Shown here: in pieces, positions 1 to 57,308 of the stretch
Layout of the letters: each line of letters starts with the position of its first letter
How positions within the stretch are numbered: position 1 is the stretch's first letter
Assembly: GCA_043803685.1 (NCBI GenBank)
Contig: JAZDJU010000049.1
Span: 1 to 57,308, forward strand
Length of the DNA: 57,308 nucleotides
Direction of reading: 5' to 3'
Source of the DNA: Candidatus Omnitrophota bacterium
GTDB lineage: Bacteria; Omnitrophota; Omnitrophia; Omnitrophales; Aquincolibacteriaceae
Program-made: the position numbers and the translations under genes
Notes under the pieces: generated by a model
Told to the model about the DNA's origin: nothing
Database searches by the model: none
The model's input: only the letters and a program-made list of their open reading frames with translations

Positions 1-329
1 ATTGAAGCGAGCGCCAAAGCCGCAAGATGGACATCATCAGGATCGCGTTCCTTGAGAAGGCGCGCTGCTTGAGGGGTGTGACTGTGATAATGCTTCTCAT
101 CAAAAACTACCATGGGAAGCATCTTCATCTGCAATGAAAGCGACCGTTCGTCCAAACCATACTTGGAAGCAAGGCGAGGGATATACTCTTCGACTTCCAG
201 GACGTTGAACCGGGTCGTGATCAATTCGATCTCGGGGCGTAGAAAGACTTGAAGAGCTGCCTTTCCGATCACCGCAGAAAGAATGACATTACTGTCCGCG
301 GCGAGTTTTCTTAAATTCCCGGAAGTCAC
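1..329 (-). CDS. PIN-domain (VapC-like) toxin, truncated by window edge
   Basis: Not in the ORF track. Manual translation from GTG at 329 gives MTSGNLRKLAADSNVILSAVIG...LEVEEY...RDPDDVHLAALAL, with PIN acidic motifs (DSNV, E, DPDD). Overlaps the upstream antitoxin. Confidence 0.85.
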   Translation of the reverse strand, partial: MTSGNLRKLAADSNVILSAVIGKAALQVFLRPEIELITTRFNVLEVEEYIPRLASKYGLDERSLSLQMKMLPMVVFDEKHYHSHTPQAARLLKERDPDDVHLAALALAS

Positions 330-555
330 TCAGGATCTCTTTTTCTTGGATCTTTTTCTTGGAAAGCTCCCCGGCAAAGCGACCACCGAGAGTCGCCACA
401 AAATCCCTTTTCAGTTCGATCGGGATCTCCTGCGTGGCTTGCAACGGAAGAAAGCACCCCACCATCTTGCCGCTCTTCGTAATAATGACCATATCCCCTT
501 TGCGGGCATAGCCTGAAATACCAATGCGGAAACTTCTAATAGACGCCAGCTTCAT
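289..555 (-). CDS. Phd/YefM-type antitoxin
   Basis: 88 aa with a Phd-like N-terminus (ASIRSFR...VIITKSGKMVGCFLP), GAGG RBS, directly upstream of the PIN gene. Confidence 0.75.
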   Translation of the reverse strand: MKLASIRSFRIGISGYARKGDMVIITKSGKMVGCFLPLQATQEIPIELKRDFVATLGGRFAGELSKKKIQEKEILSDFREFKKTRRGQ

Positions 556-579
556 GAGTCACCTCTTTCTCTGCAGGAG

Positions 580-608
580 AGCCTAGCACCCCCGAAATAA
601 TGTGTCAA
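580..608 (-). promoter_or_regulatory. sigma70-like promoter of the TA pair
   Basis: TTGACA (608-603), 17-nt spacer, TAGGCT (585-580). Confidence 0.55.
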
Positions 609-880
609 GTTTTGTGTACACGTAAAAAGTTCGAAAAAAAGAGCGCGGTTATCGTACGCGGCCATCCTCAAGCTGCGACGAACCGTGCTTGTTTATTGGA
701 AACAAGCGTCCCCAACGTTAGATCGAAACCTCAAGTTTCGATCTGCTTAACGTCCCAAAGCAATCGGCTTTGGGAGGGGATTTCTTTTCCCCCGCGCTTG
801 TCAGCGCGCTCCTCCAAAGCCGGCCGCCCTCGCTTGAACCTGTGGCGCTCGGGTCGGCTTCAAATCCCCTCCGTAAAAAC

Positions 881-916
881 AAATACCCCGAACAGCAAAA
901 GCTGTTCGGGGTATTT
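881..916 (-). terminator. Intrinsic terminator after tRNA-Glu
   Basis: Perfect 16-bp inverted repeat AAATACCCCGAACAGC-aaaa-GCTGTTCGGGGTATTT abutting the CCA end, followed by a T-rich tract on the minus strand. Confidence 0.75.
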
Positions 917-993
917 GGCGTCCCCAAGGGGATTTGAACCCCTGTTACCAGGATGAAAACCTGGTGTCCTAGGCCAACCTAGACGATGGGGAC
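916..993 (-). tRNA. tRNA-Glu(TTC)
   Basis: Cloverleaf: acceptor GTCCCCA/TGGGGAC, anticodon arm CCAGG-TTTTCAT-CCTGG, T arm AGGGG-TTCAAAT-CCCCT, encoded CCA. Confidence 0.97.
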
Positions 994-1128
994 GCGAAAT
1001 CTATACTGAGGCAACCGGCACTGACACCCACTGTGCCAGTGCGTGTTCGGTATGGACTTGACGTCCATCTCCGACACGAGGGCAGGATTATACTGTTTTT
1101 CGCAAAAATTCCAAGCGGATTAAACAGA

Positions 1129-4100
1129 TCAAGCGGCTGTCTGGATCCGGAGATAGCCTTGAATGGCGTTCATCACGACTGCCAGCAAGGTGGCATACTG
1201 AGAAGGCCGGTAAGTGTTTGCCGCATTCAAGTGTGCGTCCGATGCGACTTCCAACAAGGCTGTCGCGATCCCTGCGATCAACGCTTCCATGCGATTTCCA
1301 TCCTCAGTGACCCAATAGCTTTTGACATTTCTGCGCCGGGCCAAAAGCTTCTCGTCTCGAGCCATAAAAGCATCCGCTTCTTTTTCGCCCTCGAAGGATT
1401 TAAAGCGGTCGCTCCCGATCGCTGAAACGATCCGAAGCTGCCCTGGAGCCAACACGATCCCCTCTTGAGCCATGAGCTGATCAAATTGTTTCTGGATCGT
1501 TCGTAGAGTTTCGCCTTCGGCTTCCACATTGATCGAAAGACTGGCGTGCAAAGTCACCAGTAAACCAAGGACCATTGGAAAATGCCGGACAAATTCGTCC
1601 CAGGATTTATTGTCCAAACCCGCCAGGTTCACATGAAGTTGAGGCCCCATCGCGGCATCCCGGGAGGCAAGCGTCCTCACATCTCCGGGAATAGAAGCCA
1701 TGAAGATCTCGAGAAATTGACTGAGCCGCGCACCCGTGATCTGCCCTTCCTTTTCGGAGGCGCTCATGGCCTCGATCAATTGCATCGCGATCCAAAGTCG
1801 CGCTTTACCCGCATCTTGCGTCAATAAGACGATGCTTCGGTCGGAGTAGAGACCTCCCAGAATTTGCGCGGCAAATTCGATCGAAGGAATGTCCGTTTCC
1901 GGGACCAACGTCTTCACCTGATCGAAAACACCCAATTTCAGATCTTGCATCAAGGATTCTTGGATCTCCGCCGTCGACCCGCGAAGCTCCGAACGTTGGG
2001 ATGATCCTAGTGATCCCTTAAACGGCAATGTCCCCTGATAAAGCCTAAGTCCCTTCGCGGCTTGCGTCATAAAAGACAACCCTTCGGCGAAAAGAAAGAT
2101 CTGACGACGACGCGCTACGCCGATCCGGTCCTTCGATATCTGAGACGGAGGATAGAGATCCACGAGTTCCTCTGTCGGAAGACGCTTGAATTTGTGCCAA
2201 CCGTTCAAGATGCTAAGGACGTATTCGGGACTTTTCGTTTTATCGATTGAAGTCTGCCAGGGCTCAAGAGACCACTCCAGAACCGTCTCAGGGAATGTCT
2301 TTACCAGTTCCAAGAAATTTATTTGATAGCCGGGCGTCGTTTCAATAAAGCGCAGCATCCCTACGAGCCAGGCATCCGCCTCTTTTCGAATGTACTTCTT
2401 AAGAGCATCGTTACTGACTTCGCCTTTAGCGCGGAACGCGGTGGGGTTGTAGTAACCCATGGTCCATTTCTCCAGGATATTGCGCAAAGGCGTTAAGGTT
2501 TTTTCGTCTGCACGAAAACCTTTGTAGTGTTGCTTTTCAAAATCCGCGAAGATGCCGTCCACGGTCGTCTTCAGTTCTTGAATGCGCTTCGGATTCACGG
2601 ATTGATCTTTCAATAGGATCTCCTGGATCCCCTTCCATAGTCTGAAAAGATCCTGAAGCGCCCGAAACAAAGGCCTCGACTTCCAAATACCGGACATTTT
2701 TGTCCTGACTGCCGATACATTCATCCTCCCTAACTGATCAAAGAATTTCCCATCTTGTTTAATGAGCTTGGCCTGCAACGCGTCGAAAACGTGCGCCTGT
2801 TTCTCGTCCGGGCTCCGGATTTCCGAACGATTCGCCCCATTCTTTTCTAGTAATTGCGTGAGCGCATTTTGAGTAGCTTCCAGATTGAACGGCTTGGGCA
2901 ACGCGTCAAAAATAACTCCTTCGACCTCCAAGCTTCGAAACAAAGGCCCTATCACGGGATCTTTAAGATTTTCTTCCTTAAGTGCGCTCAAAAAAAGAAC
3001 GGGCACTCTTCTTATTTTCATCGCTTCAGCAACAAATTCCGGCCCCGTCATTTCCGGCATATTGACATCGGAAATGATAAAATCGAAAAACTCTGGATTC
3101 GCACTAAAGATCTCTAGCGCCTCTCTCCCATTACGGGCAATTTGCATATTCTTAGCCTTAACTCCTAAACTCTGCTGGAGGACTGCCGGCACGAGCATAT
3201 TCATAAGCGGATCATCATCGACAAGAAGAAACCGTTTCGAAGCAAGTTCTTTCGGCCGCAGCAACTGTCGTGATGCTTCAGCGATCCCTAAGATCTGGTG
3301 TCTTGCCGGGATAGGGCTGGCATCCAACGTCTTAGTGATGAATTGTTTGATCTTGGCTATCGACACCAGATCCAATAGCCAATCTTTATGGATCGCCATA
3401 GAATTTTCCCGGTAGGTCCTTTCGAGAGAGGCATCCGGATCCATCGACAAGATCTGCAACTGAGGACGATTCAAATCCGTAGCGATCGACGAAAGACCGG
3501 CGGGCGTCACTACAAGATCAGAAGCATTGATGATATTCCGAACGATGCCCATCGAAAGATTCTCGGGCACTTTCATAATAAGATGCGCTTTTGTAGGATA
3601 CTTCTTTGCAAGCTCAGCGGTCACATAATCTACCGCGGGACGGCCCTCTTGATTCAAAGGTCCACCCTGTGAAAAAACAAGATAAGCATCGTGGTCAGCA
3701 AGGATCCAGGACAGAGCATTCAACCATACTTCCGGCGTAACCTCATGCGGAGGTTTCCTTGAAAAAGTATTTACAAAAATGATCTTCCGCCCGTCACGAA
3801 TGGCCGCATCACCAAGCCCCTTCTTCTCGAACATGCTGAAAAGGATGCCTCGCAAACGCTCTCTTTCTTGATCACTCACCTCGGCATGTCCCAGATCCAG
3901 GGTCTGCAGGTCCATGCCATCGCTTAGGAGACCCATCTCGCGATAGATCCTGAGAACGAGCTCCTCATAAACAGGTCGATTCCCTGTGCCCTTCTTGGTG
4001 AGTCGCGTAAGGTCGTCGGTCCCTTTCACGAGCCTGGCTCCTTCCCGGTCCGTCATGAGTACTGCCTTCGGTTTGACCGTCCCCGTAGAGAATGTTTCAG

Positions 4101-7100
4101 GAAGCGGGTTCATATGAGAGAAAACAACCGGCGCGGAATATTCATGAGATCCTGAGCTAGAGACCCCCTGGGTCATCTGAAAAAGCCTCCCAAGATTTTC
4201 GCCTGGTTTGGTGAAGTCGAAAACCATATCGTAATGATTAGAAACAAGCCACATAGCAAGCCCTGCAGTTTTTCCCTCCAAAGCATCCCCGATAATTCCG
4301 TCATCGATAGGAATGACCTTCAAAATGCCGTCCACAGGTTCCAGAGGCGGCAATCTATTCTTTCGATGCTCCGCATCCATCACCGGAAAAACTTTCCCGA
4401 CGAAATGGTCGGAGGAAAACTGGTTGGGATAATCGACCGCCAGATGGAGCTCCCATTCCGGAAATTTCTTCTGCAAAAGCCGCACAAAATGAGAGTAAAG
4501 CATCCACTCCCGACTCATGCTCTCTTTTCCGTACTTTTGATTCCCGAAAATGAAAACTTTCTTCACCGAATCGGCGGACATTTTTTCAAGCGGCCTTTCA
4601 ACCTCCCCCGAGTTCCTCATTTCAGAACGCTGTGTGAGATGAGGAGGCCAGAAAGTGAATTCGCCGACAGGATCTCGGAAGATCTTTTCTAGATCTTCAA
4701 GGGGGATCGGCTTCCTGAAGAAATGGACGGGTCTTTGAGCGGCAAGCTTGTTGACCACTACACGAAAAGGGCCGGCATCTTCCTCCTTCAGACTGGCCAT
4801 CATAAACACTATCGGAATATCACTGAAACGTTCCGGCATCTTCTGAACCCATTCGGTCCCCTTCATGCCTGAGATCTGAAATTCTGTCAAAATGGCGTCC
4901 GGAGTCCACGTTTCCAGATTTTTCAACGCCTCCGCCGCCGAATAAACCTGTCGCGCCTGAAAACCCACGACCTTCAGCATTCGAGCTATCACATCGGCTA
5001 CATTTGGATCATTATCGATCACCAGAATATTTTGAATCGGCTTCGCCAAAGGCTGTCTGTTCCCCTCACGGACCTCTGAACGTTGTGCTTCCAGTTCTTT
5101 AAATATCGCTACTAACATTTTCGCATCGTAAGGTTTGTCAACAAAATAGACCGTGTGCTGCGCTTCCCTTAGAACTTTCACCGCCAGATCAAATGCAGTT
5201 TGATCCTTAATGCGGCCGCTCATAAAAACAACCGGTACATGCTCAAAACCTGGCATTTTGGATGCCGTCAGGACCCATTCGGGGCCTGTCATCCCTGGCA
5301 TCTGGACGTCCGAAAGAATGAAGTCCGGAACATACGTGTTGAGTCTTCCTAAAGCCTCCTCACCGGAAGACACTGACTCCGCTTGGAAACCAGCCCTTTG
5401 AAGCTGGCGAACCGCCATATTCGCTACCATTTCTTCATCATCTACGACCAGGATTTTCTTGATCTCATTGGCCAAAGGCTGCCGGTTTTCACGAACCTCG
5501 GAACGCGCTTCGGGCCAATATTCAAAATTCAGGTGTGGCTCTGCGAGTAATGGCTTCAAAACAGATGGCGAAAAGGGCTTTCCCAATAAATGAATCGGGC
5601 GCACTTTGGCCAAGTCCTGCATCGTCTTCTGAAGTGCCTCATCTGCAATCCACCCGGTCAAAAATATAACGGGAATCTTAGCAAGCTCCGGTATTTCAGA
5701 AAATCTTTGGACCATTTCGGGTCCCATCATCCCAGGCATCGAGATGTCCGATAGCACAATGTCCGGGGTAAAATCTCTAAGCATTTCTAAGGCCCTCGGT
5801 CCCGAATCGGCGGTAACAACCTCGAATCCATGCCCGTCGTGAAGCACCCTCACTGCAAGATCTCGCGATAATTTCTCGTCATCCACCACCAGGATCTTTT
5901 GGATCGGTTTCGCCAAAGGCTTTCGAACCTCCGAACGTACCTCGGGCCAATATTTGAAATGCACTTCCGGTTCTGCGAACAATGTTTGCATGGAATTTGG
6001 AGGAAATGGTTTACCTAAAAAGTGGGTCGGATGTCGCTCGGAAAGCGCCTCGATGGCCTGATCTAATGCCACCTGATCTCCCACGTAAGCGCTCATGAAA
6101 ACAACGGGTACGCTTTCCAACCCCGGCATCTGGGCTGCTTTCAGGACCCACTCAGGACCTGTCATCCCGGGCATCAGGACATCTGTAAGAATGGCGTCCG
6201 GAGTAAATTTTTCGAGTATTTCTAGCGCTTGAGCCCCCGAATCGGCCGTCACCACTTCAAACCCAGCAGGCTTAAGTAGGCGTTTTATGGAAAACGTGAT
6301 CGATTCTTCATCATCCACAATCAGGATGTTTTTAATCCGCTTCGCCAGAGGCTCCCGATTTTCACGAACCTCCGAACGTGTTGCTGCCCCATAAGAGACC
6401 GGTGGCCGGCCAGACACAAGATTGGAAAAATCAACGCCAGCTCCGGATCCAACCTTCGCCAAAGCACGCTGAAAGGAAATAGCGCCGGTAATGGCGGGCG
6501 AAGCGATCGTTGAGTTTTTGGAAGTAAGCGTTCGGGGCATAAAACGCAAGGCCTTCCCGTCGGGGCCCGAGGATTGCACCACGACGGAAGAGGAAAGCAC
6601 CGGGTGCGCCTGGACCGCCTTCGCTACGGCCGCGGTAACGCTCGCCGGTTCCATATGATATTTCTCTGAGAGAAGCGGCGTTGCGACCTCGATCATTTCC
6701 CTGAAAAGAAGCGCTTCCTGTTTCGTAGCAAAGGGATTCTTGACCTTGAAATAAGCGGTCAGGTCCGCGTGATCCTCGGCCATCACTTTCTGATAGAGCT
6801 CCCCGCGATCGGTCCGGCTAATGTGCGGCATGAGCGTCACGTAGCCGATCTCCTGCTCTCGTAAGATCGCGTCGATACCGTCTGTGTGAAAGCCTCCGGT
6901 GATCAGGACCGTGACCCTCTTTTCTTTCCCGCTATTTCCCTTCCCTAAAGCCAGCGCGTTTTCGACAAGGATCCGGTCCCGGAGAAGCGTTGAGTCATAA
7001 AAATAATAGGCCTTGGAAAGCGCGGCTTTCAACTCGGGAGAATTTTTCACGGCAGCGGCCATCGCTTCGCTTTCACGTGCCATCCGCTCATATTCGTCGC

Positions 7101-8487
7101 GCGTCAATTCGAGGGAAAGAATTTTTTCCAGCAGATCAAAAGAATTCAGACGCGAGACCAGCTCTTTTTCGAGGTGGGTCGTCGCAAGCTTCTCGACGAG
7201 CATCCCCTCCAGAGCGTTCATCTCATCGAGAAGTCCTGCCGCCTCGACCTCCTCTTGAAGGATGAACAACTCGAAACTCCGGAGAAAGGGTTCGTGGCCT
7301 TCGAGCGAGATAGAATATTTCCTGGAAAAGAGAAACAGCTGTTCGAGGAGTTTTCGGGGATAAAGCGCCGCCTCGGTGGCGGGACGAACAGCCGCTCCGC
7401 CTTGCGAACCCGAGAGTAGACCGTTTTCATGGCCCCAGAATTCAAGGGACCGAACAAAGTCCTGTCCGGTGATGTCTTTCGCGTTTTTTTTCATCGCGGC
7501 AAGAACATTCGCCCAATCTTCCCGGGCCTTCGCGGCATTGAAACTCTTTTGGACCTCAGCCGCCAAAAGCATTTTCATGAGGTTCGGAAAACGCAATTGC
7601 TCAAGTGGATCTTTGAGATCGATCTGGAGGGTTTTGGTGGCCTGCTTTTTCAAATACTGAACATAGGCTTGAAGGTCGGGGGCTCCGCCCACCCGGTCCG
7701 GATAATACTTCCCCTCCTTACGACGTTTCCGCTCCTTCAAAAAATCGAGCAGGTCTGCGTTCAAACCCCGCGAGACTTCGGCTTCTAATAGGGCCCGAAG
7801 GGGGGTCAAACGAGTTTGAATTTCATCCCGTTTAAAAAGAAGTTCCCGGTATGTTTTTAGATTCTCGCGATAAAGATCAATGTCTTCGACGCCGCTTACC
7901 CGTACGGCGTTTTGCGTACGGCGTTCCACGTCCGCCATTTTCAGACCCACATTTTTTAGGCGCTCGCCGTAGTCCGTACTCCGTACGCTGGACGTATTCG
8001 CTTCTTGCAAAAGATAAAGCTCCGCGCCGCCCAGTTCGCCTTTTTTGAGAAGATCGTCAACGACCGCCTGGTTGGCTTCCGGAAATTTTTTGAAAAATTG
8101 CAGGTATTCCGGATGAAGGGGCCCCGCGACACCCTCGACGCCGATCGCGAGGTTGGGGTATTTCTGTGCTAAAAACTTGAGGATCCCGGCGATGTTCTTC
8201 TGAGCTTCGGGATTCGCGTGAGCATCCTGGATATGAACGACGAACTCTTGCGAAGCAGTTCCCGCGGGCGGCTCCCAGGAGGACACGAGAGAGCCGAGTT
8301 CAGCAGGAATGGCATAGAGATCTTTTCGAAGGCCATCCGACTCCTTAACTTTGCCTTCAAAGTTAAGCCTTTCAGAAGAGGCAAAGGCTTGAGGCAGACT
8401 TCCAGTGAGCGTAGTCACCGTAAAAATGATGGCCACAAGTAAAGAAATCCCCCTACACATCAACGGTCTACTAGATAAAGTTGTCAT
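1129..8487 (-). CDS. Giant 2452-aa modular protein: signal peptide, TIKI/ChaN/EreA-like domain, 4 tandem REC, GT9-like, REC, two unknown domains
   Basis: Signal peptide ending PQAFA; HIQDAH / GVEG / RD / TGGFH motifs; five receiver domains (IL[IV]VDD...D..MPGM.G...KP[FY] pattern); seven RSExR linkers. Confidence 0.9.
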   Translation of the reverse strand: MTTLSSRPLMCRGISLLVAIIFTVTTLTGSLPQAFASSERLNFEGKVKESDGLRKDLYAIPAELGSLVSSWEPPAGTASQEFVVHIQDAHANPEAQKNIAGILKFLAQKYPNLAIGVEGVAGPLHPEYLQFFKKFPEANQAVVDDLLKKGELGGAELYLLQEANTSSVRSTDYGERLKNVGLKMADVERRTQNAVRVSGVEDIDLYRENLKTYRELLFKRDEIQTRLTPLRALLEAEVSRGLNADLLDFLKERKRRKEGKYYPDRVGGAPDLQAYVQYLKKQATKTLQIDLKDPLEQLRFPNLMKMLLAAEVQKSFNAAKAREDWANVLAAMKKNAKDITGQDFVRSLEFWGHENGLLSGSQGGAAVRPATEAALYPRKLLEQLFLFSRKYSISLEGHEPFLRSFELFILQEEVEAAGLLDEMNALEGMLVEKLATTHLEKELVSRLNSFDLLEKILSLELTRDEYERMARESEAMAAAVKNSPELKAALSKAYYFYDSTLLRDRILVENALALGKGNSGKEKRVTVLITGGFHTDGIDAILREQEIGYVTLMPHISRTDRGELYQKVMAEDHADLTAYFKVKNPFATKQEALLFREMIEVATPLLSEKYHMEPASVTAAVAKAVQAHPVLSSSVVVQSSGPDGKALRFMPRTLTSKNSTIASPAITGAISFQRALAKVGSGAGVDFSNLVSGRPPVSYGAATRSEVRENREPLAKRIKNILIVDDEESITFSIKRLLKPAGFEVVTADSGAQALEILEKFTPDAILTDVLMPGMTGPEWVLKAAQMPGLESVPVVFMSAYVGDQVALDQAIEALSERHPTHFLGKPFPPNSMQTLFAEPEVHFKYWPEVRSEVRKPLAKPIQKILVVDDEKLSRDLAVRVLHDGHGFEVVTADSGPRALEMLRDFTPDIVLSDISMPGMMGPEMVQRFSEIPELAKIPVIFLTGWIADEALQKTMQDLAKVRPIHLLGKPFSPSVLKPLLAEPHLNFEYWPEARSEVRENRQPLANEIKKILVVDDEEMVANMAVRQLQRAGFQAESVSSGEEALGRLNTYVPDFILSDVQMPGMTGPEWVLTASKMPGFEHVPVVFMSGRIKDQTAFDLAVKVLREAQHTVYFVDKPYDAKMLVAIFKELEAQRSEVREGNRQPLAKPIQNILVIDNDPNVADVIARMLKVVGFQARQVYSAAEALKNLETWTPDAILTEFQISGMKGTEWVQKMPERFSDIPIVFMMASLKEEDAGPFRVVVNKLAAQRPVHFFRKPIPLEDLEKIFRDPVGEFTFWPPHLTQRSEMRNSGEVERPLEKMSADSVKKVFIFGNQKYGKESMSREWMLYSHFVRLLQKKFPEWELHLAVDYPNQFSSDHFVGKVFPVMDAEHRKNRLPPLEPVDGILKVIPIDDGIIGDALEGKTAGLAMWLVSNHYDMVFDFTKPGENLGRLFQMTQGVSSSGSHEYSAPVVFSHMNPLPETFSTGTVKPKAVLMTDREGARLVKGTDDLTRLTKKGTGNRPVYEELVLRIYREMGLLSDGMDLQTLDLGHAEVSDQERERLRGILFSMFEKKGLGDAAIRDGRKIIFVNTFSRKPPHEVTPEVWLNALSWILADHDAYLVFSQGGPLNQEGRPAVDYVTAELAKKYPTKAHLIMKVPENLSMGIVRNIINASDLVVTPAGLSSIATDLNRPQLQILSMDPDASLERTYRENSMAIHKDWLLDLVSIAKIKQFITKTLDASPIPARHQILGIAEASRQLLRPKELASKRFLLVDDDPLMNMLVPAVLQQSLGVKAKNMQIARNGREALEIFSANPEFFDFIISDVNMPEMTGPEFVAEAMKIRRVPVLFLSALKEENLKDPVIGPLFRSLEVEGVIFDALPKPFNLEATQNALTQLLEKNGANRSEIRSPDEKQAHVFDALQAKLIKQDGKFFDQLGRMNVSAVRTKMSGIWKSRPLFRALQDLFRLWKGIQEILLKDQSVNPKRIQELKTTVDGIFADFEKQHYKGFRADEKTLTPLRNILEKWTMGYYNPTAFRAKGEVSNDALKKYIRKEADAWLVGMLRFIETTPGYQINFLELVKTFPETVLEWSLEPWQTSIDKTKSPEYVLSILNGWHKFKRLPTEELVDLYPPSQISKDRIGVARRRQIFLFAEGLSFMTQAAKGLRLYQGTLPFKGSLGSSQRSELRGSTAEIQESLMQDLKLGVFDQVKTLVPETDIPSIEFAAQILGGLYSDRSIVLLTQDAGKARLWIAMQLIEAMSASEKEGQITGARLSQFLEIFMASIPGDVRTLASRDAAMGPQLHVNLAGLDNKSWDEFVRHFPMVLGLLVTLHASLSINVEAEGETLRTIQKQFDQLMAQEGIVLAPGQLRIVSAIGSDRFKSFEGEKEADAFMARDEKLLARRRNVKSYWVTEDGNRMEALIAGIATALLEVASDAHLNAANTYRPSQYATLLAVVMNAIQGYLRIQTAA

Positions 8488-8582
8488 ATCTTTTTTGTTT
8501 ATATTGATTAATTTTTCTTGCCGCCAAGCTCGAAAAAGGAAGGTTTTTTAAGGGCTTTTCTAATGTTTTTCTTTGAGGCGTA

Positions 8583-8612
8583 AGTATACACACCAATCCA
8601 AGGATTTGTCAA
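8583..8612 (-). promoter_or_regulatory. sigma70 promoter of the giant gene
   Basis: TTGACA (8612-8607), 18-nt spacer, TATACT (8588-8583), about 95 nt upstream of the ATG. Confidence 0.6.
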
Positions 8613-8761
8613 ATATATAACTAGCCGCTAACCATTGAAAACAATAGGGTTACATCATTTCTTAGCATAATAATCCAAGGGAGCTAGGAAAATCGTGAAA
8701 AGAACGCATCCTGGAGATCCATGAGCTCATATTCCATTAAGGAGAACTCTACGAGAAAGTG

Positions 8762-10666
8762 TCAGGAGGGGGTCTCTTGCTTCATCTTCTCCAAATACTC
8801 CCACCGTGCGTACATTTGGGCGAGCTCTGCCGAATACGCCTCGGCCTGCAGTTTGACGCGGGAGATATCTACGGGATCCTTTTGATAAAAGCCAGGCGCG
8901 GCCATCAGATCGTAAAGCCCGGCCTGCCCCGCTTCGGCCTTCTCGATCTTTTTCAGAAGGTCTTTCAGTTCTCGCTGTTCGGCCGGAGAGAGCTTCGAAG
9001 CGCCTGCGCTCTTTTCATTCACAGCCGGGGCTTTCGCCTTTGCAGTCTTCGCGACCTGCGCTTCGGGTTTCACGACACGCTGACTCAACCAATCATCGTA
9101 GCCGCCCGGATATTCACGGACCATGCCCCGGCCTTCCATCGCCAGAGTCGAAGTGACCACATTGTTCAGGAATGAACGGTCGTGACTGACCAGAAGCACC
9201 GTGCCTGCGTATTCCACAAGCAATTCCTCGAGCAATTCCAGGGTCTCCACATCAAGATCATTCGTGGGCTCATCCATCACGAGAAGATTAGAGGGTTTGG
9301 CAAAAAGCCGTGCGAGAAAAAGACGGTTCCGCTCCCCTCCGGACAATACCTTCACCGGGGTCCTGGCCCGGTCCGGAGAAAACAGAAAATCCTGCAAATA
9401 ACCGATGATATTCTTGGCTCTTCCATTCACGATCACCGTGTCTCCGGATTCGCTCACATTTTGAGCGACCGTTTTCTCAAGATCGAGCTGTTCCCGCAAC
9501 TGATCATAATAAGCGATCTCAAGCCCCGTCCCCACATGCACGGAACCCTTTTCGGGTTCGATCTGTCCCAGAAGAAGACGCAGCAAAGTTGTTTTACCGC
9601 ACCCGTTCGGTCCGATCACACCGATCTTGTCCCCGCGCATGATCTTGGCTGAAAAATTACGGATCAGACATTCGCCGCCGTATCCGTGACTGATATTGAG
9701 GACTTTTGCGATCAAGTGTCCGGAAGGCTCCGTGACCTGCGCTTTCATGCGGACTTTTCCGATCTCTCGCCTCTCGGCTCGTTTCTTGTCTCTCAGCCGC
9801 TCGAGCGCCACCACGCGCCCCTGATTGCGAGTGCGCCGCGCCTTGATCCCTTGCCGGATCCAGATTTCTTCTTTCTCCAGCTTCTTCTCAAACCGCGCAC
9901 GCTCAGCCTCTTCGGCATCAAGCGCCATCTGTTTGCGCTCGAGAAAGGTCGGATAGTCACACGCCCAACTGAAAAGCCGTCCACGGTCCAGTTCCACGAT
10001 CCGCGTCGCCAGATGCGTCATGAACGTCCGGTCATGGGTCACAAAGAAAAGAGTTCCGGGATAACCCTTGAGAAAGCCTTCCAGCCAATCGATCGACTCG
10101 ATATCCAGATGGTTGGTCGGTTCATCCAGAAGAAGGATCTCAGGCTTCAGAACAAGCGCCCGTGCCAAGAGCGCCCGTTTCTTTTGGCCCCCCGACAATT
10201 TCTCGAACAAGCTCTCAGGATCCAGCTTCACATGCGAGATCACTTCCTCGACCTCACGGTTCGTCTCCCAGCCCTGCGTGTGGTCCATTTCAGCCTGAAG
10301 GGCGTCCAACTGTCGCATGAGCTGCTCCGAGTACTCGGTCTGAAGGCGGTGATTCACGTGATGATAATCGCTTAAGAGCTTCACGCGCTCGCCCAAACCC
10401 GAAAGCACAAGATCGAACACATTCCCCGAGATCCCCGAAGGGACTTCCTGAGGCAGATGCGTGACCCGGATGCCTTTTTGATAGACCACCTTGCCCGAGT
10501 CGGACTTCAGGTGACCGGCCATCACTTTCATGAGAGTGGTTTTCCCCACTCCGTTACGGCCCAGAAGAGCCACGCGCTCCCCTTGTTCTAACTGGAGGTC
10601 CATATGATCAAAAAGAGGCGGCCCCCCGTAGGCCAATGTGATGTCCTGCAGACTGATCAGTGCCAT
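8762..10666 (-). CDS. uup: ABC-F family ATPase Uup
   Basis: Two ABC cassettes (GRNGVGKT/LSGGQ/LLDEPTNHLD; GPNGCGKT/LSGGE/DEPTNDLD), linker EEIWIRQGIKARRTRN, C-terminal coiled coil ending ARWEYLE. Confidence 0.9.
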   Translation of the reverse strand: MALISLQDITLAYGGPPLFDHMDLQLEQGERVALLGRNGVGKTTLMKVMAGHLKSDSGKVVYQKGIRVTHLPQEVPSGISGNVFDLVLSGLGERVKLLSDYHHVNHRLQTEYSEQLMRQLDALQAEMDHTQGWETNREVEEVISHVKLDPESLFEKLSGGQKKRALLARALVLKPEILLLDEPTNHLDIESIDWLEGFLKGYPGTLFFVTHDRTFMTHLATRIVELDRGRLFSWACDYPTFLERKQMALDAEEAERARFEKKLEKEEIWIRQGIKARRTRNQGRVVALERLRDKKRAERREIGKVRMKAQVTEPSGHLIAKVLNISHGYGGECLIRNFSAKIMRGDKIGVIGPNGCGKTTLLRLLLGQIEPEKGSVHVGTGLEIAYYDQLREQLDLEKTVAQNVSESGDTVIVNGRAKNIIGYLQDFLFSPDRARTPVKVLSGGERNRLFLARLFAKPSNLLVMDEPTNDLDVETLELLEELLVEYAGTVLLVSHDRSFLNNVVTSTLAMEGRGMVREYPGGYDDWLSQRVVKPEAQVAKTAKAKAPAVNEKSAGASKLSPAEQRELKDLLKKIEKAEAGQAGLYDLMAAPGFYQKDPVDISRVKLQAEAYSAELAQMYARWEYLEKMKQETPS

Positions 10667-10681
10667 AGAGTCATAATAAAG

Positions 10682-10745
10682 TATCAGAGAATCAGGGTGT
10701 CAGAGTCAAAACTTTAACACTCTGACACTCTGACACTTTGACGCT
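10682..10745. repeat. 8-nt-periodic stem-loop (TGTCAGAG/CTGACACT units)
   Basis: tatcagag aatcaggg tgtcagag ... ttaacact ctgacact ctgacact ttgacgct. Confidence 0.7.
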
Positions 10746-10896
10746 ATTGAGCTCCCTCAGCGGGAGGGGCACCTTCGACGGTGGGCGTTTGAGGATCGTC
10801 GCTATTACGGCTGAGGCGTTTCATTCTTTTCGCTTCCTGCTCCTGGCGGCGCGCCGCCTCTTTTCTCATCTTATTGCCTTTATAATTGACTCTCAT
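10744..10896 (-). CDS. Small basic hypothetical protein (50 aa)
   Basis: MRVNYKGNKMRKEAARRQEQEAKRMKRL...; GAAAGGAA RBS before the ATG at 10896. Confidence 0.6.
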   Translation of the reverse strand: MRVNYKGNKMRKEAARRQEQEAKRMKRLSRNSDDPQTPTVEGAPPAEGAQ

Positions 10897-10951
10897 CGTG
10901 TTCCTTTCGTGGGTTACACCCGCTGACCCTCCCGCCAAAAGCGGGATGGGA

Positions 10952-11230
10952 CTACCAGGATCTCAACCTTTTTTTAGGGGCTAGCGACTTCGGTGGAATG
11001 GTACAAAAACGCTTTTTAAAAACTTTGACGTAAAGATCTTCGACTTTCTTCCGGGCCCAGGGTGTTTGCCTGAAAAACCTCAAACTGGACGTGATCGTGG
11101 GATCAAAAAGAAAACAGCGAACCGGAATACGAATGGCCATCTCCTTCCACCCCACCTCTTCCACCAGGCGCGTCAGAATCGTCTCCAAAGTCACGCCGTG
11201 GAGTGGATCTTTCAGATTCTGATGCGCCAT
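10952..11230 (-). CDS. VF530/DUF2132 family DNA-binding protein
   Basis: DPLHGVTLETIL...GW...CF..DPTITSSLRFFRQTPWARKKVE signature. Confidence 0.9.
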   Translation of the reverse strand: MAHQNLKDPLHGVTLETILTRLVEEVGWKEMAIRIPVRCFLFDPTITSSLRFFRQTPWARKKVEDLYVKVFKKRFCTIPPKSLAPKKRLRSW

Positions 11231-11274
11231 GATGAACTCCGGTGGTTCAACGCGAAATTCGAAGGAATAAATGA

Positions 11275-11382
11275 ACTAAGAGCCTCTAAAAAAATGTCAT
11301 TCCCGAATGCTTGAATCGGGAATCCACACTCTGGATCCCCGCTTTCGCGGGGATGACAAACTTCGTTTTCTGAGATGCGCTA
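11275..11382. repeat. REP-like palindromic element (GTCATTCCCG...CGGGGATGAC type)
   Basis: Core 11295-11358 has two hairpins (ATTCCCGA..TCGGGAAT; ATCCCCGC-TTTC-GCGGGGAT) closed by TGTCAT/ATGACA, plus imperfect flanking inverted arms. Confidence 0.75.
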
Positions 11383-11414
11383 AAAAACTCATGCCGGATC
11401 TCGACACCCAACAC

Positions 11415-12194
11415 TTATTCTTTATGCTCCGCCTCGTTCATCATATCCCGCAGTGTCAGAACGATGCTCATGGGTTCATGGGCGGGATTCTCAATGATCT
11501 CAAGAGACATCTCCGCACGCTGGATCACCGACTGATGGGGATCCTTCTTCTCGATCCGGAACGTTTTCGGAGCCATCACACAATCACTTAACATGCTCCG
11601 CGGAATGGAAACAGCATAGCGTTGGAAAATAAACTCCAGAAAATTAGCGTTGATGAACCCCTCCCCCGGCGTGAGATAGCGCACAGCGGCCGGATTGAGA
11701 TTCGTCACGATCCATTCGGGATTGCACACGATCATGGGCTGACTCATCTCGAAAACAAGCCGCAACAACCTTTCATTCTCCCCCAAAGCCTCCTCACTGG
11801 CACTGATCCTCAGAAGGGACCGGACCCGGACGATCAGTTCGACCATGCTAAAAGGTTTGGTGATAAAATCATCACATCCCGCCTCGATCCCCCGGAGCTT
11901 GTCCTCCTCGGCGTTCATGCCCGTCAACAGGACCACGGGAATTGCGCGCGTGCGCTCATCCGAACGCAACCGCCGCAGCACCTCCAGACCCGACGTGCCA
12001 GGCATCATAACATCCAACAGAATAAGATCCGGAATTTCTTTTGAGAGTTGCTTCAGCGCGTCTTCTCCGGATTCTGAGAAAAGGAGCTTGTACCCTTGCG
12101 GCGAAAGATAGATCTCAAGGATCTTAAGCATTTGCCTATCATCGTCCACGCACAATAGGGTCTGCTTCATTGGAACCTTCATAGTCCTCCTCAA
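11415..12194 (-). CDS. Response regulator (REC + PAS-like domain)
   Basis: LLCVDDD...LILLDVMMPG...LLTG...DFITKPF, then a PAS-like segment (PMIVCN..W.VTNLNPAA). Confidence 0.85.
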   Translation of the reverse strand: MRRTMKVPMKQTLLCVDDDRQMLKILEIYLSPQGYKLLFSESGEDALKQLSKEIPDLILLDVMMPGTSGLEVLRRLRSDERTRAIPVVLLTGMNAEEDKLRGIEAGCDDFITKPFSMVELIVRVRSLLRISASEEALGENERLLRLVFEMSQPMIVCNPEWIVTNLNPAAVRYLTPGEGFINANFLEFIFQRYAVSIPRSMLSDCVMAPKTFRIEKKDPHQSVIQRAEMSLEIIENPAHEPMSIVLTLRDMMNEAEHKE

Positions 12195-12562
12195 ACGGCT
12201 TCGATAAACCGGCGGATCTCTTCAGCGAAAGTCCGCGTATCGATCGGCTTGGGTAAAAACAACTTTCCATTAAAAGCCCTGATCTCTTCCATCATCTCGC
12301 CACTCACGCTGGCCGTTACAAAAATCACCGGAATGCCCCGAGTCTCGGGCGCTTCCTGCAAAGCCTTGGCGAGTTGAGTCCCTCGCATATCCGGAAGCCG
12401 CACGTCCGCCACGATCGCATCCGGCCTTTCTTTTCGCGCAAGAACGAGTCCGCTTGCGCCATCCCTAGCCTCGAGAACCTCCATGCCCGCCACATCCAGG
12501 AGATCCTTCTCCAGCATCCTGTTTTTTTCGTCATCCTCAATGATCAAGACTCGTTTTTTCAT
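12191..12562 (-). CDS. Single-domain response regulator (DivK/CheY-like)
   Basis: MKKRVLIIEDD...IVADVRLPDMRG...FVTAS...LPKPID; ATG overlaps the kinase stop codon (ATGA). Confidence 0.9.
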   Translation of the reverse strand: MKKRVLIIEDDEKNRMLEKDLLDVAGMEVLEARDGASGLVLARKERPDAIVADVRLPDMRGTQLAKALQEAPETRGIPVIFVTASVSGEMMEEIRAFNGKLFLPKPIDTRTFAEEIRRFIEAV

Positions 12563-15500
12563 TTCAAGATCCCTCCTGTTGGGATGGTGAACTTCACGCT
12601 CGTCCCCTTCCCGACCCCCTCCGACTCGATCCATATCTTGCCGCCGTGAAGCTCGATTATTTTTCGGGAAATCGTCAGTCCGAGCCCGGTTCCTTCCGTC
12701 TCTTGCGTACAAAGATCTCCAAGGCGTTGAAAAGCGATGAACACCCTTTCAAAATTTTCAGGCGAGATGCCAACCCCCGAATCCCACACGACCCCTTCGA
12801 CCCCGGCCCCTACCTTCTGGATCCGGATCCCGACCTTCCCTCCGTCCGGGGTGAATTTGATCGCATTAGACAACAGGTTGTAAATGACCTGCTTGATCTT
12901 GCGCTGATCCGCATAGATCTCTCCAAGATCTCCGGAGACCTCCATCACAGGTTTGATCCGCTTCGCGCGGGCCTGATTCTCCATCATCCGAAAAACCTCT
13001 TCGATGGTGCTTTTAAGCGAAAAGGAGGACGCCTCCATCACCATTTTCCCGGACTCCACCTTCGACAGGTCCAGGACATCATTGATAAGGGATAGCAAAT
13101 GCTGTCCGCTGAGGAGGACATTTTGGGCGTATTTTTTCTGTCGCTCGTTGAGCGGACCGAATCGTTCGTCAAAGAGGACTTCTGAAAACCCGATGATGGA
13201 GTTCAGAGGTGTCCGGAACTCATGCGACACATTCGCCAAAAATTCATTCTTCGCCCGGCTGGCCCGTTTCAGCTCTTCATCCGTCGACTGCAGCTTCTGA
13301 AAACTACGCACAAGCTCCTCGGTCCTTTCCTTCACCTGTTGCTCAAGATTATCATGAGATCTTTTCAGGGCCTCTGCCAACCGCTTGTTCTCGGTGATGT
13401 CACGCCATAGACAATGAAGGATGTTCCGGCCATGGATCACAAGAGACGTCAGCGAAACTTCCACCGCGAATAATTCCCCGTCGGCTTTTTTGTAGACCCA
13501 TTCGAACCGGTGGTACCCTTGATCCAAAGCGATCTTCATCATCTCATTCGCCTTCTCAAAGGAATCTCTTACGTCAGGCTGTTCCGGGGGGGACAACTCC
13601 GAAGGATGACGCTTCAAAAACTCTTCCCGTGTGGCATACCCGAGCATCTGAACTGTAGCCTCATTGCAATCCACAAATTTGTCACCGTCGATCAAAAGAA
13701 TGGCATCCTGGGAGGTATGCAAAACATCCATAAACCGTTTCTCGCTCTCCTGCAAAGCCTCCTCTGTTCTCTTGCGCTCCGAAATATCGCGCATACTTCC
13801 GAGCAGCATCATCTCCCCGTTGATCTTTACGGGATAAGTCCGGATCTCCACTGCAACAGAGGAACCATCTTTCCTGTCGAGCTCATACTCCGTCGGGCCC
13901 GTGGAATGTCCCAAAGCGTTTTGGGCAATGGCCGCAGCCATTGGGGGCACATCCGACGAAGACAATATTCCTGATCTCAAAAAATCCTTTCCGATCAGTT
14001 CTTCGATCTTATATCCGCTTAATTCCTCCGTCACTCTGTTGCCATCGACAAAAACACCGTTAAGATCACAAAGATAGAGCCCGTCCGGCGCATAGGCAAA
14101 AAGGACCTTGAGCTTTTCTTCAGAATCCCGCAGTCTCTCCTCGGCTCTCTTGCGATCAGAGATGTCGATCCCCACACCCACCAAGAGAGGAACGTTATCA
14201 AGGATGACACGATGTCCCGTAAAGTAAAAGAACGTCTTCTTGCCGTTTTTGCTTACTAATTCGGCTTCGAGAACAGCTTCCCCCTTCGCAAAAACCTTTT
14301 CAAGCCCCTCTTTCACTCTATTTTTCTCATGATCAGAAAAAAGATTCAGCGGGTGCATCCCCATCAGTTCTTCCTGCGAATACCCCGACACTTTGACGAG
14401 ATTATCATTGACCCGAAGAAATTTCCCTTTATTGTCAAAAAGATAGAATATTCCGGGGAGACTCTCAATGAGCAATTCGGAGAGGTGCCTGGCCTTCAAG
14501 CTCTCCGCTTCCATCCGTTTGAGCCCAGAAATATCACGAGCAAAACTACAGATCTTCAAAAGCTCGCCGGAATCGGCAAAGTAAAGGTTGACGTTCCAAA
14601 GCATCTCGAAAACCCGGCCCTCCTTGCTGACTTGACGGTTCTGGAAAGTGGCCTGCTTTTCTTTACCGCGCACCCACCCCTCAAAAATCGCCTTGGTCCT
14701 TTCCTGGTCATCCACATGAATAAAATCAAACGCTGAACGACCGATACAATCTTCGGGCTTGATGCCAAAGATCTTTTCCGCGCTGTGGTTCACGTAGGTG
14801 AGACGACCCCGCCGGTCCACGATCGTGATCAGATCTTCGGTCCCCTCCACCAACTCACGATAGCGTTCATCGGCCTTGCGAAACGCCTTCTCCGCCTCAT
14901 CTCTTCCGGCGATCTCTTTTTCCAAAGGAATGTAAACCGCCACGCCAAAAATAACACCCACGATCACAAGCGCTATAAAAAAATAGATCAGCGTTCGTAT
15001 GCCAAACTGCGTGATCTCGCGCGGCATCGAGACCTTAAGCATCAAAACGTCTTTTCCGGTGATGTTTTTCAGAAGGCTGTATCCAGCGACCGTCTTACCA
15101 TCTAGATCACTGAGAAAGGTCCGGCTTCCCTTGAGAAATGCCGTGCGCGCAACTGTAAAATCGGGCGGTGTGGAGATGCCCGCAATTTTTTCCGCGCTCA
15201 ATTCCACGCGCACGATCTGGCTAAAACGCCTCATCTCATCCGCGTCCAGGCGCGCCCCAAAGATCACCGTCCCACGGATCGGCCCCATGCCATTGCTTTT
15301 TACGATCGGCCTTGAAACTAACATCAAAGGCCCATCGGAAAGCATCACGATCCCCGCCACAGAACTATTCTCATTCTGATGCGCCAGTAAAGTGCCCAGA
15401 GCATCTTTAAACTCTGCTCGAAGCAACTGCCCCGCTGCCTCATCACTTTCTCGATGATGGTTGAATACCAATTCGCCTCGCGCGTTGAAGAACAGCATCA

Positions 15501-15819
15501 TGTCAATTTGGAGGGTCTCAAGGGTAAGGGGGGTCAGGTTCGACGTGATGTAGGCCTCATTTTTATCCTCAATAAAAGCATACGTATCATCCCAGATGGT
15601 CCAGTCCCCGATCTTGACGGCGAGGTTATTCAGCGTGTCAGCGACAACTTCCTGAGATCGGAAAATGTTCCTCTGAACCGACAATTTCTCGAGTTTGGAA
15701 AATCCCCCCATCACCGCGATCCACGAAACGATAAATATCGCGGCCAGAAGGATGGTCAAACCGAGAGCGATCGTGCGAAACGTTCTCTTATGGATCTTAA
15801 TTGTCTTTATTGGCGCCAT
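12559..15819 (-). CDS. CHASE4 - 4xPAS - HisKA - HATPase sensor kinase
   Basis: Two TM helices around CHASE4 (DWTIWDDTYAFI), four PAS/PAC (RDIS/RDIT ends), H box ANVSHEFRTPL, N/G boxes NLLSNAIKFT, GTGLGL. Start placed at MAPIKT. Confidence 0.92.
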   Translation of the reverse strand: MAPIKTIKIHKRTFRTIALGLTILLAAIFIVSWIAVMGGFSKLEKLSVQRNIFRSQEVVADTLNNLAVKIGDWTIWDDTYAFIEDKNEAYITSNLTPLTLETLQIDMMLFFNARGELVFNHHRESDEAAGQLLRAEFKDALGTLLAHQNENSSVAGIVMLSDGPLMLVSRPIVKSNGMGPIRGTVIFGARLDADEMRRFSQIVRVELSAEKIAGISTPPDFTVARTAFLKGSRTFLSDLDGKTVAGYSLLKNITGKDVLMLKVSMPREITQFGIRTLIYFFIALVIVGVIFGVAVYIPLEKEIAGRDEAEKAFRKADERYRELVEGTEDLITIVDRRGRLTYVNHSAEKIFGIKPEDCIGRSAFDFIHVDDQERTKAIFEGWVRGKEKQATFQNRQVSKEGRVFEMLWNVNLYFADSGELLKICSFARDISGLKRMEAESLKARHLSELLIESLPGIFYLFDNKGKFLRVNDNLVKVSGYSQEELMGMHPLNLFSDHEKNRVKEGLEKVFAKGEAVLEAELVSKNGKKTFFYFTGHRVILDNVPLLVGVGIDISDRKRAEERLRDSEEKLKVLFAYAPDGLYLCDLNGVFVDGNRVTEELSGYKIEELIGKDFLRSGILSSSDVPPMAAAIAQNALGHSTGPTEYELDRKDGSSVAVEIRTYPVKINGEMMLLGSMRDISERKRTEEALQESEKRFMDVLHTSQDAILLIDGDKFVDCNEATVQMLGYATREEFLKRHPSELSPPEQPDVRDSFEKANEMMKIALDQGYHRFEWVYKKADGELFAVEVSLTSLVIHGRNILHCLWRDITENKRLAEALKRSHDNLEQQVKERTEELVRSFQKLQSTDEELKRASRAKNEFLANVSHEFRTPLNSIIGFSEVLFDERFGPLNERQKKYAQNVLLSGQHLLSLINDVLDLSKVESGKMVMEASSFSLKSTIEEVFRMMENQARAKRIKPVMEVSGDLGEIYADQRKIKQVIYNLLSNAIKFTPDGGKVGIRIQKVGAGVEGVVWDSGVGISPENFERVFIAFQRLGDLCTQETEGTGLGLTISRKIIELHGGKIWIESEGVGKGTSVKFTIPTGGILK

Positions 15820-15926
15820 AAAGTCTCTGTGGATACAGCGCTGCCCGACGCAGAGGATTGAGTGCGGAGAATCTCTTGGGTGTATATTTCTTCCATATTT
15901 TCCCCAATTTAAAATTTCCAACAGAA

Positions 15927-15954
15927 TGTCATCCCCGCTTTCGCGGGGATGGCA
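15927..15954. repeat. Partial REP copy (second hairpin of the 11295 element)
   Basis: TGTCATCCCCGC-TTTC-GCGGGGATGGCA shares ATCCCCGCTTTCGCGGGGATG with 11335-11355. Confidence 0.7.
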
Positions 15955-15976
15955 AACATTATTATGTCAGAAGCTC

Positions 15977-17653
15977 TTAAAACTTGACGGTGATACGGCT
16001 TTCAAAATAAATGGCATTATTTGCATGGCCGTTTGCGCTAAGAAGAGGACTGAAGGTTGTGCCTCCATCATCACGCTCCACCCGGTAATAATCTCCGGGG
16101 ATAAAATACCCCATCCCAAGGTTAATATCCAGATACTTCGTCGCTTCCCAGACAGCGCCAAAGTCAAACTCATTGCCAAGGTCACTTGAGAGTTTTTTGG
16201 ACTCTCCGTTCCAGGTACCGACTCCCTTTTCAAAGGACGAAAAATTCCACCAGTTGAATGAAAAGGTGATGCTGGGAAATGGAGTCATGTCCATCCCGAG
16301 GCACGGCGCAATGAGGTTCTCAAACTGGACAGGATCATTGAAAGTGCCCGGACGGAGCACGCCATAGTTGTTGCCCCATGCGTTTCCCATGTAGAGAAGC
16401 GGGCCAATTTTTTGGGGAGGATAAACACTATATGACAGATTTGTGTTCAAAGGCGAGTAAACGCTGAAGGCCCGGTTGGTCGAACCATGAAGAAGGCCAT
16501 CCGAAGAATCAAAGCTCTTATTCCCGGAAGCGACGATCATCTTGCCGTGCGGGGTCAGCCAATATTCTTTCAAGTCATACTCCGCATCCGCGTAGAGAAG
16601 ATACCCTTTGTGAACGACATCCTTATCCCCGGTCACGAGGACATCTCCTGTCGCGGGATCGATCGCGAAATCTCCGGCTGTGGCGATCGCCTTGCCGAAA
16701 TTTTTCGCGACTTCAAAACCAAGCGCAAGCCGGCCGAACTCCAGATTCAGGTCCGCCCCGAGCGTCCCCAAAAGATCCTGGTGTGTCTGAGTCTCGAAGA
16801 GATTATTGCGTTTCAGATCCCCCGTCCGGTCGGAAAGAAAACTGATATACGGCTGGAACGAACCTCCCGGAACGATCCAGGAAGCCTGCTCGGGCTTTTT
16901 CCACTGCAACACAGCATCGAGTGAAAAGAGATCGGCTTGAGTGTGAAAATACCCGCGCCCCAGGGCTTTTTCCTGCGGGATCGTCTGGCCGAGAATGGCA
17001 TAGTTGTTCCAGTTCGGTTTGAAGTAATTGAAATGCCAGGCGAGGGTCTCCCCGGGATGATAGAACTGGACCCCGTAATTCTGGTAGAGTCCGGTGACGG
17101 CAAAACCGTTCCCGATCTCGAGCGGAAAGAGTCCCACTTTCGCGTGAATGGGATACGCCTCCGTGAAAGGAGACTTGACGTCCAGGAACCACTCCTTGAG
17201 CTCAGGAAGAAATTCCCGGTTGCGGTAATGCTCCACGTTGCCATAAATGGTCGGCACTGACCTTCGCCCCAAGACAGGCACATCATACCCATACGGCCCA
17301 TTGCGTTCAAAACCGAGATAAGCTTCGACGTCATCCTTGTACTTCAGATCGAGATTGAGCCGGTAAGCCATGCCAATGTAAGCGAAGGAATCTTTCTTGG
17401 CCTTACTGTTGAGATCGATCGTGTTCTTCGACACCACAAAATCAGTCGCGTAATATCCGTCCGCCGTCACGATGAGATCTTTGTTTCCGGGACGCTCTAA
17501 CTTTCCTTCGGGCCCGACGAGTTCAACCGAAGCTTGGAGCGGCGGGACGAGAAGGAAAAAAAAGGCCGTCCCTAAGATGAATTTATTTAGCACGAATAAC
17601 TCCTTCAGGGAGATCTCCCATCGTTTTTGGGACCGCGACTGTTCAGCGAACAA
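15977..17653 (-). CDS. Outer-membrane beta-barrel, alginate-export (AlgE)-like
   Basis: Signal peptide (VPPLQA), alternating beta-strand pattern, DLGNEFD...GYFIPG motif, C-terminal Phe. True start may be about 20 codons later. Confidence 0.7.
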   Translation of the reverse strand: MFAEQSRSQKRWEISLKELFVLNKFILGTAFFFLLVPPLQASVELVGPEGKLERPGNKDLIVTADGYYATDFVVSKNTIDLNSKAKKDSFAYIGMAYRLNLDLKYKDDVEAYLGFERNGPYGYDVPVLGRRSVPTIYGNVEHYRNREFLPELKEWFLDVKSPFTEAYPIHAKVGLFPLEIGNGFAVTGLYQNYGVQFYHPGETLAWHFNYFKPNWNNYAILGQTIPQEKALGRGYFHTQADLFSLDAVLQWKKPEQASWIVPGGSFQPYISFLSDRTGDLKRNNLFETQTHQDLLGTLGADLNLEFGRLALGFEVAKNFGKAIATAGDFAIDPATGDVLVTGDKDVVHKGYLLYADAEYDLKEYWLTPHGKMIVASGNKSFDSSDGLLHGSTNRAFSVYSPLNTNLSYSVYPPQKIGPLLYMGNAWGNNYGVLRPGTFNDPVQFENLIAPCLGMDMTPFPSITFSFNWWNFSSFEKGVGTWNGESKKLSSDLGNEFDFGAVWEATKYLDINLGMGYFIPGDYYRVERDDGGTTFSPLLSANGHANNAIYFESRITVKF

Positions 17654-17833
17654 GCTTCAGCAAGTTCCGGGTCTTGACATCCCGCCCATCGCCACTTGTG
17701 ATTATCGTCCTCGCCTGAGAATGGGTTAATCAAATTTTAAGTTCTGTTCTGCGGTTTCAGTCATTAAAAATGATCGCCCCCTGGAGGGGGAAGGAGAACA
17801 GTAATATCCATACAGAATGGGACCGAGGAAACG

Positions 17834-19663
17834 CTAAATTTCGACCTGGCAGGTGATGTAAAAAGTCGAGGCACCGGCCCCGGAAGTGGGATCGTCCCCC
17901 AAGGCTTTGGCCCACTGGGCGCGCACATAGAGGTTCTTCCGGAAATGAAGTTGCACGCCGCCCCCCGAGCCCATAAGGAACTTGTGCTCTCGTTCCCCCT
18001 GGAGGGTTTTGTTAAGCTTTCCCATCCCGACATCCAGAAAAACGAAGGGCTCGATCTGGCTTCGCAGAGGCACATCCGCCTTGGGAAGTTTCCAACGCTC
18101 AGGGATAAAATACGCTGGGAACATCCAGTCGGTGCTGATATTGCCACCAATATCCGCCATATAATCGCCTTCGGGATAACCTCGAACTGTATTGATCCCC
18201 CCGAGCTGACACTGTTCCGATGACGGAAGTGTATAAGGACTTACCTGAAAAACGGACCGGATGGCCATGTAGCTTTTCAGGAACATCCGCTGCATACGGC
18301 GAAGATTCTGCGTGTAATTAAAAAAGAACCCTCCCGTGCCGTCGCGGCTGGCGCTCGGATGATTGCGTGTCGAGGCTCCCAGAAAACGCGATGTCCCGAA
18401 AGTGAATTGGGGCGAAAAGGTGGTTTCTCCTCCGCCTCCGAAAAGATCCGTTTTGTTAAGATCAAAGCCAAAGTACGGCAAGCGAAGCTGGTCGTTCGTC
18501 GTGATCGCTCCGGCGATCTTCTTTTTGATGACCTTGATCTCCATCCCAGCAGAAGCATTCGCCTGAAAACTTTCGGAAAGATACAATTCCTTGGAGATGT
18601 GGGGACTGTAGATCTGCGTCGTCCCCGTCACATGAAAGGACCGGAGCTCCTTGCCGAGTGTCATCGTAAAATAGGTCATATCCATGCCGATCATGGTGCC
18701 ACGCGTATCCAACGGCAGGTCGTAACTCGAAGACACCCCGACGGTATCAGCACTGAGGATATTGCTCGCAAAAAATGAATCAAAATGTCCCGTGAGATTG
18801 CTGCTGCGCAAATAGAACGAAGTCCGGTTCTTCCCCGTCAGACGTGTCCCCTGATTGTCAAATCCTGCCCCGATGTGATAAGGAACGTTCTCCTTGGCAC
18901 GCAGGACGATATCGCTTGTCCCCGTCACCTCGCCCGCCTGAATGAACGTCTTGATCTCAAGATCAGGGTTCTGGTTAAGCCTCAGAATATCTTTCTGAAG
19001 CCTGGGCATATTCAAAGGCTCCTCTTTTTTGATATGGAGAAATTTCTCGATCAGAGCGCGCGAGAACCAACGGTTCCCCTCGACAGTCACCTTACCCAGA
19101 CGGCCTTCGACCACTTTGACCTCAACCTTCCCCCCCTTGATATCCTGCTCGGGGACAAAGACGGTCGTGGTCAGATACCCTTTCCGGACATAGCGGTCTT
19201 CGATTTTCTTGGTGATCTCATCCAGATCTTGAAAAGAGATTTTTTTGTCGAGATAGGCTTGATAGGTCGGCCGGAGATCCTGAGGCTTGAACACCGTGCT
19301 TCCTGTAACGCTGATCTCTTTCAGGAGAAAGGTCGCGGCGGAGGGCGCTGCCGCTCCCTTGGGCTTTTCCACTTCGATTTCAGGAGCTTTGACCTTCTTC
19401 TTCCCGAGAAGTTCCTTCCTTTGCTCGAACTGCTGATAAACGCGCTCGCCCTGCGCCCCCGGTTCCTGCCCGGGAGGAATATTCGCGGCAAAAGCCGGCG
19501 TTGTGATCCCGATCATTGCTATAAGAAAAAACAGCCTTCTCGATGCGTGTGTCAACTCTATGGATCCTTGTCTCATCGTATGGGGTATGCAGCTTTTAAA
19601 TCGCCGCCTGAATTGATTTTCGTCGACGGCTTCACGCATTCTGTAACGGCAAAACCGCACCAA
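17834..19663 (-). CDS. ShlB/FhaC/HecB (TpsB) two-partner secretion transporter
   Basis: POTRA motifs (I.V.GSTVF, Y..KGY.TT.V.VPEQDI..G.V...VVEG) and the TpsB motif LGGINTVRGY. Start uncertain; signal peptide ends near PAFA. Confidence 0.9.
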   Translation of the reverse strand: MVRFCRYRMREAVDENQFRRRFKSCIPHTMRQGSIELTHASRRLFFLIAMIGITTPAFAANIPPGQEPGAQGERVYQQFEQRKELLGKKKVKAPEIEVEKPKGAAAPSAATFLLKEISVTGSTVFKPQDLRPTYQAYLDKKISFQDLDEITKKIEDRYVRKGYLTTTVFVPEQDIKGGKVEVKVVEGRLGKVTVEGNRWFSRALIEKFLHIKKEEPLNMPRLQKDILRLNQNPDLEIKTFIQAGEVTGTSDIVLRAKENVPYHIGAGFDNQGTRLTGKNRTSFYLRSSNLTGHFDSFFASNILSADTVGVSSSYDLPLDTRGTMIGMDMTYFTMTLGKELRSFHVTGTTQIYSPHISKELYLSESFQANASAGMEIKVIKKKIAGAITTNDQLRLPYFGFDLNKTDLFGGGGETTFSPQFTFGTSRFLGASTRNHPSASRDGTGGFFFNYTQNLRRMQRMFLKSYMAIRSVFQVSPYTLPSSEQCQLGGINTVRGYPEGDYMADIGGNISTDWMFPAYFIPERWKLPKADVPLRSQIEPFVFLDVGMGKLNKTLQGEREHKFLMGSGGGVQLHFRKNLYVRAQWAKALGDDPTSGAGASTFYITCQVEI

Positions 19664-19727
19664 ACCTTTCGGGATTTACCGTTTGTTTCCCAGCGCGGAT
19701 CCTACGAGGTTCCTTTTGAGGCGAAAA

Positions 19728-20192
19728 CTATTCCTGAAGGGGCTGTACGGAAACTGACGCGAGTCCCTTTCGCGGGTTCGAGATCTTTGCGAAAGCGGCA
19801 CGAGTCAGGTCAATGACCCGGCCGAGACGCTTGGCCGGACCGCGATCGTTGACCACACAGATCACCGATCTCCCGTTGGCGAGATTCGTGATCTTGAGAC
19901 GTGTCCCGAATGGAAACTTCCAGGACGCGCAGGTCATGCGCCTGTCGTCAAAAATGTCGCCATTGGCCGTCCGTTTTTTGATCTTCGGGCTAGCCCGGCT
20001 ATACCAGGACGCGGTTCCGAACAGAGCGAGGCGTATTTCCGTCATGGAACTTTCTTTCTCCTCCGCCGGCGTCAGGATCACGCCCGTGACTGAACCGGGG
20101 ATCTCTTGGAGCATGGAAGTGGGACTGGCAGAGACAAGAGGCACTGCAGTAAACATCATGAGAGCGAGCCAACGCCTGACGCCTTGCTTCAC
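19728..20192 (-). CDS. rlpA: RlpA family septal ring lytic transglycosylase
   Basis: GTASWY...TANG..FD...TCA...PFGT.LKITNL.NGRSV...VNDRGP...RVIDLT. Start reassigned to GTG 20192, 5 nt after GGAGG, which gives a signal peptide. Confidence 0.9.
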   Translation of the reverse strand: MKQGVRRWLALMMFTAVPLVSASPTSMLQEIPGSVTGVILTPAEEKESSMTEIRLALFGTASWYSRASPKIKKRTANGDIFDDRRMTCASWKFPFGTRLKITNLANGRSVICVVNDRGPAKRLGRVIDLTRAAFAKISNPRKGLASVSVQPLQE

Positions 20193-20200
20193 GAGAGCCT

Positions 20201-20362
20201 CCCCCGGCAACCCAGCCTCCCTTACGCGAGAAACTTTGCTCACGCACTCGGGACTGTGGCTTTGCAGCGCAAGCGGCAACTTCACCCTTGCGCTGTTCCG
20301 CAACCTTTGGAAGATTTTACGGAACGTCCCCTGATCTCTCAGGGTTTGCCTCTACTCAAAGT
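20201..20362 (-). promoter_or_regulatory. c-di-GMP-I (GEMM) riboswitch with 60-nt internal insertion
   Basis: GGCAAA-CCCTGA-GAGA-TCAGGG-GAC [insert] GCAAA-GCC-A-CAG-TCCC...GGGA-GG-CTG-GGTTGCCG, ending at the rlpA Shine-Dalgarno. Confidence 0.75.
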
Positions 20363-20462
20363 GTGTCCGTTAAAATCCATTTTTACAAGCTCGGGGGCAA
20401 GAAACTTCAGGATCGGAAAGAAAAGCGAACGGTTTGTATTCGGAGATCATCAGTCAACAAAT

Positions 20463-20484
20463 GTGCGCCAAGAGGGATTCGAAC
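20463..20484 (-). other. Isolated tRNA 3' fragment (att-like remnant)
   Basis: GTTCGAATCCCTCTTGGCGCAC = T-loop, T-stem 3' strand and acceptor 3' strand; no D or anticodon arm upstream. Confidence 0.55.
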
Positions 20485-20527
20485 AGCTACAGTTCAGAGG
20501 GTCCTTATGATGTGTTGCGCCGCGAGC

Positions 20528-21214
20528 TCACGCTGCGGTACATTTCCTTGTCGCGATCCAGATGAGATGGTGCGCGCCCTTGCCTCCGGCACGCGCCCGG
20601 ACACGGATCGCCTCCACTTTAAATCCTACGTGTTCCATGCGACGGGTAAATTCCACATCAGGGCCAGCGGACCACAGCGCAAGCACCCCCTCCGGCCGTA
20701 GCGCCGCCAGCATCGCATGAAGCCCCGAGAGACCATAGAACCAGTGGTTCCCCGTCCTGGAAAGTCCCGCGGGTCCATTATCCACATCCAGAAGAATCGC
20801 ATCGTAACGTCCCCTGCCGGTCTTGATCAACTTGGCCGCATTCACCTCATGAACGGTCACCCGGTTGTCGTCGAGAGGCTGACCCGCTAAAGCGGCAAGC
20901 GGCCCACGGTTCCACTTCACCACCGCAGGCATCAGTTCCGCCACCTCCACCCGGGCTGTGACCGGAAGCCCGTCGAGGGCCGCACGAAGCGTGAACCCCA
21001 TCCCGAGCCCGCCGATCAGCACGCGCGTGCGGTCCTGTTTTTCCATTCTTTCCAGCGCCAACCGGGCCAACATTTCCTCAGACTCATGCGTCCGGCTGCT
21101 CATGAGCTGGACATTCCCCACGCAGATAAAGAAATCCTTATCGTGCTGATAGAGTCGAAGCTCTTTCCCGCCGTCAGGCGTTTCAGCTTTGTCGAGCAAA
21201 ATCTGTGGAATCAT
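20528..21214 (-). CDS. Spermidine-synthase-like SAM-dependent methyltransferase
   Basis: LMSSR..ESEE.LA, VLIGGLGMGFTL, YDAILLDVDNGP, LALWSA. Confidence 0.85.
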   Translation of the reverse strand: MIPQILLDKAETPDGGKELRLYQHDKDFFICVGNVQLMSSRTHESEEMLARLALERMEKQDRTRVLIGGLGMGFTLRAALDGLPVTARVEVAELMPAVVKWNRGPLAALAGQPLDDNRVTVHEVNAAKLIKTGRGRYDAILLDVDNGPAGLSRTGNHWFYGLSGLHAMLAALRPEGVLALWSAGPDVEFTRRMEHVGFKVEAIRVRARAGGKGAHHLIWIATRKCTAA

Positions 21215-21245
21215 TCGTACCTTTCAAATATAGGAGTTTGATGCA

Positions 21246-21833
21246 TTACGATTTCCGGACAGCCGTCCCCTTTTTCTCTTCACCGCGCAACACCATCGTT
21301 TTGCCGTCATATTCCCGGAAGAGATCCTCCCGGATCCCTTCGTTCCAGACTTCTTCTCGCTGCAACTGGCCGCTCTTGCTGTATTTTTTAGCCAGGCCGT
21401 GCTGTCTCCCGTTCTTGTAAAATTTCTCTTCCTGGAGTTGCCCGCTCGCGTAATACCACTTCACAGGGCCTTCCCGCGTTCCGTTCCTGAAAAAACTTTC
21501 GGAGGCCAATTGTCCGTTCTCATAATACATCTTGGACGCCCCCTCAAGATGTCCGTCCTTCCAAACCTCTTCTTTTTGCAACTGTCCGTTCTCGTGATAT
21601 GCCTTGAACGGACCCGCCGGGTTCCCCGCTTTGAGAACTTTCTCGGCTTTCAGTTTTCCGTTCTTGTGATAATACTTAACCGTTCCCTCGGCCTTTCCAT
21701 CCTTGTAAACGGCCTCGGTACTTAATTGTCCGTTCTCATAATACGATATGACGGGGCCCTCGAGGATCCCGTTCTCGTAAGTCCTCTTGCATTTCAATTG
21801 CCCGTTCTTGTAATGCTCCCTTCCAATGTACAT
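21246..21833 (-). CDS. MORN-2 repeat protein (YwqK-like antitoxin family)
   Basis: Seven 24-aa repeats of the type G...YYENGQL..E. Confidence 0.85.
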   Translation of the reverse strand: MYIGREHYKNGQLKCKRTYENGILEGPVISYYENGQLSTEAVYKDGKAEGTVKYYHKNGKLKAEKVLKAGNPAGPFKAYHENGQLQKEEVWKDGHLEGASKMYYENGQLASESFFRNGTREGPVKWYYASGQLQEEKFYKNGRQHGLAKKYSKSGQLQREEVWNEGIREDLFREYDGKTMVLRGEEKKGTAVRKS

Positions 21834-21877
21834 TCCCCGAGCCCCCTTGTCTTTCTCTGTACTTCTTAAACGGTATT

Positions 21878-22702
21878 CTACCTCAAATGCACCGTTTCAC
21901 TCAAAGCATCCCGATAGGTGGGAAGAATCCGTATGCGCCCATAGCCCGCCGCACAAAGCATGTCTTTATTGTGAGCCACCGCCTTCTCCACCGTATTGTG
22001 GTTCTTGCTGATATGCAAAAGGAAGACCGCTTCCGGCAAAACAGTGGAGGATCGCGCGACATTGAGAAGAACATCGGAGCAATGGTCATTCGAAGGTTGA
22101 TAAGGCAGGATATGTTTCCGCTTCACATACTCCGGGACAGGACTCGGGCCTTGGATCATCTTGGAGCAATAGTTGGAGGCTATCAGGATCAGATCCGAAT
22201 CAAGCAGACGATCCGCAATAAGTTCGCCCGGTCCGCCATAATCGGTGACCAATGAGATCTTTTTCATCTTGTTGCCAGGGCCGCTCTTGATACAAAAACC
22301 GACACATCCCCCTTCCGCGTCATGGTCGACGGGAAAGGACGTAACACGAAACGATCCGACCTGAAAGGAAGCTTTCGAAAATGTCCGGAATGAGTGCTTG
22401 TGTTTATCGGACAGACTTTGCGCCACGACTTTTTGGACACCGGGGAGACAATAGACCGGAATCTCATAGCGGAAACATTTTTCGATCGTGGTTATTTTGC
22501 TGTGATCATTATGCGCGTGGGTCACCAGCACTCCGGAAAGATCCCGGATCGAAAATCCCAGAGGCTTGATCAGCCCTTCCGTAACACGGGGTCCAAGGCC
22601 GCAATCGACCAGGATCGCGTGCTGACGGTTCCAGATAAGAGTCGAGTTGCCACTGCTCGAACTGCGCAGAACGCTCACGCTTACGGCGGGATCAACTTTC
22701 AT
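21878..22702 (-). CDS. Metallo-beta-lactamase fold hydrolase (YycJ/WalJ-like)
   Basis: SSSSGN, LVDCG, THAHNDH, PVDHDA, VTD, LHIS. Confidence 0.85.
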   Translation of the reverse strand: MKVDPAVSVSVLRSSSSGNSTLIWNRQHAILVDCGLGPRVTEGLIKPLGFSIRDLSGVLVTHAHNDHSKITTIEKCFRYEIPVYCLPGVQKVVAQSLSDKHKHSFRTFSKASFQVGSFRVTSFPVDHDAEGGCVGFCIKSGPGNKMKKISLVTDYGGPGELIADRLLDSDLILIASNYCSKMIQGPSPVPEYVKRKHILPYQPSNDHCSDVLLNVARSSTVLPEAVFLLHISKNHNTVEKAVAHNKDMLCAAGYGRIRILPTYRDALSETVHLR

Positions 22703-24054
22703 CGCTTGGCTTTCAACTCCGGAAAGTGATCCTTGATCTTGTGGATACGCTCATCAAAGATAATGTCCCGGTGCTTGACGGGCCTGCGCAAGAGCATCCC
22801 CTCGAACGACCGGCAACGGCTCAAGGCCACATAGACCTGGCCATGGGTGAACGCGCCGTGATCCAGATCAATGATCAGATGATCAAAGGTCAGCCCCTGA
22901 CTTTTATGGATCGTGATCGCCCAAGCCAGTTTGATCGGAAGCTGCTGAAAACTGCCGACCACATCCTCCACGATCTTGTCGGCGTCTTCATCGAACCGGT
23001 ATTTGATCTTCTCCCATGTCGTCGCCTCGATCCAATGGTTCTTATCGCCGATCCGGACCTCCACCGAACCCTCGTCCAGGTCGATCACCTCTCCGATACT
23101 GCCGTTAACCCACCGCTTTTCGGGATCATTACGGATCATCAGCACCTGCGCCCCTTTTTTAAGCCGGAGCTCTGTCTCGGTTGGATAGGACGAGCGATCG
23201 AATTCCCCTTTCACGCCGGCATCATAGCAAAACTCCTCGCCCTTTAAATGCCGGAGACGGGTCATGTTAATGGCATGGGCCGCCGCATTGGTAGGCGTCA
23301 ACGTCATGCAGTCGCGCGCGGCTTCACAAAGCGCGGGCTCCACGCGACTATTCAGGATCGTCATCTCTTCATCGGTCACGGACCGGTTCCGGATCTTGTT
23401 GAGGAGTCCTTTGAACGCTTGTTCTTTTTGCCGGTAGATCTTTTTCAAATTGAAATGATGGAACTGGGCCTTTTGAAATACCTTCGCGCTGAAAAAATAG
23501 GGTGTCTCATAGAGACTCTGGTAAATGCCCGCCATCTCCCGGTCCACGATCGGCGGCAGCTGGAATAGATCTCCGAAAAGGACCACCTGCACTCCTCCGA
23601 AAGGTTTTTTCGGGAGCCCTTTATTGATCCGGAGCGCGAGATCGATCCCGTCCATGAGGTCCGCGCGCATCATGGAAGCCTCATCCACGATCAGAAGCTC
23701 CAGGCTCTCAAAAATATGTTGCGCGTGATGCACCTTCTTGATGTGGTCTGGCTGGATCAGCTTGGGCGGGAACCTGAAAAAAGAATGGATCGTCTGGCCG
23801 TGGCTGTTGATCGCCGCGATCCCCGTCGGCGCCAGGACGATGAATTTCTTGCGGGTGTTCTTTCGGAAGTATTTCAAAAGCGTGGTTTTGCCGGTTCCCG
23901 CTTCACCCGTAATGTAGAGATTTTTCTTCGTTTTCTCGATCGCGTTAAAACCGGTGACGAACTCCTCGCTCAGCTCGAAATCATCCGGAAGGGAGAGATC
24001 GAAGTTTTTCGCGAGAAAATGAGGTTTTTCTGGTTTGCTTTTTGGGGACATCAA
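22699..24054 (-). CDS. PIF1-family SF1B helicase
   Basis: GEAGTGKT, APTGIAA, VDEASM, FGGVQVVLFGDLFQLPP, LKKIYRQ, AITIHKSQG, YVALSR. Confidence 0.92.
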   Translation of the reverse strand: MMSPKSKPEKPHFLAKNFDLSLPDDFELSEEFVTGFNAIEKTKKNLYITGEAGTGKTTLLKYFRKNTRKKFIVLAPTGIAAINSHGQTIHSFFRFPPKLIQPDHIKKVHHAQHIFESLELLIVDEASMMRADLMDGIDLALRINKGLPKKPFGGVQVVLFGDLFQLPPIVDREMAGIYQSLYETPYFFSAKVFQKAQFHHFNLKKIYRQKEQAFKGLLNKIRNRSVTDEEMTILNSRVEPALCEAARDCMTLTPTNAAAHAINMTRLRHLKGEEFCYDAGVKGEFDRSSYPTETELRLKKGAQVLMIRNDPEKRWVNGSIGEVIDLDEGSVEVRIGDKNHWIEATTWEKIKYRFDEDADKIVEDVVGSFQQLPIKLAWAITIHKSQGLTFDHLIIDLDHGAFTHGQVYVALSRCRSFEGMLLRRPVKHRDIIFDERIHKIKDHFPELKAKR

Positions 24055-24177
24055 TTAAACCATTCCGTTCGAAAAGAGATCCAAACGCTTTCACACTTGA
24101 ATCTCATGACCCATCGGCAGTCATTACGGCAAATCATCTGTCGAGAACTATAAAACAAAGGTGATTTTCTTCGCGGC

Positions 24178-24324
24178 TTACTGCAATCCCCGGATCTTGT
24201 TCCCGGACTTCGTGAGCTCCGCCTGGATCCTGATCCAGTCCTTTTTCTCAAGTTTCCCGGCCATGAACTTGTCGCAAGCGATATTGTATTCCTTGCGGAT
24301 CTTGATAAGTCGCGGATCGATCAT
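24178..24324 (-). CDS. Small hypothetical protein (48 aa), below the ORF track cutoff
   Basis: MIDPRLIKIRKEYNIACDKFMAGKLEKKDWIRIQAELTKSGNKIRGLQ with a strong GAGGAGG RBS. Confidence 0.6.
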   Translation of the reverse strand: MIDPRLIKIRKEYNIACDKFMAGKLEKKDWIRIQAELTKSGNKIRGLQ

Positions 24325-24421
24325 AGCCCCCTCCTCACCCGTTCTTCCATCGCATCATAGCTTCAGATGACTGAGCATCATGAAGCGGACTGATTATACT
24401 CCCCCTGCATCCCCAGAAGGT

Positions 24422-24457
24422 AAAAAAGCCCGGCAGCTTTCGCCACCGGGCCTTTTT
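24422..24457. terminator. Bidirectional intrinsic terminator after csp
   Basis: AAAAAAGCCCGG-cagctttcgcca-CCGGGCCTTTTT. Confidence 0.8.
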
Positions 24458-24474
24458 AGAACTTCGGTTGTGTC

Positions 24475-24636
24475 CTAGCACTGTTCTCCATTTGATTTTT
24501 TGGGGTTAACAGTACTGCCCAAGTCTCTATTTTTTTCATTAATGGCGACTTGGACTGCACTGATTTCCGATCATTTCTCATGAACAAAAATCAAGTGCTG
24601 TACCGCATACCCCTAATTTCAAATGTGATGCGGTAC
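24475..24636 (-). ncRNA. Four-hairpin structured RNA in the csp 3' region (putative)
   Basis: Abutting stems at 24600-24636, 24557-24598, 24519-24553 and 24477-24516. Confidence 0.5.
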
Positions 24637-24836
24637 TAGATCTTCACAACGTTCGAAGCTTGGTCGCCCTTGGGGCCTTGGGTCACATCAAATTCGACCG
24701 CCTGGCCTTCTTCCAAAGACTTGTATCCTTCGCCCTGGATCGCGGTGTGATGCACGAACACATCAGCGCCACCTTCACGGGTGATGAATCCAAAACCTTT
24801 TTCATTTTTGAACCACTTCACTTTACCTTGTACCAT
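24636..24836 (-). CDS. Cold-shock protein (CspA family), 66 aa
   Basis: [18 protein letters not shown]...DVFVHH..I...GYKSL.EGQ.VEF; AAGGAG RBS. Confidence 0.97.
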
Positions 24837-25016
24837 GGTTGATATTGCTCCTTTCACTAGCACTGCTCTCCATTTGATTTTAGAGGCTCGCAGTACTGGA
24901 ATTATAGTTACGCATGACAAGTTCAACCTTCACTACGGTAGAAACATCAACCTGGTGCAGTTAGAACAAGCCCGCTTTGTGTTCCCCTTCCGGGGAGTTC
25001 AAGTCAGGGTAAAAAC

Positions 25017-25051
25017 AAAAAAACCGCAAGGCTCACTTTCTGACCTTGCGG
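25017..25051 (-). terminator. Leader terminator/attenuator upstream of csp
   Basis: CCGCAAGG-tcagaaagtgag-CCTTGCGG followed by TTTTTTT. Confidence 0.7.
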
Positions 25052-25089
25052 CGCAAATTGTGTTCTACCTCTCTGCTTACTACGCGAGG

Positions 25090-25118
25090 ACTATACGCTA
25101 CGCACGCCCGATTGTCAT
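25090..25118 (-). promoter_or_regulatory. sigma70-like promoter of csp
   Basis: ATGACA - 17 nt - TATAGT. Confidence 0.55.
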
Positions 25119-25192
25119 GCTTTATTATGCCTGTCTGACATTCATGGATGTTTCGATTTTCCAAACCAAAGCGACATTCCAACAGGTTGGTT

Positions 25193-25966
25193 TCACTCGA
25201 TACTAAAACTCGCGTTCACGACGGCGGTCACCTTTTTCTCGAGCGAGGAAGTGTCGTTCACGCCCCAGTCCGAGATCTCGGTAGAATTGACAGGCGTGAT
25301 CTGGAAGACGCCCATCTTGGCGGAACGCATGAATCCGAGCTTATTGCCCGTGGCCTTGACCAGGTTGTCCGCCCGGAGCTTCGCGTTCTGCGTGGCTTTG
25401 GCCAGCATCTCGACCTTCAGCTCATCCAACTGAGTGTACGAATAATCCGGACTTCCCGAATAAAACTCGATCCCTGAATTGATCAGCTCAGTAGATTCCC
25501 TCGAAATTTGAGCGATCTTATAAACGTCCTTCGACCGGACTTCGACCGATTGCGTCAACTTGTAGCCTTCAATGTCATTGGTGCTATTCCCCTTCTCGTT
25601 CTTTCTATAGATCGTCTCTGTCGAGATCTGGGAAGTCAGGATCTCCGCTTCCCCGAGCCCCTTCCCCACCAGATATTTCTTTACCGTCTGAAGATCCGCC
25701 TGAAGCCTTTGATAGGCCACCGCCATCTCGATCTCACGCCGCGAAAAGGATCCATTCCACACAGCATAATCGCTCTTGATCTCCTTCTGCGCGGACCCGG
25801 TCACGGTGATCTGCTCACGCATGAATTTCGTCACCGATAAAAATCCTTTGGAGAAAATAAGGCTCGATGCGATCGTGGCCCCGGCGATACAAAGCCCGAG
25901 GATAATGATCTGGGTATTTTTGAGAATATTCATTTTGGAATGGGCGCTGTTCGACGGATCTTCCAT
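25193..25966 (-). CDS. SIMPL domain (DUF541) protein
   Basis: N-terminal TM, ITVTGSAQKEIKSD.AVW, GVFQITP...GVNDTSS..K.V..VV; GAGGAGG RBS. Confidence 0.88.
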   Translation of the reverse strand: MEDPSNSAHSKMNILKNTQIIILGLCIAGATIASSLIFSKGFLSVTKFMREQITVTGSAQKEIKSDYAVWNGSFSRREIEMAVAYQRLQADLQTVKKYLVGKGLGEAEILTSQISTETIYRKNEKGNSTNDIEGYKLTQSVEVRSKDVYKIAQISRESTELINSGIEFYSGSPDYSYTQLDELKVEMLAKATQNAKLRADNLVKATGNKLGFMRSAKMGVFQITPVNSTEISDWGVNDTSSLEKKVTAVVNASFSIE

Positions 25967-26171
25967 GCCTTGCCTCCTCGGGATTGCCCCGATGTTGAGC
26001 GGACTGTGATTGATGGCCTGAAAATCAGGGGACAGTGTTAACGGTCGATTTCCTAAAAACTAAACACCCCAAAACATAAAAAAAAAGAGAGTGCCTCAAC
26101 CCAGCGAGGGTAAAAAGCGCTCTCTTCGTGATTAGTTCTGAGTGAGTGCGCCCTGCCGGGCGCACAAACAA

Positions 26172-26205
26172 CAAAGGCGCCAGAGCTTTCGCTCCGGCGC
26201 CTTTG
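26172..26205 (-). terminator. Terminator after the OmcB-like gene
   Basis: CAAAGGCGCCAGAGC-tttc-GCTCCGGCGCCTTTG. Confidence 0.7.
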
Positions 26206-26225
26206 CGCAATCTTAACTTCCCGGC

Positions 26226-27740
26226 TTAATAGATCCGGGTTGCTTCCGTTTCCTGAACTGGACGGCTGATCGCATCGCTCGTCATAATGAGAGTCGTGCG
26301 GTGATCGCCTTCCTTGACCGCTTTCGCAGTCACTTCCCAAGTAGCTTTCTGGCCTGCCCCAAGGCTGGCAAGCGGTGCGAACTCCACCGTCTTGACATCC
26401 GTGGACTTGCCCTGGGTCGGACCTTCAGACGCCACATAGTCAAGATTCTCTTCAAAAGTCATCTTGACGACGATGTCGTTATCCGGGGCCGATCCCTGGT
26501 TGGTCACGGTCACATAGAGCTTCTCCGTGCCACCGACCTGGATCGGATCTTCCGTGTCAATGACTTCCAACAGGATGGCCGGAATACCCTGAACATCGCT
26601 TGCCGCTTGTGCAGAAGCTTCCTGGCAACAAGTCCCCGTGGCTCTGGCAACGCTCTCGCCCGAACCCCCCGTTACGGCCTTAAAGGTCGCATCGAGAGAA
26701 ACCTGCTTCCCTGCCTGCAAGGTGCCGATGTTCCACATGACTTTTCCGCCATCTTGCCGTCCGCCATCGCTGGCCTGGACGAACTTCATTCCGGAAGGAA
26801 TCGTCGTGCTGACAACCGTATTCTCAGAAGCGGCATCGCCAACGTTCTGGACGCCTACCTTGTAATCGGCATTCTTGGTTACGAAGATCTTGCTCGGTCC
26901 ATCAACACTCACCTTGAGCGAGGGCTGCATCACTTCCGTCTTAACCGAGGAAGAAGAAGCAGAGAGCCCGCCTGCCGCAGAAGCGCTGGCCGTATTGGAA
27001 TAGCTGCCAACATTCTGGGCTTTCAAATTCACGTTGTAGGCTTTCGACGCGCCGCCCGCGAGATCCCCAACGTTGATCGAGACAGAGTTCCTGCCATCGG
27101 TCGTCAAAAGACCTTCCGGCAATGTCTGTGTAATGACCGCGCCTTTGGCATAACCCGTGCCACTGTTCGTGACCGTCAACTTGACCGGGATCACATCGCA
27201 GATCAAAGCCTGGCTGGGCGCTTCAAGAACAACCTTCAGGCTAGGTGAGATCGCTTCAGACGCGAGACAAAGCAGCGGGTTATAAGTAGCCTTGGTGCAA
27301 GTCGTGGTCGCGTTAGCATCCATCGCGGCCCCGGTGATCGTGATGATCTTGGTTTCATTAGGCTTCAAATAACCGAGATCCCATTGCGCCACATTGCCAG
27401 TCTGCTTGGAAGCTTCAGGAACCGCTGTTTTAATCTCGTATTTTTCAGAAACTCTTTCGATCACGGTCACATCATCCAAACCACATTTGGAATCATTGGA
27501 AACCTTGATCGTGTAGGAATAAGGCTGCCCGATCAGGACCTGGCCCGGGATTTCCTTATCGATGTGGAGCGGACTGCTGGACTTTTCGCAATCATCACAT
27601 CCCATCGATCCGCGGATCATACCGGCAACCGGTTTGGATTCACTCTCACCGCAACAAGTCGCGCAACCGGACAACACAAAAGCGGTTCCGACAACAAGCA
27701 ACAGAGCGAGAACGCTCATTAGCTTTTTGGATTGGAACAT
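26226..27740 (-). CDS. OmcB-like cysteine-rich DUF11-repeat lipoprotein
   Basis: Lipobox LSGC, Cys clusters (CATCC, CDDC, TCC), four Ig-like repeats (Y.I.V.N, V.N.G), C-terminal ILLEVIDTEDPIQVG...VTNQGSA resembling chlamydial OmcB. Confidence 0.75.
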   Translation of the reverse strand: MFQSKKLMSVLALLLVVGTAFVLSGCATCCGESESKPVAGMIRGSMGCDDCEKSSSPLHIDKEIPGQVLIGQPYSYTIKVSNDSKCGLDDVTVIERVSEKYEIKTAVPEASKQTGNVAQWDLGYLKPNETKIITITGAAMDANATTTCTKATYNPLLCLASEAISPSLKVVLEAPSQALICDVIPVKLTVTNSGTGYAKGAVITQTLPEGLLTTDGRNSVSINVGDLAGGASKAYNVNLKAQNVGSYSNTASASAAGGLSASSSSVKTEVMQPSLKVSVDGPSKIFVTKNADYKVGVQNVGDAASENTVVSTTIPSGMKFVQASDGGRQDGGKVMWNIGTLQAGKQVSLDATFKAVTGGSGESVARATGTCCQEASAQAASDVQGIPAILLEVIDTEDPIQVGGTEKLYVTVTNQGSAPDNDIVVKMTFEENLDYVASEGPTQGKSTDVKTVEFAPLASLGAGQKATWEVTAKAVKEGDHRTTLIMTSDAISRPVQETEATRIY

Positions 27741-27881
27741 CTTGACCTCCTGTTATGTTTGTTGAAATGAAATCGAAAGAAAGGATCCAGATCACCCTGT
27801 GATTTCCAGGACGGCATTGTATCATTCCAAAAAAAACTCGCCACTTCTTTTTATCTCCAGATCGCAACTCCAGAAACAACG

Positions 27882-27912
27882 AAGGCGCCATGGAGGTTCT
27901 CCATGGCGCCTT
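27882..27912 (-). terminator. Terminator hairpin
   Basis: Perfect 14-bp inverted repeat AAGGCGCCATGGAG-gtt-CTCCATGGCGCCTT. Confidence 0.7.
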
Positions 27913-27934
27913 GGTTCCTTCGTGTTCCGATCTA

Positions 27935-28729
27935 TTAGTAGATCCGAGTAGCTTCCGTTTCGTCAACTGAACGCTGGATCGCATCACTCGTCAACTTCAC
28001 AGACGTGCGATGATCGCCTTCCTTCACGGCCTTAGCCGACACTTCCCAAGTGGCTTTCTTGCCTGCCGCAAGAGTGGCCAACGGCGCAAACTCCACCGAC
28101 TTGACATTGGTGGATCTCCCTTGAGTCGGTCCCGCAGACGCCACATAGTCGAGATTTTCTTCGAAATCCACTTTCACGACAATGTTCGAATCATCAGCAT
28201 TGCCCTGGTTCGTCACCGTCACATAGAATTTCTCCATCCCATCGACCTGGATCGGATCTTCCGTATCGATCACTTCAAGAAGGATCGCCGGCATTCCCAA
28301 CTGAGGCCCCTGGCACAGGGTCTGACTGTGGAACACCTTGGTACACGATTCGAACGAACCCACAGCCTTCGCGGTCCCGCTGATCTTGATCGTCTTGGTT
28401 TCTTTCGCTTTCAACGTGCCAAGATCCCACTGAACGGTCTGTCCGGTCACTTTGGAAGCTTCCGGAGTCGCGGTGCCCAGGCTATACGTCGCGGGCAACG
28501 TTTCGATGATCGAAACGTCTTCCACCGGGCCATTCGACCCATTGCTAACACGGATCGTGTACGTGTAGATCTTCCCGATCAGGATCTGCGGCGGCATATC
28601 CTTCTGAATGCAAAGAGGCGATGTTTGGCCATTACAACCCGCCGAAACTGCCGGGACAAAAGCAACACTGATCGTGATAACAAAAGCGAGAAAAACCATA
28701 GCCATTTTTGAGAACTTCGTTTGAGTCAT
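27935..28729 (-). CDS. Short OmcB-like paralog (two DUF11-like domains)
   Basis: Start MTQTKFSK after AAGGAG; C-terminal domain nearly identical to that of 26226..27740. Confidence 0.8.
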   Translation of the reverse strand: MTQTKFSKMAMVFLAFVITISVAFVPAVSAGCNGQTSPLCIQKDMPPQILIGKIYTYTIRVSNGSNGPVEDVSIIETLPATYSLGTATPEASKVTGQTVQWDLGTLKAKETKTIKISGTAKAVGSFESCTKVFHSQTLCQGPQLGMPAILLEVIDTEDPIQVDGMEKFYVTVTNQGNADDSNIVVKVDFEENLDYVASAGPTQGRSTNVKSVEFAPLATLAAGKKATWEVSAKAVKEGDHRTSVKLTSDAIQRSVDETEATRIY

Positions 28730-28784
28730 TGTCTTCTCCTTTTCGTTGGTTCGATAAGCGACGCGCTCACGCGTCGGGTCTATC

Positions 28785-29780
28785 CTAGAAATCGTAGCGG
28801 ATCTTCCCGTAACCGACATTTTCCAGATTCCTGTTCTGCACGAGCATATCCCAGCCGGCCGTCCAGGTCGCATGCCCCTTGTTCAGAAAAATAAGCCCCG
28901 CCCCGAAAACACCGCTGTTCCGTTGCCGTTCCTGGCTCTGGATATCACGGACATAAGCAATATCCCATTCGCTTTTGACAAAAGGAATGAAGGTCCCTAA
29001 TTTTTCGGAAACAAGGGATTGAGCGACTTTCACGCCAAAACCTTGCTCGAGGTCGTTGGAGCCTTCCCCTTTTACCTTATAGTCGTTCCGGCCAAGCCCC
29101 TTGACCTTGGAGAGATTCCTGTAGAGATAGCCCCAATCGAGAGACGTGTAGGGCGTCACATGCGTGTTTTTCTCCTTCCCAAAATTAAAGATATATCCGG
29201 CTTCGGTGCCGATCGTGTACTCCTGCCCATGGTAATCGGACTTCCCGACCTGCATGTTCGGAGCAAGAGCAAGATTGTATCTTTCGGTCCGCAGATCATA
29301 GTTGTGCTGGGTAAAGCCCACGGAGCTATCCGCATACCATCCATTGAGCCCCTGGTTCCGTACCGCTTCGGGAGAATACTTCCCGTTCTTACGGGACTCA
29401 CAAAGATCGATCGAATCGTAGGTCGCCGTCGCCGCCACCTGAAAGGCGTTATCATCGACCCCATAACTTCCAAATCCAGCCCTTCTTTGCTTGTAGTTCT
29501 TGTTGGAATATCCGTATCCAGAACTTCCCCCAAGGCGCACATGAGGGCTAACGATCTTGTCAAAGCCCAAAACATAATCCATGAAGTTATCCTGAAACGC
29601 CTTGTAGTTCTTGTTTTCCCTCTGATTATCTTGACCGGCAGCACCCGACACCCAAACGCCGGTCCCGCCAAAGTCATTCTGCGATTCAATGCTGGGGGTT
29701 GTGCCTTCAGACGCCATGGCGGGCGAAACAAAGGACGCGATGAGAAACAACATCGCGCTGATGAAAAGGAACTTTTTCAC
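28785..29780 (-). CDS. Autotransporter beta-domain protein without passenger
   Basis: Signal peptide (PAMA), then GVWVSG...GFD...GGSSGY...YAD...EAGY.F...TPY, C-terminal YDF; GGAGG RBS. Confidence 0.8.
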   Translation of the reverse strand: MKKFLFISAMLFLIASFVSPAMASEGTTPSIESQNDFGGTGVWVSGAAGQDNQRENKNYKAFQDNFMDYVLGFDKIVSPHVRLGGSSGYGYSNKNYKQRRAGFGSYGVDDNAFQVAATATYDSIDLCESRKNGKYSPEAVRNQGLNGWYADSSVGFTQHNYDLRTERYNLALAPNMQVGKSDYHGQEYTIGTEAGYIFNFGKEKNTHVTPYTSLDWGYLYRNLSKVKGLGRNDYKVKGEGSNDLEQGFGVKVAQSLVSEKLGTFIPFVKSEWDIAYVRDIQSQERQRNSGVFGAGLIFLNKGHATWTAGWDMLVQNRNLENVGYGKIRYDF

Positions 29781-30021
29781 TTGGGATTCCTCCTTTGATT
29801 GAAGCTAATAAAACAATGCTCGTTTGGACTTGTCTTCAGGGCGAAAACAACAGCATCTCCGACGCCGTGAAAAACAAAAAGTCTGTTGCTCATAAAATGA
29901 GAACCTTTGCGCCGGCAATTATACCCTTCACGAAAGATGTGGCAAACTTTTTCTCGCTCAAGATCACATGAGAATGCTTTTTGAGTTTCTTAGGATAGGC
30001 GATCTCATGGTACAATCCGCC

Positions 30022-31359
30022 ATGATCCAAAGGGCCATGCGGTTTTTAAAGCAGGATATCTGGCGCATCCGGCGACGTGACGCTACGGGAATTCGGGGAA
30101 AAGGCGTCCGGTTGCTTCGCATCTTTCTTCTGTCCTTCAGTCAATTCTCGAGTGATATGTGTTCGCTCCGTGCCGCCGCCCTCACATTCTTTTCCCTTCT
30201 CTCCATCGTCCCCGTGCTCGCCATGTCCTTTGGGATCGCCAAAGGCTTTGGGCTCGATAAGCTTTTGCGTGAAAAATTGCTTGAGAGTATGCAGGGCCAG
30301 CAAGAAATCCTCAATCGGATCATTACTTTCGCGGAAACGATGTTGGATAACACCAAAGGCGGGCTCGTCGCAGGCGTCGGCGTGGCACTTCTTCTCTGGT
30401 CCGTGATCCAGGTCCTCGGGAATATTGAATCCTCATTCAATGGTATTTGGGGTATCAAGAAAGAGCGAACCCTCGGCCGGAAATTCACCGATTACCTCTC
30501 GCTCATGTTGGTCGCGCCGGTCCTCTATATCGTCGCCACCAGCGCCACGGTCTTCGCGGCCAGTCAGGTCGTCGTCATCACACAGAAGCTTGCTTTTCTT
30601 GGCGCGGTGGTACCGCTGATCCTGATGGGACTCAAGCTTATTTCCTTTTTGCTGTTCGGAGGTCTCTTAACCTATCTTTATATCGCCATGCCCAACGGAA
30701 AAGTCCATTTCAAATCCGCCCTTCTCGGCGGCGTGGTCGCGGGCGTTCTGTACCAGATCGTTCAGTGGTTCTATATCCGTTTCCAGATCGGAGCTTCCAG
30801 CGCCGGCGCCATTTATGGAAGTTTCGCCGCCCTGCCCCTTTTCCTGATATGGCTGCAGACGAGCTGGCGCATCGTACTTTACGGCGCGGAGCTCGCTTTC
30901 TCGCACCAGAATGAACAAACTTTCGAATTTGAGCAGGACTGCTTGAGCGCAAGCTATGAGATCCGGAAACTTCTCTCGCTTCGAATCACGCAGCTCTGCG
31001 TCTCGCGTTTCGCCCCGGGGTTCCCTCCCCTTTCCGCTGAGGAGATCGCCGCACAGCTCGAAATGCCGATACGCCTGACCCGGGACCTTCTCTTTCATCT
31101 GACCGAGGCCCATATCCTGACGATCGCTCACGGCGAAAGTGAACGCGACCGCCGTTATCAGCCCGCTCGCGACGTTGGGGATATGACCGTCCAGTTCGTG
31201 GTTGAACAAATGGAGAAGGCGGGAACCCATGACATTCCGATCGCTCAGACACCGGAGCTTGAAAAATTGCGGGCCTCGCTTCTTGCTTTTGAACACACGA
31301 TCCAGAAACTTCCCGAGAACAAACTCCTGAAAGACCTGAGCCCGGTCCGTGGTTCATAA
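30022..31359 (+). CDS. YihY/BrkB family membrane protein
   Basis: AAALTFFSLLSIVP, FNGIW, IYGSFAALPLFLIWL..SW.IVLYGAE, C-terminal wHTH-like region. Start approximate. Confidence 0.9.
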   Translation: MIQRAMRFLKQDIWRIRRRDATGIRGKGVRLLRIFLLSFSQFSSDMCSLRAAALTFFSLLSIVPVLAMSFGIAKGFGLDKLLREKLLESMQGQQEILNRIITFAETMLDNTKGGLVAGVGVALLLWSVIQVLGNIESSFNGIWGIKKERTLGRKFTDYLSLMLVAPVLYIVATSATVFAASQVVVITQKLAFLGAVVPLILMGLKLISFLLFGGLLTYLYIAMPNGKVHFKSALLGGVVAGVLYQIVQWFYIRFQIGASSAGAIYGSFAALPLFLIWLQTSWRIVLYGAELAFSHQNEQTFEFEQDCLSASYEIRKLLSLRITQLCVSRFAPGFPPLSAEEIAAQLEMPIRLTRDLLFHLTEAHILTIAHGESERDRRYQPARDVGDMTVQFVVEQMEKAGTHDIPIAQTPELEKLRASLLAFEHTIQKLPENKLLKDLSPVRGS

Positions 31360-31369
31360 AGGACGATTC

Positions 31370-32107
31370 ATGTCTTCCCGCAAAGCCCTATTCTTTATTC
31401 TATCCTTTTTCTTCATCACCATCCCATGCCTTCACGCGGGGTGGAAAGAACAATTACAATCAGCGATAAAACCCCTGCAGCAGGCCAATCTGAACGATAC
31501 CAGGATCGGCCAGGGACTCAAAGAGGCGCTGGGCGTCGGCATTGATAACGCCGTCAAGAAAGCTAGCGCCGCCGGCGGCTATTCCAAAAACGATCTGATC
31601 AAGATCCGATTTCCTCAACAGCTTTCGCTTGTTGAAAAAGGGCTCCGGGCGGTCGGCATGGGCGCGAAGGTCGATGATTTTGAAAGAAGTGTGAACCAAG
31701 CAGCCGAAGCAGCAGCCCCCCAGGCTAAGGGAGCGCTCCTGGATGCGGTCATGGGAATGTCTTTTGCGGACGCTCAGGGAATTCTAAAAGGAGGCGATAC
31801 CGCGGCGACAGATTACTTTAAGAAAACAACATGGGACCGGCTCTATCAAACCGTCTCCCCTGTTATGAAGAAAACTCTCGACCAATACAGCGTGTCTCAA
31901 AAGTACGACCAGTTGCTTCAAGCCTACAGCAAGATCCCGCTCGCGGCCAAACCAAAATTCGTCGCAGCGGATCAATATGCCACAACGAAAGCGCTGGACG
32001 GGCTTTTTGTTTTGATCGCCGAACAGGAAAAAAAGATCCGGACCGACCCCTCGGCCCGGGTCACGGACCTCCTCAAAACGGTTTTTTCGGCGGCGGGAAA
32101 AAAGTAG
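31370..32107 (+). CDS. DUF4197 family protein
   Basis: GLKEAL..G, NQAAE.A, ATDYF, ALDGLF..IA.QEKKIR.DP..R...LL..VF. Confidence 0.9.
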   Translation: MSSRKALFFILSFFFITIPCLHAGWKEQLQSAIKPLQQANLNDTRIGQGLKEALGVGIDNAVKKASAAGGYSKNDLIKIRFPQQLSLVEKGLRAVGMGAKVDDFERSVNQAAEAAAPQAKGALLDAVMGMSFADAQGILKGGDTAATDYFKKTTWDRLYQTVSPVMKKTLDQYSVSQKYDQLLQAYSKIPLAAKPKFVAADQYATTKALDGLFVLIAEQEKKIRTDPSARVTDLLKTVFSAAGKK

Positions 32108-32261
32108 CCCTCACCTCGCAGAGAACACGAATCGCGCTGGAGCTTCAATAAAGTCGGGTCGCAGGCCCATGCTGTCCTTGTCGTTCTTGGATCTTTCATC
32201 GAGAACCGGGACGCGCCGGTGCATTGAGCACAGGCAACACTCTCAGGGACTTACACGATAT

Positions 32262-32984
32262 CTACTTTATCTCGAATTTGTGGATGGCCGTCAGGATCGG
32301 CGCGGGGGTTTTTGGGTTTTTGATATAAATGGAGGCGCCGGAAGCAAGGCTCTTCTCACGAAAATCCATTTCCGAGCATGTGTACACGATCAGGGGAACG
32401 TCCGTACAACTCCGGATCAGCGAGATCATATCTTTTCCCTCGATGGAATGCTGCTCGTAGGCCATCACGACATAATCGGGAGGCTGTTCCGCAAAACTAG
32501 CCTTAAAACTGCTCACATCATTGATAAAGATCACCTGGAAGCGTTCCGCTCTTAATTCTTTGGCGATGGCCTGCGCCAACCCATGCCCCTCGATATCCGC
32601 AAGATAAACCCTCTTGGGTTTCTTCAAAAGCACCTGCTTCACCTTTTCAAGCACGCTCGCCATCTCGAACGGTTTATTGATAAAACCGTCTACGGCAATC
32701 TCTCCCATCAAACTCTCGAACTCGCTGCGAGCTGTCATGAGAATCACTGGCATCCGTGGCACACCATAAGGATCCGACACAGCGCTCAGAAAATTGAACC
32801 CGTCCTTCTCCGGCATTCGAATATCCAGCAAGACCAGGTCGACAGGCCCCGACTCAAGAGCCTGAAGGGCCTCATCCACGCTCTCAGCCGTAAGAACCTC
32901 ATAGCCTTCTTTCTGCAGATGAATTTGCAAAAGCTTCAGGAGCGTCGGCTCGTCATCCACGATCAAGATCTTCTTTTCGCTCAT
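32262..32984 (-). CDS. Response regulator with two REC domains (second degenerate)
   Basis: Canonical first REC (VDDE, LLDIRMP, MTA, KPF); the second lacks the phospho-Asp (VVMAYE). Confidence 0.85.
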   Translation of the reverse strand: MSEKKILIVDDEPTLLKLLQIHLQKEGYEVLTAESVDEALQALESGPVDLVLLDIRMPEKDGFNFLSAVSDPYGVPRMPVILMTARSEFESLMGEIAVDGFINKPFEMASVLEKVKQVLLKKPKRVYLADIEGHGLAQAIAKELRAERFQVIFINDVSSFKASFAEQPPDYVVMAYEQHSIEGKDMISLIRSCTDVPLIVYTCSEMDFREKSLASGASIYIKNPKTPAPILTAIHKFEIK

Positions 32985-33136
32985 GATAGCTCCTTAATAC
33001 TGCGATCTGTTTAAAGTCCGGAAAAATTCTGTAACGTACCGTTCCTGGGTATTGTACGTTGAGGCGGTTCGTAATTTCAAGGAATAGGTACGTTCTCATT
33101 TTTGAGAACCCTGCTCCCGTTCGAATCCCCTAGAAA

Positions 33137-33176
33137 CACAAAAACGCCTGGCACTGTTGTGCCAGACGTTTTTGTG
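33137..33176. terminator. Palindrome/terminator downstream of tRNA-Lys
   Basis: CACAAAAACGCCTGGCAC-tgtt-GTGCCAGACGTTTTTGTG. Confidence 0.7.
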
Positions 33177-33371
33177 CCCTGATCTTCAATATTTCCATAA
33201 CAGAGATCAGGACAACACTCATTTCCAATAAAAATTTAATGGAAAATAAGTGTGAGCCCGGATGTTCTGCTTCGCTATGTCTTTAACAGCATAGCTTCGC
33301 AGGAACTCGGATTCTTCGTGGGGAGAAATTCCTTCGAAGCTCAGCGCAATAAGCGACTGAGCGAAGAAGAA

Positions 33372-33444
33372 TGAGCCCGGATGGATTCGAACCATCGACA
33401 CCCGCCTTAAAAGGGCGATGCTCTACCAACTGAGCTACGGGCCC
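33372..33444 (-). tRNA. tRNA-Lys(TTT)
   Basis: GGGCCCGTAGCTCAGTTGGTAGAGCATCGCCCTTTTAAGGCGGGTGTCGATGGTTCGAATCCATCCGGGCTCA; CCA not encoded. Confidence 0.97.
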
Positions 33445-33450
33445 GCGAAT

Positions 33451-33532
33451 CAGACTGGAGACCTCAGACTTAAGACTACAGACTCAAAAGGAATGGCTTT
33501 GTCTGTGGTCTGTCGACTGTAGTCTGCAGTCT
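33451..33532. repeat. 7-nt-periodic AGAC/GTCT stem-loop
   Basis: cagactg gagacct cagactt aagacta cagactc ... gtctgtg gtctgtc gactgta gtctgca gtct. Confidence 0.8.
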
Positions 33533-34104
33533 CAGATGGAATGTATTTCCGTTTCTTTGTGCTTCAGAGCTTCATCGACCTGCTCGATGAACTGGTCCGT
33601 GAACTTCTGAATCTCTTTTTGCGAAGAGTGCGACATGTCTTCGGGGATCGTCTTGGCCTTCTCGAGCTTCTTCAACTGCTCGATCGCCTCGTGACGGGAA
33701 TTGCGGATCGAAACACGTCCCTCTTCGGCAACACGGCGAATGACCTTCGTAAGTTCCTGGCGACGCTCATCCGTGAGCCCCGGGATCTGAATGCGAAGGA
33801 TCTTCCCGTCATTAGCGGGCGTCAGCCCCAGATCGGACTTCAGGATCGCTTTTTCGATTTCCGCCACAGCCGTCAGATCCCACGGCTGGATCTGGATGGT
33901 CCGGGCGTCCGGCGTGGAGATCGTTCCGAGATTCTTGATCGGCGTCGGCGTGTTGTAGTAGTTGACCTGGATCCCTTCGACCAGGGCGATCGACGCGCGG
34001 CCGGTACGGATATTCTGGAACTCTTTTTTCGTGGCCTCCAAGCTCTTGGCCATCCTCTTTTTTGTTTCTTCCGCGAGCTTCTTCACATCCGTAATGTCGT
34101 TCAT
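33532..34104 (-). CDS. frr: Ribosome recycling factor
   Basis: IRTGRAS, IEKAILKSDLGLTP.NDG, LTDERR, RVSIRN.R. Confidence 0.97.
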   Translation of the reverse strand: MNDITDVKKLAEETKKRMAKSLEATKKEFQNIRTGRASIALVEGIQVNYYNTPTPIKNLGTISTPDARTIQIQPWDLTAVAEIEKAILKSDLGLTPANDGKILRIQIPGLTDERRQELTKVIRRVAEEGRVSIRNSRHEAIEQLKKLEKAKTIPEDMSHSSQKEIQKFTDQFIEQVDEALKHKETEIHSI

Positions 34105-34153
34105 GGCAATTCCTCCATTAGTCTGGAAACATGAAAAAAATGACCCGTCCTCA

Positions 34154-34867
34154 TTAGGAAACGAGGGTCCCGATCTTCTCTCCCATCACCACGCGGCGAA
34201 TATTGCCGGGCTGGTTCAAATTGAACACGATGATCGGCAGCTGGTTCTCCATACAAAGCGAAGTCGCCGTCGTGTCCATCACGCGAAGCTGTTTTTTGAT
34301 CACATCAAGATAGTTGAGGCTCGTAAATTTTTTGGCGTTCTTGTGCTTCATCGGGTCTTTATCGTAAACGCCGTCCACCTTGGTCGCCTTCAGGATCACT
34401 TCCGCGTTCATCTCGACGGCGCGCAGCGCGGCCGCCGTGTCGGTCGTAAAATAGGGATTCCCGGTACCCGCGGCAAAGATCACCACACGGCCCTTTTCGA
34501 GGTGACGGATGGCCCGACGGCGGATATACGGCTCGCAAAGCGCCTTGATCTCAAGAGCGGACTGGACTCGCGTCTGAACGCCGACCTTCTCGAGCGCATC
34601 CGACATCACGAGCCCGTTCATGACCGTCGCAAGCATCCCGATGTAGTCGGCCGTGGCCCGATCGATCCCGTTCTTTTCGCCCTCAACGCCCCGGAAAAAA
34701 TTTCCTCCGCCGATAATGCAGACAATGCTCACACCCAGTTCACGGATGCCCTTGATCTGCAGGGCAATGGAAGCGATGACCTTCGGGTCGATCCCGAAAC
34801 CCCGGTCCCCCTCGAGGGCTTCCCCGGAAAGCTTGAGCACGATGCGCTTGTAGATGGGTTTTTTCAT
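34154..34867 (-). CDS. pyrH: UMP kinase
   Basis: [29 protein letters not shown]. Confidence 0.98.
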
Positions 34868-34872
34868 TGCTT

Positions 34873-34953
34873 CAGACCTGAGACTGAAGACTGCAGCTCA
34901 CAGACTGAAATACCAAAAAGGCTCTGGTCTTCGGTCTGCGTTCTGCGGTCTGT
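34873..34953. repeat. 7-nt-periodic AGAC/GTCT stem-loop
   Basis: cagacct gagactg aagactg cagctca cagactg ... ggtcttc ggtctgc gttctgc ggtctgt. Confidence 0.8.
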
Positions 34954-35559
34954 TTAGTTGCCGCCAACCTCGAAACGCACAAAGCGGCGAATGATGATAT
35001 TCTCGCCGATCTTCGCGATAAATTCCGTCACAATATCCTGTACGGTCCGGCTGTCATCCTTGATGAATTTCTGATTGAGAAGACAGATATCCTCATAACG
35101 CTTCGTGAGCTTGCCTTCCACGATCTTGTTACGAACCGGCTCCGGCTTGTCCTTGACCTGCTCCAAGAAGATCGCTTTTTCTTTTTCGAGGTCCGCCTCC
35201 GGGATGTTCTCCGGACTCACGTACAAAGGATGCGCCGCCGCGATCTGCATCGCAATATCGCGCGTAAAGGATTGAAAGGTGTCATTCTTGGCCACGAAAT
35301 CGGTTTCACAATTGATCTCCAACAACACGCCCAACTTACCGCCGGCATGAATGTAGGAAATGATCTGGCCTTCGCGGGCCTCCCGGGTGGACTTCTTCTT
35401 GGCGATATCGAGCCCCTTTTTACGGATCACGTCCTGGGCCCCTTTCAGGTCCCCGCCAGCTTCCACGAGGGCGTTCTTGCAATCCATCATTCCCGCTCCC
35501 GTCAATTCCCGTAGTTTGGCCAGATCCGCACTGCTGAACTTCACTTCTTTGGTCGTCAT
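34954..35559 (-). CDS. tsf: Elongation factor Ts (short ~200-aa form)
   Basis: LRELTGAGMMDCK.AL, EINCETDFVAK, GENI.IRRF.R. Confidence 0.98.
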   Translation of the reverse strand: MTTKEVKFSSADLAKLRELTGAGMMDCKNALVEAGGDLKGAQDVIRKKGLDIAKKKSTREAREGQIISYIHAGGKLGVLLEINCETDFVAKNDTFQSFTRDIAMQIAAAHPLYVSPENIPEADLEKEKAIFLEQVKDKPEPVRNKIVEGKLTKRYEDICLLNQKFIKDDSRTVQDIVTEFIAKIGENIIIRRFVRFEVGGN

Positions 35560-35656
35560 GATCTCTTGTCCTTATCTGTTAAAACACTAATATGTCTATG
35601 AGAAAACGCACAAAAGCCAATGCCTCAAAACAGGCGTATAAGCGCCTGCAACAGGA

Positions 35657-36541
35657 CTAGACTTCGCCGTCTTTTTTCTTGGCGGGCTTCTTGGCCTTAG
35701 GCTTCACTTCATCGGTCACCACGACACCGGCCAGGATCTTCGGGTCCAATTTCCCCTCGATCACTTCTTCGTCCAGAACCACGGACTCGGTATCGACGGC
35801 TTCGTCCCCGGCAAGTTCGGCCTGGATCGCGTCTTCTTTGTCTTTAGCGATCTTCTGGAATTCCTTGCGGCCTTCCGCGATGGTGCCTGAGATCGTCGAG
35901 CAGAAAAGCTTGATCGCCTTGATCGCGTCATCGTTTCCGGGAAGCGGATGGTCAATATTATCCGGATTTCCGTTCGTATCAAGCACGGCCACGACAGGGA
36001 TCCCGAGCTTCGTCGCTTCCGCGATCGAGATCTTTTCAAGCTCCGCGTCGATCACAAAAATGGCTCCCGGGACCTTCCGCATCTCGCGGATCCCCGAAAG
36101 GTTCTTGATGAGCTTTTCGCGTTCTTTCTTGAGAGAGCCAATTTCCTTTTTCGTGATGAATTGAAAACTCCCGTCCTGCTCCATCTTGTCGATCGCATCA
36201 AGTTTTTTGATGGATTTCCGGATGGTCTCGAAATTCGTGAGCATCCCACCCAACCAACGCTGGTTCACGTACGGCATCCCGCACGCTTCCGCGGCTTCCT
36301 TCAGAGGAAGCTGGGCCTGTTTCTTGGTGCCGACAAAAAGAACATCTTTCCCTTCGGCGGCGATCTGCCTGAGAAACTCAAGGGCTTTTTCAAGACAGCC
36401 CAGGGTTAGCTCGAGGTTAATGATATAAATACCATTGCGTTCTCCGAAGATGTACTTTTTCATCTTGGGATTCCAACGCTGTGTCTGGTGACCGAAATGG
36501 ACACCCGCTTCAAGTAACTGCTTGATCGTGATCTGTGACAA
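35657..36541 (-). CDS. rpsB: 30S ribosomal protein S2
   Basis: LLEAGVHFGHQT.RWNPKM, RWLGGMLTN, PGNDDAI; TTG start with GGAGG RBS. Confidence 0.98.
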   Translation of the reverse strand: MSQITIKQLLEAGVHFGHQTQRWNPKMKKYIFGERNGIYIINLELTLGCLEKALEFLRQIAAEGKDVLFVGTKKQAQLPLKEAAEACGMPYVNQRWLGGMLTNFETIRKSIKKLDAIDKMEQDGSFQFITKKEIGSLKKEREKLIKNLSGIREMRKVPGAIFVIDAELEKISIAEATKLGIPVVAVLDTNGNPDNIDHPLPGNDDAIKAIKLFCSTISGTIAEGRKEFQKIAKDKEDAIQAELAGDEAVDTESVVLDEEVIEGKLDPKILAGVVVTDEVKPKAKKPAKKKDGEV

Positions 36542-36549
36542 AACTTCCT

Positions 36550-36746
36550 CCTGAGTGTTAGTGAAACATGGACGGGATCATCAGTTGAGCCCCGGATCAT
36601 TCCGGAGGGGTCAGTATCGTCACCCTCCCTTTCCCTTCGGCTCGGAGGGCCCGTCGTCTTCCAACTTGCGGACAAAAAAAGATACCTTGAAGACACCCGA
36701 AGGCGCTCCAAGTGCTGATAGCCCTTAAAGTTGGAGCGTCATTATA
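36550..36746 (-). promoter_or_regulatory. rpsB promoter (-10 TATAAT at 36746-36741) and structured leader
   Basis: About 190-nt leader with GACGGG/CCCGTC long-range pairing; rpsB leaders are known autoregulatory sites in other bacteria. Confidence 0.45.
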
Positions 36747-36789
36747 CCCAAAACCTTCAGGGTCACAAGTTTTTTCTCAGACAGGAAAT

Positions 36790-36883
36790 GAGACGGGAGA
36801 CCAGAGACAAGAGACTACAAAAACAAAAAAATCTCTTTCTTTAGTCGGCAGTCTGTTGTCTGTGGTCTTCAGACTGTCGTCTA
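36790..36883. repeat. 7-nt-periodic AGAC/GTCT stem-loop
   Basis: gagacgg gagacca gagacaa gagacta ... agtcggc agtctgt tgtctgt ggtcttc agactgt cgtctat. Confidence 0.8.
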
Positions 36884-38278
36884 TCGGGGTGGTCGGGTCA
36901 GATTTTCCGGGGAGAGAATGCTGCGGAGCTGCTTCTCTGTCATAAGTCCTTTGGAGAGAACGACTTGACGCAAGGTTTGATTTGTCTTAATGGCCTCTTT
37001 GACACACTCCGTAGCCTTGGAATAACCAATATAAGGATTCAGAGCCGCGGCGATCCCGAAGCTGTTCTCGGCGTGCTGCCTGCATTTTTCACGATCCGCC
37101 TGGATTCCCTCAACGCAACGGGTCCTCAGGATATCGAGCGTATTCTTGAGAATTTCGAAGGACTGAAGCAAGTTATGGATGATCACGGGACGCATTACGT
37201 TCAATTCGCATTCCCCTCCTGCTACCGCGAACGCGATCGCCGTATCGTTACCGATCACCTGGAAACCCACCTGAACGGCCATTTCCGGGACCACCGGATT
37301 CACTTTACCGGGCATGATGGATGACCCGGGTTGGAGCGCCGGCAAACGAATCTCGCCGAATCCCGTGTTCGGTCCGGAGCTCAAGAGACGAAGATCGTTC
37401 GCTATCTGGATCAGGGAAAGAGAATAATCCCGGAGAGCACCGGAGACAGCGGCAAAGTCCGCGTCATTTTGCATCACCGCAAAAAGATTCCGCGCGCTTT
37501 TGACCGGGAATCCCGTCAGCGTCTTTAAATTCCGGATGACCGCTTTCGTATAACGAATCGAAGTGTTGAGTCCTGTCCCGACCGCGGAGCCTCCGATCCC
37601 GAGTTCCAGAAGACCCCGGTTCATAAGCTCCAATCGTTCCCTTCCCTTTTGAAGCTGAACGGCCCAACCTGAGAATTCCTGTCCGAGCGTGACGGGCGCG
37701 GCATCCTGCAAATGCGTGCGTCCAGCCTTGACGACATCGTGGAACTCCCGGGCTTTTTTCGCCAGGGCTTTCTCAAGAGCATGAGAAGCGGAACAAAACC
37801 CCTTGGAAAGTTTCAAGGCCGCGAGGCGAAGCGCCGTGGGGATCACGTCATTGGTGGATTGCCCCATATTCACATGATCATGGGAATGAAGATAAGCGTG
37901 GTCGCCTTTTTTCCGGCCGAGGATCTCAAGCGCCCGATTCGTGATAACCTCGTTCGCGTTCATGTGGGCCGAAACCCCGGCGCCGGACTGCAACACATCG
38001 GTCACAAACTCACTCTGGTGCGCTCCCGAGATCACTTCGTCGCAGGCTTTCACGATGACACCCGCGCGCCGGCTGTCCAAACGTCCGAGCGAACGGTTCG
38101 AAAGAGCGCATGCTTTTTTGATAACGGCAAGCGCCCAAATAAAGTCCGAGTGAAATCGCATGCCTGAAACCGGGAAATTTTCGATCGCGCGAACGGTTTC
38201 GATGCCGTAGTAGGCTTCCGCTGGAACGGGTCGCGTGCCTAGAGAATCCTTTTCGATGCGCACCTTCCTCTTTTTCAT
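36881..38278 (-). CDS. Aspartate ammonia-lyase / class II fumarase
   Basis: MNANE, VNMGQSTND, GRTHLQDA.P, GSSIMPGKVNP; start MKKRKVRIEKDSLG. Confidence 0.92.
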   Translation of the reverse strand: MKKRKVRIEKDSLGTRPVPAEAYYGIETVRAIENFPVSGMRFHSDFIWALAVIKKACALSNRSLGRLDSRRAGVIVKACDEVISGAHQSEFVTDVLQSGAGVSAHMNANEVITNRALEILGRKKGDHAYLHSHDHVNMGQSTNDVIPTALRLAALKLSKGFCSASHALEKALAKKAREFHDVVKAGRTHLQDAAPVTLGQEFSGWAVQLQKGRERLELMNRGLLELGIGGSAVGTGLNTSIRYTKAVIRNLKTLTGFPVKSARNLFAVMQNDADFAAVSGALRDYSLSLIQIANDLRLLSSGPNTGFGEIRLPALQPGSSIMPGKVNPVVPEMAVQVGFQVIGNDTAIAFAVAGGECELNVMRPVIIHNLLQSFEILKNTLDILRTRCVEGIQADREKCRQHAENSFGIAAALNPYIGYSKATECVKEAIKTNQTLRQVVLSKGLMTEKQLRSILSPENLTRPPR

Positions 38279-38733
38279 GTGGCAGCTCCCGTCGTGATAT
38301 TGTGGCCTTCGTAATATTGACCGATCGCGGCCGTAACCGCTTCGGGCGTACAAAGTACGGACGAAATCCTTGAAACTCCGGCCAACCCCGAGATCTCAGC
38401 GTCCGGCAATGCCGCCCGGGGATCCCCGATCCCGACCACGAGAGTGCCATTCTGCATCTCGATCGGAATGAACCCGTACTTTACGGCGACACTCTTCGGC
38501 ACGCGTTCGACGGCAAGTGGATCGATGAACACATGCGTCAAGTCCACAAAGGGCATTGCGTGTCTTTCCGCCAACGCCTTAAAAAGCAGGAATTTCGGGA
38601 TACACCGCTTCCGGACCAACACCTCACCCACGAACTCCTGGGTCCGTTTCTGCTCACTCAAAGCGTCGTCCAGTTGCTCCCAATCGATCAACTTTTTCTG
38701 GATCAAAACCTCGCCGATATGCCATTGTTTCAT
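38275..38733 (-). CDS. Stand-alone MshEN / T2SSE N-terminal domain protein
   Basis: IGEVLIQKKLIDWEQLDDALSEQ...VGEVLV, then A.KYGFIP...LVVGIGDP; no ATPase domain. Confidence 0.8.
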   Translation of the reverse strand: MKQWHIGEVLIQKKLIDWEQLDDALSEQKRTQEFVGEVLVRKRCIPKFLLFKALAERHAMPFVDLTHVFIDPLAVERVPKSVAVKYGFIPIEMQNGTLVVGIGDPRAALPDAEISGLAGVSRISSVLCTPEAVTAAIGQYYEGHNITTGAAT

Positions 38734-38755
38734 AGAGGAGACCTATTCTACGGGA

Positions 38756-39643
38756 TCATTCCGTGCGCGCAAGATGAAGATTCGTGAAGATCTGCCGGGT
38801 CGCAAGCGATTGGTTCAACGTGTAAAAATGGAGACCGGGCGCACCCCCTTGGAGGAGTTCCTGACATTGCCGCGTCGCGTATTCGATCCCGAATTTCATG
38901 ATCGACTCCTGGTCCTCGCCAAAACGGGCAATCGCCTCACGGATCTTCTCCGGGATCTCGGCCCCGCACATTTTTGAGAACTTCTCGATCTGCGGCCCGT
39001 GAGTAACGGGCATGATCCCCGGAACGATCGGAACCTTGATCCCGATCTTGCGGGCGCGTTCCACAAAATGAAAGTAGTGCCGGTTGTCGAAAAAAAGTTG
39101 GGTCACGACCGCGTCCGCGCCCTGCTCGACCTTACTTTTAAGGTGCTCGAGATCCTTTTGTTTGTCCCTGCATTCCGGATGACCTTCCGGATAGCCGGCC
39201 ACGCTCAGCTCAAAAGCCTGTCCGAGCCGGGGATGTTGGCGGATAAAGCGCACGAGCTCTGAGGCGTAGTGAAAACCGTCCGGAGGAGCCTTGAACTGCG
39301 TTTCGCCCTGCGGCGGATCCCCCCGGAGCGCCACGATATTCTCGATGCCCTTGGATTGAAGCGTCGTGAGGATCTGCTCGATCTCCGCGCGGCTGTGCGC
39401 CACACAAGTCAGATGCGCCGCGACCTCGATGCCGATCTTATGCTTGATCTCCTCGACAATACGCAGCGTATTCGTCTGTGTATTCCCCATCGCCCCGTAG
39501 GTCACGGACACAAAAGAAGGCGCGAGTTTTTTCAATTCAGTCACGGTCTGAAAAAGCTTCGCTTCCCCTTCCACGGTCTTGGGAGGAAAGAATTCGAACG
39601 AGATCGTGCTTTTCTGTTTTTTGTAATATTCGGATATTTTCAT
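38756..39643 (-). CDS. metF: 5,10-methylenetetrahydrofolate reductase
   Basis: SFEFFPPK, SVTYGA, HLTC, LRGDPP, AGYPEGHPE, TQLFFD, HFYTLN. Confidence 0.97.
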   Translation of the reverse strand: MKISEYYKKQKSTISFEFFPPKTVEGEAKLFQTVTELKKLAPSFVSVTYGAMGNTQTNTLRIVEEIKHKIGIEVAAHLTCVAHSRAEIEQILTTLQSKGIENIVALRGDPPQGETQFKAPPDGFHYASELVRFIRQHPRLGQAFELSVAGYPEGHPECRDKQKDLEHLKSKVEQGADAVVTQLFFDNRHYFHFVERARKIGIKVPIVPGIMPVTHGPQIEKFSKMCGAEIPEKIREAIARFGEDQESIMKFGIEYATRQCQELLQGGAPGLHFYTLNQSLATRQIFTNLHLARTE

Positions 39644-39683
39644 GATGGATTTTCTGGATTCTACCTCAGGATACCGGATTCCT

Positions 39684-40415
39684 TTAGGGAATTCTGTTGG
39701 AGACCGGGAAACCCGCAAGCCTCAAAAAATTCCGGAAAAACACGTGGGAACTCTGTTCCAACTCCCGGCGCGCCGCCTCGAAATCCACACGAAGCTCCAC
39801 CGTGTCCATTTTGAGAAGGTCCCCGTCCGCCGCAAGCCAATCCTCGAACATCGGCTCGCTCAACTCGACGTGCCCCTGAATCCCGTAAACACGCTCCTGA
39901 ATGCGAACGATCTGGTTCTCACAGGTCCGGCCCTTCGCGAGACAAACCATGGAAGAAGTCAGCCCCACGGTTTCGCCGTGCAGTTGGAAAACCTTGCAAG
40001 GGTCGGAGATCCCCGCAAGCAGGGGATCCTTCTTTCCTTCCAAAGTTTTTTCCATTTCAAACCACGCGCCCGCAGGATCCCGGAACCCGATCTCTTTGAC
40101 GGAATTCTGGAAAACCGTTCCGCCCGCAGCCTTCACCAGAAGCTGTAACCCAAGACAAACACCCAAGCAAGGAACTCCGTCGTTCATGCATTTGCGAAGC
40201 GCCGCGAGTTCGGCCAGGATCTTGGGCGTCGTGTCATTCGCACTGTCCGGCCCTCCCAACACCACCACCGCCTGCCCCCATTCCGCCTCCGGGAACCGGT
40301 CCCCCCGGTGAAGGTCCACAATCGAATAAGGGATCCCTTCTTTTTCGGCAAATGAGGAAAAAAGCCCTGCGCCCTCGTGCGGCATATTTTTGACGAACCA
40401 GATCTTTTCGGTCAT
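39684..40415 (-). CDS. Type 1 glutamine amidotransferase (GMP-synthase-like)
   Basis: VLGGP, LGVCLGLQL (catalytic Cys), GIQGHVE (His-x-Glu). Confidence 0.9.
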   Translation of the reverse strand: MTEKIWFVKNMPHEGAGLFSSFAEKEGIPYSIVDLHRGDRFPEAEWGQAVVVLGGPDSANDTTPKILAELAALRKCMNDGVPCLGVCLGLQLLVKAAGGTVFQNSVKEIGFRDPAGAWFEMEKTLEGKKDPLLAGISDPCKVFQLHGETVGLTSSMVCLAKGRTCENQIVRIQERVYGIQGHVELSEPMFEDWLAADGDLLKMDTVELRVDFEAARRELEQSSHVFFRNFLRLAGFPVSNRIP

Positions 40416-40442
40416 ATTTTTATCGCAGAGTTTTGAGAAGTT

Positions 40443-40844
40443 TCAGGATGATGGATCCAAAGCCTCTTCCACCTTTGAAAGGAATAGCTTTGGGGAAAAT
40501 GGCTTGAAAAGACAACTCACGGCCCCTCGCGTTTGGAATTCCCCAACCTTCACTTTCTTGACATCGGCCGTGAACATGACCACCGGGATGTGTTTCGTAC
40601 GCGGATCTTTTTTGAGACGATCGAGCACTTCACCGCCGTTCATTTCCGGCATCACATAGTCCAGAAGCACAAGGTCCGGCATTTCCTTCCTGGCCATTTC
40701 CAGCCCCTCTTTTCCCGAAAGGGCCGTCACCACAACATAACCGTTCGCTTCAAGCCGGGAAGCCGCAAGCATAAGGATCGCGTCTTCGTCATCGATGACA
40801 AGAATTTTTTTCACCTGGGAACTTGCGCGTTTCTTTTTAGGCAT
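40443..40844 (-). CDS. Single-domain response regulator
   Basis: LVIDDE, LLDYVMP, MFTA, KPF. Confidence 0.92.
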   Translation of the reverse strand: MPKKKRASSQVKKILVIDDEDAILMLAASRLEANGYVVVTALSGKEGLEMARKEMPDLVLLDYVMPEMNGGEVLDRLKKDPRTKHIPVVMFTADVKKVKVGEFQTRGAVSCLFKPFSPKLFLSKVEEALDPSS

Positions 40845-42396
40845 AGATCTTATCCAGGACCTCTTCCAGCGTCTTGGCCTCCTGCGGGAGACAGATCACG
40901 TGCCCGTGGATCTCGATCCCGGGCGAGCTGTGTTCCCTGACCAGATATTCATCCAGGACCTGGGAGATACGTCCCAGAGCGACGAACGCGCTTTCCCGGG
41001 AAGTGTCAGGCAAAAGAACCATGACCGCTTTGGTGTCCTTGATCGCGACGTCGACCACGCGCCGGAGGGCATCGTTGATGATCTTCTCCATTTTCTGGAC
41101 GAGCCGTTCCACGCTCCGTACACCCAACTGTTTTTCCAGAGAATCGAAATCCAGAATGTCGAAAATAAGAATCGACAGCGGGTTCCCCTTGCTCTCACAC
41201 CGCTTCAAAGCCTGGCTGATCGCGCCTTTAAAATATTCCCGGTGGTTATACTGAGGAAGCACAAAAGTCGCCGTCGTTCCCTTGCCGGGCATGCTATCGA
41301 TCTTGATGCGCCCGTGATGCAACTCTACAAGTTTCTTGCAAATAGAAAGTCCGAGTCCAGTCCCTCGGTCCCCGGGGCCTGCCTCCCGGCCGAATTGACT
41401 AAAATGCTGAAAGGCATGAGGAAGATCTTTCGCAAAGATCCCCTTCCCGGTGTCCGAAACCTTACATTCCACAAAGCCATCTCGAACCCGCAACTCAATC
41501 TTGATCTGCCCTTGCTCCGTAAACTTGATCGCGTTATGGATCAAATGGGTCAGCACCTGGGCGATTTTTTCACGATCGACACAGATCTCGACCGTTTCGG
41601 GCGAAAAATCCGTAAGGATCTCGAGTTTTTTTTGTCTCGTTGCAGTCTTGAAATTTTTCACCACCTCCCGGACCACTTCGGCTAGATCACACGACCTCCG
41701 GTAGAGGCTAACGTTCCCGGCTTCCAGTTTCGACACATCCAGAAGCTCTTCGATGATGCGTGCCAGACGATCCGAATTCTGAATCACCATATCCAAAAAC
41801 ACTTTCTGATTTTTCGGCACCGGCCCCAGGACCTCGTCCCGGATCTGGGAAACGGCTTCGCGAATAACGGTCAGGGGCGTCCTGAGCTCGTGAGAAACCG
41901 TGCTGATGAATTCCCCCTTCAATTGATCGTAATGCATGTGCTTGGTCACATCATGAAAGATCCCGGAAAGAGCGCAGGGCCTGCCTTGATGCATGAGCCG
42001 GCTGACCGCGCCTTCGACGTTGAGCTCCTTGCCGCTTTTGGAGATAAAAGTGGTGTTGAATTTCCTGGGTTTTCCGTCCCTCAGAACCGCCAGAAAAACA
42101 TCTTCGGCCTCTTGCTTGTCCTTGGGATGGATGATATGAAAGACCGTGATCTGAGCAAGGTCCTCAACGGTGTATTCAAGAGCTTGGGCCCACGCGGGAT
42201 TGACGTCCAGGATCTCCCCACCGATCTTGAACACCTGGATCAGGTTATTGGTCAGCCGGCAAAAGCCGTGGCACTTCCGTTCTTCGAACGGTTTGCCGCA
42301 GGGTGTCGGAAAGTTGCAGGGAACCACTCCTCCCGAACTGGGCGGAGCCTTTTTCTGAGGTTGTTTTCGAGATTTTTTTCGGGGCTGCTTTTTCAT
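40837..42396 (-). CDS. PAS - HisKA - HATPase kinase with C-terminal degenerate GGDEF-like domain
   Basis: VSHELRTPL, HNAIKFT, GTGLGL; C-terminus LSILIFDI...LRRVVDV...VMVLLPDT lacks GG[DE]EF. Confidence 0.85.
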   Translation of the reverse strand: MKKQPRKKSRKQPQKKAPPSSGGVVPCNFPTPCGKPFEERKCHGFCRLTNNLIQVFKIGGEILDVNPAWAQALEYTVEDLAQITVFHIIHPKDKQEAEDVFLAVLRDGKPRKFNTTFISKSGKELNVEGAVSRLMHQGRPCALSGIFHDVTKHMHYDQLKGEFISTVSHELRTPLTVIREAVSQIRDEVLGPVPKNQKVFLDMVIQNSDRLARIIEELLDVSKLEAGNVSLYRRSCDLAEVVREVVKNFKTATRQKKLEILTDFSPETVEICVDREKIAQVLTHLIHNAIKFTEQGQIKIELRVRDGFVECKVSDTGKGIFAKDLPHAFQHFSQFGREAGPGDRGTGLGLSICKKLVELHHGRIKIDSMPGKGTTATFVLPQYNHREYFKGAISQALKRCESKGNPLSILIFDILDFDSLEKQLGVRSVERLVQKMEKIINDALRRVVDVAIKDTKAVMVLLPDTSRESAFVALGRISQVLDEYLVREHSSPGIEIHGHVICLPQEAKTLEEVLDKIYA

Positions 42397-42452
42397 CGCT
42401 GGATTTATCGTCTTTTCCAGAAGGGTCCTACAGCGGTTTTTTTGAAAAAGAC

Positions 42453-43697
42453 CTAGAGGATCTCGGGCTCGGGAAGCGGGATAATGAACCGGACGCCCCG
42501 GGCACGGAGCGGCTCGATCTTCAAAAGGATCTCGCGGGCGAAATTCCACGCGAAGATCAGGACGTAATCGGTAGGATGCTCGTTCAGATGCGCGCTGGTC
42601 ACGATAGGGATCTTTCTTCCCGGGATCAGGCGATCCTGTTTCAGCGGATTGTCGTCGACGATATAGTCGATCTCCCGCGGCGTCAGTCCGCAGAAATTGA
42701 TGATAGTGGAAGCCTTCGCCGGCGCTCCGTATCCAGAGACCGTCTTCCCCTGTTTTTTGAGGTCCGCGATCATGTCGTTGAGCTTTTTCTTGAAACCGAG
42801 CACTCGCGCTCCGAAGTCCCGGTACACCTTCTCTTCCAGGCAACCCTTTTCCTTCTCTTCGCGCAGGAACCGGTCCACGATCGCCGTCCGTTGGCGAGGC
42901 CCGCCTTTTTTCTGCATGAAGACCCGGAGAGATCCGCCGTGAGTGCCGACCTCGGTGATATCAAAGATCTCCATTCCGAAGCGCTCCATCAGGAACCCGA
43001 GCGCCGTGACCCCGATGTAGCAGACATGTTCGTGATAGACCATGTCGAAGAACATTTTTTCGAGCATGGTCACAAGATAGGCAAACTCAATCACAAAAAA
43101 ACCGTCGTCCGCGAGAAGTTCCCGGACGTTCCGGGCCACGGACTGGATGTCGTCGATATGAGCGAACACGTTATTGGCGCTGATCGCATCCGCCTTGCCG
43201 TATTTTGCCGCGATCTCACGCACGGTCTCTTCCCCGAAATACCGATTGAGCGTCGTGACGCCGCGTTTATTCGCGTCCGCTGCGAGGTTCTTGGCAGGCT
43301 CCACCCCGACACCGCGCATCCCCGCCTTGTCATAGCAAGAAACAAGCAAGCCGTCGTTACTGCCGATGTCCACCGCGAGAGGCTTTTCTTTTTTGCCGAG
43401 GCGTTTTCTTACATCTTCGGCATATTCGGCAAAATGGGTCCGAAAGGTCTGCGTCGTGGAACTCACGTAAAGGTACTCGTCGAACATCAGGTGCGCGGGA
43501 ACAGAATGCGTCAGCTGGACCAGATGACATTTCGGGCATTTGACGACCGCGAGCGGACAATGGAATTCCGGTTTTTCGGCGTCGGCTCTGCGCGGGAGAT
43601 TATTCGCAAGCGGCTGGGCCCCAAGGTCGAGAAAGGCTTCCCCTAGTGGCGTATCGCAATAACGGCATGTCTTTCTTCGATGCGGATCGTTCGTCAT
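42453..43697 (-). CDS. NDP-sugar C-methyltransferase (Zn-binding class I SAM MTase)
   Basis: CRYC...LDLG.QPLAN...CPKC.LVQL, DIGSNDG, NNVFAH, YHEH, THGGSLR, GYGAPAKA, FAWNF. Confidence 0.9.
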   Translation of the reverse strand: MTNDPHRRKTCRYCDTPLGEAFLDLGAQPLANNLPRRADAEKPEFHCPLAVVKCPKCHLVQLTHSVPAHLMFDEYLYVSSTTQTFRTHFAEYAEDVRKRLGKKEKPLAVDIGSNDGLLVSCYDKAGMRGVGVEPAKNLAADANKRGVTTLNRYFGEETVREIAAKYGKADAISANNVFAHIDDIQSVARNVRELLADDGFFVIEFAYLVTMLEKMFFDMVYHEHVCYIGVTALGFLMERFGMEIFDITEVGTHGGSLRVFMQKKGGPRQRTAIVDRFLREEKEKGCLEEKVYRDFGARVLGFKKKLNDMIADLKKQGKTVSGYGAPAKASTIINFCGLTPREIDYIVDDNPLKQDRLIPGRKIPIVTSAHLNEHPTDYVLIFAWNFAREILLKIEPLRARGVRFIIPLPEPEIL

Positions 43698-43704
43698 AAA
43701 TTCC

Positions 43705-44433
43705 TTAAGCTGCGGGTGGCGGAAAAACACCCGTGATCTTGCCGTGACGGATCACAATGTGTCCTCCGGAAAGAACCTCGAGTTTCCCTTCCGTGATCTG
43801 CGTCATGATCCCGGCCACGAATTCCGGTGTCTGCTGACGCTCAGCATCTTCATTTCCAAAAAGTTCACGGCGCATTTCCGTATTCATACCGCCCGGACAG
43901 ACCGTAATACACTGAAGTCCCGTTTCCGCGTTCTCTTTGGCGACCGCCTGTGACAACGCGAGCACTCCGAACTTGGCCGCTGAATACGACACCAAACGCG
44001 GCACCGCTCGGGTCCCCGCCATGGAGGAAACATTCATAATGAGAGCCTTCGGCTGTTTTTTCATGATCGGAACTGCGTACTTGCACATGAGGAACGCCGT
44101 ATCCAGGTTCTGTTTGAAATGCTCCCGGAATTCCTTGAGCGTGACTTTTTCGACGGGAGCAAGCGGCGCACAGTAGCCGGCATTATTGATCAAGATATCG
44201 ATGCGACCGGTCCGGCGTTTGATCCCGGCAAGCAGGGTCTTGACTGTCTTTTCGGAAGTGATATCTCCGGCGATCAACTTGAAACGATCCGAGGGCACTG
44301 CTTCTTTTGCGGCGGGCCAGTTTTTCCGGGTGCGGCTGATCCCGAACACCGTATCGCCAAGATCCGTGAACTGCTTGGCCAACGCAAGCCCGAGACCGCG
44401 GCTGGCTCCGGTAATAACGACCGTTCTTTTCAT
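43705..44433 (-). CDS. SDR family oxidoreductase
   Basis: TGASRGLG, NNAG, SS, YSAAK. Confidence 0.92.
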   Translation of the reverse strand: MKRTVVITGASRGLGLALAKQFTDLGDTVFGISRTRKNWPAAKEAVPSDRFKLIAGDITSEKTVKTLLAGIKRRTGRIDILINNAGYCAPLAPVEKVTLKEFREHFKQNLDTAFLMCKYAVPIMKKQPKALIMNVSSMAGTRAVPRLVSYSAAKFGVLALSQAVAKENAETGLQCITVCPGGMNTEMRRELFGNEDAERQQTPEFVAGIMTQITEGKLEVLSGGHIVIRHGKITGVFPPPAA

Positions 44434-44446
44434 CGTCCCGTCAGAT

Positions 44447-44875
44447 CTATTTGGTTTTCAATTCTTTATTGAGGTAGCCTTCGATCACGGGATAAGCAAT
44501 CGTGTCCTCTTCGTACTTTCCCTCTTCGCGCTCGCGGGTCGTGAGGGACAAAAACACGGAATCCTCGGTGAACTTCTGGGCGTGGGCCACCAAGGGCGGT
44601 GTGCTCACGAGGTCACCGGCTTTCGCGTAAAGAACCTTTTTATTCGAGGGATTGTTCACCTCACAGCAGTGGCTTTCATAGGCTCCGCTGATCAGGTACA
44701 TGTGCTGAACATCTTTTTTGTGGTAATGGTTCGCGCGCACCGAACCTTTCTTCGAGGTGATATAGGCCACATGCCCGGTCGTGCCTTCAAATACGTTGAT
44801 GATCTCGCCGCGCGCGTCCACGAAAGCCGGCTTGATATGCTTGATCGTTTCTAGTTCCATAATGAGTCCTTTCAT
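44447..44875 (-). CDS. Cupin-domain protein (sugar isomerase/epimerase-like)
   Basis: DARGEI, RANHYHK, PP.VAHA. Confidence 0.8.
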   Translation of the reverse strand: MKGLIMELETIKHIKPAFVDARGEIINVFEGTTGHVAYITSKKGSVRANHYHKKDVQHMYLISGAYESHCCEVNNPSNKKVLYAKAGDLVSTPPLVAHAQKFTEDSVFLSLTTREREEGKYEEDTIAYPVIEGYLNKELKTK

Positions 44876-44890
44876 TTAAATGAATCGAGC

Positions 44891-44959
44891 AACGTTGAAC
44901 GGGGAACGATAAACAAAATCATAACTCCTAAGGAACGTTCCCCATTTCCCGTTCCCCGG
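44891..44959. repeat. 7-nt-periodic GAACG/CGTTC stem-loop
   Basis: aacgttg aacgggg aacgata ... cgttccc catttcc cgttccc. Confidence 0.7.
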
Positions 44960-44964
44960 GATCT

Positions 44965-46044
44965 TTACACTTCACTGAACCAGGCGATGGTCCGGCGAAG
45001 TCCTTCTTTGAGCGGGTACTTGGGCTTGAATCCCGTGGTCTTCTTGATCTTCGAGATGTCGGGACACCGGCGCTTGGGGTCGCTCTTGGAATAGACCGCG
45101 TGCGGCGGATCGATATGCACGATCTTCACGGGATACGGCATGGCATCGGCAACATATTTCGCGAGTCCGGCCACCGAAAGTTCCATCTCGGGATTTCCGA
45201 TGTTAAAAGACTCCCCGTGAGCGTTCGAGAACAGCACCCGGAAGAGCATCTCGATCGCGTCATTGATATAACAGAACGCGCGCGTGTTGCGCCCGTCGCC
45301 GTGGATCGGGAGCGGTTCCTTGCGGAGAGCGTGCTCGATAAAATTGGGCAGGACCCGGTAATCGTCCGGACGAATGCCGGGGCCATAAACGTTGAAAGGA
45401 CGCACCATCTTGACCGGCACGCCGTAGACATTCCAAAAGGTCTCGCACATGGTCTCGCCAAAACGCTTGGATTCGTCGTAGCAGGCGCGCGGTCCGGTCA
45501 CGGACACATTGCCCCGGTATTCCTCGGTCGTCGGCACATGCTTATTGTCGGGATCCCCGTAGACCTCACTCGAGCTGGTGAAAAGGAAGCTCTTCACTTT
45601 CTTTTCACGGGAAAGCTCCAGCATGTTCCGGGTCCCGATCGTCCCAACATCCATGGTCTCCACGGGGAACTTGGTGTAATAGACTGGCGAGGCGATCCCC
45701 GCGGCATGGATCAGATAATCGATCTTCTTGTCCGTCTTGAAAGACTCGATCACGTTATGCTTCTGGAAGGTCAGGTGGTCGTCCGAGAGGATCTGCTGCT
45801 CATACCCGGTGATAAAATTATCGAGCAGGATCGCGGAGAGCTTCTTCTTCAGGACCTGTTTATTGAGATAGCGAAAAAGCATAACGATATAATTGCCGAG
45901 AAAACCGCCCGCCCCGGTCACGAGGAAGGTCTTTCCCTCGAAATGCTTGAGCTGGTCCTTGAGATGCTTCGCAAGCTTCGCGATATCCTCCTGAATGATC
46001 TTCGACTCATAGAGGCGCTTATGATGCGACTGGGCTTTGGACAT
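44965..46044 (-). CDS. NAD-dependent epimerase/dehydratase, UDP-glucuronate decarboxylase-like
   Basis: TGAGGFLG, ASP..Y, SSSEVYGDP, GPRACYDESKR, DPKRRCPDI. Confidence 0.9.
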   Translation of the reverse strand: MSKAQSHHKRLYESKIIQEDIAKLAKHLKDQLKHFEGKTFLVTGAGGFLGNYIVMLFRYLNKQVLKKKLSAILLDNFITGYEQQILSDDHLTFQKHNVIESFKTDKKIDYLIHAAGIASPVYYTKFPVETMDVGTIGTRNMLELSREKKVKSFLFTSSSEVYGDPDNKHVPTTEEYRGNVSVTGPRACYDESKRFGETMCETFWNVYGVPVKMVRPFNVYGPGIRPDDYRVLPNFIEHALRKEPLPIHGDGRNTRAFCYINDAIEMLFRVLFSNAHGESFNIGNPEMELSVAGLAKYVADAMPYPVKIVHIDPPHAVYSKSDPKRRCPDISKIKKTTGFKPKYPLKEGLRRTIAWFSEV

Positions 46045-46182
46045 GGATATGATTCCTTCTTTGAGGATGTGCTGCCAACCCCCGTTATAAAATCAGCGGG
46101 GTCCCGCCCACGGCGGAAAATTCCCAAAAATGAGTTGTGATTATAGCCCGATTGGTGTATTAGATTCAAACAAAAACATCAG

Positions 46183-46250
46183 GGGAAATGGGGAACGTTC
46201 CTCGGGAAACGCCTTGTTCTTTCGTTCCGCGTTCCCCGTTCAACGTTACC
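46183..46250. repeat. Inverted copy of the 44891 heptamer element
   Basis: 46183-46202 and 46230-46247 are exact reverse complements of 44931-44950 and 44891-44908. Confidence 0.75.
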
Positions 46251-46261
46251 CGGCGATCAAA

Positions 46262-47581
46262 ATGGCTCCTATCCGTCAGTTCATAGAATTCATCTTAAAA
46301 AGAAAGTGGCTCGGGATCCTGCTGATCCTTGGCTTCGTCATCGGTGTCGGGATCTCCACGGTCTATCGCGGAGCCATCAGCCCGAAACAACGGACGGACC
46401 TGACCGTATTCCTGATCGCGGGTGAAATGGTCCAGGAAGGCCGCGCCAGCCACATTTACGGGATCGAGAACAAACGCCATTGGCATTATGTCTATCCCCC
46501 GATCCTGGCGGTTTTATTAGCCCCGATCTCCAAGTGGCCCCTCGGAGTCACGGTCACACTCGCTTATCTTTTATCACTCACCTGTCTTGCCGGGACCATC
46601 CTGCTTTCCCAACGCCTTCCAGAACGGTCCGGACCTGCGACGACTGGTCGTCAAGACCATGCGAGCGTGTCGGCATCATTGGGATGCCGACCTGAGAATT
46701 GGCAGATCGCTCTTTCTATGTTCTTCTGCCTCCCCATGATCCTGAACACGCTCACGCGCGGACAATTCGGGATCATTACGCTCTTTTTCATGGCCGCGCT
46801 TTTCTACGGCTATTGGACACGGCACAAGGTCCTGACAGGGCTTCTCCTCGCGTTCGCGATCTCACTCAAGATCAGCCCCCTCGCGTACCTCGTTTTCTTT
46901 TTCCTGATGAAGCGTGAGTGGAAGATCCTTTTGAGTGCGACCCTGGGCTTCGGTGTTTTTCTCTTCCTCTTCCCCTCGGCTGTCATTGGCTTTCGCCAAA
47001 ACTGGGAGCTCCTGCAGATCTGGCAAGGATTGATGTCGGTCTCCCAATCCGACGGCGCGTACAAACATTATCTTTGGGGAGAACTTTTCACGCCATTCAC
47101 GGAGGACAACCAGTCGATTTACGCGGCCGTCACGCGTTTCGTGTGGCCTTCCCTGGGATCGTTCATCGGACATTCCAACGCGCCTGTCCGGTTCATCACC
47201 TCAGGACTCGGCATCCTCCTACTCGCACTTCCTTTCCTGCCGGCGCAAAAGAAGCCCCAGACCCAAGCAGAAGACCCGTTACGATCACTCGCGGAATTCT
47301 CGCTCTTCCCCATGATCATGCTCTTCACATCGCCTGTCACCCAGATCCACCATTACACGGTCATTTATTTCCTGTTCCTCGTCACTCTCATGATGATGGA
47401 CCGCGCTCCCCGCGGCTCCTGGACGCGCAAATGCCTGGGGTTCAGCCTCTGGTTCTGCGCGCTTTTCCTCACGCTGGGCATGGTCATCCCGATCGTGGGT
47501 TACTGGGGGCTCCCGCTCTGGGGTTCGATACTCCTGTGGGGCGTTGTCCTTCTCAACCTCAAAAAAGAACCCGCAATCTAA
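46262..47581 (+). CDS. Glycosyltransferase family 87 (DUF2029) membrane protein
   Basis: DL.VF, YVYPP, RGQ, K.SP, NQS, SP...IHHY; many TM helices. Start placed at MAPIRQ. Confidence 0.85.
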   Translation: MAPIRQFIEFILKRKWLGILLILGFVIGVGISTVYRGAISPKQRTDLTVFLIAGEMVQEGRASHIYGIENKRHWHYVYPPILAVLLAPISKWPLGVTVTLAYLLSLTCLAGTILLSQRLPERSGPATTGRQDHASVSASLGCRPENWQIALSMFFCLPMILNTLTRGQFGIITLFFMAALFYGYWTRHKVLTGLLLAFAISLKISPLAYLVFFFLMKREWKILLSATLGFGVFLFLFPSAVIGFRQNWELLQIWQGLMSVSQSDGAYKHYLWGELFTPFTEDNQSIYAAVTRFVWPSLGSFIGHSNAPVRFITSGLGILLLALPFLPAQKKPQTQAEDPLRSLAEFSLFPMIMLFTSPVTQIHHYTVIYFLFLVTLMMMDRAPRGSWTRKCLGFSLWFCALFLTLGMVIPIVGYWGLPLWGSILLWGVVLLNLKKEPAI

Positions 47582-47862
47582 ACCAAGTGTATCTCGAGGC
47601 TCTTATGAAAAACCTTGGCCAGTTTGATCAAGGTGCTCAGGGAGAAACTCCGGTTGCGCGGGTTCTCCAATCTTGAGACAGTTTGCTGTGTGGTATGAAG
47701 CCGCTCCGCCAATTCCCGTTGGCTGATTCCCTGCTCTTCGCGGACTTTGGCGATCTCCACGGCTAAACGGGCAAACACATCTTCCTCGTCAAAAGCCTTC
47801 TTGAAATTCTTATCCTGCAGGTCTTCTTTGAGCCTGTCCCGGAACTTTCTCATGGACTTCAT
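47578..47862 (-). CDS. XRE-family HTH antitoxin (HigA-like)
   Basis: REEQGISQRELAERLHTTQQTVSRLEN...SLSTL; ATGA overlap with the toxin. Confidence 0.9.
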   Translation of the reverse strand: MKSMRKFRDRLKEDLQDKNFKKAFDEEDVFARLAVEIAKVREEQGISQRELAERLHTTQQTVSRLENPRNRSFSLSTLIKLAKVFHKSLEIHLV

Positions 47863-48233
47863 ATTGGACTCTCCCCTTTTTCCATCCTCATCAAAAGATC
47901 TCCCATCGCACTCAAAGCCCTCTCGATCTCCGCTTGCGGAACCTGGTCCGTTCGTTTGACAAAACCGTGCGTCAGGATCACTTTCTTGGCTATAAAGAAA
48001 TACAGCAGACGATACTGAACCGATCCGAATTTCACTCTCAGTTCCCGGATCTTGTCCCGAAGCATATCGGCATAAGGACGCGGCAAGTCCGGCCCCTCCT
48101 CTTCCAGCAACTCGATCCACTTTTCGATCTTGGCCCGGACCTTGACCGGCAAAGCGTCCAGGAACCCGTCCATAGGACATTCGCCGTTCGCTTTTGCATA
48201 GAACAGGACTTCGTATCGCACGCTTTTCGTCAT
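47859..48233 (-). CDS. RelE/HigB (Gp49-like) toxin
   Basis: GPDLPRPYA..L...IRELRV...YRLLYFF....ILTHGFVK.T...P..EIERA. Confidence 0.9.
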   Translation of the reverse strand: MTKSVRYEVLFYAKANGECPMDGFLDALPVKVRAKIEKWIELLEEEGPDLPRPYADMLRDKIRELRVKFGSVQYRLLYFFIAKKVILTHGFVKRTDQVPQAEIERALSAMGDLLMRMEKGESPI

Positions 48234-48561
48234 TGGAAATGTACACCATTTTTGATGTATTTGCAAGGCTTTCATGTTTTCGTTATATTATATATAAATA
48301 TGATTTAAATTCAATCAAAATCCGGGACCCTCCCATCAAGAACATTCGGATTTTAACGACGGTCAGAAGGGCCAGCTATGGATCGGAGCTAAGAAAAACT
48401 TTGGAATTTAAGCGGAAGAATCTGAGCAACCTAAAAGGACATGATTACTGCGATGCGAAAAATGCTGAACCCGCCAACCCTTCCCTCAAAAACCAAAGGC
48501 CCCATCGGTTTCCAGCCTTAACGACTTTGGCTTGAACGTCTCCCCATAAGTGATTTCCGAT

Positions 48562-49002
48562 TTAAAACTCGCTGTATTCTTTTCTTTTAATCTCCTCTCT
48601 GGCTTTATCCGTCAAAGATATGTACAGTCCAAATGGCATTCCACCATCACCAACTTTTTCCAAGTACTCCCTTTTTTCGCAATACTGATTAAAGCTATTC
48701 CAAACACCTCTAATAATTTCGGCAGGTTTAGCAGGGAAAATCTCCTTTCTCTCGAAATCCTCATTTTGTCTGAACGCAGTAATCGGAATTTGATGAAAAA
48801 CAACATATGCGTCATTATAAAATTTAAAAAGAATTTCCAAGGTGTCTAAGGGGGTCAATGTGGGATCCTCGTGCTTTACAATACCATCCACAACTTCGAA
48901 CGGCTCATCCTCATCGTACGAAATACCTTCGAGAATTTTCCACTCAAGTTTATTCAACATAACAGGCGTTATAAGCATCTCCATATAAAATTCTGCGGGC
49001 AC
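48562..49002 (-). CDS. Hypothetical protein, AT-rich, possible wHTH
   Basis: 146-aa ORF; ends in a LTDKAR wing-like motif; no recognised family. Confidence 0.6.
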   Translation of the reverse strand: MPAEFYMEMLITPVMLNKLEWKILEGISYDEDEPFEVVDGIVKHEDPTLTPLDTLEILFKFYNDAYVVFHQIPITAFRQNEDFERKEIFPAKPAEIIRGVWNSFNQYCEKREYLEKVGDGGMPFGLYISLTDKAREEIKRKEYSEF

Positions 49003-49012
49003 ATTTCTTGAT

Positions 49013-49336
49013 TCATAAAAGCCCCAGCTGGAGCTTCGCGGCGTCGGAAAGGCGGGACTGGTCCCAGGGGGGCTCGAAGGTGATCACGACGGTGACTTTC
49101 TTGACACCGGGTACGGTCGCGACGCGGCGCTCCACATCCTTCTTGATGAGGTCTCCCATCGGGCACGTGGGACTCGTGAACGTCATGCTGACCTCGACCG
49201 ATTTCCCTGCCTCCGGAAGATCTTCCACCTTAAAACCATAAATGAGCCCCAGTTCCACGATGTTGACCGGGATCTCGTAGTCGTAGCAAAGCCGCAGTTG
49301 GTCCCAGATCTGTTCGTCGAGTGTTTTGTCTGTCAT
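49013..49336 (-). CDS. SufT/PaaD-like DUF59 Fe-S assembly protein
   Basis: D.EIPVNIVELGLIY, MTFTSPTCP, FEPPW. Confidence 0.9.
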   Translation of the reverse strand: MTDKTLDEQIWDQLRLCYDYEIPVNIVELGLIYGFKVEDLPEAGKSVEVSMTFTSPTCPMGDLIKKDVERRVATVPGVKKVTVVITFEPPWDQSRLSDAAKLQLGLL

Positions 49337-49382
49337 ATCGTACCTTTTCTTACTTTAGAAATAATCTCTACCGTAAACAGGA

Positions 49383-49447
49383 GCCACATGCCAGGGGCGA
49401 CAATCCACGTTGAAATGCGTGGCACGTGGTGCGTGGCCCGAGAGCCG
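49383..49447. repeat. 7-nt-periodic CCACG/CGTGG element
   Basis: CGTGGCACGTGGTGCGTGGCCC (49418-49439) is identical to 53333-53354. Confidence 0.7.
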
Positions 49448-49903
49448 CTACTCAGTAGTAACCTGTTTCCCCGTGGGTTCCACGCCTTCGAGCATGATAT
49501 GCCACGGGAGGGAAGCGCATTTGACGCGCGACGGAAATTCACACACCCCGCCGAGCGTCGCGAGTTTGCCTACTTTCGCGGCATCGAACGGCGCGCCGAT
49601 CTCGCGAGAGAGCATTTTGTGCACGTCTTCAAAAAGCGCCCTGGCTTCCGCCTTGGTTTTCCCCTTGAGCGCCGCCGTCATCATCGATGCCGAGGATTTC
49701 GAGATTGCGCACCCCGAACCATCAAAACTGATGTCCTTGATCACGTCCCCTTCCATCTTCACGTAGACCTTGAAATGGTCCCCGCAGAGAGGATTGTAGC
49801 CTTCTACCGTCCGGTCGGCGTCCATCATCGCGTGGAAATTCCGCGGGTTCTTGTTGTGGTCCATGATCATCTGCTGATAAAGTTCCCGAACGTCGCCGCT
49901 CAC
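49448..49903 (-). CDS. sufU: SUF system NifU-family protein SufU
   Basis: LYQ..IMDH.KNPRN, NPLCGD, GCAIS, RVKCA. Confidence 0.95.
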
Positions 49904-51129
49904 CGGAACACCTCCGTCACTTCACGGAGCGCCGCGACCAACCGATCGATCTCTTCGAACGTATTGTAGAAGGCAAGCGACGCACGCGTCGTGGCCGGCA
50001 CATTAAAGCGCTGCATGACAGGCATGGCGCAATGATGGCCCGCACGTATCGCGATCCCCTGACGATCCAGAATTGTCCCAATGTCGTGCGCGTGCGCTTC
50101 CCCGAGCACAAACGAAAGAATGGCGGATTTCTGCCGCGCGGTCCCGATCAACCGGAGTCCCGGGACCTGCAAAAGTTTTTCAGTCCCGTATTTCAAAAGC
50201 TCCTGTTCGTACGCCTCGATCTTTTCGAGTCCGACCGACTGGATATAATCGATCGCCACGCCAAGCCCGATCACGCCCGCGATGTGCGGCGTCCCGGCCT
50301 CAAATTTGTACGGCAGATCGTTGTAGGTCGTCTTCTCGAACGTCACCGTGCGGATCATGTCGCCGCCGCCCTGGTAAGGCGGCATCTTCTCCAGCCATTC
50401 CTTTTTCCCATAGAGCACGCCGATCCCCGTAGGCCCGAGAAGTTTATGGCCGGAAAAAGCGTAAAAATCACAATCGAGGTCCCGGACATTCACCGGCGTA
50501 TGCGCCACAGCCTGCGCGCCGTCCAGCATGACGGGGATCCCCTTCGCGTGCGCGAGCCGGATGATCTCCTTGACCGGGTTGATCGTGCCGAGCGCGTTCG
50601 AGACATGGACGACAGACACGAACTTCACTTTGTCTGTAAGAAGCTTCTGAAATTCCTCCATCATCAGCTCGCCCTGGTCGTTGATGGGAACCACCTTAAG
50701 CTTGATGCCGAGCTCCTCCTCGAGCATCTGCCAGGGAACGATGTTGGAGTGGTGTTCCATATGCGTGATAAGGACTTCGTCCCCGGCCTTGAGGAAAGTC
50801 CGGCCGTAGCAATGCGCCACGAGATTGAGCGCTTCTGTGGTCCCGCGTACAAAAATGATCTCCTTGTCGGAGGCAGCGCCAAGGAATTCCCGGACCTTCA
50901 GGCGCGCGCTTTTGTAACGCTTGGTCGCCTGCTCGCTCAAACAGAAAACGCCCCGATGGATGTTCGCGTTCTCCTTGGCATAATATTGCGTCATCGTATC
51001 GATCACGACCTGCGGCTTCTGAGTCGTCGCGGCATTATCGAGATACGTAAGCGGCTTGCCGTAGACGTGCTCCCGGAGGATCGGAAAGTCATTCCGGATC
51101 TGTGCTGCGTCGAAATTTCCCTTATTCAT
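49900..51129 (-). CDS. sufS: Cysteine desulfurase SufS
   Basis: [23 protein letters not shown]. Confidence 0.97.
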
Positions 51130-51148
51130 CGTTCGCCTACCTTCCCCT

Positions 51149-52459
51149 TTATAAGGAGCCGCTGCAAAATTGTTGTTCCAGTTTTTCGTTCACAAGTTCC
51201 AGCAAGGTTTCTTTCATGAAACTCAGACTCGAACGCTCGATCACTTCGCGAGCAAACCCCTGAGCCAGTATGCGCCCGGCCTCTTTTTCGCCGATCCCCC
51301 GCGACCGCAGATAAAAAAGTCCGTCCTCCTGAAGCTGTCCGACTGCCGCGCCGTGACTGCATTTAACGTCGTCGGCGAGGATCTCAAGCTGCGGCTGGGC
51401 GTCGATCTTCGCTGTGTCCGAAAGTAGCAGGTTCTTGTTGGTTTGGTGCGCGTCGGTCCGCTGGGCGTCCTGGCGCACGATCACCCGTCCGCGAAAAACC
51501 CCCCGGGAATTCCCGGCCAAAAGCCCTTTAAAAAATTGATCGCTCTTGCCGTCCGGCGCCGCGTGGTCCACAAAAGTCTGATGGTCGAGCACCTGCTCCT
51601 TGTCCCCCAGAAAAAGTCCGTTCATTTCACAGGACGCGCCCGGGGCCGTGAGCGTCACGCGACAGTCGTTCCGCATGAGCCGCGCCCCCGTCGAAAGCGC
51701 GAATGAAACAAAAGCGCTTCCACGACGCTGGACCACTTGCGTTATCGCGATATGAAAAGCCGCGCCGTTCTCCCGCTGGACCTTGCCGTGTTCCAGCCTC
51801 GCGTCCTCTTCAAGAACGATCTCCGTCACGGCATTTGTAAAATAACTTTGTTCACACTCTCCAATATAAGTCTCCACGATCGCCGCACGGCTCATTTTCC
51901 CGGCCACGATAAGATTCCTCACGTGGAACACGTTTTGTTCCTTGGAAGGATCCGCCAGAAACACCAGATGAATGGGCTCCTTCACGGTCACACCCTCAGG
52001 GATACGGATCACCAGACCGTCCGTAAAAAACCCGGCGTTCAAAGCTGAGAATGGATTGTCGACTGAAAGCGCGTATCGACCCAGATGCGGCTCCACCAGG
52101 TCCGGCCGTGAGGCGATTGCTTCCTGAAGACCGGTCACTTCGAATCCTTCTCCGACCGAGGAATGCTCACGCAGGAATTTTCCGTTCACGACAAGTAGAA
52201 AGTTGTGACCGCATTTCAACCTGAGGGCATCGACCGTCTTGCCGGAAATTTTCGAGGGCGTTCTCTGAAAGCCCCACGGCGTCTCCCGGACCACTGTCAC
52301 GTCCGTGTATCGCCACGCGTCGTCTCGAGTCGTCGGAAAACCCTTTCGGGCAAAAGCATTCATCGCCTCTTCGCGCAGACGGAGAAGCCACGACGGATCA
52401 TTAGCCGTCTTTTTCAATTCCTCGAACCTTTTAAGATACTGCTCCATCATTTTTTCCAT
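51149..52459 (-). CDS. sufD: Fe-S assembly protein SufD
   Basis: [48 protein letters not shown]. Confidence 0.95.
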
Positions 52460-52469
52460 AATTCATTCC

Positions 52470-52543
52470 CAGACCGAAGACTACAGACCAGAGACTACAG
52501 CAAAAGCTTTTGTCTTTAGTCTGTGGTCTGTCGTCTGTAGTCT
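52470..52543. repeat. 7-nt-periodic AGAC/GTCT stem-loop
   Basis: cagaccg aagacta cagacca gagacta ... gtcttta gtctgtg gtctgtc gtctgta gtct. Confidence 0.8.
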
Positions 52544-53280
52544 CATTTCACCCACTCATACCCTTTTTCTTCAAGCTTGAACGCGAGGTCTTTGCCGCCC
52601 GACAGCACGATCTTCCCGCCCATAAGCACGTGCACATGGTCTGGCGTGATGTAGTTGAGCATTCGCTGATAGTGCGTCACAAGCACGAAGGAACGTTCGG
52701 GACTCCGCAAGCGGTTCACGCCCTCGGAGACGATCTTCAGAGCGTCAATATCGAGCCCCGAATCCGTCTCGTCCAGGATCGCGAGCTTCGGCGCTAGCAC
52801 CGCCAGTTGGAGGATCTCGTTCCGTTTCTTCTCGCCGCCCGAAAACCCCTCGTTCACCGGACGATTCAGAAAGCTCTCGTCCATCTCCACGATCTTCATT
52901 TTTTCTTTCAGGAATTCCAGGAACTCCATGGCATCGAGCTCCTCAAGCCCCCGCGCCTTCCGCGTTTCGTTCACGGCGGCTTTCAGGAAATAAGCGTTAT
53001 TCACGCCCGGGATATCGATCGGATACTGGAACGCGAGAAAAACCCCCTGGCGCGCCCGGTCCTCGATCGCCATTTGGAAAAGATCCTTCCCTTCATAGGT
53101 GGCGGTGCCGCCCGTCACGACATACGACGGATGACCGGCCAACACACGTGTCAGCGTGCTCTTCCCGGAACCGTTCGGCCCCATGATGGCGTGCACTTCC
53201 CCGGCCTTGACCGAGAGGTCGATGCCTTTCAAGATCTCCACCCCTTCAACGCTCACATGTAAGTCTTTGATCTCTAGCAT
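52543..53280 (-). CDS. sufC: Fe-S assembly ATPase SufC
   Basis: GPNGSGKST, FLAFQYP, FSGGEKKRNE, ILDETDSGLDIDA. Confidence 0.98.
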   Translation of the reverse strand: MLEIKDLHVSVEGVEILKGIDLSVKAGEVHAIMGPNGSGKSTLTRVLAGHPSYVVTGGTATYEGKDLFQMAIEDRARQGVFLAFQYPIDIPGVNNAYFLKAAVNETRKARGLEELDAMEFLEFLKEKMKIVEMDESFLNRPVNEGFSGGEKKRNEILQLAVLAPKLAILDETDSGLDIDALKIVSEGVNRLRSPERSFVLVTHYQRMLNYITPDHVHVLMGGKIVLSGGKDLAFKLEEKGYEWVK

Positions 53281-53307
53281 TTATTCCTCCTCATAATAAC
53301 TGTAAGA

Positions 53308-53358
53308 ACCACGAGCCACGATGCACGGCCCACGTGGCACGTGGTGCGTGGCCCATGG
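53308..53358. repeat. 7-nt-periodic CCACG/CGTGG stem-loop
   Basis: accacga gccacga tgcacgg cccacgt ggcacgt ggtgcgt ggcccat. Confidence 0.75.
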
Positions 53359-53365
53359 AACTGTT

Positions 53366-54802
53366 TCAACCCACACTTCCTTCCAAACTGACGTTCATCA
53401 ACCGCTGGGCCTCGACCGCGAACTCCATCGGCAGGTTCTTGAACACTTCTTTGCAGAACCCGTGAACGATCATGGAGATCGCATTCTCCGCCGACATGCC
53501 GCGCTGACGACAGTAAAAAAGCTGGTCTTCGTTGATCCTCGAAGTCGTGGCCTCATGCTCCGCGCGCGAGGTCCGGTTCTGAACCTCAAGCGTTGGGAAC
53601 GTATTCGCGCTGCACCGGTCTCCCATGAGAAGTGAATCGCATTGCGTGTAGTTGCGGGAGCCCGTGGCGTGCGGCACGACCTTCACAAGACCGCGGTAGG
53701 TGTTCATCCCGAAACGCGCGGAGATCCCCTTGGAAATGATCGTGCTTTTCGTGTTTTTCCCCAGGTGGATCATCTTGGTGCCGGTGTCCGCTTGCTGGTG
53801 ATTGTTCACAACGGCCACTGAATAAAATTCTCCGACCGAATGATCACCCCTCAAAATGCAGCTCGGATATTTCCACGTGATCGCGGAACCGGTCTCGACC
53901 TGCGTCCACGAGATCTTGGACCGTTCCCCTTCGCAGAGCCCGCGCTTCGTCACAAAATTATAGATACCGCCTTTGCCTTCCTTGTCCCCCGCGTACCAGT
54001 TCTGCACCGTCGAATACTTGATCGAGGCATTCGTATGCGCCACGAGTTCCACCACCGCCGCGTGAAGCTGGTTCTTGTCGCGGATGGGGGCCGTGCACCC
54101 CTCAAGATAGCTTACAAAACTTCCTTCGTCCGCCACGATCAGAGTCCGTTCGAATTGCCCCGTGTCCATGGCGTTGATGCGAAAGTAAGTGGAAAGCTCC
54201 ATCGGACAGCGCACGCCTTTGGGGATATAACAAAAAGAACCGTCGCTGAAGACCGCGGAGTTGAGCGCGGAAAAAAAATTGTCCTTTACCGGCACGACTG
54301 AGCCCAAATATTTTTTCACCAGCTCCGGGTGCTCGCGCAAAGCCTCGGAGAAAGAGCAAAAGATGATCCCGTATTCCTTGAGCTTCGTCTTGTAGGTCGT
54401 CGCGACTGAGACGCTGTCAAAGACCGCGTCCACAGCCACACCCGCGAGCATTTTCTGCTCCTCAAGCGGGATCCCGAGTTTCTCGTAGGTCTTGAGGATC
54501 TCCTCGTCCACGTCCGCGAGAGTTTGGGGACCGTCCTTTTTCTGCTTAGGCGCGGAATAATAGATGATGTCCTGGTAATCGATCTTGGGATAACGGACGC
54601 TCGCCCAATCGGGCTCTTTCATTTTGAGCCATTCGCGGTAAGCGGCAAGCCGCCACTCGAGCATGAAATCAGGCTCTTGTTTCTTTTTGGAAATGAAACG
54701 GATCGTATCCTCGGAAAGGCCGCGAGGCGCCGCGTCCGATTCGACGGGAGTCACGAATCCGTAAGCGTAATCGTCGGGTAACTGGGGTCCTTTGGCCGTC
54801 AT
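53366..54802 (-). CDS. sufB: Fe-S assembly protein SufB
   Basis: [42 protein letters not shown]. Confidence 0.98.
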
Positions 54803-55263
54803 GATCTCTTCCTCGAAGCGGCTTCAAGTTCTGGCTTCGGCTCCAACCCGATCACGTCCTCAGCGATCATCTCGAGCGTGATGGTCTGGTAAAGTTCGTC
54901 CAGGGTCGTTTTGGTCTTGTACCAAACGGGTTTCAATTTACATAATGAGAAATGAGTGCAGACGATGCTCTTGCGGTGTTTGATATCGCAGAAGGCCTCG
55001 AAGGTGCTCCCTTCCAAAGCCTCCACGATCTCCCTCAAAGTGATCTCGGCCGCCGGCCGCGTGAGAGTCCATCCGCCTTTGTTCCCCTGTTGCGAAGTGG
55101 TGATACCGGCCCGCCGGAGTCCCTGCAAGATCTTCTCCGTGAAGGTCACGGAAAATCCTTCATGCAAGGCAATCTCTTTGGCCGTGCTCGCCCCCGGCCA
55201 AGGTTTTTTGGCCATGTGTGCCAGGCAAATGACTCCATATTCTGTCTTCGTGGTGTATCGCAT
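54799..55263 (-). CDS. Rrf2 family Fe-S regulator (IscR/SufR-like)
   Basis: TTKTEYG, G.KGGW.L.RP..EITL..IVEALEG, three C-terminal Cys (C-x9-C-x5-C). Confidence 0.92.
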
Positions 55264-55309
55264 ATCCCGCCCATTTCACTAAGAGCCTATCCGATTATCA
55301 AATTCAACC

Positions 55310-55472
55310 GTCATTGCGAGCCGCGAAGACGGCGCCTGGATCTCATTAATTTCTAGATTGAAATCCAGTGTTGCACTCGTCTCCTTTAAGAAGTCAGTAG
55401 AAGACAAGTGCGAAGCAATCTGTTTTGAAGAGCGAGATCACCTCGCCCCAGGAAAACGGGGCCCGCGATGAC
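55310..55472. repeat. REP-like element (GTCATTGCGAG...GCAATC...CGCGATGAC type) in the suf leader
   Basis: Terminal GTCATTGCG/CGCGATGAC arms, GCGAAGCAATC, GAGATCACCTCG, internal CCCC..GGGG hairpin. Confidence 0.6.
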
Positions 55473-55493
55473 TTGCTTGCTGCTTATTTCAGG

Positions 55494-55525
55494 ATTGTAC
55501 CAAACCAGACTGTTTTTGTCCAGTT
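55494..55525 (-). promoter_or_regulatory. suf operon promoter overlapped by an IscR type-1-like operator
   Basis: TGGACA - 17 nt - TACAAT with extended TG; palindrome AACTGGAC-N7-GTCTGGTT (55525-55503) covers the -35 box and spacer. Confidence 0.7.
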
Positions 55526-55582
55526 ACAGACTTCTCTGAAATTGTATTGCTATAACCCAGGAAATTGAAAACGAAAGGAATG

Positions 55583-55969
55583 TTAGGGTTTGGGGGTAAA
55601 AAGGCTTTTCAGAAAATCTTTCCAGCCGGGCCCGGAGCCGAAGCTCTTGGACTGGATGACCTTGATCGTGACACGGACACCATTCCCCCAAGGCCAAAGG
55701 AACGCGTATTCAGCATAGTCCGCGTCCTGGCGAAAATACATCGTCTGCTCCTTGCGGATGCCCCCGTAAGGCTTGGCATGCTGGTTCGCTTTTCCACAAG
55801 GAAATTGCCCTTCGGGCTTGAGCGGCGGCCCAAAATAATCCGTCAAGACCTTGTGTAACGAAGCAAGACCTTCTTTGGAGACCACGGCCTCAAAATAATC
55901 CTCCGAGTGGGCACGGGATTCCTCGACCTTCAGGGTCTGCATCTCCGTGAGAAAATCCTGGAATTTCAT
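55583..55969 (-). CDS. Hypothetical protein
   Basis: 128-aa ORF, ATGA overlap with the upstream gene; FGPPLKP, GGIR.EQT, WPW motifs. Confidence 0.75.
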   Translation of the reverse strand: MKFQDFLTEMQTLKVEESRAHSEDYFEAVVSKEGLASLHKVLTDYFGPPLKPEGQFPCGKANQHAKPYGGIRKEQTMYFRQDADYAEYAFLWPWGNGVRVTIKVIQSKSFGSGPGWKDFLKSLFTPKP

Positions 55970-56553
55970 GTCGCCTTCCGTGGGGACAGGGCGGTTGGTG
56001 CGTCGAAGCGAAGCGTGCGGATGAGCGAAAGAAAGGAAGGATAACTAAGGGCAAAACCGTCTTCCGTGTCCTTGAACGTGACCGAAAAAAGTTTTCCCTG
56101 GTGAACCAGGACATAATTGATATACCGGGCTGCAAGCCTGCCTTCCATGACATTCTTGAACTCCCCCGGCTTCAAGACATAAACACAGAACTTCGCCTTT
56201 TCTCCGCCGAGCTTCGTTTCACCCTGGGTACGGATATCGATCGAGGCGAATTGGGGACTGAAAAGATCTTCCCATCTCAGCTGGTCGATCGTCCTGACCT
56301 CATCAAGATCTCTTTCGGTGATGTGGAACGTCGCGAGGGTCCCCTTTTTTCCGTAGGAGACCACGACGTCCTTGAACGGCAGGGCAAGCTCCATCCAATC
56401 CTGTGAAGGCTGGATCGAAAAACCTTTGGAAGGCGCCGGGACTTTCTCCGCGCAGAGAAATTGGACGGGAAGGGCCATGAACAACGCAGCTGCAAGAACG
56501 AGTACTTTGTGTGACAAACTAATCAACCTCGTTGAGGGAAAGGACGCGGTCAA
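55966..56553 (-). CDS. Exported hypothetical protein (PsbP/DcrB-like fold)
   Basis: Signal peptide; FSIQP..DW, LGGEKA, H.GKLFSVTF, F..LIRTLRF pattern. Confidence 0.6.
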   Translation of the reverse strand: MTASFPSTRLISLSHKVLVLAAALFMALPVQFLCAEKVPAPSKGFSIQPSQDWMELALPFKDVVVSYGKKGTLATFHITERDLDEVRTIDQLRWEDLFSPQFASIDIRTQGETKLGGEKAKFCVYVLKPGEFKNVMEGRLAARYINYVLVHQGKLFSVTFKDTEDGFALSYPSFLSLIRTLRFDAPTALSPRKAT

Positions 56554-57308
56554 AGAGCGAGCCGATGTAGGAACGACCGTTCAGCTCCAGGTCGGAGACG
56601 ACCACCTGGTTGATCCTTTTTTTCTCGTCCGCCAATCGATCCTCCCCCGTGCGCTCTGCCCACGTGGAATGGATCACATAGAACTGGTCGTTCACCATCC
56701 CGAGATAGAGCATCTGATGTTTCGGCATTTTGAGAAGCGTGATCCCGGGCCTCGCGGACTTCAGAGCGGCCTTCCGGGCCTCGTCATCCTGGAACGGCTG
56801 AAAATAACCGAGTTGGGTCCCGACCATGGACTGTTGTTTGGAATCGCGCGGAAGATCGACCCCAAAACTCAGGAACACATCATGCACGAATCCCGAACAA
56901 TCGCGGCCGTTGTACATGCCGCCCCAGCCGTAACGCTCGCCCAGAAGTTTGAACGCCTGCCGGATCACGTTGGCCTGACTGTAGACCGGAAACCCTTTGG
57001 TCACATCGCTCTTCCGGCTGATGTAACACTTCTTCAATTTCACTTCGCCGCCCTCTTTACGGGTCGGCATCCAAACGGGATAAGGACCTTCGGAGGACTT
57101 GGAAGAAGCCATCGGGATCACCGTCCCCATGCTCGGCCGCTGGAAAACGTCCTTCAAGGTCGCGTCGCTGAAAACGCGGACGCTCTCGCCTGTCACCACA
57201 AGAAAACCGCCGGACTTGAGACGGGTCTTGAGATCTTCCCGTCCCTCAAAAAGCGCGACATCCTTTGCCTTGACCCACCCCCAGACATACGGCGCCTGAA
57301 CGTAGAAC
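56519..57308 (-). CDS. SH3 + NlpC/P60 peptidoglycan endopeptidase, 5' end beyond window
   Basis: FYVQAPYVWGWVK (SH3-like), YGWGG...RDCSGF (catalytic Cys), LPRDS, HQMLYLG...IHS. Confidence 0.9.
   Translation of the reverse strand, partial: FYVQAPYVWGWVKAKDVALFEGREDLKTRLKSGGFLVVTGESVRVFSDATLKDVFQRPSMGTVIPMASSKSSEGPYPVWMPTRKEGGEVKLKKCYISRKSDVTKGFPVYSQANVIRQAFKLLGERYGWGGMYNGRDCSGFVHDVFLSFGVDLPRDSKQQSMVGTQLGYFQPFQDDEARKAALKSARPGITLLKMPKHQMLYLGMVNDQFYVIHSTWAERTGEDRLADEKKRINQVVVSDLELNGRSYIGSLFDRVLSLNEVD

Follow-up and report, generated by a model that had tools for sequence, protein, structure and literature searches.

Does the pentapeptide RSExR, which recurs along a large modular protein of Candidatus Omnitrophota, mark sites at which the chain is cut, and if so, what cuts it and for what use? 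The gene lies in a 57,308-nucleotide stretch of DNA (positions 1 to 57,308 of contig JAZDJU010000049.1, assembly GCA_043803685.1), hereafter the window, and its features are listed in Table 1. Comparison of sequences across a large family places the motif at the borders of unrelated modules, and we give about an even chance to a reading in which the protein is a modular polyprotein cut at RSExR, with its N-terminal unit (N-unit) as the candidate protease. Such a pro-protein would consist of a Sec-type signal, an N-unit of ~650 aa, variable self-contained cargo modules and a C-terminal unit (C-unit) of ~285 aa with a conserved tail. A dedicated endopeptidase would recognize RSExR and split the chain there into its modules, a polyprotein strategy that would supply them in fixed proportions; the released modules might end up in the periplasm, at the cell surface, in a prey cell or back in the cytoplasm.

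Table 1. Positions of the gene, its upstream promoter match and the units and motifs of the encoded protein within the window.
Feature	Residues (aa)	Window position (nt)	Strand	Basis and remarks
Sigma-70-like promoter match TTGACA-18-TATACT		8583..8612	-	11/12 consensus positions, consensus match alone; ~95 nt upstream of ATG
Whole gene, 2,452-aa modular protein		1129..8487	-	ORF list and translation; ATG start; stop codon 1129-1131
Sec-type signal peptide (R7, R12; hydrophobic core; AFA-SS)	1-36	8379..8487	-	Hydropathy
Conserved N-unit, candidate Tiki/ChaN/TraB-like hydrolase	37-703	6379..8378	-	Alignments A2 (84 sequences) and A3
RSEVR, N-unit/REC1 junction	704-708	6364..6378	-	Motif search
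REC1 module	709-850	5938..6363	-	PF00072; NCBIfam best stretch 719-816; alignment A5
RSEVR	851-855	5923..5937	-	Motif search
REC2 module	856-994	5506..5922	-	Pfam best stretch 865-977
RSEVR	995-999	5491..5505	-	Motif search
REC3 module	1000-1135	5083..5490	-	NCBIfam best stretches 1010-1132
RSEVR	1136-1140	5068..5082	-	Motif search
REC4 module, degenerate receiver	1141-1286	4630..5067	-	Alignment A5
RSEMR	1287-1291	4615..4629	-	Motif search
GT-like domain (about 1292-1745) and REC5 (about 1752-1882)	1292-1886	2830..4614	-	Module homology
RSEIR	1887-1891	2815..2829	-	Motif search
Unknown-family module	1892-2164	1996..2814	-	No Pfam, NCBIfam or PDB match
RSELR	2165-2169	1981..1995	-	Motif search
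C-unit, end ...YLRIQTAA	2170-2452	1132..1980	-	Iterated HMM, 23 sequences

In the public gene call (P0005) the start is set 17 codons downstream of this ATG, and the signal-peptide segment is truncated. Residues 8-30 form the only strongly hydrophobic stretch (P0001), after which AFA-SS follows; the call rests on a hydropathy heuristic and a reading of the sequence rather than on a predictor. By the same heuristic the export signal originally proposed for this protein is family-wide, being found at 139 of 150 complete N-termini, with a mean net charge of +2.7 before the hydrophobic stretch and -0.7 after it. At E<=1e-3, Pfam recognizes five receiver domains in the window protein and no other family, and at E<=1 the whole protein yields Response_reg plus two chance-level matches only. 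Pfam and NCBIfam scans detected no peptidase family in it, NCBIfam matched none of its non-REC units, and a PDB search with aa 1292-2452 returned receiver matches only, with none for the GT-like, unknown-family or C-terminal modules.

RSExR is far commoner in this protein than its composition predicts, with seven copies against 0.04 expected and a maximum of 2 in 5000 shuffles. The tripeptide RSE is itself confined to the seven motifs, and the window's other 43 long ORFs (14,206 aa) contain no RSExR. Amino acid positions and DNA coordinates of all seven sites agree with the original prediction, as do the sizes of the units between them (703 aa for the N-unit, spacings of 147, 144, 141 and 151 for REC1-4, then 600, 278 and 288) and the variation of the Ser codon (TCG, TCG, TCC, TCA, TCT, TCG and TCG). 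Four of the seven copies are not independent, because REC1-4 are paralogous repeat units, 42-52% identical, each with RSEVR and a conserved downstream linker. The motifs at 1287, 1887 and 2165 stand in unrelated contexts, and there are about three or four independent contexts overall.

That four copies lie in paralogous units would suit a motif that is a functionless by-product of chance, low complexity or a DNA-level element, or the scar of tandem duplication. Codon bias points the same way: the first Arg is CGT in 7/7 copies, against 17% among the other 130 Arg codons, and at motifs in related loci CGY codons reach 72% (background 45%) and Ser TCN codons 93% (background 68%). Against this, all Arg codons occur at the 97 motifs analyzed in related loci and Glu codon usage equals background; with synonymous sites free to vary, selection at the protein level, as first proposed from the Ser codons, is borne out. 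TRF detected no tandem repeat in the gene's DNA apart from a 7-nt microrepeat, no Rfam family lies within the gene, and shuffled sequence contains the motif's DNA pattern at least as often as the whole window does. A DNA-level element was rejected on these grounds and on codon usage. Moreover, 119 homologs with unrelated cargo contain 253 copies of RSExR where 7.3 are expected, a 35-fold enrichment, and a by-product of any kind is most improbable.

Over 194 homologs we counted 443 copies. The motif positions are strict (n=311): R, then S (254) or A (57), then E, and R at the end, with Lys and Asp not enriched and the flanks unconserved. The resulting consensus at borders is R-[S>A]-E-[L/V/M/A]-R inside a short hydrophilic linker, the hydrophobic fraction falling from 0.33 to 0.26 within 10 residues of the motif (503 motifs). 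The original prediction had placed every copy at a module boundary. In 19 proteins, none of 168 R[SA]ExR motifs falls inside a Pfam best-stretch envelope, whereas random placement would put 15.6 there (P about 5e-8). Likewise, 23 module-to-module alignments contain no internal motif; motifs lie within a few residues of the alignment ends, and homologous modules are bracketed by the motif on both sides. Homologs with wholly different cargo keep both the N-unit and the motif at the cargo borders, the outcome of a check suggested at the outset. Motifs are spaced at a median of 296 aa (357 spacings), the first lying a median of 188 aa past the GGFH motif of the N-unit and the last a median of 289 aa before the C-terminus. 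A self-processing polyprotein would be expected to have conserved junction sites between units that fold independently, and such sites are present. A strict pentapeptide around every recognizable enzyme, over hundreds of modules, provides concrete candidate cut sites and a simple rule for splitting the large proteins of Omnitrophota in silico; the literature that we searched contained no description of it.

What the motif separates is, in the window protein, four single-domain receivers, a GT-like domain joined to a fifth receiver without a motif between them, and one module of unknown family. PF00072 matches five stretches (E 1.5e-83). Alignment A5 shows that REC1, 2, 3 and 5 retain the DD, D, S/T and K residues, the phospho-acceptor thus being kept in four of five; REC4 has DN instead of DD, and its phospho-acceptor position is occupied by Glu. 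Modules homologous to the GT-like part occur in P0144, P0008, P0142, P0009 and P0015. The earlier 'GT9-like' label draws weak support from such modules, since PF01075 scores 24.5 bits on P0142 (cutoff 22, over only 34 residues) and E 0.005 on P0009, but not from the window protein itself, where aa 1292-1745 give no Pfam match even at E<=10 and no PDB match with profile A7. Modules homologous to aa 1892-2164 are motif-bracketed in P0006 and P0145. Among relatives, which reach 7.7 kaa (examples span 4.3-7.7 kaa), the cargo is highly varied and of cytoplasmic type, including sigma factors (sigma-70), SecA, HPr/EI, PGM, PFK and glutamine synthetase; no peptidase Pfam family occurs among the cargo of motif-bearing homologs. 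Receivers with phospho-acceptors, sigma factors, SecA and PTS proteins need the cytoplasm, a requirement that sits uneasily with export of the entire chain through Sec.

This cargo bears directly on the original prediction, in which the protein resembles a pro-toxin: a carrier is exported and, in the manner of MARTX toxins, cut at RSExR so that its effectors enter a host or prey cell. The family-wide Sec-type signal favors such a carrier, as does the proposal that Omnitrophota are predators or parasites (PMC10066038). So does the arrangement of conserved end units around variable cargo: MARTX toxins have conserved N- and C-terminal regions and variable, unrelated enzymatic modules that are released by an in-cis protease domain (PMC6254334). 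The cargo of the relatives, however, is housekeeping-like, receivers included, and resembles a set of the organism's own cytoplasmic proteins more than a set of toxins. The genes lie among core genes (ABC-F, tsf, frr, pyrH and fab) rather than in islands, no delivery device was linked to them at the loci examined, and a scan of the window found no T1SS genes. The likeness to MARTX extends to very large proteins with conserved ends and a variable string of modules. It is one of layout and not of membership, because Pfam finds neither RTX repeats nor a cysteine protease domain and the signal is of Sec type, not type 1 secretion; pore-forming repeats and a C80 protease domain were also absent from the Pfam results. 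MARTX toxins have type 1 secretion, repeat regions and an inositol-hexakisphosphate-activated cysteine protease domain, whereas the Omnitrophota family, with about 10,000 representatives in one phylum, combines a Sec-type signal and housekeeping-like cargo with a pentapeptide site that is strict and a candidate protease of another kind. We consider delivery of effectors into another cell distinctly unlikely.

The nature of the cargo suggests a broader extension of the polyprotein reading, which we regard as rather doubtful when taken as a whole: Omnitrophota would produce some of their own cytoplasmic-type proteins in the form of polyproteins that are exported or targeted to the membrane, with a Tiki-like N-terminal protease cutting lineage-specific pentapeptides (RSExR, GARLA and xxSLG). 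Sugar-nucleotide and glycolytic enzymes may be made in this way, as may PTS proteins, receivers and even sigma factors and SecA-like modules. If this were so, cells would have their own counterpart to the way viruses express polyproteins, and the motif could dissect the giant proteins of the phylum into real functional units.

To ask what might cut at RSExR, we compared the N-units. The N-unit profile, which covers ~650 aa, matches 10,098 representative proteins and thereby defines a family that combines an export signal with a conserved, enzyme-like unit; homologs carrying it are Candidatus Omnitrophota proteins and have the signal peptide in common. Thirteen columns are invariant across 84 N-units (Q87-D88-A89-H90, E118, G199, E201, E422, R503, G531-G532, H534 and P554), among them D-x-H, E and GG-x-H. 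No Pfam or NCBIfam model matched the unit at its cutoff. PF04187 is sub-threshold on the window N-unit (E 4.6e-4, 20.7 bits against a cutoff of 27.7), and matches to Tiki-clan models were found in 6 of 71 N-units, all of them sub-threshold (PF04187 in four, PF18950 in one and PF01963 in one); the weak matches sit over the GG-x-H region. PDB sequence and profile searches (A1, A2) with the N-unit gave 0 matches, and in the Atlas, from which the window sequence is absent, the homolog P0136 matched only unnamed Omnitrophota clusters.

The Tiki/TraB/ChaN/erythromycin-esterase superfamily includes sequence-specific endopeptidases. The N-unit resembles this superfamily in its acidic-x-His, a Glu 28 residues on and a distal G-x-x-His, and the conserved His-Glu pair and second His are present, D88, H90, E118 and H534 being invariant in 84 sequences. 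The spacing of 28 between H90 and E118 is the same as that between H85 and E113 in Bcr135 and between H3902 and E3930 in RRSP, both of which are described as having a 2His/2Glu site (PMC6254334); RRSP, a MARTX effector, is a Tiki-superfamily endopeptidase. Unlike the superfamily, the N-unit has a ~400-residue insertion between the Glu and the distal His and Asp in place of the first Glu, and every match lies below the curated cutoff. More tentatively than for cutting itself, the likeness of D88-x-H90 ... E118 ... G-G-x-H534 to a Tiki-type His/Glu active site suggests that the protease could be the N-unit itself.

Other lineages carry different peptides at the same border position. GARLA occurs 15 times in P0186 and 8 times in P0080 and recurs in other lineages, P0046 has 10 copies of RAEVR, and [AGS][AS]SLG (xxSLG) is a further recurring junction peptide. 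None of 45 such alternative peptides falls inside a Pfam envelope (6.1 expected), and enzymes are bracketed by them as they are by RSExR. Lineage-specific junction peptides are the pattern that co-evolving pairs of protease and site would produce. If processing is real, they would form a natural set of orthogonal protease/site pairs, and expression of housekeeping-type enzymes as polyproteins would be widespread in bacteria. The largest subfamily is different: 145 of its 146 top-scoring representatives are without a sharp junction motif, and a search of the motif-less clade for a clade-level junction motif yielded nothing beyond an AHELxH signature in single copy and linkers rich in Ala and Pro. 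Because the N-unit, invariant residues included, is conserved there to the same degree, what it does is not strictly dependent on RSExR. In P0129 and L014, minimal members made up of an N-unit plus a C-unit, the motif is absent, a finding that counts against reading RSExR as a cutting site.

Conservation of the N-unit where the motif is absent also argues for another arrangement, which we judge somewhat unlikely, in which RSExR is cut by a separate, trans-acting cell protease while the N-unit is otherwise employed, for example in ChaN-like cofactor binding or anchoring. P0092, L078 and L038 carry the motif although the tree places their N-units in the half that mostly lacks it, and motif type may thus go with the genome instead of the N-unit. 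Paralogs of one genome are uniform in the locus tables, L018 and L034 both being of RSE type and L029 (in its adjacent large ORF) and L035 both of SLG type, which speaks for a trans-acting protease. The same reading is favored by the N-unit tree, in whose other half only 2 of the 60 RSE-type rows are found. In a variant of this reading, cutting would take place in the cytoplasm during translation, so that the N-unit alone was exported and the cargo remained behind; the cytoplasmic type of the cargo would then be accounted for. Possible trans proteases would be a tail-specific S41 protease reading the non-polar C-terminal tail, a subtilisin or an Arg-specific protease. Tail-specific proteases read such non-polar C-terminal tails, and 31 of 37 complete family ORFs end in [AS][ALV], as against 21 of 478 control ORFs. 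No candidate enzyme has emerged, however, and no protease gene is conserved beside family members in 80 loci. The family is chromosomal and multigene, with several paralogs per genome, and its commonest non-family neighbor cluster, a PAS histidine kinase, occurs in just 9 of 80 loci, for which reason a conserved neighbor gene was rejected.

The tail is also the only part of the C-terminus common to the family as a whole. The constant C-terminal unit of the original prediction stands by homology within the close subclade, where an iterated HMM gathers 23 sequences with the match ending <=8 residues from the C-terminus; family-wide, only the short tail signature is shared. A universal C-domain was rejected after hhalign gave a probability of 0.13% for the close-clade C-unit against C-termini of the motif-less clade. 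The C-unit was likewise rejected as the protease, because 42 C-units have no common invariant residues of catalytic type. An AF2 model of the C-unit (A4, 5 sequences) is of low confidence (mean pLDDT 48, pTM 0.36).

The lack of any sharp motif in the largest subfamily would also fit a chain that is never cut. Such a chain would be a string of beads whose linkers carry RSExR as a short linear motif, read by a binding partner, by a chaperone or export factor, or by a modifying enzyme. A sharp pentapeptide with unconserved flanks is what short linear motifs look like, and large Omnitrophota proteins have been treated as single membrane-associated polypeptides in the accessible text of 10.64898/2026.06.07.730766. 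Modification of the Ser cannot be essential, however, because Ala replaces it in 57 of 311 copies and throughout entire proteins, P0046 among them. Low-complexity spacers separate twin motifs that lie 10-50 residues apart, an arrangement that suits redundant cutting sites better than docking, and the unrelated pentapeptides that take the same place in other lineages also speak against a binding motif. We therefore regard an uncut chain as unlikely.

A polyprotein cut at RSExR would have partial precedents. Polyvalent proteins of phages and conjugative elements combine 2-15 unrelated enzymatic domains with predicted release by an embedded peptidase, and their authors liken them to viral polyproteins (Iyer et al. 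2017, PMC5512222). They belong to mobile elements and carry conflict-related domains and mostly zincin-like peptidases, with no junction motif reported in the accessible part of that paper, whereas the Omnitrophota family is chromosomal, lies amid core genes and has a constant N-unit with a signal peptide and junction pentapeptides. Viral polyproteins share short conserved junction sites between functional units that differ by lineage; by contrast, the present proteins belong to a multigene family on cellular chromosomes, carry an export signal and have a candidate protease unlike those of viruses.

Closer in origin are the giant 'multi-enzyme metabolic cluster' proteins of the same phylum, with similar cargo (PGM, starch synthase, GT1, receivers, methyltransferases and kinases). 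Most of these have a signal peptide or TM segments, and in the portions available to us their cleavage is stated to be an open question (10.64898/2026.06.07.730766; 10.1101/2023.11.21.568195). The accessible text of the former contains none of the terms cleav-, motif, linker, proteoly- and polyprotein, and that of the latter notes that cleavage-point information is lacking and that structure-based analysis is blocked thereby. Those studies cover proteins of at least 10 kaa; the window protein, at 2.45 kaa, is shorter than its largest relatives and, with one Pfam family present five times in its 2,452 aa, falls below the giant-protein definition of >=10 kaa and many Pfam families. Its closest homolog, P0006, is 62% identical and colinear with it over aa 1-1303, and relative to P0006 the window protein's aa 1292-1886 are an insertion directly after the motif at 1287.

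To establish how the junction motif is distributed within the giant protein, we listed the ORFs of the window and searched their translations for RSExR. The minus-strand ORF starts at an ATG, stays open over 2,452 codons and contains the pentapeptide seven times, at exactly the protein and DNA coordinates of the original prediction, compared with 0.04 copies expected from composition and at most two in 5000 shuffles. The tripeptide RSE is confined to these seven copies, allowing K for R, D for E or T for S gave no extra site in the protein, and RSExR is absent from the window's 43 other long ORFs (14,206 aa). The Ser codon varies among copies, as had been claimed, and CGT encodes the first Arg of every copy (1981-6378, minus strand), versus 17% of the protein's other Arg residues. 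A Pfam scan found five receiver domains and no other family. REC1-4, the first four receivers, are paralogous units, 42-52% identical and each including RSEVR and a conserved ENRxPLAKxI linker, so four of the seven copies share one origin; no tandem repeat was detectable in the gene at the DNA level. The copies at residues 1287, 1887 and 2165 stand in mutually unrelated contexts and, relative to the closest relative, P0006, the GT-like domain is an insertion immediately past the motif at 1287. The initial observation is real, and much stronger than its author could know.

Among 119 homologs, RSExR occurs 253 times against 7.3 expected, with at least one copy in 60 and at least three in 42; across 194 homologs the total is 443. 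The variable position is mostly L (28%), V (23%), M (20%) or A (12%), and the flanks are not conserved, with a slight excess of Pro, Ser and Ala before the motif and of Thr, Ser, Glu and Asp after it. Position-by-position counts identified Ser to Ala as the sole tolerated substitution (RAExR, 57 versus 6.5 expected); Lys for Arg and Asp for Glu were at or near background in the homologs. In 97 motifs from related loci all Arg codons occur and Glu codon usage matches background, which indicates selective constraint on the peptide, in agreement with the predicted protein-level selection. Codon preferences are moderate, for CGY at the first Arg (72% versus 45% in the background) and for TCN at Ser (93% versus 68%), the latter possibly a product of Ser/Ala toggling between TCN and GCN codons.

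The motif had also been proposed to mark module boundaries, and this holds in homologs with different cargo. None of 168 R[SA]ExR copies in 19 homologs falls inside a Pfam best-stretch envelope, where 15.6 would be expected at random (P about 5e-8), and whole enzymes are bracketed: the three UGDH domains of homolog P0021 are enclosed by motifs at 1154 and 1935, and in P0052 the domains PALP, RmlD and His_Phos_1 occupy one motif-bounded interval apiece. Modules homologous to the GT-like, unknown and C-terminal units of the window protein end a few residues from motifs in other proteins (P0008, module 3032-3488, motifs at 3024 and 3493; P0006, module 1441-1704, motifs at 1435 and 1712), and none of 23 module alignments contains a motif. 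For the 60 proteins that carry three or more copies, neighbouring motifs are 296 aa apart (median of 357 spacings). The median distance from the GGFH motif of the conserved N-terminal unit (N-unit) to the first copy is 188 aa, and that from the last copy to the C-terminus is 289 aa (IQR 273-311); just one copy is inside an N-unit. The hydrophobic fraction falls from 0.33 to 0.26 within ten residues either side of 503 motifs, and twin motifs 10-50 residues apart are separated by low-complexity spacers.

Unbiased pattern counts revealed alternative junction motifs in some relatives without RSExR (see table). None of 45 copies is inside a Pfam envelope (6.1 expected), and these motifs likewise flank domains, as in P0164 (AA_kinase 739-1046, motifs at 729 and 1077) and P0080 (HD domain 2692-2860, motifs at 2654 and 2883). 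Motif classes cluster on a FastTree tree of 181 N-units, with 31 changes versus 60.5 in shuffles, although support for deep branches is weak and such clustering by itself fits co-evolution and shared ancestry alike. The RSE class makes up 58 of the 93 rows in one half of the tree; the other half comprises 78 rows of 88 without a motif, eight with ARLA and two with RSE. The largest subfamily lacks a sharp junction motif (145 of 146 top representatives have none), and a search for one at clade level returned nothing but Ala/Pro-rich linkers and an AHELxH signature in single copy. This zincin-like signature is present in 24 of 83 long cargo regions of the motif-less clade (26 occurrences; e.g. 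P0203-P0345, L037-L080), and HExxH in 16 of 32 cargo regions of another sample; it could represent an embedded metallopeptidase of this subfamily.

These results show a family-wide cassette architecture, in which the pentapeptide at the module borders is specific to the lineage, strictly conserved and selected at the protein level. Because the motif is strict, located at borders and redundant, as in the twin sites, and because unrelated pentapeptides replace it in other lineages, we infer that it is an endopeptidase site. Were the Ser instead a target of modification, its interchange with Ala would be hard to accommodate; the interchange argues for the endopeptidase site. The best explanation, though unproven, is a polyprotein. 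The accessible text of one preprint treats cleavage of Omnitrophota giant proteins as an open question, with cleavage points unknown (10.1101/2023.11.21.568195), for which the motif offers concrete candidate cut sites. Another describes multi-enzyme giants and their predicted topology, and the words cleav-, motif, linker, proteoly- and polyprotein are absent from its accessible text (10.64898/2026.06.07.730766). Searches on Omnitrophota giants, bacterial polyproteins and motif strings, covering passages of the two preprints and of PMC10066038, PMC6254334, PMC12329661 and PMC5512222, found no description of RSExR or of the N-terminal family.

Searching with residues 40-700 of the window protein, separately by length, we recovered 142 homologs of 1.3-4.3 kaa, 58 of 4.3-5.0 kaa and 17 shorter ones, chiefly fragments at contig ends. 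Where sources are named, nearly all are Candidatus Omnitrophota or Omnitrophica, the exceptions being a few unclassified 'bacterium', one Endomicrobium, one Elusimicrobia and one 'Candidatus Auribacter'. Species-representative genomes contained 264 stretches encoding family members; of the best 80, several of which share one genome, about 57 are titled Omnitrophota/Omnitrophica and the others come from MAGs that bear the title 'uncultured bacterium' or 'uncultured Planctomycetia'. With a profile of 71 N-units, the number of matching representatives (proteins clustered at 50% identity) was 10,098 for E<=1e-3 and 7,260 for E<=1e-30, and among 150 matches listed the N-unit match begins within the first 90 residues. 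This defines a very large family unmatched by any Pfam or NCBIfam model at its cutoff, whether the N-unit or minimal members (~900-1,270 aa) are searched. Translated ORFs of four loci (L001, L006, L020 and L030) contain runs of X, and at L010 (3569-14044) the family gene is two adjacent same-strand ORFs, N-unit then C-unit; such masked stretches and split genes probably reflect misassembly or frameshifts, not genes that are truly split.

What might cut the junctions? Within the motif-bearing clade the N-unit is the only conserved, enzyme-like, always-present part, and there is no conserved neighbouring protease, which makes it the leading candidate for the protease. Thirteen columns are invariant in 84 sequences (Q87, D88, A89, H90, E118, G199, E201, E422, R503, G531, G532, H534 and P554). 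The window N-unit matches PF04187 ('Haem-binding uptake, Tiki superfamily, ChaN') below threshold (E 4.6e-4, 20.7 bits, cutoff 27.7) over the RD...TGGFH region; among 71 N-units four match PF04187, one PF18950 and one PF01963 (TraB_PrgY_gumN), all below cutoff, and PDB sequence and profile searches gave no match. According to the RRSP structure paper (PMC6254334), Tiki-superfamily hydrolases have a 2His/2Glu site (E3900, H3902, E3930 and H4030 in RRSP; H85/E113 in Bcr135) and several are sequence-specific endopeptidases. The His-to-Glu spacing of the N-unit (H90, E118) is 28, identical to that in RRSP and Bcr135. The candidacy is weakened, however, by conservation of the N-unit in motif-less relatives and by the sub-threshold family assignment.

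The predicted export signal agrees with a heuristic analysis. Residues 8-30 are the sole strongly hydrophobic stretch of the window protein, and a similar stretch occurs in 139 of the 150 N-termini annotated as complete, where net charge changes from +2.7 ahead of it to -0.7 behind it and AxA-like sequences follow. The public gene call P0005 (2,435 aa) starts 17 codons downstream of our ATG and thus lacks most of the signal peptide; in close homologs the longer N-terminus is conserved. Cargo of relatives is extremely diverse by Pfam and of cytoplasmic type, including UDP-glucose dehydrogenase, UTP-glucose-1-phosphate uridylyltransferase, phosphoglucomutase, phosphofructokinase, transketolase, starch synthase, GT1, PTS EI and HPr, glutamine synthetase, glutamate dehydrogenase, methyltransferases, kinases, NUDIX, HD, FHA, sigma-70 regions and SecA domains. 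Phospho-acceptor residues are kept in four of the five receivers of the window protein. The conflict between an export signal and cargo that requires cytoplasm, noted from the outset, is real. The least supported part of the original prediction is MARTX-like release of effectors into a host or prey cell.

The C-terminal unit (residues 2170-2452) has 23 homologous sequences, each ending 0-8 residues from the C-terminus. No catalytic-type residue is invariant across 42 RSE-clade C-units, hhalign detected no homology to C-termini of the motif-less clade, and the AF2 model is unreliable (mean pLDDT 48). What the family shares throughout is a tail of ~25 residues whose end is non-polar, [AS][ALV]-COOH. 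Of 341 proteins examined 263 have it, as do 31 of 37 complete family ORFs versus 21 of 478 control ORFs. It may mark the protein for a tail-specific protease, act as a secretion signal or dock onto the N-unit.

Features of the window and of related proteins and loci
Feature	Location	Strand	Remark
Giant gene	1129-8487	-	
RSExR copies	aa 704, 851, 995, 1136, 1287, 1887, 2165		
Start region missing from P0005	8436-8487	-	
Conserved tail, window	1132-1206	-	
Conserved tail, L080	20549-20623		
GARLA	P0186 (15 copies), P0080 (8 copies)		AARLA in P0199
RAEVR	P0046 (10 copies)		
RAEKR	P0055		
RSDxR	P0053		
[AGS][AS]SLG	P0164, P0045, P0107		
tRNA-Glu(ttc)	916-993	-	immediately downstream of giant gene
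tRNA-Lys(ttt)	33372-33444	-	second tRNA of window
PAS kinase and two receiver proteins	11415-15921	-	3-7 kb upstream of giant gene
TPS transporter, autotransporter, DUF11 and NlpC/P60 genes together	17834-19663, 28785-29780, 26226-28873, 56519-57307	-	

The window is ordinary chromosome (rpsB, tsf, pyrH, frr, suf genes, fumarase). Upstream of the giant gene are an ABC-F gene and, ~95 nt from the ATG, a consensus-match promoter; ORF 600-956 (plus strand), which overlaps the tRNA-Glu gene, is probably spurious. Across the 80 loci no neighbour is conserved beyond housekeeping synteny, and neither a protease nor a secretion system recurs; the top neighbour cluster, in nine loci, is a PAS kinase. 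In the window, a multi-PAS histidine kinase (1,120 aa) is encoded with two receiver proteins and may donate phosphoryl groups to the receiver modules. The window also encodes a ShlB/FhaC-type two-partner-secretion transporter without an obvious adjacent TpsA partner, an autotransporter beta-domain protein, two DUF11 surface-repeat proteins and an NlpC/P60 hydrolase.

What the first reader, a model, noticed from the sequence alone, without database searches (positions are those of the whole stretch)
1129..8487. Giant secreted polyprotein whose cargo modules are delimited by seven RSE[V/M/I/L]R motifs
Seen: RSExR occurs seven times, at aa 704, 851, 995, 1136, 1287, 1887 and 2165 (DNA 6364-6378, 5923-5937, 5491-5505, 5068-5082, 4615-4629, 2815-2829, 1981-1995). 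Every copy lies at an apparent module boundary, dividing the protein into a 703-aa N-terminal unit, REC1-4 (141-151 aa each), a GT9-like+REC5 unit (600 aa), an unknown helical unit (278 aa) and a C-terminal unit (288 aa). The motif persists between unrelated modules while the Ser codon varies (TCG/TCC/TCA/TCT), which suggests protein-level selection. The protein has a Sec-type signal peptide, yet REC and GT domains normally act in the cytoplasm. Inference: a pro-protein that is exported and cut at RSExR to release effectors into a host or prey cell, analogous to MARTX toxins but with a different architecture.
Basis: partly seen in the sequence, partly recalled or inferred. Interest (0 to 1): 0.92.

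Follow-up and report, generated by a model that had tools for sequence, protein, structure and literature searches.

The report
Punctuated export polyprotein of Omnitrophota
An uncultured bacterium strings whole enzymes and signalling proteins into large exported proteins and separates them with a five-residue tag that is the same across its genome but differs between lineages, which most likely marks where these giants are cut apart.

Summary
Confirmed: seven RSE[VMIL]R copies at the stated places (0.04 expected). The gene is one of 15 paralogues in this Omnitrophota-type genome that share a signal peptide and a conserved head; the complete ones carry variable cargo and an [AS]A-ending tail. 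None of 172 motifs falls inside a Pfam domain (about 15 expected), and whole enzymes sit between motifs. The head has a TIKI/ChaN/EreA-type fold with invariant His-Glu-Arg-His, so it is a probable hydrolase. Cargo is almost cysteine-free (0.09% vs 1.1%), which fits export. The tag is a genome-level code: R[SA]ExR in four genomes, AxSLG, [AS]GFG, [GA]AR[LM]A or RxSTSG in five others, none found in seven. It follows the genome, not the head's clade (p-AU 3e-5), and also occurs in head-less polyproteins, so it is probably read in trans rather than by each protein's own head. Cleavage, the cutter and delivery into prey remain inferred. It is not a MARTX toxin. I found no description in print; published work says the cleavage points are unknown. 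This scan noted the motif and the TIKI-like head before on other DNA and on two other genes of this genome.

The parts
8583..8612 (-). sigma70-like promoter candidate (11 of 12 consensus matches, 18-nt spacer), about 95 nt upstream of the ATG
   Evidence: consensus match only (9 sites found vs 5.0 +/- 2.5 in shuffles)
1129..8487 (-). polyprotein gene, 2452 aa
8380..8487 (-). Sec/SPI-type signal peptide, aa 1-36; holds the protein's only Cys
   Evidence: sequence; similar leaders are seen in the 13 paralogues with an intact 5' end
6793..8316 (-). head: TIKI/ChaN/EreA-type alpha/beta domain with a large helical insertion (aa 58-565); putative catalytic D88, H90, E118, R503, H534
   Evidence: AF2 pLDDT 87; fold matches ChaN, HopBA1, 2qgm, Bcr135, EreC; PF04187 E 4e-4; conservation
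6379..6792 (-). end of the head unit; aa 657-703 low-confidence, probably a disordered linker
   Evidence: pLDDT <50 for model residues 600-646, a poorly aligned region
6364..6378 (-). junction motif 1 RSEVR (aa 704)
5938..6363 (-). REC1 module; phosphoacceptor Asp and Lys intact
5923..5937 (-). junction motif 2 RSEVR (aa 851)
5506..5922 (-). REC2 module; phosphoacceptor intact
5491..5505 (-). junction motif 3 RSEVR (aa 995)
5083..5490 (-). REC3 module; phosphoacceptor intact
5068..5082 (-). junction motif 4 RSEVR (aa 1136)
4630..5067 (-). REC4 module; pseudo-receiver (Glu at the phosphoacceptor position, no Thr/Ser switch residue)
4615..4629 (-). junction motif 5 RSEMR (aa 1287)
3256..4614 (-). 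GT9-like (heptosyltransferase-type) glycosyltransferase, first part of the 600-aa module
   Evidence: homologous module in 10 of 24 nearest relatives at other positions
2830..3255 (-). REC5, fused to GT9 with no motif between them
2815..2829 (-). junction motif 6 RSEIR (aa 1887)
1996..2814 (-). unknown 273-aa module; homologues are motif-bounded modules in relatives
   Evidence: 4 direct BLAST hits among 24 relatives; no Pfam, NCBIfam or PDB match
1981..1995 (-). junction motif 7 RSELR (aa 2165)
1132..1980 (-). tail unit: alpha/beta domain plus terminal amphipathic helix ending in -TAA
   Evidence: AF2 pLDDT 79.5; no specific fold match; one copy per genome in 13 of 14 congeners; 16 of 16 complete family ORFs end in AA/SA
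916..993 (-). tRNA-Glu directly downstream, followed by a terminator at 880-917 (context only)

Best explanation
This is one member of a phylum-wide Omnitrophota system of exported polyproteins built as signal peptide + TIKI-fold hydrolase head + [tag - whole cargo protein]n + tag + tail ending in [AS]A. SHOWN: the tag is a protein-level signal placed between whole-protein modules; cargo is gained, lost and duplicated in tag-to-tag units; one tag serves nearly all paralogues of a genome and differs between lineages; it also occurs in proteins that lack the head.
For: 0 of 172 motifs inside Pfam stretches vs about 15 expected, 0 of 10,000 permutations as low; hexokinase (6 and 7 aa from the flanking motifs), glycogen synthase, hybrid histidine kinase, beta-CASP nuclease and SecA-like units each lie whole inside one module. 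687 R[SA]ExR vs 27 expected in 150 relatives, only 3 of them before the head's GGFH. In-frame only, 144 distinct codon strings in 172 copies, codon preference differs by genome. Orthologues keep head and tail but vary in cargo. The motif-by-genome table is diagonal. AxSLG-bearing heads are not a clade, p-AU 3.3e-5. Head-less tagged polyproteins occur in G022 (4508 aa, 8 tags; 2595 aa, 15 tags) beside a stand-alone head gene, and in G076 (1120 aa, 2 tags). Cys 0.087% vs 1.10% genome-wide, and 0.08% vs 0.94% in homologous stretches. Five secretins; no T6SS VipB and no T3SS/flagellar FHIPEP found in G000. TIKI-fold enzymes include sequence-specific endopeptidases (PMC6254334).
Against: No cleavage, expression or localisation data. 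No trans-acting cutter was identified; C39 and S8 were not found in G000 (91% complete). Seven of 16 genomes have head and tail but no detectable tag, so the tag is dispensable for part of the family. In head-less G022 proteins some RSELR copies lie inside the presumed tail domain or terminal helix. 13 of 84 BLAST alignments to other G000 proteins span a motif (all are multi-REC proteins aligned over REC1-4). Fold Z-scores are middling (6.0-8.2), unrelated folds score 7.3-7.5 on shorter alignments, and Foldseek found nothing. Cys depletion could also reflect an oxic lifestyle of the tagged lineages. Only 1-15 proteins per genome were sampled, and AxSLG rests mostly on one genome.
Confidence: 0.55

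Rival explanations
1. Cis-autoprocessing (first reader, MARTX-like): each protein's own TIKI head cuts its chain at the tag, and stand-alone heads serve the head-less partners.
For: Invariant H90/E118/R503/H534 in 158-162 of 163 rows, the rest gaps. His-Glu spacing of 28 equals RRSP and Bcr135. Stand-alone heads lie directly upstream of head-less partners in six of the 20 loci examined. No other candidate protease was found in G000.
Against: The tag follows the genome across at least 4-6 independent head lineages. No head column tracks tag class, and active-site residues are the same in RSE, AxSLG, GARLA and tag-less genomes (206 cores). Heads with intact residues also occur without any tag.
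Confidence: 0.2
2. The tag is not cut. It is a docking or handling site, for a chaperone or export motor, spaced between folding units.
For: No cleavage shown. Closely spaced double tags (13 of 154 intervals under 40 aa) and tags inside tail domains in G022 suit a binding site. A genome-wide code fits one binding factor as well as one protease.
Against: A strict five-residue consensus with unconstrained, polar flanks and tags at both ends of every whole enzyme, including next to the signal peptide in head-less proteins, resemble the junction sites of processed polyproteins (established knowledge).
Confidence: 0.15
3. The tag is cut, but the cargo works in the producer's own periplasm, on its surface or at the contact zone, not inside another cell.
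For: The route by signal peptide ends in the periplasm; no injection system was found. West-Roberts et al. propose surface and cell-wall roles.
Against: REC domains with intact phosphoacceptors, kinases, glycolytic enzymes, an RNase and a GNAT need cytoplasmic substrates (established knowledge).
Confidence: 0.25
4. The motif is the footprint of a DNA recombination site or microhomology used to shuffle modules, with no protein function.
For: Ser is AGY in only 2 of 158 copies vs about 30% in context, and the first Arg is CGY in 85% vs 45-49% in context. Modules move tag-to-tag.
Against: 144 different 15-mers in 172 copies; last Arg uses AGR at background rate; no flank conservation; the commonest DNA form occurs 123 times in frame vs 8 or fewer in each other frame; preferred codons differ between genomes with the same peptide. 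Copying from a founder explains the bias.
Confidence: 0.04

Closest known systems
Omnitrophota giant multi-enzyme ('Archaeovorin'-type) proteins (West-Roberts et al., bioRxiv 10.1101/2023.11.21.568195; bioRxiv 10.64898/2026.06.07.730766; Seymour et al., PMC10066038)
   Same: Same phylum by all named relatives; signal peptide; unannotated N-terminal region; same cargo repertoire (REC, HK, GT, starch synthase, PGM, hexokinase, GNAT, SecA-like); cleavage was hypothesised.
   Different: Those papers treat proteins over 10 or 30 kaa, propose C39/S8 as cutters and state that cleavage points are unknown. Term searches found no junction motif, TIKI head or linker in them. This protein is 2.5 kaa, has no clear TM span after the signal peptide and no C39 or S8.
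MARTX toxins (PMC6254334, passages read)
   Same: Constant ends with exchangeable cargo between them; release by proteolysis is the proposed logic; the MARTX effector RRSP is a TIKI-fold endopeptidase.
   Different: No RTX repeats, no cysteine protease domain (no Cys after the signal peptide), Sec signal instead of type I secretion, a strict five-residue tag shared by many genes of a genome, and probably no self-processing.
TIKI/TraB/ChaN/erythromycin-esterase superfamily (ChaN 2g5g, HopBA1 5t09, Bcr135 2rad, EreC 6xcq, RRSP)
   Same: Parallel beta-sheet core; x-His, Glu 28 residues later, conserved Arg, second His.
   Different: Large helical insertion; first acidic residue is Asp (137 of 163 rows) rather than Glu; fused to giant cargo chains; substrate unknown.
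Viral polyproteins with junction motifs; phage and conjugative-element polyvalent proteins (both recalled, not looked up)
   Same: Whole proteins joined by short strict motifs that differ between lineages; a peptidase-like domain in the chain.
   Different: Cellular, chromosomal, Sec-exported and multi-copy (15 in G000; 13-57 profile matches in some other genomes); the code is shared across genes rather than tied to one chain's protease; no match in the phage collection.

Membership tests
MARTX toxin | Gly-rich repeat regions at both termini, type I secretion | tested here: not met
   0 GGxGxD in this protein, 1 in 20 family ORFs; no RTX Pfam hit; N-terminal Sec-type signal instead
MARTX toxin | InsP6-activated cysteine protease domain (C80) in the chain | tested here: not met
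   no Pfam hit and no cysteine after aa 11; the genome search for PF11713 was uninformative because no control rang
MARTX toxin | variable cargo between constant ends | tested here: met
MARTX toxin | autoproteolytic release in a target cell | not testable with these tools
   needs experiment
TIKI/ChaN/EreA superfamily (head) | parallel beta-sheet core fold | tested here: met
   five members among the 26 best VIA-align rows: ChaN Z 8.2/rmsd 6.5/184 aa, HopBA1 7.2/3.5/157, 2qgm 7.2/4.4/170, Bcr135 6.6/4.3/172, EreC 6.0/5.1/194, against about 90 aa for the best unrelated rows; PF04187 E 4e-4, below its cut-off; Foldseek blank
TIKI/ChaN/EreA superfamily (head) | 2His/2Glu catalytic set | tested here: inconclusive
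   H90, E118 and H534 are invariant; the first acidic position is Asp in 137, Asn 15, Thr 4, Ser 3, Glu 2 of 163 rows; equivalence is inferred from spacing, not from a visible superposition
TIKI/ChaN/EreA superfamily (head) | conserved basic residue near the active site (RRSP Arg-4001) | tested here: met
   R503 in 159 of 163 rows, 4 gaps; 31 aa before H534 vs 29 in RRSP
TIKI/ChaN/EreA superfamily (head) | peptidase or esterase activity | not testable with these tools
   ChaN, HopBA1 and PMT share the fold; PMT lacks the activity
Omnitrophota giant multi-enzyme proteins | Omnitrophota origin | tested here: met
   58 of 80 related loci are titled Omnitrophota/Omnitrophica/Omnitrophus, 1 Taenariivivens, 21 unnamed, none another phylum; ESM Atlas clusters agree. 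G000 itself is unnamed.
Omnitrophota giant multi-enzyme proteins | length over 10,000 aa (2026 preprint) or over 30,000 aa (2023 preprint) | tested here: not met
   2452 aa; one paralogue exceeds 10,126 aa
Omnitrophota giant multi-enzyme proteins | many distinct metabolic and signalling domains in one chain | tested here: met
   searches compared
Omnitrophota giant multi-enzyme proteins | N-terminal C39 or S8 peptidase | tested here: not met
   not in this protein; not found in G000 while controls rang (91% complete)
Polyprotein with cis-encoded, motif-matched protease | strict repeated junction motif between whole proteins | tested here: met
Polyprotein with cis-encoded, motif-matched protease | motif co-varies with the chain's own protease | tested here: not met
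Polyvalent proteins of phages and conjugative elements (recalled) | zincin-like metallopeptidase domain | not tested
   no such Pfam hit, but no dedicated profile was run

The most novel reading that the evidence does not exclude
Omnitrophota run an undescribed effector-delivery system: many Sec-exported polyproteins per cell carry whole cytoplasmic enzymes and signalling proteins, are handled through a conserved TIKI head and [AS]A tail, pass into a prey or host cell, and are cut apart according to a genome-wide five-residue code read by one fast-evolving (or host-supplied) protease, so that each lineage has its own punctuation.
Probability: 0.3. Interest if true: 0.95.

Novelty: categorically new. 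Interest (0 to 1): 0.84.

Why it matters
[quoted passage not shown] The tag gives exact candidate sites. It lets existing metaproteomes be searched for neo-termini and lets thousands of unannotated giants be parsed into single proteins (6,442 clusters at 50% identity share the head; 117 of 151 sampled genomes of the phylum). The genome-specific code predicts a trans-acting reader whose specificity has switched several times, and it says where not to look first: the chain's own head. The principle of a processed polyprotein is known. The head and tail match no Pfam or NCBIfam family above cut-off and the parts are not homologous to MARTX, which is why I rate it categorically new, with the mechanism still unproven.

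Tried and rejected
Foldseek on the head: no match at E <= 0.001. PDB sequence search with the head profile: nothing relevant. Tail fold: generic alpha/beta only, best Z 7.8, no assignment. Head-tail complex prediction: no answer (score 0.02; not evidence either way). Sequencing runs: none was listed, so expression is unchecked. Search for a trans cutter: C39 in 7 of 16 genomes, not G000, and not tracking the tag; S8 in 1 of 5; C14 in 0 of 5; C80 and C25 in 0 of 5 with silent controls. A single 'master' stand-alone TIKI orthologue was rejected: the 16 short or stand-alone heads are scattered over the tree. Specificity columns in the head: none found among 461 columns. No conserved neighbour gene, protease or secretion gene was seen by eye beside the G000 paralogues (84 neighbouring ORFs, not annotated by a tool). 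No tag was found by 3- and 4-residue word counts in G055, G150, G039, G113, G069, G065, G140; only Pro/Ala-rich linkers appeared. DxAMT, from an earlier scan note, occurred once in 80 loci. No phage match. A first genome-contig scan with a single sequence found nothing. Literature: 'RSEVR' gave 20 unrelated papers by listing; 'Omnitrophota'+'polyprotein' 0; a five-term polyprotein search 0; some searches gave the papers cited. Subscription journals are mostly not covered, Kizina et al. 2022 was not read, and bioRxiv supplements were closed and could hold motif or N-terminal domain analyses.
Full report
OBSERVATION. The ORF at 1129-8487 (-) encodes 2452 aa. The expectation from composition is 0.04, and 20,000 shuffles gave at most two. 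The segments measure 703, 147, 144, 141, 151, 600, 278 and 288 aa. Each of five REC domains lies inside one segment. REC1-3 and REC5 keep the phosphoacceptor Asp; REC4 has Glu. The 455-aa part before REC5 resembles GT9 by ESM Atlas features (0.95), though Pfam is blank and PDB gives WaaC only at E 1.3. REC1-4 are tandem duplicates, so the first four motifs are not independent; evidence for the motif has to come from other genes.

A FAMILY, NOT ONE GENE. The head region matches 14 other ORFs of G000. The 15 head-bearing ORFs hold 165 R[SA]ExR against 3.6 expected; 13 of 15 carry the motif, the exceptions being a contig-end fragment and a 739-aa cargo-less member. Five further 5'-truncated ORFs were added on the strength of the motif, giving 20 ORFs and 172 R[SA]E[VMALIT]R copies. 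All 16 of these that have a stop codon end in AA or SA, against 19 of 1,472 other ORFs of 300 aa or more. In other genomes 45 of 53 complete members end in Ala and 6 in Ser-Leu. The head finds 6,442 clusters at 50% identity. Of the best 150, 113 carry the motif: 687 R[SA]ExR against 27 expected, only 3 of them before the head's GGFH, and at least two copies in 93 of 108 proteins of 1,500 aa or more. The head profile matches 117 of 151 genomes sampled from the phylum and 47 of 47 from the family. Of 80 related loci with titles, 58 say Omnitrophota/Omnitrophica/Omnitrophus, one Taenariivivens (an Omnitrophota genus, recalled), 21 are unnamed, and none names another phylum.

THE MOTIF SEPARATES WHOLE PROTEINS. 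I tiled the 20 ORFs in fixed 500-aa windows blind to the motif and scanned 197 of 200 tiles with Pfam (best stretch per family only). None of 172 motifs lies inside a hit; about 15 were expected, and 0 of 10,000 permutations were as low. Pfam covers only 10% of the cargo, so most motifs lie in unannotated sequence. Multi-domain enzymes stay intact inside one module: hexokinase (6 and 7 aa from the flanking motifs), GT5+GT1 glycogen synthase, a PAS-PAS-HisKA-HATPase-REC kinase, a beta-CASP nuclease and a SecA-like unit. Flanks are poorer in hydrophobic residues (0.25 vs 0.33) and show no consensus. Among the 24 nearest relatives, head and tail stay (tail matched in 14 of 24; several others are fragments) while cargo changes. 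The GT9(+REC) module recurs in 10 of 24 at other positions, in most cases aligned from motif to motif. P0003, 74% identical in the head, has five RECs and no GT9. 94 of 231 modules have no homologue in the set. The tail occurs once per genome in 13 of 14 congeners. Against this: 13 of 84 BLAST alignments to other G000 proteins cross a motif, all from multi-REC proteins laid over REC1-4, and some RSELR copies in head-less G022 proteins lie in the presumed tail domain.

PROTEIN OR DNA SIGNAL. The 172 copies use 144 different 15-mers; the last Arg uses AGR at background rate; flanking DNA is not conserved. The commonest DNA form occurs 123 times in frame and at most 8 times in any other frame. 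Ser is AGY in only 2 of 158 copies and the first Arg is CGY in 85%, more than context explains, but other genomes with the same peptide prefer other codons. I read this as protein-level selection on copies spread by duplication.

THE HEAD. From memory, the IQDAH...EG...RD...GGFH pattern suggested the TIKI superfamily, and I tested that lead. Pfam gives ChaN/Tiki PF04187 at E 4e-4, below its cut-off, in 4 of 47 rows. The AF2 model (pLDDT 87) matches ChaN (Z 8.2, 184 aa), HopBA1 (7.2, 157), 2qgm (7.2, 170), Bcr135 (6.6, 172) and EreC (6.0, 194); unrelated folds reach Z 7.3-7.5 on about 90 aa. Foldseek found nothing. H90, E118, R503 and H534 are invariant in all non-gap rows of 163; D88 is Asp in 137. 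In RRSP the essential residues are E3900, H3902, E3930, R4001 and H4030 (PMC6254334, passages): the same order, the same His-Glu spacing of 28, and Arg-His 29 vs 31 here. The head is therefore a probable active hydrolase; activity and substrate are not shown.

THE TAG IS A GENOME-LEVEL CODE. I fetched 80 head-bearing ORFs from 15 other genomes, chosen for length from the match lists, and counted over-represented words. Observed/expected counts: R[SA]ExR in G000 165/3.6, G088 100/2.1, G100 62/1.2, G022 18/1.0; AxSLG in G076 79/1.6; [GA]AR[LM]A in G047 72/0.4 and G087 30/1.2; [AS]GFG in G068 17/0.6; RxST[ST]G or RQSxSG in G012 24/0.1. Off-diagonal counts are 0-5. Seven genomes show no tag. These patterns were defined from the same data, so the expected values are a guide only, and I had seen GARLA in an earlier scan note. 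The alternative tags sit at similar places, mostly 70-330 aa after GGFH and 150-400 aa before the end. On a tree of 37 heads from six genomes of one order, the tag needs 8 changes (minimum 2; as low in 3 of 200 shuffles, so there is some clustering), and monophyly of the AxSLG heads is rejected (p-AU 3.3e-5). Strongly supported clades mix tags, for example two G000 RSE heads with a G068 GFG head, and a G076 AxSLG head with three RSE heads (LG+G4, quick search; rows without a tag left out). Among 206 head cores no column tracks tag class, and the active-site residues are the same in tagged and untagged genomes. Complete stand-alone heads of 443-573 aa exist, six of them directly upstream of a head-less partner (20 loci examined). 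Head-less polyproteins with signal peptide, [AS]A end and the genome's tag occur in G022 and G076. Stand-alone heads are not one clade. The simplest reading is one reader per genome acting in trans, with the head serving a function common to all lineages. A pool of heads acting in trans is not excluded.

EXPORT. The leader has the form of a Sec/SPI signal (by eye). Family ORFs hold 0.087% Cys against 1.10% in 1,117 other genes; over homologous stretches the figures are 0.08% and 0.94%. Eight of nine tagged genomes have 0.00-0.10% (G012 0.42%), and the seven untagged ones 0.20-0.86%; lifestyle may confound this. G000 has five secretins and no VipB or FHIPEP match (91% complete). Omnitrophota carry type IV pili and Tad systems and are thought to be predators or parasites (PMC10066038, passages). 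Delivery into another cell is inferred from the cytoplasmic nature of the cargo only.

MECHANISM AND ODDS. Best reading (0.55): exported polyprotein, cut at the tag by a lineage-specific trans-acting endopeptidase, releasing REC and GT9 modules that probably act in a host or prey cytoplasm. Rivals: cutting by the chain's own head (0.2), an uncut docking tag (0.15), a DNA shuffling site alone (0.04); and, on a separate axis, cargo acting in the producer's own envelope (0.25).

COMPARISON WITH WHAT IS KNOWN. It works like MARTX toxins and viral polyproteins but fails MARTX membership (no repeats, no cysteine protease, Sec leader). It is a small relative of the Omnitrophota multi-enzyme giants. 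West-Roberts et al. (10.1101/2023.11.21.568195; passages and section 7 read) propose cleavage by C39 or S8 domains and state that cleavage points are unknown; C39 and S8 were not found in G000. The 2026 preprint (10.64898/2026.06.07.730766; passages and section 8 read) has no occurrence of 'motif', 'cleav', 'linker' or 'Tiki'. Searches found no description of the tag; bioRxiv supplements and most subscription papers were not visible. Earlier notes of this scan report the same motif, GARLA and a TIKI-like head on other DNA and on two other genes of this genome. They are unchecked notes and are not counted as support. I saw none that states the genome-versus-head test.

VERDICT. A real, strongly selected and phylum-wide feature that makes an open question directly testable. 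Processing and delivery are unproven. Interest 0.84.

Noticed in passing
G000:C114:46201-48417 (L011:16702-18918, +): 739-aa member with signal peptide, intact head and an ending in -KKAA but no cargo and no tag, head-to-head with a 5189-aa paralogue: a natural minimal construct.
   Followed up: partly
L131-L141 (G065, G113, G022, G076, G140, G069, G068, G150): Complete stand-alone TIKI-head genes of 443-573 aa; six lie directly upstream of a head-less large partner, several with a signal peptide and an -AA end.
   Followed up: partly
L231:5749-19395 and L232:390-8231 (G022:C9): Head-less tagged polyproteins flank a stand-alone head; the first tag is about 25-30 aa after the signal peptide, and some RSELR copies fall inside the tail domain or terminal helix.
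   Followed up: partly
G000 paralogues, e.g. C98:16272-32360, C67:3819-20063: 13 of 154 tag-to-tag intervals are under 40 aa (double tags with short spacers), possibly scars of module loss.
   Followed up: no
G055, G039 loci L050-L069: Six members in untagged genomes end in Ser-Leu instead of [AS]A, and these genomes are less cysteine-poor; tail ending, tag and Cys content may co-vary by lineage.
   Followed up: partly
G000:C10:2-11869: A paralogue carries TIM, phosphoglucomutase, phosphoglucose isomerase and enolase domains: part of glycolysis in one exported chain.
   Followed up: no
G000:C98, C59, C47, C114: Paralogues occur in tandem or divergent pairs and triples; no shared neighbour gene was seen.
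   Followed up: partly
window 3-555 (-): Two small overlapping ORFs that look like a PIN-domain toxin and antitoxin pair (by eye; no NCBIfam hit), downstream of tRNA-Glu.
   Followed up: partly
window 8762-10666 (-): Uup-like ABC-F ATPase directly upstream of the polyprotein gene.
   Followed up: yes
window 11415-15921 (-): Two response regulators and a PAS histidine kinase; ordinary housekeeping-type RECs, about 32-35% identical to the REC1 cargo module.
   Followed up: partly
window 33372-33444 (-): tRNA-Lys gene.
   Followed up: no
L080 (G076:C16) and P0123: A member with about 30 internal tandem repeats in its cargo besides 12 AxSLG-type tags.
   Followed up: no

Follow-up and report, generated by a model that had tools for sequence, protein, structure and literature searches.

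A putative class I c-di-GMP riboswitch aptamer with a two-hairpin insert upstream of an RlpA-like gene in Omnitrophota

The closest described relatives of the RNA reported here are the class I c-di-GMP (GEMM-I) riboswitches, represented by Rfam family RF01051 and by the Vc2 aptamer. In the accessible part of the GEMM discovery paper, the stem called P1 (today's P2) consists of a 2-bp and a 6-bp stem around a 3-nt internal loop (PMC1950547). According to the accessible portions of two papers on Vc2, G20 and C92 each pair with a different guanine of the ligand and the backbone of A47 touches a 2'-hydroxyl (PMC5888326), and C44 and G83 form a long-range Watson-Crick pair that is required for stable docking (PMC11705072). 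Two further groups, the c-di-GMP-I-GGC family (RF03167) and the c-AMP-GMP-sensing GEMM-Ib RNAs, belong to the same clan and have the same fold.

The window analysed here is the whole of a 57,308-nt stretch of contig JAZDJU010000049.1 from a Candidatus Omnitrophota bacterium (assembly GCA_043803685.1). Judged by its sequence, the minus strand at 20354-20203 is predicted to be a complete GEMM-I aptamer core with a two-hairpin insert. The features of the locus are:

20203..20354, minus strand: whole aptamer, core plus twin-hairpin insert (RF01051 local match 20203-20360, 24.3 bits)
20350-20345, minus strand: GGCAAA, J1/2 (Rfam consensus alignment; invariant in six genus orthologs)
20344-20329, minus strand: P2 hairpin CCCTGA/GAGA/TCAGGG, 6 bp with a GAGA (GNRA) tetraloop (sequence and RNAalifold)
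20328-20326, minus strand: GAC of the P2 internal loop, with the C44 equivalent (20326) immediately 5' of the insert
20295..20325, minus strand: insert hairpin 1, GTTCCGTAA (20325-20317) with TTGCGGAAC (20303-20295), 9-bp stem and 13-nt loop
20266..20294, minus strand: insert hairpin 2, AGCGCAAG (20294-20287) with CTTGCGCT (20273-20266), 8-bp stem and 13-nt loop
20265-20261, minus strand: GCAAA, comprising G45 and C46 and the A47 equivalent, 20263 (Rfam alignment)
20206..20260, minus strand: P3 with bulged GG (20217-20216), G83 equivalent 20216, ending in GGGTTGCC (20213-20206)
20209-20206, minus strand: TGCC, C92 equivalent 20207
20193..20205, minus strand: predicted expression platform, Shine-Dalgarno GGGGGAGG (20205-20198) and anti-Shine-Dalgarno CTCTC (20197-20193), mutually pairable
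19728..20192, minus strand: 154-aa secreted RlpA-like protein, DPBB_1, with a GTG start at 20192-20190 (Pfam PF03330, 1.2e-15)
17834..19663, minus strand: next gene, encoding a ShlB/FhaC-type POTRA outer-membrane protein (Pfam PF03865, PF08479)

An initial annotation of this DNA had described a GEMM-I aptamer split by a precise 60-nt double-hairpin insertion, and every element that it listed is present on the minus strand where it had been placed, including the equivalents of G20 (20350), A47 (20263) and C92 (20207). The core shares with RF01051 and Vc2 a GGCAAA containing G20, a P2 whose 2-bp and 6-bp stems flank a 3-nt internal loop (AAA/GAC) and which is closed by a GNRA tetraloop, the GAC, a GCAAA containing A47, the bulged G of P3 (G83), a UGCC containing C92 and a 5'-UTR position ahead of an envelope gene. 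The equivalents of G21 and C22 (20349 and 20348) pair with those of C46 and G45 (20265-20264), and these two pairs are GC and CG in all 81 alignment rows with letters at these positions. The internal loop of P3 has a conserved CCCGA... at the place where the Rfam consensus has the CUAAG...UAUG of a type 1 tetraloop receptor, and is not a canonical receptor.

The window differs from RF01051 and Vc2 in having 60 nt of two hairpins, and with them a predicted four-way junction, between C44 and G45. The contiguous GACGCAAA, in which C44 adjoins G45, is absent and its halves lie 60 nt apart. The block at 20325-20266 consists of two abutting hairpins that lie exactly between GAC and GCAAA, with a boundary that is ambiguous by 1 nt because a G both starts the insert and follows it. 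Folded alone, the block forms two flush hairpins at -29.0 kcal/mol compared with -15.7 kcal/mol for shuffles (z -4.5). Both this fold and a direct reading of the sequence agree with the precise double-hairpin insertion that had been described. The insert is unlikely to be a chance structure since its fold energy beats the shuffles and its two-hairpin layout is kept in orthologs, as described below.

We consider it reasonably likely that this locus is a working c-di-GMP-I riboswitch in which the twin-hairpin insert is a passenger repeat copy, kept self-paired, and which controls translation of the RlpA-like gene. The sensor would be of the GNRA-tetraloop type with the G20, A47 and C92 of c-di-GMP-binding members, and would control the RlpA-like gene and probably the outer-membrane genes behind it. 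The 60-nt twin-hairpin ("dumbbell") module would form a four-way junction on the 3' side of the P2 internal loop, at the C44/G45 site where the backbone already departs from the helix. Since the hairpins abut each other and both flanks without a linker, the entry and exit of the insert would be adjacent, so the three-helix core could fold as usual and the tolerance of the insert would be explained by geometry.

Standard annotation misses this aptamer because the sensor core holds two extra hairpins. At Rfam gathering thresholds the whole window contains two tRNAs and nothing else. A permissive scan of 20100-20500 aligned RF01051 end to end (model positions 1-87) with 20203-20360 on the minus strand at 24.3 bits (E 0.01), short of the gathering cut-off of 35 bits, with 79 nt in place of 19 nt of the model as one long insertion. 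That covariance models could miss the aptamer, as had been anticipated, was thus correct. In a genome-wide scan the locus appeared as two overlapping half matches (23.8 and 22 bits), and elsewhere in the same genome there was one canonical aptamer (contig C106, 56.8 bits). We rejected the idea that the locus contains two overlapping half-aptamers; it has a single GGCAAA, a single GCAAAGCC and a single UGCC, and the orthologs have a single core. Our own covariance model R1, described below, matched the window at 20203-20354 with 104 bits, a score to be read with the window itself being part of the R1 seed.

We attribute the sub-threshold score to the insert on the basis of two comparisons. An insert-free ortholog from another genus of the same family (locus L013), which precedes a gene for an RlpA-like protein with 57% identity, has the contiguous GACGCAAA and scores 63.7 bits with RF01051. 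The second comparison used as a proxy a profile HMM based on 35 canonical aptamers from the family to which the bacterium belongs. The native sequence matched this HMM in two pieces (18.8 and 12.8 bits), exact removal of 20325-20266 gave a single end-to-end match of 46.4 bits, and six 60-nt deletions shifted by 10-30 nt gave 18.8 to 27.0 bits. Thus, the insertion is precise, within the 1-nt ambiguity of the G. The rise in score upon removal of the insert that the initial annotation had predicted is in this way borne out indirectly, by an ortholog and by a proxy model.

To find orthologs we combined a DNA search of 61 related genomes with inspection of the loci. The leader was found in five further species of the genus (G006, G007, G010, G014 and G019), each time 5' of a gene for an RlpA-like ortholog (46-64% identity), and in all five a pair of abutting hairpins separates GAC (GGC in G007) from GCAAA. 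The insert is 41-42 nt long in four of these species and 60 nt long in G007 and the window. The core motifs are invariant in all six genus orthologs, the window included. In hairpin 1, several stacked positions are altered on both strands among these orthologs. RF01051 scored the leaders from G006, G010, G014 and G019 at 25.5-28.6 bits, so that with the window all five of the scored rlpA-leader aptamers of the genus are below the Rfam threshold; the same scan listed no Rfam match for G007.

Outside the genus the orthologous leaders are of three kinds. The one from G025 is canonical and lacks the insert, the one from G035 has an insert of the same type at the same site, and in the one from G027 two hairpins are located instead within the 5' strand of P2. 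Among the fetched loci of the family, a regular-expression count gave 23 canonical aptamers, 12 in which an insert follows GAC and 6 in which P2 is expanded, a count that is biased by the choice of long and sub-threshold matches for fetching. A second expanded GEMM-I type, in which the 5' strand of P2 contains two hairpins between the basal pairs and the distal GA-GNRA-TC, is seen at L014 (G027), L071 (G022), the second aptamer of L084 (G067), L073, L075 and L077. The P2-strand hairpins of L071 have stems of the TCCGCC/GGCGGA and CCGCAG type, as in inserts after GAC. The 5' strand of P2 may be a second permissive site that follows the same geometric logic. There are also tandem GEMM-I arrangements in which the twin-hairpin insert is present in both aptamers (L067, G075:C5) or in the second alone, the first being canonical (L056, G034:C26).

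The comparison within the genus bears on the suggestion, made in the initial annotation, that the insert adds a second input, which might be a second ligand, a protein or temperature. The insert does lie beside the ligand pocket, and a further pocket or a binding site for a protein could conceivably be built from its two helices. However, the loops vary freely in sequence and in length (3 to 13 nt within the genus), and hairpin 2 has no sequence in common between the window, G007 and the other four species. One orthologous leader dispenses with the insert and one has its two hairpins elsewhere, no Rfam family matches the insert at E values up to 10, the genes downstream of insert-bearing aptamers are diverse, and the inserts of the sister species belong to a dispersed repeat family (see below). 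We find a second input highly improbable; the dumbbell would be a passenger and not a second sensor.

We then asked how widely such inserts occur with a pattern consisting of GGCAAA, a 16-nt GNRA hairpin, GACG, a gap of 28-58 nt and GCAAARCCRC, applied to one genome per species. This tight pattern replaced an earlier, looser one for which the matches listed were mostly chance with few real loci. It matched 50 loci that by our own sorting comprise 26 insert-bearing GEMM-I aptamers, 6 tandem canonical aptamers and 18 chance matches. The sequence titles of the 26 name Omnitrophota or Omnitrophica in 11 cases, Planctomycetia or Planctomycetales in 7, Elusimicrobiota, the Patescibacteria group and Ratteibacteria in 1 each, and only bacteria in 5.

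When all loci were pooled, 31 distinct aptamers had an insert, which consists of two hairpins in 29 of them and of a single hairpin in 2. Apart from its first G, the insert was left unconstrained by the tight pattern. When folded alone, 28 of the 31 inserts form two hairpins flush with both ends compared with 419 of 3100 dinucleotide shuffles (z-scores, -1.4 to -8.8), and the 5' junction of the insert has 0 unpaired nt in 31/31. Covariance model R1 was built from ten insert-bearing sequences and run over 82 sources; it yielded 84 aligned matches that form 82 distinct rows, many of them from loci found by a pattern that fixes several core motifs. Among these 82 rows both-sided changes occur at all 10 model pairs of hairpin 1 (93.5% of cells paired), at all 7 model pairs of hairpin 2 (94.4% of cells paired) and at all 6 pairs of P2. 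Over the whole structure 94.5% of cells are paired compared with 66.5% in shuffles (0/500 reach 94.5%), and sliding the partners by 1-3 columns leaves at most 45.9% paired; these pair counts come from an alignment fitted to the structure of the model, which favours that structure, a bias from which the single-sequence folds are free.

The recurrence of one insertion point in several phyla could mean that the hairpins have been selected for a role, beyond mere tolerance. They might then be an adaptive part of the sensor and set apart a GEMM-I subclass with a four-way junction, where the added helices would support P2/P3 or the C44-G83 contact and thereby adjust affinity, folding speed or Mg dependence, with c-di-GMP still as the ligand. 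The use of one site in at least 31 distinct aptamers, junctions that are always flush and a structure kept since before the genus diverged are all consistent with such a role, as is the closing pair of hairpin 1, which is G-C or G-U in 36 of the 44 rows with letters there, the G being fixed by the pattern for many of them. Against it, the stems and loops contain no conserved nucleotides able to make a specific contact. In addition, orthologous leaders exist that lack the insert or have it in another position, and the hairpins resemble a dispersed genomic repeat. We regard this adaptive explanation as unlikely but well worth keeping in mind.

The nucleotides that contact the ligand in Vc2 or dock the helices appear to be as conserved in insert-bearing aptamers as in canonical ones. 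Among the 82 distinct rows aligned to R1, the A47 equivalent is A in 42/42 and the C92 equivalent is C in 41/42 insert-bearing rows, where the GCAAA containing A47 was fixed by the pattern and the C of C92 by a filter for many rows. The G83 column was free of any pattern constraint, and there G is found in 39/42 insert-bearing and 33/34 canonical rows. The initial annotation had described C44 as bulged out; this stands insofar as the nucleotide leaves the helix, but in Vc2, as given in the accessible part of PMC11705072, it is not free and pairs with G83 over a long range. An effect of the insert on affinity or folding is plausible, because the insert directly follows the C44 equivalent, and in Vc2 docking depends on the pair between C44 and G83. 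Members of the GGC variant have G at position 47 and GEMM-Ib RNAs have A at position 20. These relatives thus vary at the pocket itself, in contrast to the window, which has the standard G/A/C pocket plus an added domain. RF03167 is the best-scoring model for two canonical relatives of the aptamer described here (L011 and L001).

These data also bear on whether the insertion inactivated the riboswitch and left a decaying relic, with the gene expressed constitutively or under the Shine-Dalgarno hairpin alone. An RF01051 score below threshold and an insertion beside C44 and the nucleotides of the ligand pocket are what a relic might show. A relic would not be expected, however, to keep core motifs invariant in six species in which the hairpins and flanks have diverged, to conserve its pocket and tertiary-contact nucleotides as well as canonical aptamers do or to maintain hairpin pairing through double changes, and so we judge this explanation quite improbable. 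Because the core was conserved while the hairpins turned over between species, a working c-di-GMP aptamer is favored, from which we infer that the RNA binds c-di-GMP.

The origin of the insert was approached through a motif common to the inserts of the sister species (TYCGCC, 8-14 nt, GGCGGAYCCGC), which we searched for in 66 genomes of the family. The motif occurs at 50 places in 20 of the 66 genomes compared with 2 for a reversed control. About ten of the 50 places are in or beside GEMM-I aptamers and the rest are elsewhere, and at many of the places the repeat is a complete twin hairpin that has a palindromic centre and matches on both strands. We describe the repeat as two abutting hairpins whose stems are of the TCCGCC/GGCGGA and YCCGC/GCGGR type, and its motif is matched by the inserts of G006, G010, G014, G019 and G035. 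Since this shared motif is dispersed and far exceeds its control, the inserts of the sister species belong to a dispersed repeat family.

The insert in the window has the two-hairpin layout without the repeat motif. A search of its own genome for copies of the insert returned the insert itself and a 14-nt chance match, and a recent repeat copy from the same genome was rejected as its source, the insert being unique in the genome. We infer from its shared position and from orthology with the sister species that it derives from the dispersed repeat. The module would have begun as a copy of the twin-hairpin repeat that landed before the species of the genus diverged, and compensatory changes would since have preserved its self-pairing, as the sensor would be disturbed by an insert that does not fold. 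Given that the sister-species inserts match the repeat, the insert in the window is most likely a tolerated repeat copy whose shape was held in this way.

Dispersed palindromic repeats built from short hairpin-forming units, often paired, are known in bacteria as REP, BIME and REPIN elements. The Omnitrophota repeat resembles these in having hairpin units scattered through genomes. It differs from them in consisting of two tandem hairpins with a palindromic centre, in having a copy inside a functional RNA and in having one copy, in the genome studied here, beside a small GIY-YIG gene and a tRNA. The last of these (G000:C104, L259 1140-1640, minus strand) is a 42-nt twin-hairpin repeat at the apparent D-loop position of a copy of a tRNA-Lys 5' fragment. 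The repeat-bearing fragment is followed by a small GIY-YIG-type ORF and then by an intact tRNA-Lys, and approximately 31 nt, 7 of them from upstream of the tRNA, are present in duplicate on the two sides. Flanks of a similar kind, made of tRNA 5' fragments, were observed in L275 and L285 (G082). A dumbbell inside the D-loop of a tRNA gene was considered and rejected; ARAGORN and Rfam call no tRNA there, and the case in this genome is a copy of a 5' fragment. A general association of the repeat with GIY-YIG genes is not supported by a search of 30 repeat loci, in which the matches were the query ORF itself and two weak ones. The genome also contains five copies of another repeat of about 60 nt (C31:24685, C84:4378, C103:36565, C103:39132 and C103:43625), which is a TCCGCC...GGCGGA hairpin flanked by CATTGCGAAGGAG and CGACTGCGGCAATC.

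A broader proposal is that a small mobile twin-hairpin repeat of Omnitrophota and neighbouring phyla repeatedly lands at, or survives only at, sites in structured RNAs where the backbone is extruded, and that in GEMM-I it has been recruited as real fourth and fifth helices. These would define a subclass with a four-way junction and with altered binding kinetics, affinity or ligand preference, in place of a silent passenger. We think this proposal distinctly unlikely.

Helices added at surface points of an RNA while the fold is kept are known from the intervening sequences of 23S rRNA and the peripheral extensions of group I introns, and in some bacterial rRNAs the intervening sequences are removed after transcription. 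The window is similar to these systems in having extra helices at a surface-exposed point without destruction of the fold, and different in that the host RNA is a small ligand sensor. By analogy the dumbbell might be excised or cut post-transcriptionally to leave a canonical or two-piece aptamer as the mature sensor. The geometry would suit excision, with the stacked hairpins forming a helix of approximately 17 bp whose flanks enter and leave at one point, but the stems are short for RNase III, they contain no conserved cleavage motif and excision is not needed to explain the data. This alternative lacks support in our data and we consider it extremely improbable.

In a literature search that covered mainly freely accessible papers we found no published description of the insert variant, including in the accessible parts of the discovery paper (PMC1950547) and of a 2026 preprint on noncoding clusters. 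The aptamer represents a new structural form within a riboswitch class that is already known. In every core feature tested it is GEMM-I; formally it differs in scoring below the Rfam threshold and in lacking a contiguous GACGCAAA. The variant points to an annotation gap, in that a recurrent form of a well-studied riboswitch class is missed by the curated model, and because such aptamers fall below threshold the annotation of c-di-GMP regulons in Omnitrophota, Planctomycetota and comparable uncultured groups is likely to be incomplete. A precise site beside the ligand pocket that tolerates a large insertion is of use for riboswitch engineering and informs how RNA folds gain helices, and the link to a dispersed repeat suggests mobile palindromic DNA as a source of new RNA domains.

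Directly downstream of the aptamer is the gene for the secreted RlpA-like protein, and RlpA-like orthologs are encoded directly downstream of the riboswitch in 8 relatives. The gene for the ShlB/FhaC-type protein follows and would probably be co-transcribed with it. Further behind on the same strand are genes for a porin-like protein and then a CHASE4-PAS histidine kinase. The Shine-Dalgarno sequence begins 1 nt after UGCC and a pyrimidine tract immediately precedes the GTG. RNAalifold applied to six orthologs predicted a 5-bp hairpin between the Shine-Dalgarno and anti-Shine-Dalgarno sequences (columns 176-180 with 188-192) that has one both-sided change, and in nine orthologous leaders, whether or not they have the insert, the Shine-Dalgarno sequence and pyrimidine tract vary in concert and their pairing is kept. 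Control of the gene is most likely translational, via this predicted hairpin; the ligand could turn the gene either on or off. The CUUCC in the loop of hairpin 1 was rejected as an anti-Shine-Dalgarno sequence; it is present only in the copy in the window.

The initial annotation had the 3' strand of P1 running into the rlpA Shine-Dalgarno sequence. It was right that the Shine-Dalgarno sequence of the RlpA-like gene comes directly after the aptamer, but a P1 strand is not evident, and the conserved element adjoining the aptamer is the predicted Shine-Dalgarno/anti-Shine-Dalgarno hairpin. The orthologs have promoter-like hexamers (TTGNNA, 17 nt, TAGNTT), identified by eye, that would place the start of the RNA a few nt 5' of GGCAAA. 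A conventional P1 is doubtful, as these hexamers would leave only a few nt of leader 5' of the aptamer, and if they are real the window differs from RF01051 and Vc2 in being almost without a 5' leader for P1. A promoter-like site inside the aptamer was dismissed as chance, being one 9-of-12 match with its second hexamer in a loop absent from the orthologs. Upstream of the riboswitch, the minus strand encodes a spermidine-synthase-like protein and a protein with MORN-repeat variants (20528-21214 and 21246-21833). Elsewhere in the window, a 2452-aa ORF on the minus strand (1129-8487) contains five response-regulator receiver domains and has no other Pfam match at E 1e-5.
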